Source: Schmidtea polychroa
Taxonomy: Eukaryota
NCBI GenBank assembly: GCA_044892525.1
Contig: CM097885.1
Span: 57,474,001 to 57,538,000, forward strand
Direction of reading: 5' to 3'
DNA length: 64,000 nt
This document shows, piece by piece, positions 1-64,000 of the stretch. The position numbers and the translations under genes are program-made. A model generated the notes under the pieces. It ran no database searches and was not told the DNA's origin. It saw only the letters and a list, made by a program, of their open reading frames with translations. How positions within the stretch are numbered: position 1 is the first letter of the stretch; each line of letters opens with the position of its first letter.

Positions 1-3000
1 ATATAGGATTCTGCGCTGCCCATTAATAATCTGAGTAAAATTGAAATTCTTTAATCATACAATATGAAAATGAATGAATCATATGCTCAATGATGAAGAA
101 TGCACTGAAATGTTTTCATTTCAGCATTTTAATTACATCATTGATTTAATAGAATTTGGAGCGTTAAAACATTTTATAAAAAAAAAAGATCAATAGTATA
201 TTTCCTACTGGAATTGTATTAAATGTTTTTTTCATAAGGAAATTGACAAACAAATCACATCCATGATTAACAATCAATTATCCTGAAATGAGAACCCGTT
301 TAATAATATTACAAACAAAATAAATTATTTGAATATAGGATTCCGCGCTGCCCATTAATAATCTGAGTAAACTTGAATTTCTTGAATCATTCAATATGGC
401 AATGAATGAATCATATGCTCAATGATGAAGAATGCACTGAAATGTTTTCATTTCAGCATTTTAATTACATCATTGATTTAATAGAATTGAAGCGCTAAAA
501 CATTTTATAATAAAAATAGATCAATAGTATATTTCCTCCTGGAATTGTAATAAATGTTTTTTTCATAAAGAAATTGACAAACAAATCACATCCATGATTA
601 ACAATCAATTATCCAGAAATGAGAACCCGTTTAATATCATTACAAACAAAATAAATTATTTGAATATAGGATTCCGCGCTGCCCATTAATAATCTGAGTA
701 AAATTGAAATTCTTGAATCATACAATTGATAATGAATGAATCATATGCTCAATGATGAAGAATGCACTGAAATGTTTTCATTTCAGCATTTTAATTACAT
801 CATTGATTTAATAGAATTGAAGCGTTAAAACATTTTATAATAAAAAGAGATCAATAGTATATTTCCTCCTGGAATTGTAATAAATGTTTTTTTCATAAGG
901 AAATTGACAAGCAAATCACATCCATGATTAACAATCAATTATCCTGAAATGAGAACCCGTTTAATATCATTACAAACAAAATAAATTATTTGAATATAGG
1001 ATTCCGCGCTGCCCATTAATAATCTGAGTAAAATTGAAATTCTTGAATCATACAATATGATAATGAATGAATCATATGCTCAATGATGAAGAATGCACTG
1101 AAATGTTTTTATTTCAGCATTTTAATTACATCATTGATTTAATAGAATTGAAGCGTTAAAACATTTTATAATAAAAATAGATCAATAGTATATTTCCTCC
1201 TGGAATTGTAATAAATGTTTTTTTCATAAGGAAATTGACAAACAAATCACATCCATGATTAACAATCAATTATCCTGAAATGAGAACCCGTTTAATATCA
1301 TTACAAACAAAATAAATTATTTGAATATAGGATTCCGCGCTGCCCATTAATAATCTGAGTAAAATTGAAATTCTTGAATCATACAATATGATAATGAATG
1401 AATCATATGCTCAATGATGAAGAATGCACTGAAATGTTTTCATTTCAGCATTTTAATTACATCATTGATTTAATAGAATTGAAGCGTTAAAACATTTTAT
1501 AATAAAAATAGATCAATAGTATATTTCCTCCTGGAATTGTAATAAATGTTTTTTTCATAAGGAAATTGACAAAAAAATCACATCCATGATTAACAATCAA
1601 TTAACCAGAAATGAGAACCCGTTTAATATCATTACAAACAAAATAAATTATTTGAATATAGGATTCCGCGCTGCCCATTTATAATCTGAGTAAAATTGAA
1701 ATTCTTTAATCATACAATATGATAATGAATGAATCATATGCTCAATGATGAAGAATGCACTGAAATGTTTTCATTTCAGCATTTTAATTTCTTCATTGAT
1801 TTTATAGAATTGAAGCATTTTAACATTTTATAATAAAAATGGATAAATAATATATTTTCTCATGGTATTGCATTAAGAGTTTTTTTCATAACCAAATTGA
1901 CAAACAAATCACATCCATGATGATTAACAATCAATTATCCAGAAATGAGAACCCGTTTAATATCATTACAAAAAAAATAAATTATTTGAATATAGGATTC
2001 CGCGCTGCCCATTAATAATCTGAGTAAAATTGAATTTCTTGAATCATCCAATATGATAATGAATGAATCATATGCTCAATGGGGAAGAATGCACTGAAAT
2101 GTTTTCATTTCAGCATTTTAATTAGATTTTTGATTTAATTGAATATAAGCATTACAAAATTTTATAATAGAAATATATCAATAATATATTTTCTAACGAT
2201 CTTGCATTAACAGTTTTTTTCATAACCAAATTGACAAACAAATCACATTCATGACCAACAGTCAATTCTCTAGAAATGAGAACCGGTTCAATATCACTAC
2301 AAACAAAATAAATTATTTGAATATAGGATTCCGCGCTGCCCATTAATAATCTGAGTAAAATTGAATTTCTTGAATCATTCAATATGGCAATGAATGAATC
2401 ATATGCTCAATGATGAAGAATGCACTGAAATGTTTTCATTTCAGCATTTTAATTACATCATTGATTTAATAGAATTGAAGCGTTAAAACATTTTATAATA
2501 AAAATAGATCAATAGTATATTTCCTCCTGGAATTGTAATAAATGTTTTTTTCATAAGGAAATTGACAAACAAATCACATCCATGATTAACAATCAATTAT
2601 CCAGAAATGAGAACCCGTTTAATATCATTACAAACAAAATAAATTATTTGAATATAGGATTCCGCGCTGCCCATTAATAATCTGAGTAAAATTGAAATTC
2701 TTGAATCATACAATATGATAATGAATGAATCATATGCTCAATGATGAAGAATGCACTGAAATGTTTTCATTTCAGCATTTTAATTACATCATTGATTTAA
2801 TAGAATTGAAGCGTTAAAACATTTTATAATAAAAATAGATCAATAGTATATTTCCTCCTGGAATTGTATTAAATGTTTTTTTCATAAGGAAATTGACAAA
2901 CAAATCACATCCATGATTAACAATCAATTATCCAGAAATGAGAACCCGTTTAATAACATTACAAACAAAATAAATTATTTGAATATAGGATTCCGCGCTG

Positions 3001-6000
3001 CCCATTAATAATCTGAGTAAAATTGAATTTCTTGAATCATTCAATATGATAATGAATGAATCATATGCTCAATGATGAAGAATGCACTGAAATGTTTTCA
3101 TTTCAGCATTTTAATTAGATTTTTAATTTAATTGAGTATAAGCATTAGCACATTTTATAATAGAAATATATCAATAATATATTTCCTAATGGAGTTGCAT
3201 TAACAGTTTTTTTCATAACCAAATTGACAAACAAATCACATTCATGATCAACAGTCAATTCTCTAGAAATGAGAACCCGTTCAATATCATTACAAACAAA
3301 ATAAATTATTTGAATATAGGATTCTGCGCTGCCCATTAATAATCTGAGTAAAATTGAAATTCTTGAATCATACAATATGATAATGAATGAATCATATGCT
3401 CAATGATGAAGAATGCACTGAAATGTTTTCATTTCAGCATTTTAATTACATCATTGATTTAATAGAATTGAAGCGTTAAAACATTTTATAATAAAAATAG
3501 ATCAATAGTATATTTCCTCCTGGAATTGTATTAAATGTTTTTTTCATAAGGAAATTGACAAACAAATCACATCCATGATTAACAATCAATTATCCTGAAA
3601 TGAGAACCCGTTTAATATCATTACAAACAAAATAAATTATTTGAATATAGGATTCCGCGCTGCCCATTAATAATCTGAGTAAAATTGAATTTCTTGAATC
3701 ATTCAATATGATAATGAATGAATCATATGCTCAATGATGAAGAATGCACTGAAATGTTTTCATTTCAGCATTTTAATTACATCATTGATTTAATAGAATT
3801 GAAACGTTAAAACATTTTATAATAAAAATAGATCAATAGTATATTTCCTTCTGGAATTGTAATAAATGTTTTTTTCATAAAGAAATTGACAAACAAATCA
3901 CATCCATGATTAACAATCAATTATCCAGAAATGAGCACTCGTTTAATATCATTACAAACAAAATAAATTATTTGAATATAGGATTCTGCGCTGCCCATTA
4001 ATAATCTGAGTAAAATTGAAATTCTTGAATCATACAATATGATAATGAATGAATCATATGCTCAATGATGAAGAATGCACTGAAATGTTTTCATTTCAGC
4101 ATTTTAATTACATCATTGATTTAATAGAATTGAAGCGTTAAAACATTTTATAATAAAAATAGATCAATAGTATATTTCCTCCTGGAATTGTAATAAATGT
4201 TTTTTTCATAAGGAAATTGACAAACAAATCACATCCATGATTAACAATCAATTATCCAGAAATGAGAACCCGTTTAATATCATTACAAACAAAATAAATT
4301 ATTTGAATATAGGATTCCGCGCTGCCCATTAATAATCTGAGTAAAATTGAAATTCTTGAATCATTCAATATGATAATGAATGAATCATATGCTCAATGAT
4401 GAAGAATGCACAGAAATGTTTTCATTTCAGCATTTTAATTACATCATTGATTTAATAGAATTGAAGCGTTAAAACATTTTATAATAAAAATAGATCAATA
4501 GTATATTTCCTCCTGGAATTGTATTAAATATTTTTTTCATAAGGAAATTGACAAACAAATCACATCCATGATTAACAATCAAATATCCAGAAATGAGAAC
4601 CCGTTTAATAACATTACAAACAAAATAAATTATTTGAATATAGGATTCCGCGCTGCCCATTAATAATCTGAGTAAAATTTAATTTCTTGAATCATTCAAT
4701 ATGATAATGAATGAATCATATGCTCAATGATGAAGAATGCACTGAAATGTTTTCATTTCAGCATTTTAATTACATCATTGATTTAATAGAATTGAAGCGT
4801 TAAAACATTTTATAATAAAAATAGATCAATAGTATATTTCCTTCTTGAATTGTAATAAATGTTTTTTTCATAAGGAAATTGACAAACAAATCACATCCAT
4901 GATTAACAATCAATTATCCAGAAATGAGAACCCGTTTAATATCATTACAAACAAAATAAATTATTTGAATATAGGATTCCGCGCTGCCCATTAATAATCT
5001 GAGTAAAATTGAAATTCTTGAATCATACAATATGATAATGAATGAATCATATGCTCAATGATGAAGAATGCACTGAAATGTTTTCATTTCAGCATTTTAA
5101 TTACATCATTGATTTAATAGAATTGAAGCGTTAAAACATTTTATAATAAAAATAGATCAATAGTATATTTCCTCCTGGAATTGTAATAAATGTTTTTTTC
5201 ATAAGGAAATTGACAAACAAATCACATCCATGATTAACAATCAATTATCCTGAAATGAGAACCCGTTTAATATCATTACAAACAAAATAAATTATTTGAA
5301 TATAGGATTCCGCGCTGCCCATTAATAATCTGAGTAAAATTGAAATTCTTGAATCATACAATATGATAATGAATGAATCATATGCTCAATGATGAAGAAT
5401 GCACTGAAATGTTTTCATTTCAGCATTTTAATTACATCATTGATTTAATAGAATTGAAGCGTTAAAACATTTTATAATAAAAATAGATCAATAGTATATT
5501 TCCTCCTGGAATTGTAATAAATGTTTTTTTCATAAGGAAATTGACAAACAAATCACATCCATGATTAACAATCAATTATCCAGAAATGAGAACCCGTTTA
5601 ATATCATTACAAACAAAATAAATTATTTGAATATAGGATTCCGCGCTGCCCATTAATAATCTGAGTAAAATTGAAATTCTTGAATCATACAATATGATAA
5701 TGAATGAATCATATGCTCAATGATGAAGAATGCACTGAAATGTTTTCATTTCAGCATTTTAATTACATCATTGATTTAATAGAATTGAAGCGTTAAAACA
5801 TTTTATAATAAAAATAGATCAATAGTATATTTCCTCCTGGAATTGTAATAAATGTTTTTTTCATAAGGAAATTGACAAACAAATCACATCCATGATTAAC
5901 AATCAATTATCCAGAAATGAGAACCCGTTTAATATCATTACAAACAAAATAAATTATTTGAATATAGGATTCCGCGCTGCCCATTTATAATCTGAGTAAA

Positions 6001-6370
6001 ATTGAAATTCTTTAATCATACAATATGATAATGAATGAATCATATGCTCAATGATGAAGAATGCACTGAAATGTTTTCATTTCAGCATTTTAATTACATC
6101 ATTGATTTAATAGAATTGAAGCGTTAAAACATTTTATAATAAAAATAGATCACTAGTATATTTCCTCCTGGAATTGTATTAAATGTTTTTTTCATAAGGA
6201 AATTGACAAACAAATCACATCCATGATTAACAATCAATTATCCAGAAATGAGAACCCGTTTAATATCATTACAAACAAAATAAATTATTTGAATATAGGA
6301 TTCTGCGCTGCCCATTAATAACCTGAGTTAATTTGAATTTCTTCAGTCATCTAATCTGATGAATGAATCT
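1..6370. repeat. Tandem satellite, ~331-bp unit, ~19 full copies plus a partial last copy; runs off the window start
   Basis: ATATAGGATT(C/T)(C/T)GCGCTGCCCATT recurs at 1, 333, 664, 994, 1325, 1656, 1990 and onward to ~6293. Units are nearly identical except a few variants. The array decays at ~6310-6370. Confidence 0.97.
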
Positions 6371-7360
6371 AATTGTTGGTGTTTGGTAAATCAAAAAAAA
6401 TTGGGAAGATAGTGTACTTAGTGTCTAATCTCTTTTGATTAACATAATTCCGAGCAGTGCCCCCATGACTCAGGTCATGTTGGTACTGCTCGTCGTCTTT
6501 GATGGAATAAAGGGCAGGCGAGCTACTATCTCGCCTTTAAGTTTCAACGGGTTCAGATTGCCGTTAGAAGGACCCTAATCTAACCCAATGGTGATAATTC
6601 TCCTCCCTTTACCTGGGATGGTTTTAGGAAAAATAACAGGGTCTCAAATTGTTAAGTGGAGCTGACACAGTTTCTAGAAATGGAATGAGAAGAGTATCAA
6701 GAATAACTGGTGCAAGTCTTTTATGATTTATTAAAAATAAGATTTTACTCGGTGTTCCTCGGCAGATAATCGAGTTCGATGATGATGACAATAGCCATTA
6801 TAGCATTATCCAAAAAATGATGGCATATGAATTTTGATAATCCTGATATCAAAGAAAATTATGCTAACATCTTAATTGGGAGGTTGCTCTAAGGGTTGCC
6901 GTAAATTAATTGAACTAAAAGACGCAACTCATATGGGAGGTCGTTCTGTTGAAGAAAAAGAAAGGTTACCTAATAAACTTTCAACGATTTAAAATCAATA
7001 TGTAAAACTACAATGGAAAAGTTTGGTGAAGTTTTATTAAATGCATAGGTTTATTACCAGGTAATTGAATTTAATTTAAAATATTTTAACATTAAAATAA
7101 TTCATCTTGGTTAAAAATCGTAAGATGAAAATGAGTATAAATATTTAAAGAACCTTATCGAGATAAGTAGTGTAATTTGAATCCACAGACTTTATTTTAC
7201 CCTGGTATGGTAAACCCATATTTTAATTAAATCGTGAATTTACTCGAAAGTTCGCGATGAATGCCATCGGCACCTTAATCCCCGGAAAAATAGATTTTAA
7301 CCATGATTAAGGGTCATAATTACGGGTGGCAGTTTTAGCAAGAATAGATATAAATAAATA

Positions 7361-7450
7361 TTAACACGTTGACGGACACTTGCGTCTATAGCCGTCATAT
7401 AGTGTCAATTTTCAAATGTCACTTGTTTCTACTGTCCGTCAATGTGTTAA
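7361..7450. mobile_element. Small piggyBac-like MITE (82 bp between TTAA sites)
   Basis: TTAA-CACGTTGACGGACA (7361-7378) and TGTCCGTCAATGTG-TTAA (7433-7450): 14-bp inverted repeat with one mismatch, TTAA on both sides. Confidence 0.5.
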
Positions 7451-8911
7451 TAATCACAATAATAATATTTACTAATTCAGTATTAAATTAATAAATCAAT
7501 ATATTAACATATTAACATTCGATATTAACATTCATTGTGTCAATGTGCATGTTATGATATTAAGATGCTGGTGGTAGTGATAATTCTCGGATTGGTAACA
7601 TCACGCGGTAATCTCGCGATTGGTAATAATTGTTTACTCAAGACCCGAAAGGTCTGTTTATCAATAGTCTAATGGGGATCTTAGCAAATTCGTGGTTTAT
7701 TCTAAACTTGTTAAATTACGATGTATTGTGGGAATGCCGACTTAAGAATTTCGTTTACAGTAATTCAGTGTTCTTAGAGATGGGTAAAACAAATATGCTT
7801 GGAACGAATAAATGTCTACGAAAAGTGAGTACATCCTGGGGCATTGTAAGTGTCAGACATTTGAATGGGTCTGCTAACGGCCGTTAAAAAGCTTGGTGGC
7901 TGACTTTCAATTTAGGTCCCTTAAATATTTACTGAATCTCAAAAACGCGAACAATAACGAAATATATCTTCGAAATGACGACCATTATACAGACGTATAC
8001 TAATATTAAACACTCAGTCACATTCTTCATTCAGCTACCTTCATCTTTTTAGATTGAGACAGGCATGTGAATTAAATTATGTGAAATGTGAATTTCCTAA
8101 TAATGGATGAATCTCGCCGTGGAGAGAAAATATTTTTCCTTAATAATCCCGTTAATATCTCCCAGATCGGTAGAGATTTCAAGAACACATTTACACTCAC
8201 TCAAATATGTATTTCTATAACAAAAAACTTTATACAACGTGCAATTTTAAGTTTCAAATTACTAATTATGGTAATTCTATTTAGGCGCAGATAATGATTT
8301 TAAGTCGCTATTTATATTATTTTTCGCGTCTATCGTGTTATAGAAATTAAATTAATATTTTTTGAGAGCTATTATTTGTCCATCATCTTTATATGTATAA
8401 AAATTCTATTATTTTTAATACTATCTTTTAAATATTATAAGAAATTCTGTTAATTCTATTATATTCTATTATTGTCATAATTATTAGAAACATGTTAATT
8501 TTTTTAGAGCTTAATTTTAAGTGCTTATAATTTACAACATATGTCTTCTCGATTATGATTTCTTAAAAAACATGCATTATTCTTTCTTAATTAATTACTA
8601 GCTGTTTTTTCCCAAAATTTAATTAATATCCCCATTGTTAAATATTTTTGATAAATATAAATATAATAATTCATAAATAATTCATTCATAAATATAATAA
8701 TTACACCAGAAGATAATCAAGTCATGCATAGATCACGTAAAGTAATAATACAAATGTCAATAATAATATGGATGTTGTTGAATCTAATTGTGTTGAATGA
8801 CCGAAATATTAACTGGTAGTGCTGATAATGAGCAGCCAGCACACGCAGGTGAAATGAGGAGATCCGGCGCAAGATGATGCACTAGTATGGCAGTATCATA
8901 GAAAACACTTA

Positions 8912-9383
8912 AGAACCAGCTCATATCATCCGCAAACAAACGGCCTTATCGGACTTTGAAAGCATCCCTCTGAATACTCTCAACATCAACTTCATGAGTC
9001 AAACCGTTACCATTTTTTTACTAGAATGGCACAACATACCTAATCGTTCAAGCAACGTGTCTCCTTCACAATTTTTGTTTGGATCCAACACTTTCATGTC
9101 CAACGAACTCATCGACCTTTACAATGACTCAACAGTAGACCAGATCAATCTCACACAAAAACATTTTGAGATTAGATACTAATCCGTCATTCATATATTA
9201 CACGTCTTACAAACCATATATACCGTAGTCCCTTTCCTCAGTCACTCACACATGGATAAGAACAATCGACTCTTCGAACCTCAAACCCAGATTCAAAGGT
9301 CCATTCCGCTGTACAAAATTACAGCGCTACTAGAGATTGACAACAACCACGTCATGGTCAATCTTTCCAGATTAAAACCATCC
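8912..9383 (+). pseudogene. Degenerate Gypsy integrase fragment
   Basis: Translates RTSSYHPQTNGL at 8912 and NHVMVNLSRLKP near 9345-9380. Stops and frameshifts lie between. Confidence 0.65.
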
Positions 9384-10378
9384 TTTTGCACCCTTTAATA
9401 TGACGAAATACCAAACAATCATATCACAAAAGATTATAACATAAACAAAGACATACTAGAAAACATGGAACAACCGATAGCACTACCAGACACGTCAAAT
9501 ATTCAACGCCTTCAAGAATTGTAGTGCCTCTGACTTTCAAATTAATAAATATATTAATTTAATAGTTAAATTTCAAATAAATTATTAAATTAATTAAATT
9601 AAAATACATTGTTTTAATATTCTTGTATATTCACTTTTTTTCAAACCTCTCTATCTCTTTAATCAATAAAAAAATGTGCCCAAAACTCTACAATTGGAAC
9701 AATTTGTGGATCAAAGAAATTCTTCACCAATATATATCGAATGGGCATTACGAACGATCAATCTCATAAAGCTGCTGCTGGTACTCCTTCTCGTCATCAG
9801 ATCAGCCAATTGATACTTTAAGTTCAAATAAGCAATTACGCTCTGATTATGGCGATTGAATTATCGCAATTGAATATTCAAATAACGCGAAATCAGGAGA
9901 GTCGTATCCAATAACATGCAATGCCATTCCAAAATTCGCAAATACCAGATACAATTTATACGAAGAAGTAGAATCCAATAAATATATTGTACAATCGGTT
10001 TTATGTTCCTACAAATTTCATTGAATATTTGAACAAATGATTAGCAAGAGCCGCTTGAAGAGCATTTGAAATGAAAGTTCTCAATCTCAGGTGATTGGAC
10101 AAGCATTAATCTGATAAATTAATTTACAGATTATTAATAATTTTATGCAAAATTTTCAATAATTATATGCAAAAATATTAAAAATTATATTCACAAATAT
10201 TATTAATTATATTCACAAATATTAATAATTATATTTACAAATATAAAAAAATATATGCAGAAATATTAAAAATATTAAGTTACACATTGTTTTTATGCCA
10301 ATTTTTAACCACATTTAAAGAAAAAGAATATACGTGAAACATTATACTTAAACCCGTTTAATTACATATTTACTCTAA

Positions 10379-11419
10379 TGTTGGGTTTTATCTAAATTCA
10401 ATTATTTTTTTTGTCGGTAATTCTGACTCCTCGCGTTCAGTAATCAATAACAAATAAGTCTCCCAACGTATATTTGTTTGAAATTATCTGTACAACACAC
10501 TCACTGTTCAACGTTTACTAGTTCGATCGAGTTCCTCTGCGGGATGCCGGGATTCTGTCCGGTTAAAAAATACAATCACCTTTACTTTCCTTTTGATCCC
10601 AAGTCACTTGCTCTCCTATATTCGAATTTTCAAGTTCAACTCAACTTTACTCCTCCGTTACTCTTGTTATTTAAGTTTCCTATTCGTTCCCTTAGGATCC
10701 CTACTACTTTCGTCCTTCCACCTTTAACTAATCTCGTTTTTTCGTGTCCCTACCTGAGGCTTAATGCCAATTGTTCTGAATTTGGATCTCCTTATATACT
10801 TGACTTAATCTGCGGTCGATTAGTTTGATTAATGAGTTTTTGGGCCAAATTGCTTCTATCTGACATTGCTTGGACAATCGGTTCCTTTATTATTGTTTGA
10901 GCAGTAACATTGATTAATTTCATCCTTATGTTACTCCTTGATAATGACTAATTTTCTGTTTATCCCAATTAATCTTACTGCCAAGATAATGGCCTCGTGA
11001 AAAACAATTTTTTTTTATCGAGCTCGGGCTTTCTTCACCGCTCGGGTTCTCCATTGGCCTCGGGTTTCCCATTAACTCGGGTTTTCTATTACCCAATTAA
11101 TTAATTAATTAACAATTTTTTTTGTTTTTAAACATTTAAGTATTTTTTTGAACCCTCTCCAACATTTTTGACAAAGTCACACTCACCATCTTTTTCATCA
11201 CTAACCAACCTATACCTGTCCCATTTTTCAGATTCCATTTCGATAAATTAACTACACATTAATATTTTATCACATTTGTACATTTTATTTTTCGTATCTG
11301 GCTGTACCCTTTCCCAACTCTATTTCCATCATAATTTTCTTTTCCGTGAATTTCTAGCTTGTCTTTTCTATTAACATTTAATTTTCATTAAAAATAATTT
11401 TAGTTTAGAGACCTCAACA
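10379..11419 (-). repeat. 3' LTR (1041 bp)
   Basis: Plus strand begins TGTTGGG and ends CCTCAACA (imperfect inverted termini). Adjacent minus-strand PPT AAGAGGGGAGATA at 11420-11432. TATA-like GTATATAAG on minus near 10795. Confidence 0.85.
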
Positions 11420-11930
11420 TATCTCCCCTCTTAAAAAAATTTTCGTCCTCGAAATGCTTTGTCTTTCATGCTTTTACACACATACATACATACTTTTATT
11501 TTTTGCAATGTTCACGATAATTGTGGTACTTATTTGATAGAATGGGTTAGGGTTACTTAAATTTATTATATAAAGACTAATAATTAAGTTACTGAATATT
11601 AATTAATACTTAAATTTATATTGTCTCGCTCAATTGTACCTATCTGCATCAAACTCCCATAGAATATACATCAAAAATCCAGTTAATTACATGTGTCTGC
11701 ATCGTATACCCAGGAAAATTTTCACAAGCATTCACTCTATCGTACCTAATGTTCAACTCACCCATCAATAGATTATTCGTTTCCATCCAACAATCAAGTT
11801 AACATACTACAGATTTTGTTTAATAAAAGCAAAAAATAGTATTAAAAAACGTTTAGCGAATTCTATCTATCTTATTTTTTTTTCTGCGCAGGTTTGTTAT
11901 TTTATTATATATTATTGTGTGTCGATATAT

Positions 11931-11979
11931 TTGCCGGCCACAAAAATGTTCGTTGCGGGCCGCAAGTTTGACATATCTG
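11931..11979 (-). mobile_element. Truncated hAT-like MITE end
   Basis: Minus strand reads CAGATATGTCAAACTTGCGGCCCGC, resembling hAT/Charlie termini. No partner end found. Confidence 0.35.
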
Positions 11980-14278
11980 TATTACAAAAATAGAAAATTG
12001 TGATTTTAAAGCAGTTTTTATAATTTTTAGTAATATATTCGATTAAGTTAGAATAATTTAACATCAATAAATATCTGAGTAAATAAATTATTTGTATTTT
12101 TAATAAATAAAAATATTAATCTATAACACGAGCGAAAATGGACATTTTTATCAAGTTTCATCAATTTTTTTCTCTTAATCAGTCGAGATTATGATTGATC
12201 TGAAATTTAAACAAATTCGCAGTCAAGCGCTATTAAGACCTTTATATAAATTAATTTTAAAAGTCAAAAAAAATGTGTGTTGGGACCGACGCAAGATAAG
12301 CGGTGAAGTTTATTGATTCGGCGATACCAGGCAATAAAAAACCCCGTTTGTGCCTGACTTATATATATATATATATATTTCCATGTGGAAGTCCGTGAGT
12401 ATATATTTTATTATTATTATTATTATTATTACTAAAGCTATTAAAAATAATAGTAAAAAGGAATTATTGATTCATGTTTTTGTCAGGTAGAATAAATTGA
12501 AATCATCTCAGTAATTTAGAAGCAAAATTTTTCAGAAAACAATGATATATCTAAGTTTAACAATTATTTCTCAGAAAAAACAAAATCAATTGATACAGAT
12601 TTGTTCAGAAATTGGAAGAATTCTGACACAAAATCAACAGAACTGCCAATTTTAGTATTGACTAAATTTAGCTTACAGTTAGAAGCTACGAATCAGTATT
12701 TCCATTTGACGTTGCCGTCAATTTTCAAGTCTATTTATTTTTCGAAACAACGAAATATTTTCTTGGAATTTGCAATATAAATCAAAACAATGATATTTAT
12801 TTGAATAAGTGGAATAATGTTGTCGTTAAAGTATTTAAAAGTCCGAGCTGGTTACAAAATGATAATCTAATCGATGAGGACACGTTGCATTATTTATGGT
12901 GTCTAAATCAAAAGATTTCACTCAATTCACAGCAAAGAATTTTCCCAGTTTAAAACAAGTTTATTAAAAATGTATCATAGAAAACAATACGCATTCTAAC
13001 TATATCACCCTAAAAGAATTCTGGGATTTATCCAACCAGAATTACCGAGAATTTTGGAACGTTTTGCTCTTTCAATAATTTTTTTTTTTTAATTTCCAGG
13101 CATACATTTTTGTATTTTATAGAGATTTGCATTATTTAGTTCCAGCTCCTTTTTGCTGTACACCAGGGATGTTATTTTCCACATCGTTAATGATGAAAGT
13201 GATAAGTCATTTAGATTTTCATGAATATTTAAAAATTTTCAAGTACAATTCTAATATTTTCCCGATCGATGAATTGATTTATAATTTTTTTCAAAGATCA
13301 TTTTGTACATTATTATTATATTGAACCAAATATTATAACGTATTTTGGAAGAGTATCTACTATAAGAGATGCTGTGGATCCAAGAGCTTTATGAAACAAC
13401 TGAGACACTTGTTTTCGCACTAGGAATTTCTATTATACTTACGTTGATATTAAACTTACGTTGATATTAAATTTTGATTTTACATAGTTTAAGTGATTTA
13501 TTATGTGGTACATTAAAATCATACATTAAGAGCCAGATAGGCAAAAATAAGGTATCTGTAATAACAATTTGAATTATATAAAAATGTACATAATGTAGAT
13601 GAGGACCAAGATTAAAAGCGGTCATACTTAAGATGCCTGCATACAGTCGTTAATTTTTAATTTCCTTTTCAATATTGGCATTATTTTTAGAATCAGATCT
13701 CCAAGTTAAAAAATATCTTTTCGCCGACGACTCTTAATAGCGGGTATGAATTCTGACTAACTTGTGCGGTTATTCATTTTAACTTCAGGGTTCCTGTGAA
13801 CCACAGGCAAGGGTTGAAAAGAACCTTTCGATGTTTTGATTCTTATGGCCGCTACCAGAAATCCAACAGACATCCCCCGGCTGATGTATCTTGGGACTTT
13901 TTTATTCAGAGTCACATTCTCTTCGACTCTGACATTGATGACTAATTCATTATTATTGATTTTTAACACCCCTAGCTGTATAGAGGTTCTAATATATTTA
14001 TTTTAATTTTGTTTTCTATTTTCCAATTGAGATACTACGAAAGGTCATCTATTGATTTTCCATTACCCCTCAACTACAGTTTCGTCAATGTTAAACAATT
14101 TTATGATTTTATAACTTTATTGATTTCAATTTATTCTTTCCATTACTATTCTCCATATATTTTAATCAATTATTTTATCATTTAGTTTCGCACACATTCA
14201 TCATATCATTTCGAGGAGGAAAACAATAAGGGTATGTTTAATAAATTTTTTTATTGAATCGATCTAACTTTATCGAAA

Positions 14279-14524
14279 TTAATCTAACTGGTTCATTTCT
14301 CCTTCGTCCGTTGATATATCTTCGTTCATCTGCATCGGTAGCATGGTTAATTCGGCTTCATATCGAAATTGTAGAATCTCCATTCTTTCTATTCTCCTTT
14401 TTCCAATCATGTTCTCTTCTTCCATTTCATTTAATTTTTTATCCATCGATTTTACTTTTTTCTGAATTTCGTCGATTGTGTTTCTGAACTCTTTCAAACG
14501 TTGCTCGGAGCTTTCATTTTGCAT
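14279..14524 (-). CDS. 81-aa predicted coiled-coil ORF in the 3' region of the Gypsy element, function unknown
   Basis: Open ORF with AAAATG start and charged heptad pattern (LKEFRNTIDEIQKKVKSMDKKLNEM). Confidence 0.3.
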   Translation of the reverse strand: MQNESSEQRLKEFRNTIDEIQKKVKSMDKKLNEMEEENMIGKRRIERMEILQFRYEAELTMLPMQMNEDISTDEGEMNQLD

Positions 14525-41137: not shown

Positions 41138-41478
41138 NNNNNNNNNNNNNNNNNNNNNNNNNNNNNNNNNNNNNNNNNNNNNNNNNNNNNNNNNNNNNNN
41201 NNNNNNNNNNNNNNNNNNNNNNNNNNNNNNNNNNNNNNNNNNNNNNNNNNNNNNNNNNNNNNNNNNNNNNNNNNNNNNNNNNNNNNNNNNNNNNNNNNNN
41301 NNNNNNNNNNNNNNNNNNNNNNNNNNNNNNNNNNNNNNNNNNNNNNNNNNNNNNNNNNNNNNNNNNNNNNNNNNNNNNNNNNNNNNNNNNNNNNNNNNNN
41401 NNNNNNNNNNNNNNNNNNNNNNNNNNNNNNNNNNNNNNNNNNNNNNNNNNNNNNNNNNNNNNNNNNNNNNNNNNNNNN
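41138..41478. other. Assembly gap
   Basis: Run of N. Confidence 1.
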
Positions 41479-42695
41479 TCTTCAGGCTAAAAATCGTATT
41501 AATAACAACTAAATGAAAATAATAATATTCAAACAAATTAACAACTAATAATCGTAATCAAACTGTATCAAACTGTATCAAACTAAAAGATGTTTTAATA
41601 TAGTTTTAAAAATCATTTTTTATTACATCTTGAAAGGTTGGTAGCATGTTCACTACTAAGTATGCAACTCCAGTTGGTCTGTGTTCAGAACTCGTGTATC
41701 AATTTTCATGTAATGGGTCTAATTCCACATACATTGGAGAGACTGTCCGTCATCTGTGGACTCAAGTTTTTGAGCATTGCCGACGGAATGGATTGACTCA
41801 CATTAGTGATCATTTTAGGAAGTGTACCAGTAAAAAATGAGTATTTGCTGATCTTAAGATCTTGCTGAAGAGTTACTGAATAATTACTACGAATGAGTAA
41901 CGTGCGAGGCGTTGTTGATTAGATCTTTAAATCATATAATTAATATTCAACATGAATTTAATTAATTTAACTTGTATATTTAGTATTCAGGTGATGTTGT
42001 TGTTTATAAAAAGTTTTTGTATAAAGACAATTTTTTATTTTTAAATTTAAATTAAATTAATTTTTAATATTTATTAGAAGCGTGGTCGCTATATTAAAGC
42101 TGCTAACACATCTTCTAAATTATTTTTTAAATCCGGTTCAAAAGTTAACGACATAATTCAAGTATTTATTATATGATACATTGTATAATTTTAAACAAAT
42201 TCTCAGCGTTGAATAAAATATTTTCAAAACCATTTATTAAAATTTCAATAGTTAAAATATATTTATTTAAAAATTTTTCATTAATAAACTTCTTTTTTAG
42301 AAAGCTATTTTAATATTTAATTCAAAAATTTCAACTTAAAAAATCCAATTTAAAAATTATTTAAAAGTTATTTTCATAGTCAATTATTTACAATTTAAAA
42401 TTATTTTGATAAATCATTGAAATATTTAATTCTCAGCTGAAAACACCTCACAATATCAATTTAAAAAAATGTTTGTATGAGAATGTTAACAATTTTGTGC
42501 GTTTTTTAAAATTAAAATAATTTTTATGTGATTAAAAATTTTTTTTAAATTTTATTAAAATATGTTTTGGTTTGATACTATTTGATTACGATTATTAGTT
42601 GTTATTTTGTTTGAATATTATTATTTTTTTCATTTAGTTGTTATTAATGAGATTCCTGGCCTGAAGAAGACTGTTAAACGGTTGAAATACATAGC
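41479..42695. mobile_element. Penelope-like element remnant with inverted pseudo-LTR copies
   Basis: About 105-bp inverted repeat (41479-41585 vs 42564-42667) flanking a GIY-YIG fragment. Hammerhead-like core at 42661-42693. Confidence 0.7.
41646..41950 (+). pseudogene. Penelope-type GIY-YIG endonuclease fragment
   Basis: LVYQFSCNGSNSTYIGETVRHLWTQVFEH..HISDHFRKC, then a stop and degenerate continuation. Confidence 0.85.
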
Positions 42696-43435
42696 AATTT
42701 TATATTTTAATATATTCTGTTGGCCATTTTCTATTATGAAAACTTTGCCTTCGTTCCTTGATTATTTAAATTATTATTAAGTAATATTTTTTTTTAAATA
42801 TAATAATTAAAAAGTTTTTTAATTAGTTAATTAAAAAATATTAGGCTAAAATGTTTCGTTGAAATAATTCGTTTTTTGTTACACTTTGAATTTCATCTAA
42901 GTTTCATGTTTTCAATTCAACGAAATATGATAGTTTTGATAAAATAGATTATATTTATTATAGTAAATAAGTGTTATTCTAGATGTGAGAGAAATTTATA
43001 AAAAATCAGAAAATATAGTATAAATTTTGATATTAATTGAGAGTACAATAATTTTAAGGGTTTTCTGTTTTGTTTAAATATTTGAAATTTTGATTCATGT
43101 TTCAAAACAAAATCTCATATTTATATTTTAAAACTAATTTTTGAATTAATGATGTTAGAAAACATTGTAGACTTATTAATACTGAAAACTGATTATCTCT
43201 TCGGAGGAAGTAATCATATTGTAAGTATCTTGAGTAAGATACATACATGCATAAATAATACAATATCACACCTTTGACATTCAGAAATACATAACGTAAT
43301 ATTAAGTCATAGAAATTTAACATGCAATAATATTATTTCCAATACTTATTATTTATAGTCATCCTACATCACAAGCGTTTTAAAATTTTGATCCATTCAA
43401 CATTTCTAATTTTCGATTTTCCATTCTGAAATACG

Positions 43436-44300
43436 ATTATGAAACTTCTATCATGCAACTTCTTTATTATTTTACTTGGACCCTCAAATCTATCTTCATT
43501 TTTATTTGCCTGTTTTTCTACCAATACAACATCCCCGACATTGAAAATTCGATTTGGTCTTACATCATTGAAAAATAATTTATCTTCCTTATTTCACTGC
43601 ATTCGTTTTTGTAACTCCAATCTTTCTAATTTACGCTTTTCCATTATTAATTATAGTTCACATGGTTCGTCATTTTCATGCCGCTCTCTGGCAATCTTTT
43701 TCCTAAAAACAATTTTTGCAACTGATTAGTTTTCTGAATTGTTGTATTCAACATAAATTCAACTTCAGGAAATATTTCGACCAAGTCTTTGTATATTCTT
43801 TCTTTTAAAGAAATCTGGATGGCATATCTAATAGTTCTAAATTGACGTTCAATTGGTCCATTAGGTGCATGATAATACGGACTTGAATATACTATATTAA
43901 TACCATGTTTCTCTGCTAATTCTTTTATTAAAGCTGACTGAAATACTTTTCCTGTATAACAATGAATACTCTTTGGGCAGTAAATTTCAAAATCCATTTT
44001 TCGTTAATTATTACTGCAACTGTATATTCATCTTGCTCAGAAACCACACATCAAGAAATATATTTACTAAATTGCGTTATAACTGTCGAAATATACTTCT
44101 TTCCACTCCTAGCAGTTTTCATTATGAAACAAAAGTCAATGAAAATTGATTCAAATAAATTAACTCCTATAGGTATAATTATTTTATTTGCTGTTTCTCA
44201 TGTCAAATTTCCTAGAAATATAGAAATATTGCATTCAGTTCTCGATAGGGCATCTGCATTAGAATGTGTTTCATCTATACGGTATGCCATTTCAATGTTC
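43436..44300 (-). pseudogene. Degenerate Gypsy RNase H end and integrase
   Basis: HSNADALSR, GKVFQS, YSSPYYHAPNGPIERQFRTI, and FNVGDVVLV..RFEGP, interrupted by stops and frameshifts. Confidence 0.8.
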
Positions 44301-45605
44301 AGACCACTTTATTGATTGATCCATGTTTGAAATTGAGGTGTGATTGGCTTCTTGGTCTTCAACATATACGTTATTGCTTTAGGTCTGTTTTTAGTTTAAA
44401 CCTTTTACCATATAAATAATGTTTGAAATGTTTGGTAAAATAGATTATGGCTAATAATTTTTTCCAAGTGCTAGAATAGTGATACAATAAAAAATATTTG
44501 ATTTTGAGAAATGAAAACAAAATCTATATTCATAAACTAATTAAAAGTCCAAATGAAAAAAGGAGATCAAATATGAATAAAATGAAACCAAATAATTCAA
44601 TATGGTTCCATTTCAAAATGATATTTTAGATGACCCTTTGCATAATAAAAAATATTGGATTCAGAATACATTTATATGGACAACAGAAGATGATATCCAA
44701 AGCATGTAATGGCTGAGGTTTTGGTTGCGTCACGGTACCCAATGTAATAAGATTATAAATCAGAATTTTTATCTTTCTTGAATTTTATAAATCAAAACTT
44801 GAGTGACAGGGATTTTGTTACTTAAATATGCAAAAATATCCATCTTAACTGATCAGATTATTTAAGGTTATAATATGTAAAATTTGACGTTTAAATGATA
44901 AATAAAAAATATCAAATAAAACAAGCAAATATCAGCAAGTCGAAAGAAGATGAAATTAAAAAAAAATTATAATTAATGAAACAATGATTTATGTTCAAAA
45001 GTTGACAGGCTTCCTTAATTTTGCGTTTACGTCCTTTTGTATTTTTTTTAAATTACTACAAAAATACAATTAATAAGAATGTAATTAGTAACCACATCTT
45101 TATTTTCCCAAATCAAATAATTACAAATTATGCCATAAGCGTAAAATAGTCAATTATAACAAAATTATGATAGTGACGAATAATCAATCTAAATAATCTT
45201 ATAATACCAATAATATTTCACGTAAATATTTTTACAATAAAATATAATATTGATAAATAATTAAAAAGTTATATTAATTACAACTTTAATTAGTTAAAAT
45301 TAATATATCTATCAACCAGTTTTATAAAAATATCATATATTGCATATGATTTAATTTGATGATGTTATTTAGCAACGGTTCTCAAACTTTTTCCACGAAG
45401 ACCCCTTTAATTTCTTTTCAAAGTTTTGGCGACCTACTCAAAACAAAAACAAAATTTACCGGTTTCAGCAATTTTAGCGAAAATAAATTTGGTAAAATAT
45501 GGTTTCTCCGATAAACTAATTAATTAGAAAAATAGGATGCGATGGTGAATTCTAAGCTCATACAGTAATATACAGTAATGATACAATTTCCACTGCTCAG
45601 ATATA

Positions 45606-45868
45606 AATAGTGAGGAATCTATGCACCCCAGCACCCCCACCCTAAAAAAAAACAGCGCTATTGACCCATATTTTCCACATTTATATGCTTTTTTACCCCA
45701 TATTCTTCACTTTTTTTAACTTTTAAACTTTGTCCCCTATTGCCATTAACCCTTAATTTCTTCCCTTAAAAGTAAAAAAGTTCGGAATAGATGTATTTAT
45801 AGATTAGTAATTCCGAGAAAAGGTAACGGGGTGCATAGATTCCTCACTACTTGGTCTTAAGGATTTAA
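45606..45868 (+). repeat. Left TIR (263 bp) with an internal inverted copy of the terminal 24 bp at 45828-45851
   Basis: Reverse complement of 60265-60527. By eye the only difference is base 2 (AATAGT vs AGTAGT). Confidence 0.97.
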
Positions 45869-46529
45869 TGTTATAAGGATTTAATGTTATAAGAATATCA
45901 GATTACCTAATTCATAATGATCTAGGTCGCCTGATCACCTTAAGGTTTTGAAAGTTTTAAAAATAAAAAATTTTATGAAAATAGTAAAACTGCTCTGAGG
46001 GGACAGTGGAATTTTTTTTTTTTTTTTTTTTTTTTTTCACTGTCCCCTCAACAGTTTTTTTTGATCCGGATCATTTTTTTTTTTATTTATCAACCTCTTT
46101 CGTTTATCAAATCTCTTCCAATATACAAGCTGGCCAGACTCATACATCAGAATCAATCCGATAATAGCAGCACGCCTTATTATTCGCTTCTCGCTCACGA
46201 AGTCGATTTCAACGGCGTTTTAAGCGTGCTGCTCGAAAGTACAAATGAATTCGAAAGCGAATCCGAAAGAGGTCCGAAAACAACCAAGAAATAAATGTGC
46301 ACATTATAGAATCGATCCGGGGGTGTTCGAAAGACAGGTGGCGATAATTACCGGTTCGCCACCATCACCCGTTTCAATATTTTTTTTTTCATATTTATGT
46401 TTAAAAAATAACTAAAATAATTAAAAAAATAAAATAAAATAAAATAAATAAAATAAAATATACAAGTACTTTATAAATATAAGATACCCACACTATTATT
46501 TTTAAATTTTTAATATTATTTTTATGTTG

Positions 46530-46611
46530 AAAAAAAACTAACCACAGTTAGGATTTGAACCGCTATCTATTTGAACCACTGTGCCAGTCTAGCCCACTGC
46601 GCCATCAAGGT
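46530..46611 (-). ncRNA. tRNA-like Pol III unit 1
   Basis: A-box TGGCGCAGTGG, B-box GGTTCAAATCC, tRNA-length spacing and a downstream T-run. The cloverleaf is incomplete. Confidence 0.55.
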
Positions 46612-46769
46612 TTGAATTTTTGTCATTTTTTAGACTATAAATAATCGATTCAAGTTAAAACGTTTTTGATCTTAAATTTCCAAGAGTTGCCGTTGACCAA
46701 TCACCTTTAAAATTTGTACAAGTACTAAATCGAGTATGCTGATCAATATTTTGTTTAAAAAAAAATTTG

Positions 46770-46850
46770 AAAAAAAATGACCGAAATGGGATTTGAACCC
46801 ATTGGTATTGGCAATGCAGTCGAGTGCTATTACCACTAAGCTATACTCAA
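46770..46850 (-). ncRNA. tRNA-like Pol III unit 2 (tRNA-Cys-like 5' half)
   Basis: GTATAGCTTAGTGGTAATAGCACTCGACTGCA resembles eukaryotic tRNA-Cys(GCA). Perfect T-arm ATGGG-TTCAAAT-CCCAT and a T8 terminator. Acceptor and anticodon stems do not pair. Confidence 0.65.
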
Positions 46851-47003
46851 TATGAAATAAGTTGTTAATGTGTGACTATTTATTGATGAAATTAATAATT
46901 AATTATTCATTTTCTCGACAACTACCACTCAGATCCATCTGAAAATTTAAATATATACTAAAATCAGTACGCTGAATCAGATTCCGTTGAAAAAAAAATA
47001 TCG

Positions 47004-47085
47004 AAAAAAATTGACCAAAATCGAAAATTGAACCCGGTACTCCCGGTGATAAAATTGAAGCCTATTCCCACTCCGCTATAATGGC
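47004..47085 (-). ncRNA. tRNA-like Pol III unit 3
   Basis: A-box TAGCGGAGTGG, degenerate B-box GGTTCAATTTT, 5 of 7 acceptor pairs (GCCATTA/TTTTGGT) and a T7 run. Confidence 0.5.
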
Positions 47086-47141
47086 TTACATAATATATTT
47101 AATTAATCCTATTGTGTGTGTGTAAATTTTAATATATAAAA

Positions 47142-48434
47142 ATGAATAATATAAATCTTAAAATTCAAGAAAAAAATAAATTAAATCTTGATTATAATAA
47201 AGAATTTACTCATGAAATCAAGAAAAACGATGTACTTAAAATCTCCCCAACTTCAGGATCTATTGCAAACTTAAATCGTAGGGGTGATATAGTTTTTCAA
47301 TCTCTTCAAACATCAAACCCTATAGATATTTGTAATGCCAAATTATATTATAAAATCGAATTAGAAATTGAAGCAAACAAAGATATAACCCTAGAAAATA
47401 ATTTCTTTCCAAATTTATTCTCCAACATGAGATTAAAACTAGGATCATCAGAAATTGAAACTGTTTTACATCCGGGAGTATATTCTACAATGTTAAATTT
47501 TATTTTGACTGGTTGTGATTATAAAAACGAATATGGTGAATTAACAGGTTGGATTCCTGATGTTAATAAAGGGGATTTAGATAAAGATGGTTTAGATGTA
47601 AACCATGGTTACCATAAAAGAGCTGAACTTTATAAATCTAAAAAATTTGAAGGTTATTTTGAATTAAAACACTTGTTTGGATTCCTTCAAAACTATAATC
47701 GTATACTTCATAATGTTTTTATAGAATTCATCTGTAATAGAGTAGAAGGTGATAAAAGATTGTTCTATGGAGCTGTAGATACAAAAGCTAAATTAAAATT
47801 ATCAACACTTGAATTACATATACCTGAATGGACATTAAACCCACATTCTGAAATTAAACTCCTTGAAAGATTAAATTCCAACAAGTCTATAAATGTAAAT
47901 TATTTAAATAGAATCTGTAGTGAATTTAGTATGACAGAGGGTTCAACATATTCTATAAAGGTAGCAAATTTAGCATACCGACCAAGATATATCTTGATTG
48001 GATTCAAAGAAGTAGATTCATCTTTCCAAAAAAATAACAACTTGTTTATTCAAAAGATTGGAGTTGATAATTTAAAAACAATCCAAATTCAATTAAATAG
48101 TTCTTATTATCCAATAAATAGAATGGAATTTAATATTGAAAATAATGAAAACATATTCCCATATCTAAATTATATTGAAACATGTTATGATTTCAAAGTT
48201 GAACCGCAATTAAGTTTAGAAGATTTCAAAAATTTATATTCTATATTTTGTATAAATGTTTCAGACCAAGATGATCGCCTAGCCATAAATAATGTTGATG
48301 TTACACTCCATGTAACAAAGGATTCTAATTTTAAAGCTAAAGTATATACATTAATATTAGAAGAAAAGAAAATAGAAATGAAATTATATGGTGGAAAGAT
48401 TTCAATAATCGAAAATGTTAGGGGAGATTCTTGA
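47142..48434 (+). CDS. Polinton major capsid protein (double jelly-roll, PY/hexon-like)
   Basis: ITLENNFFPNLFS.MRLKLG..EIE..LHPG.YSTM and PRYILIGF match remembered Polinton MCP motifs. 430 aa and beta-rich. Confidence 0.85.
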   Translation: MNNINLKIQEKNKLNLDYNKEFTHEIKKNDVLKISPTSGSIANLNRRGDIVFQSLQTSNPIDICNAKLYYKIELEIEANKDITLENNFFPNLFSNMRLKLGSSEIETVLHPGVYSTMLNFILTGCDYKNEYGELTGWIPDVNKGDLDKDGLDVNHGYHKRAELYKSKKFEGYFELKHLFGFLQNYNRILHNVFIEFICNRVEGDKRLFYGAVDTKAKLKLSTLELHIPEWTLNPHSEIKLLERLNSNKSINVNYLNRICSEFSMTEGSTYSIKVANLAYRPRYILIGFKEVDSSFQKNNNLFIQKIGVDNLKTIQIQLNSSYYPINRMEFNIENNENIFPYLNYIETCYDFKVEPQLSLEDFKNLYSIFCINVSDQDDRLAINNVDVTLHVTKDSNFKAKVYTLILEEKKIEMKLYGGKISIIENVRGDS

Positions 48435-48463
48435 TATAATCCCTGATATTTTAACATTTTAAA

Positions 48464-49846
48464 ATGTCTTTAAATAAATATTGGAGATGTGAAACTTGTA
48501 ATTGTCAAGTTACAAGACATCATAAAGCAAGCCATCTTAAAACTAAAAAACATACAGTAGGTGACCTAATTCCACGAGCTGGAGGCGATTTGCAATCTTC
48601 AAAAACAACATCTTCAATATTAAAACCTTTTACTACAGAAAAATATCCAGGTGAAAGACATTTATTTAAACACAACTATACTGGACCAGGAACACGTCTA
48701 GATATTAGATTAGATGAAAATAATAATCCCAAACAAGGAGAAGAACCAATAAATAGAATTGATCAAGCAGCTCTAAAACATGATATTGCTTACAATTCAG
48801 AAGATCTTAGAGATAGACATGTTGCAGATGTTAATTTAATACATGATTTAAATAGTATCCAAAATCCATCAACCCAAGAAAAGATTCAAAGAGCTCTAGT
48901 TAAATTAGCAATGAAAGGTAAGATTTTCATAGGTGCTAGTTTACCAAGGATGGCAAAAGATGTTGCTAATAAAAAGATTATTGAACAAGCAGATGCTGAA
49001 AGATCCCTCGAGAATATATCCAAGACTAATTTATTAACCCCAACAGAATCACAAATAAAATATGCCAACGAATTACACCATGAATTTAGAAAAAATAAAA
49101 AATATTTAAAAGTTCAAGTACATGAAAAAGATCAAACATGGTCTGCAGATTTAGTCTTTATGCCCAAATCATCAGACCCTGAAAAATATAAAATAATTTT
49201 AACTGTAATAGATTTATATACAAGATTTGCTTTTGCAAGATGTTTAGAAAATAAAACAGGATATTCTATTACAGAAGCATTTGAAAATATATTTGAAGAA
49301 AATCAAAGAATCCCAAAATATTTATGGTGTGATAAAGGAACAGAATTTTATAACAAAGTTTTTACAAAGTTTTTAAATGAAAATGATATTAAATTATATT
49401 CAACAGAAAACGAAGGAAAAGCAGTCGTAGTTGAAAGATTAAATAGAACATTAAAAAATAAAATGTGGAAATATTTTACTGCTATTGGAAAACAAAAATG
49501 GAACAATGAATTGTTACAAAAGATTGTAAATGAATATAATAATGATGTACATAGTTCTATAAAATTAACACCTTTAAATGCTTCCATGAAGCCTGAAACC
49601 ATTAAAGTGGTAAATATTGAAAATGATGTTATTGAAAAACCAAAGTTTAAAATTGGTGACCGAGTAAGAATATTTAAATATAAAAATAAATTTGAAAAAG
49701 GATTCACAGCAAAATGGACAAATGAAATTTTTATTATAAATAAAATACATTATACAACTCCAATAACATATAGCATCTTTGATTTAAATAATGAAAAAAT
49801 ATTAGGTAGATTTTATAATAATGAACTACAGAAAACAGATTTTTAA
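48464..49846 (+). CDS. Zinc finger-PLA2-retroviral-type integrase fusion
   Basis: CETC..H..H finger; YTGPG and DQAALKHDIAY (parvovirus-type PLA2); WSADL, IDLYTR, WCDKGTEF, VVERLNRTLK (rve D,D,E); KFKIGDRVRI and YNNELQK. No terminal chromodomain. Confidence 0.92.
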   Translation: MSLNKYWRCETCNCQVTRHHKASHLKTKKHTVGDLIPRAGGDLQSSKTTSSILKPFTTEKYPGERHLFKHNYTGPGTRLDIRLDENNNPKQGEEPINRIDQAALKHDIAYNSEDLRDRHVADVNLIHDLNSIQNPSTQEKIQRALVKLAMKGKIFIGASLPRMAKDVANKKIIEQADAERSLENISKTNLLTPTESQIKYANELHHEFRKNKKYLKVQVHEKDQTWSADLVFMPKSSDPEKYKIILTVIDLYTRFAFARCLENKTGYSITEAFENIFEENQRIPKYLWCDKGTEFYNKVFTKFLNENDIKLYSTENEGKAVVVERLNRTLKNKMWKYFTAIGKQKWNNELLQKIVNEYNNDVHSSIKLTPLNASMKPETIKVVNIENDVIEKPKFKIGDRVRIFKYKNKFEKGFTAKWTNEIFIINKIHYTTPITYSIFDLNNEKILGRFYNNELQKTDF

Positions 49847-49857
49847 GTCGACAAGCC

Positions 49858-50664
49858 CTAAAACAAACTTTTCCATATTTCAGCTTCTTCTCTATCCAAA
49901 TAAATATAATTATATTTTTCTTTCCAATGATTATCAACAAACATATCAAACATATTCTTATCAGGTTCAACATTTGAAAATAAATCATTATAAATCATAT
50001 TCTTATCACGGCGATCTAATTTAAAAAATATAAAACAATTGGAATTATTTCTTATTGAATTTTTATCTAAAGCATAATATGTTTGAGATATATAAATAAC
50101 ATTACAATTATTATGTCGACCTCGTGTAAAGTAACTCTTTTGAATCTCTTGATTTTTCATATTAACAACATCATCAAATATAACTAGATTCTTTTTATCT
50201 TTAGGAAGTAAATCACAATGTAAAACATCTTCAGGTTTATTAGAGAATAAAACTTGAATTGCCTCCTGCCCTTCTTCACAAATATAATCATTTTTATTAC
50301 TAATATCTGATTCTAAAATCTTTTCCTTATACCAATCAACCATATCACAAGGTTGAAAAACTTCTTCAGGACACCTATGTTGATTTTTAAAAATATCAAT
50401 TATTGCTTTTTTAGTTAATTTATTTTCAAATCCACATTTCAAAAGTTGTAATTCTGGTTGATTTATGGTTGTAGAATAAAAGATTAAATTATTATAATCC
50501 AAAAAACCATCTTCTAATAACATTCTCATAAGAAGAACATTCTTTCCACATCCAGAAGATCCAATAATTAAGCATCTAAAATTATCAGGAAATACTTTAT
50601 TATTAAATTTACTCTTATGTCTATTTAAAATTGGTTTCCAAATTATTGGACTTCGTACATCCAT
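49858..50664 (-). CDS. A32/FtsK-like packaging ATPase (likely start at ATG 50664)
   Basis: Walker A IIGSSGCGKN (N at the usual S/T position), Walker B LVIFDD, RGRHNN..IYISQ. Confidence 0.9.
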   Translation of the reverse strand: MDVRSPIIWKPILNRHKSKFNNKVFPDNFRCLIIGSSGCGKNVLLMRMLLEDGFLDYNNLIFYSTTINQPELQLLKCGFENKLTKKAIIDIFKNQHRCPEEVFQPCDMVDWYKEKILESDISNKNDYICEEGQEAIQVLFSNKPEDVLHCDLLPKDKKNLVIFDDVVNMKNQEIQKSYFTRGRHNNCNVIYISQTYYALDKNSIRNNSNCFIFFKLDRRDKNMIYNDLFSNVEPDKNMFDMFVDNHWKEKYNYIYLDREEAEIWKSLF

Positions 50665-50679
50665 TTTGTTTATTATAAA

Positions 50680-51210
50680 ATGACAACTGAAGAATCTTTG
50701 CAAGAATTAATAAATTCAAATAAAAATAAATCAGTAGTAATTGATGGTAAAAAATATTTTATTGGAAAACATGTAAAAGAACAAGTTAGAGCGAAGATCC
50801 ACGAAGCTAAAGAAGGTGGCATTCTTCCATTAGCTGCTTTAATACCTGCAATCATTGCTGGTTTATCAGGTGCTGCTGGAATAGCTGGAGGAATTGCAAC
50901 TACAGTTCAAAAAGCTAAAGAATCTCAAAAGACAGACCTAGAAAAAGAAAAACTACAAACTGAAATCGATTCAATGAAGAAGGTAGGGCAAGCTAAAGGG
51001 GGAGTGTCCGTTGGAAAAGGTCTCTATCTTAATCCATATCAAGGGACTCCGTCTCAGGGGAGTCGGCAAAAGTCTCAGGGCAAAGGTCTCTATCTTGATC
51101 CTTATAAAGGTAGAGGTTTAAATGATTTTTTAAAAAATCAAATTTCTACATCTGAATCTTTATCTTCAAAAGATAAAGAAGATTTAAAAAAAATATGTAA
51201 ATCTTTGTAA
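50680..51210 (+). CDS. Putative virion core protein with adenovirus pX/mu-like hydrophobic segment
   Basis: GGILPLAALIPAIIAGLSGAAGIA resembles adenovirus pX GGILPLLIPLIAAAIGAVPGIA. Repeated GKGLYL.PY motifs. Confidence 0.6.
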   Translation: MTTEESLQELINSNKNKSVVIDGKKYFIGKHVKEQVRAKIHEAKEGGILPLAALIPAIIAGLSGAAGIAGGIATTVQKAKESQKTDLEKEKLQTEIDSMKKVGQAKGGVSVGKGLYLNPYQGTPSQGSRQKSQGKGLYLDPYKGRGLNDFLKNQISTSESLSSKDKEDLKKICKSL

Positions 51211-51293
51211 AACTAAAAATGGTAAAGGATTATACTTGAAGCCCTTTCCAACGGATCCTTTACCAAAATGATACCATTTTTGATACCATTAAA

Positions 51294-52175
51294 ATGGTAT
51301 ATGAAGAAAGATTAGCACTTTTAAAAAAATTACAATCAGAACAAGATAAATATAATAAAAAAGATACAACTCAACATGCTGAATCTATAATATTAAATGA
51401 GGTAATAACACAACAACAGGGGCCAACAATTAAAGCTATAAAAGAGTTGGAAGATTTCAATGAGCAAGCAAAATTTAAAGAGTTAGAAGATAAAAAACAA
51501 AAAATAAAAGAACTAGAGTGGCAGGATAAAGAAAAAGAATCCAGTGAAAACCATCCTGAAAGAAATCAAAGAAAACGCAGAAGAATTTCTAATGTGGAAG
51601 AAGAAGAAATGTTTTTAAAAACAAAAGCTCTTAAAGTTGATCCTAAAATTAGAGATGATTTACCTCCTTCAATTAGACCCACATTTAATACTAATACTAA
51701 AGGATATCAAATAATAACAATTAATAAACAAAACTTTACTTTATATTCAAATTCAGAAAATAAATCACGTATTCATTCACAAAATGTTTATAATAATGAA
51801 TATTTAGACTTTGAATTTACAGATGATTTTTATAGATTACTTTGTGGATATTCTTCAGATGATGTTGAAGAAATTAAAAAATATTTAAATTTAATAAGAT
51901 TAATAAGAGCTAGTTCTAAAGCAAAATATATTCAAGATTTAAAGAATTATTTAAATAAAAATGAAAAGGGTTATGTTGTTACAGAGGGAGAGGGATTAAT
52001 TAGTGAAGGTGGTAAACCAAATCCCATCAATCTTTTTATTGAATTAAGAAAACTATTAGCTGCAAGGAAAGCAGGACATAATAATTTAGATTCTGATATT
52101 TTAAAGATTTCTAAAGATTTGTTAAAACAAGGAATAATTTCAAAAGATAAATTTAATAAGTATACGAAGTTATAA
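51294..52175 (+). CDS. Polinton conserved hypothetical protein
   Basis: 293-aa open ORF. C-terminal NPINLFIELRKLLAARKAGHNN..I..I..L...GII resembles a helix motif I recall from Polinton ORFs. Confidence 0.6.
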   Translation: MVYEERLALLKKLQSEQDKYNKKDTTQHAESIILNEVITQQQGPTIKAIKELEDFNEQAKFKELEDKKQKIKELEWQDKEKESSENHPERNQRKRRRISNVEEEEMFLKTKALKVDPKIRDDLPPSIRPTFNTNTKGYQIITINKQNFTLYSNSENKSRIHSQNVYNNEYLDFEFTDDFYRLLCGYSSDDVEEIKKYLNLIRLIRASSKAKYIQDLKNYLNKNEKGYVVTEGEGLISEGGKPNPINLFIELRKLLAARKAGHNNLDSDILKISKDLLKQGIISKDKFNKYTKL

Positions 52176-52197
52176 ATACGAAGTTTTAAAATACAAA

Positions 52198-52650
52198 ATG
52201 ACTCCTTCAATATTAGATTTTTTAAAAACATTTGGAATAAATGCAAAAACAAATTTTGATTTAAAAGATTATGCAAATTATTTAAATTTAAAAATTAAAA
52301 TATTAATGAATGATGAATTATCAAGTCTGGAGAGTCCCCTGAATATAATAATCAATTATCAAAATTCAAATGAAAAAGGATCTCATTGGGTTTGTATATA
52401 TAAGAAATCTATCTACTTTGATTCTTTTGGGATTAAACCTACTAAAGAAGTTGAAGATTATCTCTTGAGGGGTTCTCCGATTGATTCCCCAAATGGTTAT
52501 ACTTTTAACTCTTTACAAGTTCAACCTTTGAATACTAAAATATGTGGTATTTTAAGTTTATATGTTTTGTATAGATTGAATATGGGGCATACGCAGGATT
52601 TTGAATCTATAATTCAAGAAATTTATAATGATCTAGAATCTCTACTATAA
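52198..52650 (+). CDS. Adenain-like cysteine protease
   Basis: GSHWVC (His), YFDSFG (Asp), QVQ..TKICG (Gln/Cys). Confidence 0.92.
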   Translation: MTPSILDFLKTFGINAKTNFDLKDYANYLNLKIKILMNDELSSLESPLNIIINYQNSNEKGSHWVCIYKKSIYFDSFGIKPTKEVEDYLLRGSPIDSPNGYTFNSLQVQPLNTKICGILSLYVLYRLNMGHTQDFESIIQEIYNDLESLL

Positions 52651-52698
52651 GGATTTTTACTATAAGGATTTTTACTATATGAATTTACTACTAAAGAA

Positions 52699-53463
52699 AT
52701 GGAGCTTCACAACCCTCCGGAAGATAATTTAAAAAAAATGGTAAACATAATGTCAGATAAATATTCAAGAACTTTATCTATAAATTCAAAAGAATCAGAG
52801 TTTACTATAAACTTTCAAGATTCAATTAAATTAGATCAAAATTTAAATTATGAATTGGGGCTATTATGGTTTTGTGCTTATAATACTATTTTTAATATAA
52901 CTAAAGATAATAATAAATTTACTATTCAAACTCGTGATGGGCATAAACCAGAAATTATAACAATAGAACCTGGGGCATATGAGATAAAAGATTTAAATGA
53001 TATACTTTCTAAAAAAACAAATGAAGGTATTAAAATTAAAATGGATATACCAACTTCAAAATGTGTAATGACTTTGAAGAATATAAAAATTAGTTTTTTA
53101 GATAATTGTTTCTTTCACACAGTTTTAGGATTTAAACCTATGGATATAACAATAAAAGAAGATAAAATAATAACATCAGAACATATTATAAAAATAATAA
53201 ATACAAACACAATAAATATTCATTGCGATTGTATAACAGGTTTTTATAATAATGGTAAACAAACAAATGTTTTATATTCCTTTCCCTCAAACACAGTTCC
53301 TATGGGATATAAAATAGTTGAAAGAATGAATCCTCCAAATTATTTACCTTTATGTAGAAAATATATAATGGATATTAATTTTAAAATTCTTAATCAAGAA
53401 GGAGAATTGATTGATTTTAATGGAGAAGAGATTTCAATGTATTTACATTTGAAACAGGTTTGA
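52699..53463 (+). CDS. Minor capsid protein (penton, PX)
   Basis: YNTIFNIT..NNKF, IEPGAYEIKDLN, INIHCDCI.G.Y.NG....VLYSF, GYKIVE.P.YLP, NQEGELIDFNGEEI...LHL. Confidence 0.88.
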   Translation: MELHNPPEDNLKKMVNIMSDKYSRTLSINSKESEFTINFQDSIKLDQNLNYELGLLWFCAYNTIFNITKDNNKFTIQTRDGHKPEIITIEPGAYEIKDLNDILSKKTNEGIKIKMDIPTSKCVMTLKNIKISFLDNCFFHTVLGFKPMDITIKEDKIITSEHIIKIINTNTINIHCDCITGFYNNGKQTNVLYSFPSNTVPMGYKIVERMNPPNYLPLCRKYIMDINFKILNQEGELIDFNGEEISMYLHLKQV

Positions 53464-53487
53464 AGATTCATTTTAAATTATTAATAA

Positions 53488-54498
53488 ATGAGTTCTTATA
53501 TTCCTTGTAATAGAGGTGGTGGAACAATAAAAACAGGGTTTAATACAGAAGAAATATTAACTTTAACAGAAAATAAATATATTAATGAAAGAGGTGATTC
53601 AATGAAGGGTGATTTAAATTTAAATGGACACAAGATAAAAGAATTATCTTTTCCAACTGATGAAGCTGATGCAATTAATAAAAAATATGTTGATGGTGTT
53701 AAAAATTATACTGATTTAACAACAACAAGAATTGAAAGTTCATTAACAACAAAAATGGATTCAATGGAATCAAAGCTTAATAATATCGAACAACGATTTA
53801 ATGATAAATTTGACAAGTTACAAAGTCTGTTAACTGAACAAGTTGTAAAGTTAAATACTGCTATATTAAATTCTAAAGATAAACAAATTATGAATACTAA
53901 ATTTAATACAATATATAAAATAATAAATGAGATGATTACATCATTTAATAAAAGAATTTCAAATTTAGAGTCTCATGGAACACACATTAACACCACACAT
54001 AGTATTAGAAAAAGAGCTGCTGAATTAGAACAGAATAAAACATTATTACCCCATACATATAAACATTTTATAGAACCAAGTTTAATAACAACAAACAGTA
54101 AAGAATGGGGTGTTTTTATGGTTGTAAAAATTATTGATCCTTATTTCTTTTTGTTTGATGATGATAATGAAAGAATGAAATGGTTTGTGAAATGTGATTA
54201 TAATAGTAAGCTTGAAAAGGGTGATGTTATAATGACTAGTTATGATTTACCACACGGAGATTGGTATGTTAATACTCATTCACATGGACTACATAAAGTT
54301 AAAAGTAAGAATATTCATTTTTCTAGTTCACTTGTACAATATATAGATTTAATATTTTATGAAAAAAAGGTTGATGTTGATGAAGTTCGTAAAGCATTGA
54401 GAGAATTGTATAAAGATATCCTCTCAACAAGAGTTTCTTTTGATATCCGAGTATTGGTGCCAGATGGTGCTCAGAAGAATAAAGTCTTATTTTTTTAA
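53488..54498 (+). CDS. Putative fibre/spike protein
   Basis: GDSMKGDLNLNGHKIKELSFPTDEADAINKKYVD (tail-fibre/adhesin-type repeat), then a long heptad coiled coil and an unknown C-terminal domain. Confidence 0.5.
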   Translation: MSSYIPCNRGGGTIKTGFNTEEILTLTENKYINERGDSMKGDLNLNGHKIKELSFPTDEADAINKKYVDGVKNYTDLTTTRIESSLTTKMDSMESKLNNIEQRFNDKFDKLQSLLTEQVVKLNTAILNSKDKQIMNTKFNTIYKIINEMITSFNKRISNLESHGTHINTTHSIRKRAAELEQNKTLLPHTYKHFIEPSLITTNSKEWGVFMVVKIIDPYFFLFDDDNERMKWFVKCDYNSKLEKGDVIMTSYDLPHGDWYVNTHSHGLHKVKSKNIHFSSSLVQYIDLIFYEKKVDVDEVRKALRELYKDILSTRVSFDIRVLVPDGAQKNKVLFF

Positions 54499-54506
54499 TT
54501 ATTAAA

Positions 54507-55118
54507 ATGGAAGAAGTAAGAGAAGAAAAAATTTACCCAGAATTGAGATCATCAGGATATTATTCCGAAGGTCACAAAGGTTCCAAGGCCTCGGCTCCCA
54601 CAGAACTTGAAATTATGAGAGTAAAAGAATTTAAATCAGAAACCTTACATTTAAAAGATTTATTAAAGCATTATAAAAAAATTAAAAATAGATGGAATAA
54701 AGGGAATACAGTTTTAAAAGTTATAGGTTATTCTTTAGGATTTGCATCTGCAATATTAACAGTTATTTTACCCATAACTTTACCAGTTGTTACTCTTGCA
54801 CCTGTAATACTTGGAAGTATTTCTGTGGCTGATGGTTTCTTAACTGAAATAGTTTCATTATCTTATACTTCTAAAAAGAAAAGTTTATATAGAGAAGTTT
54901 GTTTATCAATAGAATTAGGAATCTCTAAATTATTTTTATTTCAATTAAAAGCTTTGGAAGATGGAATCCTGACAGACGAAGAAATAATGAAATCAAATCA
55001 AATAATACAAGATATAAAGAATGAGGTTATAAGATTAAAAAGGGAGGGCATGGTGGCTAATGTTATAAGTAATAAAAAAACATCTCGAGAAAAATGGTTA
55101 AAGAATTCTTACTTATAA
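54507..55118 (+). CDS. Polinton/adintovirus membrane-associated protein (possibly the gasdermin-X-type ORF)
   Basis: N-terminal IYPEL, hydrophobic hairpin VIGYSLGFASAILTVILPITLPVVTLAPVILGSI, and KALEDGILTDEE. The family label is from memory only. Confidence 0.5.
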   Translation: MEEVREEKIYPELRSSGYYSEGHKGSKASAPTELEIMRVKEFKSETLHLKDLLKHYKKIKNRWNKGNTVLKVIGYSLGFASAILTVILPITLPVVTLAPVILGSISVADGFLTEIVSLSYTSKKKSLYREVCLSIELGISKLFLFQLKALEDGILTDEEIMKSNQIIQDIKNEVIRLKREGMVANVISNKKTSREKWLKNSYL

Positions 55119-55196
55119 AATGGGTGTATTTTTAAAAAAGTAGATCAGGTTGCTATAGTTGCTTAAATTAATTGTCGACATTTTATTATTAAAAAA

Positions 55197-55751
55197 TTAA
55201 ATATCGTTGAAAGCCAACCTATGAATCATTAATTTATGATCTTTAAATTCTTTATCACTTAGACCTTTTATATATTCAGGATCAGTATTAAAATATTTAA
55301 GTTCTAAACATATAGGATTAAAAACTTGAGAATATAAAGGTTTCTCGATTTCTCTCTGGGGATAAATAATTTCAACATTATAAATATCAAGATCAGTAAT
55401 CTTTGTATCATATAACTTATTCAACTTTTCTAGATTTTTTATTATAGGGATTAAATTATTTCCAATAGGTAGAGTTGTCTTTAAATCACTTAGTATGAAT
55501 CTCTTATCATCATAATTTGATAATGATACTTTTTGAGATTCTATCAAGTGAATATCATGGTTTTCACTTTTAAGTTGATGTATTTCATCAATTTTATCTT
55601 TATGATTTGGGTTTAATGTATCTATATAATCTTGATGAGAAAGATTCTTTGCAACCACTCTCTGTATTCCTTTACATCTGTTATCCTTTAAATTAGTAAT
55701 ATTTTTTATAATTTCAAAAATGTTATTTTCTTGATTTTTAGTTTCCATCAT
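55197..55751 (-). CDS. Stand-alone paralog of the pPolB C-terminal ~150 aa
   Basis: Ungapped alignment to the pPolB C-terminus at exactly 600-bp offset, ~95/152 identical by hand. Has its own AAAATG start like the other element ORFs. Confidence 0.85.
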   Translation of the reverse strand: MMETKNQENNIFEIIKNITNLKDNRCKGIQRVVAKNLSHQDYIDTLNPNHKDKIDEIHQLKSENHDIHLIESQKVSLSNYDDKRFILSDLKTTLPIGNNLIPIIKNLEKLNKLYDTKITDLDIYNVEIIYPQREIEKPLYSQVFNPICLELKYFNTDPEYIKGLSDKEFKDHKLMIHRLAFNDI

Positions 55752-55775
55752 TTTATAGTGTTAAAATTCTAATTC

Positions 55776-58700
55776 TTAGACCAGTCGTAATTGATTTATA
55801 ATTATTTCTGCAGTAATGCTTTTTAACATTAATTTATGTGATTTAAAGTCTTCTGGTGTTAGTCCTTGGATATATTCAGGATCAGTATTAAAATATTTAA
55901 GTTCTATAGGTTTTATATTTTGAACTTGATTATATAAAGGTTTAGGAATTAATATTTCAGGATATTGGATTTCTACTTTAGCAAGTTGAAGGTCTGTAAT
56001 CTCTAGGTTATAAATTTCATTTATTTTATCAAGATTTTTTATTATAGGGATTAAATCATTTCCAATAGGTAATGTTGTCTTCAAGTCAGAAAGTATAAAT
56101 CTTTTATCATCATAATTTGTTATAGCAATCTTGTTACACTCTTCAAGATATATATTATGTTTCTCTGATTTAAGATGATGGGTTTTAGCAATTTTATTTT
56201 TATAATTTATATTTAATGAATCTTTATACTCTTGATGTGTGAAGGTTTTTGACACTGATTTTTGAATTCCTTTACTTTTATTTTCTTTATAGCTTTTCAG
56301 GTTTTCAGGGAATGAAGGATATTCAAATGTTCGATCTACTTCAACAGATCCTTCTATTATAAATTTTATTGTATGCTCTTTCATAATTGGTTTGTCTTTC
56401 ATTTCAAGAGAATATTGTTTAGGTCTAATAAACACTCCTCCAGTTATTGGAGTATTTGGTTTTTCATCTTTAAAAGTAAACAACTCTCCAGAATTGTTTA
56501 TTAATTTATTTAAGGTTGGATCTTCACGTATTTCTTTTTTTAAATCTTTGCTATATCCTTTTAAAAACATACTATCAGTGTCCATTGCATGCATGGATAT
56601 TCGATCTCCAAAATGTGGTACTAGAACATCATAGTAGGCTTCATACATTTGAAGCTTTGAAAGTTCTAAAATTGAAAACCCTATAAAGATTGGTTTATTA
56701 TAAGTTTTTACAGAGTTTTTAATCTCTATGGCTATAAGGTTACTAGAGAATATCTCGGCATTTTTAAATGTGGGCTTTCCAATTATCCGGTTGTACCTAT
56801 TAAGGTCTTTGGATGTATTGGTCAAAAGCTCTACACGTGTGTACTTGTCTATATTCTCCATGGTCTTTCCAAAGACCGCATTGTTCAGGAGTTTGTAAAT
56901 CATATCAAGAAATGCATTTCCAGCTCTCTTTGCTGCATTTCTTTTCAAAATATTTCCCTCTATGAATTTTTTCATAAAAGGGGCTTGTCGAAATTTAATA
57001 ATGGAATGTACTTTTTTTAAAACCATTCCATGGGAGAGATAAAACTGAAGGAGTCTATAATGACAAAGGTAATCAGTTTTATCGGTCTGATCGCATAAAA
57101 GTTTTATACAGGGCGATCTATCCTGAGCCATCTGCCAGTCTGAAAGTTCTTCAGTCGAGATCTTTCTTCTTACTGGAGCAAATGGAAAGAATCTTGTCCT
57201 GGATTTTATTTCATTGGGATATTCAAGATCGCATTCTATGACATATCCATATTGTGAATTCTTTGGTGTTTTTAGAATTTCTTGTATTAATTCCTCAGTG
57301 GGCTCTTCCCAGGTGAACTTGCCAATTGGAAGGTATTGAGTCATTACTCCTGCATATAAAGCTGTTGCATCTATATACATTATTTCAGAAGGATTAGAAA
57401 GACCTTCCAGTATTTCCTCACGATCTTCTGGGTTTGTTATTTCTACATATAGAGCATCAGTATCTTTGAAAAATTTAGGATAAAGAGTTGTAAAATTATT
57501 AGCATTTATTTCTCTATTCCCTTGTACTGAAGAAATACCTCCTCTAATATTATGTTTATATACATTAAACATATCAAGGTCAACTAATAATTCAATGGTT
57601 TTATTTCTTTCTGCTATGTCTTCATCGGTCCATATGCTATATAATAATATATCCCAAGCTAGAGAGGGAGCGGTTATATAATTATAAGGTTTTAATTCAA
57701 AAGCTTTTGAAAATGTCTCGAAGCAATCAGCTAAGATATAAACATCTAAGGAAAGATACATGTCAGTATATTCTCCAAGGTTTCTACAGTTGAAAAGATT
57801 CCACATTTTAAGTGCACGGGAATATTCCTGATCAGAAATCCCTGATTGTGTTAAAACAGAAAAGAAATCTTCTTGAGCTGGGAGTAATTCATTATATTTT
57901 TCAAAGGAGTCTATATAATCATATGGATAGATTCCTTTTGCTAGACAGGTATTATATTCCTCTAATGGAATATTGTTTTTTAATAACACATGTTCTTTTG
58001 TATATTTAAAATCCTCAGGGTTCATAGTTTTTGCAATGCCATCCAAAGACATCCCTAAGAAATTTAAGGAGTCCAAAAACTTAAAGCATCCATATTGAAT
58101 GCTTTTATATTTTTCTTTTGTAAGTCCAATAACCTTGAAAGAGTTTTTAGCATTTGCAGCTAGATGTTTAATGAACAGGTGAATATCATAGCCAAAAAGA
58201 TTGTGAAATATAAATGGTATGTGTGTTGGTTTTTTACAATTGAGATTACAATTTTTATGGGCCGCTCCTCTGTAATTATTTTCTATTTTAAAATGATCAT
58301 GGTCAGGAACCTTTAGTTCACTAGTTGACTCCTCATCCTCAAACTCTTGTTTGCACATCCAGCAGTGTGTTGCATTTTTATATTCTTCCTCTTGTTCTTC
58401 TGAAAAATTCATAGGAAAGTTGGATTTTAATATTATATATAATTCATGTTCTAGATTATTTAAAGTTTCAACAAAATGGTCTAGAGTCTCTTTGTCAGAA
58501 GTTCCCCTAAATGAATATTCTCTAGATTCTACAAGTTCTGGATAATTACTTTTGAAAAACATTTTATAAGCAGAGGGTAATTGTTTTGTTAGTTTTACAG
58601 TATTAGTTTTTGTTCGTCTTAGTTTTACATTTATAGCTTCAAAATCACAATAAACCACTCCCAATGCTTCTAATAGATTGGAATAGTTTTTAAACCTCAT

Positions 58701-60161
58701 ATTAGCATTTTTCTTGTGTGGCATTTTTATTAAAGCAGGTTGATTCTTACAACAGAGTCTCTCATGTTTAATAGCAGCAAGTTTTGAAGTTGAATGATAT
58801 AAACATCTTTTACAACATATGCCTCCACGAATGAGTGTGTTTCCTTTCATAAAACTTTGAAAATTCTTTATTAAGATATAATGAAGTTTTTTATCTAACA
58901 TAGTGCCTCCGGACGCAGTGCTTTCTGCTTCTGGTTCTAATGAAATGCCTTCTTCTGCTTCCATAACCTTCGGGTGAATACTTTGAACCTCTTCACCATA
59001 TTCTTCTCCATCAAACTCTTCGTCTGCTTTACCTTCTTCTAATATTAAAAGATCTACTTCTCTCTTTTCATCTGAGATTTCCATATTAGAAATGTAAATA
59101 GGAATAATTTGTTTATAATTTTTATTTTTTCTAGTTTTTGTAATTTTGGTTGGAATGAATTGATAAATATTAATTTTAAGATTATTTAATTTTTCAAATG
59201 CTGGAACATCTTCAATTTTCATTGGGTGGGAAAAATCTTTTGGATATATTAATTCAGATTCATATTCTTCATATTTTTGAACTCTCTGTGGGTTAGTTGC
59301 TTGAGGATGTAAGTGTGCAAGTATTGACCATTGAAAACATTTATTATCTTTATTCTGTACATTTATAACATGGTTGGAGGTGAATGGTGTATGAATAAAA
59401 GATTTAGGATTTGGTGGTGCACCTCTCCAGTATTCAATCTCTATGTTTTGAAAAGAGTGGAATCTTAAATTAGATTCTCCTAGTTCTTGTTCCACCTGTT
59501 CTTGTTTTTCTTCCAATTCTTTAGCTATATCATTAACAAGTTTATTTCCTGCTTTTGTAGAAAATAAATATTTATATGAGGTTTCAATTTTTACATCTAG
59601 AGGCATTGCGATCGAATCATCTCCTCTCCAGTATTTTGCATTTCCTGTAAATTTAACTTTTATAACATTAAATCTTGATCTACCAAATTTTTTTATAGCA
59701 TCATCCATTGATGATATTATTTTTTTTTTATTTTCTCTTATATATTGCATGATTGATCTGGGTCCTCGTTTTACTTCTGCAATTACATCGGTGTGATTGA
59801 AGTCATCCCAATTAAACTCTAGTTTTTCAGCTTTTTCAGTCATTGAGTTTGAATCAGAATCTTTTGCTTCAAGACCACAATCTTCTATGTGTCTTAAGTA
59901 AAAAGATTTTATCCTCATCTTTTTTCCACATGCTGAACATTCAAATATTTCTCTGTTTTTAGGAACTCCAATACAATTTTTAAAATGTTTCTTATAACCT
60001 GAAAATAAATATCTATCCTTACATTTAGTACAGATTTTGGAATTAGTGTCATCTAGTGTGTTAGCTTTTATTAAATGGTCTTTTGATTTTTTATGAGATG
60101 TTAAAGCAGTTTTATTTTTAAAATATTTTTCACAAATTTCACAATTAAAAATAGCTTCCAT
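55776..60161 (-). CDS. Protein-primed family B DNA polymerase (1461 aa) with N-terminal zinc fingers and an endonuclease VII-like insert
   Basis: NVQNKDNKCFQWS, ExoI YCDFEA, CWMC..DHDH..YRGAAH..CN, ExoII FHNLFGYD, KGIYPYDY, ExoIII Y..LDV..LAD, motif A YIDATALY, motif B KLLNNAVFGK, motif C MDTDS, KGI and YDDKR. Confidence 0.97.
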   Translation of the reverse strand: MEAIFNCEICEKYFKNKTALTSHKKSKDHLIKANTLDDTNSKICTKCKDRYLFSGYKKHFKNCIGVPKNREIFECSACGKKMRIKSFYLRHIEDCGLEAKDSDSNSMTEKAEKLEFNWDDFNHTDVIAEVKRGPRSIMQYIRENKKKIISSMDDAIKKFGRSRFNVIKVKFTGNAKYWRGDDSIAMPLDVKIETSYKYLFSTKAGNKLVNDIAKELEEKQEQVEQELGESNLRFHSFQNIEIEYWRGAPPNPKSFIHTPFTSNHVINVQNKDNKCFQWSILAHLHPQATNPQRVQKYEEYESELIYPKDFSHPMKIEDVPAFEKLNNLKINIYQFIPTKITKTRKNKNYKQIIPIYISNMEISDEKREVDLLILEEGKADEEFDGEEYGEEVQSIHPKVMEAEEGISLEPEAESTASGGTMLDKKLHYILIKNFQSFMKGNTLIRGGICCKRCLYHSTSKLAAIKHERLCCKNQPALIKMPHKKNANMRFKNYSNLLEALGVVYCDFEAINVKLRRTKTNTVKLTKQLPSAYKMFFKSNYPELVESREYSFRGTSDKETLDHFVETLNNLEHELYIILKSNFPMNFSEEQEEEYKNATHCWMCKQEFEDEESTSELKVPDHDHFKIENNYRGAAHKNCNLNCKKPTHIPFIFHNLFGYDIHLFIKHLAANAKNSFKVIGLTKEKYKSIQYGCFKFLDSLNFLGMSLDGIAKTMNPEDFKYTKEHVLLKNNIPLEEYNTCLAKGIYPYDYIDSFEKYNELLPAQEDFFSVLTQSGISDQEYSRALKMWNLFNCRNLGEYTDMYLSLDVYILADCFETFSKAFELKPYNYITAPSLAWDILLYSIWTDEDIAERNKTIELLVDLDMFNVYKHNIRGGISSVQGNREINANNFTTLYPKFFKDTDALYVEITNPEDREEILEGLSNPSEIMYIDATALYAGVMTQYLPIGKFTWEEPTEELIQEILKTPKNSQYGYVIECDLEYPNEIKSRTRFFPFAPVRRKISTEELSDWQMAQDRSPCIKLLCDQTDKTDYLCHYRLLQFYLSHGMVLKKVHSIIKFRQAPFMKKFIEGNILKRNAAKRAGNAFLDMIYKLLNNAVFGKTMENIDKYTRVELLTNTSKDLNRYNRIIGKPTFKNAEIFSSNLIAIEIKNSVKTYNKPIFIGFSILELSKLQMYEAYYDVLVPHFGDRISMHAMDTDSMFLKGYSKDLKKEIREDPTLNKLINNSGELFTFKDEKPNTPITGGVFIRPKQYSLEMKDKPIMKEHTIKFIIEGSVEVDRTFEYPSFPENLKSYKENKSKGIQKSVSKTFTHQEYKDSLNINYKNKIAKTHHLKSEKHNIYLEECNKIAITNYDDKRFILSDLKTTLPIGNDLIPIIKNLDKINEIYNLEITDLQLAKVEIQYPEILIPKPLYNQVQNIKPIELKYFNTDPEYIQGLTPEDFKSHKLMLKSITAEIIINQLRLV

Positions 60162-60264
60162 TTTTAAAAGAATTTTTTGGTTGGATACGATGTTTTGGTT
60201 TTGATATTAATTTTTATTAATTTTTAAATCCTTATAACGTTAAATCCTTAAATCCTTTAAATCC

Positions 60265-60527
60265 TTAAATCCTTAAGACCAAGTAGTGAGGAATCTATGC
60301 ACCCCGTTACCTTTTCTCGGAATTACTAATCTATAAATACATCTATTCCGAACTTTTTTACTTTTAAGGGAAGAAATTAAGGGTTAATGGCAATAGGGGA
60401 CAAAGTTTAAAAGTTAAAAAAAGTGAAGAATATGGGGTAAAAAAGCATATAAATGTGGAAAATATGGGTCAATAGCGCTGTTTTTTTTTAGGGTGGGGGT
60501 GCTGGGGTGCATAGATTCCTCACTACT
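60265..60527 (-). repeat. Right TIR (263 bp) with an internal inverted copy of the terminus at 60282-60305
   Basis: Ends ..GATTCCTCACTACT followed by TSD GATATA. Confidence 0.97.
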
Positions 60528-60865
60528 GATATATTTTCAATAGTTAGGAGGAATGTTTTTGTGAAATGATATTAAATTATTTTCAGTTTACCATTGCATA
60601 CAGAATGTAAATAAATGATGCTGAATATAAATTTCGCTAAGAATATTTTGGCCGAAATTAGACAAATTCCAAACTTACATGCCAGTTATACTATACGATT
60701 CCCAATACATATTTCCCTTAACCAAGTAAAAGAGATGACTGAGATTGTTTCTTTTTCACAAGGTCATAAAAGCGTTGAAGTATGAAATCTTTTATATAAA
60801 TTTATTTATGATTTCATCTGTAAAAAGTAATGCCAGTGTTAAGTAATATGTTATTGTTATTGTTA

Positions 60866-61459
60866 TGTAATGTAATAAGGAAATTGATGTGCCCGAAAGA
60901 GTCACCAATAAAAAAATGTGGCGGGATAATCGGGGTGCAGGCTGTGTTTTGTAACGATGCAAATAGTATAAAAAAAAATAAAATTAATATTCAACAATTG
61001 TTATAACGCTTTTAAACTTTTATTAAATAAAACCAAATATAATATTACTTCTGAAATTATCACTTTGTTTCTGAAATGGTTACTTTATTTCCGAAATTAT
61101 CACTTTGTTCCTGAAATTATCACTTTGTTACTAAGATTAATCCCGGAATTAGATTTGATTGGAATGGTCTGGATTGATGTAGATTTTCAATTCGCTTAAG
61201 ATTCGTGAGGATATCTAGTTAGTTTGGTATACGCTTGAAAAACCAGAATCATAAAATTTCAATTTTGATACTATTGATTTTTAAATTTTAAATTTTTTTC
61301 TATAGTGATAATTTACTATGGTAAATTATCACTATATAGTTTGTTTTTTTTATAAACATAAAATAAAAACCTTCGCCACGTAAACGTGAAGAATTGTTAT
61401 TTACATTCATAACATACGGTTAACAAAACCAAAAAAATAAATAATTACAATACATTACA
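60866..61459 (-). repeat. 3' LTR of the right-hand Gypsy element (~594 bp)
   Basis: Inverted termini TGTAATG (60866) / CATTACA (61459). Minus-strand PPT AAAGGGGGAAG at 61463-61473. Confidence 0.75.
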
Positions 61460-61635
61460 GAACTTCCCCCTTTAAAACCGGAGGTTAACATTTAAACAGC
61501 TTTACATATTTACAGAGATAAGATAAAACATATGTTGTTGTGTTTTGTGATGATTTAGATGTGTTTATGTTTTGTGTTTTACAACTAGCACATTATAAAA
61601 ATTGTACAACTAAATCTTGTGGGTGCATGTGTTGT

Positions 61636-64000
61636 CTATTTGAGGCAATCGCTATAACGCTTTTTGTATTCTGGTGTGATTGTTGTGTTATTGTCGAAAA
61701 TTTTTGTTAAGTATTTTTCGCTGAATCTGATGTGTTTCTGGTTTGTCTGTATTTCTGTTCGTTCTTGAACTTTGTACTTTGGGTGGTTGTTTTGAGGGTT
61801 TAGGTTATGGTGATTGTTAAGAGTTGATGTTTTGTTTTCGTGATATGGTTTTAATCTGCGTATGTTTATTTTGATTTGTTTATTGTCTTTTAAAATTGTG
61901 CCAACGTTTTTATACATATTTAACAGTTTGTATGGGCCTTCGTACTTTGTTTCAAATCCGCTAGTGAAGGGTTTCTTTACTAAAACCATGTCTATTATTA
62001 GTTCTGTTTGGTTTTGGGTTTTATTATTATTTTTGTTTTTTAGGATACTTTTTAGTATGGGTATTTGTGATTCTTTAGCGGTTGTTTTTATCTTGTTTTC
62101 GTTTTCGTCCTTTAAGTTTGGTAGGTTTGCATTGTGTCCAAAAACTGATTGGCTAGGGCTTTTGTTGTTTAGGCTTGAAGGGTTGTTTCGTAATCCTATT
62201 AGTATTTCTGGTAATTTTTCTAACCAGTTGTTGTTATTATTTGTTTTTGTTCGTATTGCTTGTTTTAATGATCGGTGTAATCTCTCAACTTTTCCGTTTG
62301 ATTGTGGATTGTATGCTGTTGTTCTGGTTTTGTTGATGTTATATTTGTTGCAAAGTCCTTTGAAGATGTCGGATTCAAATTGCCTACCCTGATCGCTGAT
62401 TATTGTCTTTGGGCAGCCATACCGGGCGAACCAGTTTAATTCTAATTTACTGCATATTTTTGGTGCTGATATTTCCTTTATGGGAATGGCTTCGAACCAA
62501 TTTGTTTTTCGGTCTATTATAGTTAATAAGTACTTGTGTTTATTATTTGGAGGTAGAGGGCCGACTATGTCGATATGTATCGTTTCGAAAGGTTCAGAAC
62601 TTGGAAATTGTACAATTGTTGTTTTGAATTGTTTTGTTGTTATTTTATTCTTTTGACACTGTGGGCAATTTTTTACGAACGTTTTTACGTCCCTTCTCAT
62701 GAAAGGCCAAACAACTTTGGTATGCAGAAGTTCGTATGTGGCTTTGTTTCCCGGATGGTAGATGTTGTGATATTTTTGGAGGTATTGATCGCGCAGTTCT
62801 GCTGGTACTACAATCCTTTTGTTATTGTCATTTGAAGTGTCGTACCATATGCCGTCTATTTCTTCCAGGTGGAGTGAATTCATCCTTGGAGTTTCGATTG
62901 TTGTTTCCTTTTGTTTAGTTTTTAACTTTTCTAACTCTATGATGGGTGTTATGTTAAGTGCATTTATGTCAGTTTCTATTCTTGATAATGCATCTGCACT
63001 TATGTTAGCTGAACCTGCTATGTATTTTATTTTGCAATTAAATTGTGAAATATAGTTTAATTGTCTTATTTGTCTCGGTGAAGGATTTTTCATGTTCAAT
63101 GCGTTTATTAAGGGTTTATGGTCGGTATACACTTCGAAATCTTTTCCTTCCAATAGGTATTGGAAATGTCTGATTGTATCATGTAACGCTAATAACTCCC
63201 TGTCAAAAGTGGAGTATCTCATTTGGTGAGTTTTGAGTTTCCTTGAGAAGAAAGCTATTGGTATTTTTTCGTTATTTTCTTCTTGGAATATCGTTCCGCC
63301 CATTGCTACTCCCGAACAATCTGTGTTGACTATGTAGGGTAATTCTTGGTTGGGATAGTTTAGGATGCTTGCATTTTTCAGATTTTCTTTTGCCTGTTCG
63401 AACGCTGTTATTAGTTTTTCGTTCCCATTTATTTTGATGTTTCTCTTTATTTTGTTCAGTTCATTGAGAGGGGCTTACATTTCACTACATCTTGGTATGT
63501 ATTTGTGATAGAAATTGATCATGCCAAGGAAACGTCTTAGCTCTTTTGTAGTTTTGGGTAGGGGGTAATTTTTGATTGCTTTGATTTTGTCGTCTAAAGG
63601 TCTTGTTCCATTTTCGTTTAACATGTGTCCCAGGAATTTTATTTCTGTTTTCAAAAATTCACATTTTTTTATGTTAATTTTTAGTTCATGTTTGCTTAAT
63701 ATTTCGAACACATTTTTAATATTTTGTATATGTTCTGTTTTGTTTGCTGATGCTATTAGGATGTCTTCAAAGTATACGACTGTGTTCTGTTGATTTCGTA
63801 ATATTTGGTCCATGAAACGTTGGAAAGTGGCTGCAGCATTTTTTAATCCAAAAGGCATTTTGTTATACCCGAAAAGTCCTATGGGTGTGATAATTGCTGT
63901 TTTCTTTATGTCTTCAGTTCTGACAGGAATTTGATGATAGGCTTTTTCTAAATCTATTTTGCTGAAAATTTTGGGTTTGTTAAATCTGTTGATGATATCG
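61636..64000 (-). pseudogene. Gypsy pol (RT-RNase H-IN); RNase H/IN frame open but RT inactivated
   Basis: MPFGLKNAAATFQR. The YxDD motif reads YFED. One in-frame TAA at 63475-63477. Also YSTFDRELLA, VYTDHKPL, HIDIVGPLP, SDQGRQF, YNPQSNGKVERLHR and YEGPY. Confidence 0.92.

What the first reader, a model, noticed from the sequence alone, without database searches (positions are those of the whole stretch)
46530..47085. Tandem array of three tRNA-like Pol III units inside the Polinton (VA-RNA/TMER-like?)
Three minus-strand units lie ~235-240 bp apart, each 71-74 nt. Each has an A-box matching TRGCNNAGTGG at tRNA position 8, a GGTTCAA B-box at the T-loop position and an oligo-T terminator. Unit 2 resembles tRNA-Cys(GCA), but none forms a full cloverleaf, so promoter elements appear retained while tRNA function is lost. 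The spacers share a motif (AAATC(G)AGTA(T/C)GCTGA(A)TCA..A-run), implying old duplication. They sit inside the TSD-bounded element, divergent from the capsid gene (57 bp from its ATG). Established analogues are adenovirus VA RNAs and gammaherpesvirus tRNA-miRNA RNAs. I am not aware of such RNAs in Polintons. Candidate roles (inference): RNAi/piRNA decoys, small-RNA precursors, or TFIIIC chromatin barriers.
Basis: partly seen in the sequence, partly recalled or inferred. Interest (0 to 1): 0.85.

Follow-up and report, generated by a model that had tools for sequence, protein, structure and literature searches.

The report
rDNA-spacer tRNA-like units captured by Polinton
A virus-like jumping gene present in thousands of copies carries three worn-down tRNA look-alikes near its end, two of them almost identical to a piece of the host's ribosomal DNA spacer and likely captured from it, and they likely serve as docking sites for RNA polymerase III beside a roughly 385-base RNA, predicted to fold strongly, that is the likelier counterpart of adenovirus decoy RNAs.

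Summary
The three units are real (3 hits, 0 in 300 shuffles) and lie in a 14.9-kb Polinton with about 3,200 capsid candidates. They are neither tRNAs nor a SINE. U1 and U2 form a ~480-bp block about 98% identical to the host's major 45S rDNA spacer, which carries U0-U1-U2-U2-U2. The likeness ends at the borders of the Polinton's own insertion, so capture from rDNA is likely. U2 derives from host tRNA-Cys(GCA). U3 is older, often sits in both terminal repeats, and keeps its A and B boxes (1 of 20 sites vary between lineages, against 23 of 44 in its body) with no kept fold, which fits a TFIIIC/Pol III docking site. The better VA-like candidate lies outside the finding: a ~385-nt RNA (46370-45986, minus; folding z -9.7) whose helices are kept. 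One cDNA contig puts its 5' end at 46370/46369. Transcription of U1-U3 is not shown, and 15 of 97 capsid-picked copies lack the block. The scan noted such units before on other copies in this genome and in two other genomes; the notes I saw mention neither the rDNA origin nor the 5' end.

The parts
47004..47085 (-). U1: tRNA-like unit (A box, B box, T7); 74 of 74 nt identical to the unit in the host rDNA spacer
   Evidence: 1,928 exact pattern matches in G000; no fold above shuffles, z 0.22
46770..46850 (-). U2: tRNA-Cys(GCA)-derived unit; T arm kept, acceptor and anticodon stems lost; 66 of 67 nt identical to the rDNA-spacer unit
   Evidence: best of 9 host tRNA types, Z 12.6
46530..46611 (-). 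U3: older unit with A box, two B boxes and T8; boxes conserved between lineages, body not; often in both terminal repeats of other subfamilies
46652..47130 (-). Block shared with the intergenic spacer of the host's major 45S rDNA type; an insertion flanked by AAAATT in Polintons; likely captured from rDNA
46612..46651 (-). Remnant of the 3' end of a small ORF that is whole in other subfamilies
45986..46370 (-). SR: candidate structured non-coding RNA of about 385 nt. A-box-like motif at +10, nested helices, A-rich stretch, 3' hairpin, then T4. 5' end at 46370/46369 from one cDNA contig
45606..45876 (+). Left terminal inverted repeat; target-site duplication at 45600-45605
60257..60527 (-). Right terminal inverted repeat; target-site duplication at 60528-60533; this copy has no unit at its right end
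47142..48434 (+). Double jelly-roll major capsid gene, divergent from the units
   Evidence: PF21738, E 6e-26

Best explanation
The three units are tRNA-derived RNA polymerase III-type promoter modules in a young, very abundant Polinton, of which U1 and U2 were likely captured from the host's rDNA spacer, and they likely work as DNA docking sites for TFIIIC/Pol III, not as folded RNAs. Shown: the boxes, the rDNA match, the tRNA-Cys likeness of U2, box-only conservation in U3, and a neighbouring stretch (SR) whose predicted helices are kept between lineages. Inferred: TFIIIC binds the boxes and keeps the element's end open against heterochromatin. U3's doubled B box likely also helps load Pol III for SR, which has an A-box-like motif but only degenerate B boxes. 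SR is likely the working RNA, a dsRNA-like decoy comparable to VA or EBER RNA. U3 likely came from an earlier capture of the same spacer family. U1-U2 may add binding sites or may ride along.
For: U3, 100 units from capsid-picked elements: sites with alleles shared by 3 or more copies are 1 of 20 in the A box and distal B box, against 23 of 44 in the body (p 2e-4); rare alleles are equal, 0.30 vs 0.32 per site; capsid four-fold sites give 18 of 44. No common fold among the 12 commonest U3 variants. B boxes are doubled, and tripled in some copies; 79 of 80 SR-bearing copies have a B box within 330 bp upstream. rDNA: the C1 start and 4 of 4 sampled stretches of the major rDNA type carry U0-U1, with U2 x3 where the stretch reaches. 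Likeness to the window stops at 47130 and 46652, the borders of the Polinton's own presence/absence insertion. SR folds at z -4.9 on minus vs -1.6 on plus and -9.7 with its 3' hairpin. Shared variants keep pairs in 10 of 11 cases, rare ones in 11 of 37 (p 4e-4). Two pairs change on both sides. A contig of run X6 starts with 15 non-genomic letters that match the end of a template-switch oligo and joins the window at 46370 (oligo in PMC9338959 Table 2). tDNA barriers need intact A and B boxes (PMC7990762, passages). Planarian Polintons are PIWI-silenced (PMC8532177, passages); that the host is a planarian is my guess.
Against: No binding, barrier or Pol III transcription was measured. 15 of 97 capsid-picked copies lack all units and SR, and most of those I read end in an intact terminus, so the block is dispensable. 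The U1-U2 block has almost no shared variation among 28 copies, spacers included, so selection on it cannot be judged. The AT-rich spacer behind U3 is also little varied (5 of 34 sites), so low variation alone is not proof. The 5' end rests on one contig at depth 3.8 from a run labelled as another organism. SR has an internal T4 at 46280, a TATA-like motif about 27 bp upstream and an AATAAA, so Pol II is possible. Shared alleles are not independent events, one pair counts twice, and the helices came from these sequences. The direction test across the breakpoints was inconclusive (p 0.21 and 0.11), and the second rDNA type has no units.
Confidence: 0.5

Rival explanations
1. The 70-80-nt transcripts of the units are themselves the functional RNAs: tRNA-elbow mimics or decoys like the vtRNAs of TMERs.
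For: U2 keeps a perfect 6-bp T stem in which three pairs differ on both sides from host tRNA-Cys, and it has a new 10-bp hairpin (z -2.5, 5 of 200 shuffles as good). A single vtRNA without miRNAs partly restores virulence in MHV68 (PMC4337559, passages). Every unit has a T7-T8 stop.
Against: U1 and U3 fold no better than shuffles. The U3 body varies as freely as four-fold sites. U2's structure was shaped in or before the rDNA spacer, since the Polinton copy is 66 of 67 identical to it.
Confidence: 0.17
2. The units are passengers. U1-U2 came in by a chance template switch from abundant rDNA and spread by hitch-hiking and recombination; U3's boxes persist by drift or repeat conversion.
For: Unit-less lineages have transposed. 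Unit number varies from 0 to 4. Single copies lose the A box or all of U3. For U1-U2 alone this reading is about as likely as function.
Against: Within U3 the boxes and body share one history, yet only the boxes lack lineage-shared changes. The block dominates the young, high-copy lineages: 2,947 U3 and 2,656 SR exact matches.
Confidence: 0.18
3. U3 is a stand-alone barrier or TFIIIC site, and SR is unrelated to Pol III: a short Pol II transcript, or a single-stranded DNA structure used when the element's ends replicate.
For: TATA-like motif at about -27, AATAAA before the A run, internal T4, no canonical B box. Template switching favours capped ends (own knowledge). SR also folds as DNA (z -2.7), lies in the terminal repeats of many copies, and whole helices are cleanly deleted in some copies.
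Against: Start on G with an A-box-like motif at +10 and a hairpin-then-T4 end fit Pol III. Many kept pairs are G-U on one strand only (7 of 11 kept if read on plus). The cDNA end shows that RNA exists.
Confidence: 0.15

Closest known systems
Adenovirus VA RNA I/II (PMC7589676, passages read)
   Same: Intragenic A and B boxes and oligo-U stop in a linear dsDNA virus of the PRD1-adenovirus-Polinton lineage; proposed tRNA origin. SR has long dsRNA-like stems and a possible decoy role.
   Different: VA RNA is ~160 nt with terminal stem, central domain and apical stem. U1-U3 are ~74 nt with no such fold. SR is ~385 nt, lacks a 5'-3' terminal stem and a canonical B box, and has no Rfam VA match.
MHV68 TMERs / vtRNAs (PMC4337559, passages read)
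   Same: Cluster of non-charged tRNA-like Pol III units at a genome end; the authors also raise a cis role of the promoter.
   Different: TMERs are one transcript of vtRNA plus miRNA hairpins. Here each unit stops at T7-T8, and the folded RNA starts 160 bp later with its own 5' end.
tDNA / TFIIIC chromatin barriers (PMC7990762, passages read)
   Same: Function rests on the A and B boxes and not on the RNA, the pattern seen in U3. Position at a domain edge.
   Different: Known cases are host loci in yeasts and mammals. Here they are cargo at the ends of a mobile element, and no barrier activity was tested.
tRNA genes of polinton-like viruses, virophages and MELD viruses (PMC12220804 and PMC8502044, passages read)
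   Same: Related elements carry host-derived tRNA sequences (558 tRNA calls in PLV/virophage genomes).
   Different: Those are scored as intact tRNAs. These fail ARAGORN and the Rfam cut-off, and two of them match an rDNA spacer, not a tRNA gene array.
tRNA-derived SINEs
   Same: tRNA-derived A/B-box head; SR has an A-rich stretch.
   Different: No dispersed solo copies found; no poly(A) tail or duplication around the units.

Membership tests
Polinton/Maverick (host element) | pPolB, retroviral-type integrase, DJR capsid, packaging ATPase | tested here: met
Polinton/Maverick (host element) | Terminal inverted repeats and 6-bp target-site duplication | tested here: met
tRNA gene (RF00005) | Cloverleaf passing ARAGORN or the Rfam cut-off | tested here: not met
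   0 genes; U2 26.7 < 29 bits, U1 and U3 no hit
Type 2 Pol III gene (U1-U3) | A box, B box at tRNA spacing, oligo-T | tested here: met
Type 2 Pol III gene (U1-U3) | Boxes under purifying selection | tested here: inconclusive
   met for U3; U1 and U2 too uniform to judge
Type 2 Pol III gene (U1-U3) | TFIIIC binding and Pol III transcription | not testable with these tools
   only contigs of runs guessed to be RNA were on hand
VA RNA | Terminal stem, central domain, apical stem, ~160 nt; Rfam match | tested here: not met
VA RNA | Very abundant RNA that inhibits dsRNA sensors or Dicer | not testable with these tools
   contig depth cannot rank expression
TMER | tRNA-like 5' part co-transcribed with downstream miRNA hairpins | tested here: not met
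   T7-T8 directly after each unit; separate 5' end for SR
tRNA-derived SINE | Dispersed solo copies with tail and duplication | tested here: not met
   86 of 86 U3 stretches and 16 of 16 checked SR stretches in Polinton context; 13 of 14 checked U1 stretches Polinton, 1 rDNA
7SL/Alu-derived RNA (SR) | Similarity to host 7SL RNA | tested here: not met
   score 22.5 vs null 22.0 +/- 2.9
tDNA/TFIIIC barrier | Blocks heterochromatin spread in a box-dependent way | not testable with these tools
   needs ChIP or a reporter
Structured ncRNA (SR) | Strand-specific stable fold with pair-keeping variation | tested here: met
   close relatives only, few both-side changes
Structured ncRNA (SR) | Discrete transcript with defined ends | tested here: inconclusive
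   5' end from one cDNA contig; 3' end predicted only

The most novel reading that the evidence does not exclude
This Polinton has repeatedly taken tRNA-derived Pol III promoter modules from the host's rDNA spacer and uses them at its ends to drive its own ~385-nt VA/EBER-like RNA, which blunts small-RNA silencing and helped the family expand to thousands of copies. It would be a first non-coding counter-defence RNA of a Polinton, and it exposes a Pol III-type unit array in an animal rDNA spacer that my one search for it did not find in print.
Probability: 0.25. Interest if true: 0.88.

Novelty: new variant of a known kind. Interest (0 to 1): 0.62.

Why it matters
Polintons are thought to be relatives of adenovirus ancestors, yet my searches showed no paper on Pol III or structured non-coding RNAs in animal Polintons. 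A defined ~385-nt RNA with a mapped start, in a family with thousands of young copies, makes it directly testable whether these elements have a VA-like counter-defence against RNAi or piRNA silencing. The near-identical rDNA block shows a recent exchange of regulatory DNA between the ribosomal spacer and a virus-like transposon. It also reveals a tRNA-derived unit array in one of two rDNA types, facing away from Pol I transcription; one search found nothing comparable. Lineages with 0 to 4 units in one genome give a natural series for chromatin and expression comparisons.

Tried and rejected
Viral contigs gave nothing. Four metagenome loci (at most 363 bp before the match in three of them) held no A/B-box unit by one pattern. 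Distant capsid queries found no second Polinton family in G000. Expression: no RNA holder on record was listed. Contigs of X1 cover U1-U3 and SR, and those of X3 cover SR but not the units; X1's depth figure is far higher over SR, but contig depth cannot rank parts and I do not use it. X11 gave nothing. No DNA run was laid as a control. 7SL origin of SR rejected. No Rfam family reaches its cut-off over 45600-47300. A peptide in SR rejected by eye, because frames break between copies. tRNA source of U1, U3 and U0 unresolved: Cys is best or near-best of 9 types, Z 4-5 only. Repeat homology across the rDNA breakpoints was inconclusive. No paper read in full; supplementary tables S11-S12 of PMC12220804 were not seen and may list RNAs in related elements.

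Full report
OBSERVATION. The pattern gives 3 hits in the window and 0 in 300 block shuffles. ARAGORN calls none; Rfam scores U2 at 26.7 bits, under the cut-off. They lie in a Polinton at 45606-60527 with a 276-bp inverted repeat, a 6-bp duplication and capsid, integrase, ATPase and pPolB genes.

THE FAMILY. G000 is a 781-Mb genome. All 40 scored matches to the array (of 2,226 candidates) were 99-100% identical, and capsid searches gave about 3,200 candidates. Exact patterns count 2,947 U3 sites, 1,928 U1 and 2,656 SR. U2 is about 1,344, estimated as 2,342 minus 998 host tRNA-Cys genes. All 86 stretches fetched around the first U3 hits (a few overlap) had Polinton neighbours, as did 16 of 16 SR hits chosen mainly for lacking an exact U3, so this is not a SINE. 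In 8 element pairs picked for it, U3 and the adjacent region lie at both ends facing outward, in inverted repeats of 0.7-1.2 kb. Among 97 capsid-picked copies (99 loci, 2 duplicates dropped), 77 have U3 by BLAST, 28 have U1-U2, 80 have SR and 15 have nothing. Most of the 15 lie on longer branches, and many have an intact terminus right beside the capsid gene (bootstrap not settled, output partly cut). The sample favours divergent copies, so 15 of 97 likely overstates their share.

ORIGIN OF U1 AND U2. U1 had about 580 more matches than U2. Of 14 U1 hits without an exact U2 neighbour, 13 were in Polintons and one was not. That one lies 3 kb upstream of an 18S gene. Of 20 blindly sampled unplaced stretches, 5 were rDNA. 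Four, of the type 99-100% identical to the C1 copy, carry U0-U1-U2-U2-U2 (one is cut off after U1) at 237-244-bp steps, opposite to rRNA transcription. The fifth, a second type with rRNA genes 90% identical, has none. U1 is 74 of 74 identical, U2 66 of 67, and the ~480-bp block about 98% by my count from the alignment. The rDNA U2 variant does not fit the pattern, which would explain the U1 excess (inference). In Polintons the block is a presence/absence insertion: 16 empty sites read AAAATT once, and filled sites have it on both sides. The likeness to rDNA stops at those borders (47130, 46652). With the extra unit U0 outside the block, this points to capture from rDNA (about 70%, inference). 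Against it: the second rDNA type lacks units, and homology across the breakpoints was inconclusive. U2 matches host tRNA-Cys(GCA) best of 9 types (Z 12.6); its T stem is intact with three pairs changed on both sides. U1 is a paralogue of U2 (Z 9.9). U3 resembles U0 and U2 (Z 4.7, 4.3), and 38 of 100 U3 copies share U1's bases after the A box, so U3 may be an earlier capture; the spacer holds no U3 itself.

WHAT IS CONSERVED. I compared alleles shared by 3 or more copies (replicating lineages) with rare alleles (decay after insertion) in capsid-picked elements. U3's A box and distal B box have shared variants at 1 of 20 sites, and that one is the A/G position the box allows. The body has 23 of 44 (p 2e-4), capsid four-fold sites 18 of 44 and second codon positions 4 of 132; rare alleles are equal. 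The proximal B box (2 of 9) was left out of both groups. U3 variants share no fold, and U1 and U3 fold like shuffles. So the promoter is kept and the RNA is not. The U1-U2 block (28 copies) is too uniform to test, and the spacer after U3 is also little varied (5 of 34).

THE NEIGHBOUR. 160 bp beyond U3's T run begins SR. It folds at z -4.9 on minus and -1.6 on plus, and at -9.7 over 401 nt including the 3' hairpin that ends in T4. Shared variants occur at 31 of 286 sites. In four helices they keep the pair in 10 of 11 cases, against 11 of 37 for rare alleles (p 4e-4). One pair shows A-U 22, G-C 15, G-U 10 in 49 copies; another shows A-U 55, G-C 17 in 75. SR matches no Rfam family at its cut-off and not host 7SL. 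In one search a 226-nt contig of run X6 (labelled organism B, depth 3.8, 4 differences in 211 nt) begins with 15 letters that match the 3' end of the template-switch oligo printed in PMC9338959 Table 2 (passage) and joins at 46370. That marks a minus-strand RNA 5' end at 46370/46369, at the first base of the predicted 5' helix and 10 nt before an A-box-like motif. Contigs of X1 and X3 also cover SR, but their RNA status is a guess and depth cannot rank parts. Transcription of U1-U3 as small RNAs is untested. Pol II remains possible for SR (TATA-like motif, AATAAA, internal T4).

MECHANISM. Most likely (0.5) the units act as DNA: TFIIIC/Pol III sites that keep the element's end open and help express SR, the likelier VA-like RNA. 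Boxes, conservation and the rDNA match are shown; binding, barrier action, Pol III dependence and decoy function are inferred. Rivals: the short RNAs are functional (0.17); the units are passengers (0.18, higher for U1-U2 alone); U3 is an independent barrier and SR a Pol II RNA or DNA structure (0.15).

KNOWN SYSTEMS AND NOVELTY. I read passages, not whole texts, of PMC7589676 (VA RNA), PMC4337559 (TMERs), PMC7990762 (tDNA barriers), PMC12220804 (558 tRNA calls in PLVs and virophages), PMC8502044 (one tRNA mention, none of VA RNA or Pol III) and PMC8532177 (PIWI silencing of planarian Polintons). The host being a planarian is my guess from recalled traits, not a result. The units fail the VA and TMER layouts and work most like tDNA sites. 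Searches (listings and abstract starts only) showed no report of Pol III-type or structured RNAs in animal Polintons, or of such an rDNA-spacer array; subscription papers and Repbase notes are not covered. The scan noted these units before on three other copies in this genome, and Pol III-type hairpins in Polintons of two other genomes (unchecked notes, not evidence). A word search for the rDNA link found none. Verdict: real, a new variant of viral Pol III cassettes, interest 0.62.

Noticed in passing
G000:C1:12235-13410 (L307), L321, L323, L327, L328: The major 45S rDNA spacer carries five tRNA-like A/B-box units (U0, U1, U2 x3), 2.9-3.8 kb upstream of 18S and opposite to Pol I transcription.
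   Followed up: partly
L318 (G000:C240:1-10000): A second rDNA type, about 90% identical in 18S and 28S, whose spacer has no such units.
   Followed up: partly
window 45606-45853: The terminal repeat is itself a small inverted repeat with element-like ends on both sides; outer repeats differ wholly between subfamilies while the U3-SR block is kept.
   Followed up: no
L031, L119 and others, between capsid start and U3: A small ORF of about 80-90 codons on the unit strand is present in many subfamilies; the window keeps only its last 40 bp.
   Followed up: no
L037, L044, L116, L128 (alignment A2): Deletions in SR remove whole predicted helices or their tips cleanly.
   Followed up: partly
window 59160-60224 vs L089, L093, L095 and others: The pPolB 5' region is only 69-71% identical between subfamilies whose capsids are 96-98% identical, a sign of module swapping.
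   Followed up: no
window 55197-55751: A 184-aa ORF that repeats the C-terminal part of pPolB directly downstream of it.
   Followed up: no
window 60075-60149 and 48464-49846: pPolB starts with a dsRNA-binding-type zinc finger (PF12171, E 4.5e-6), a possible partner of SR; the integrase carries a parvovirus-type PLA2 domain.
   Followed up: no
L257: One element has U2 moved outside the 3' hairpin, between it and the terminal repeat.
   Followed up: no
G000 C1:269.25 Mb, C2:31.93 Mb, C4:76.66 Mb and several unplaced contigs: Host tRNA and 7SL genes lie in long single-type tandem arrays (998 tRNA-Cys matches, 281-bp period in the listed array).
   Followed up: no
window 61636-63858: A retrotransposon pol region (RNase H, integrase) lies just right of the Polinton.
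   Followed up: no
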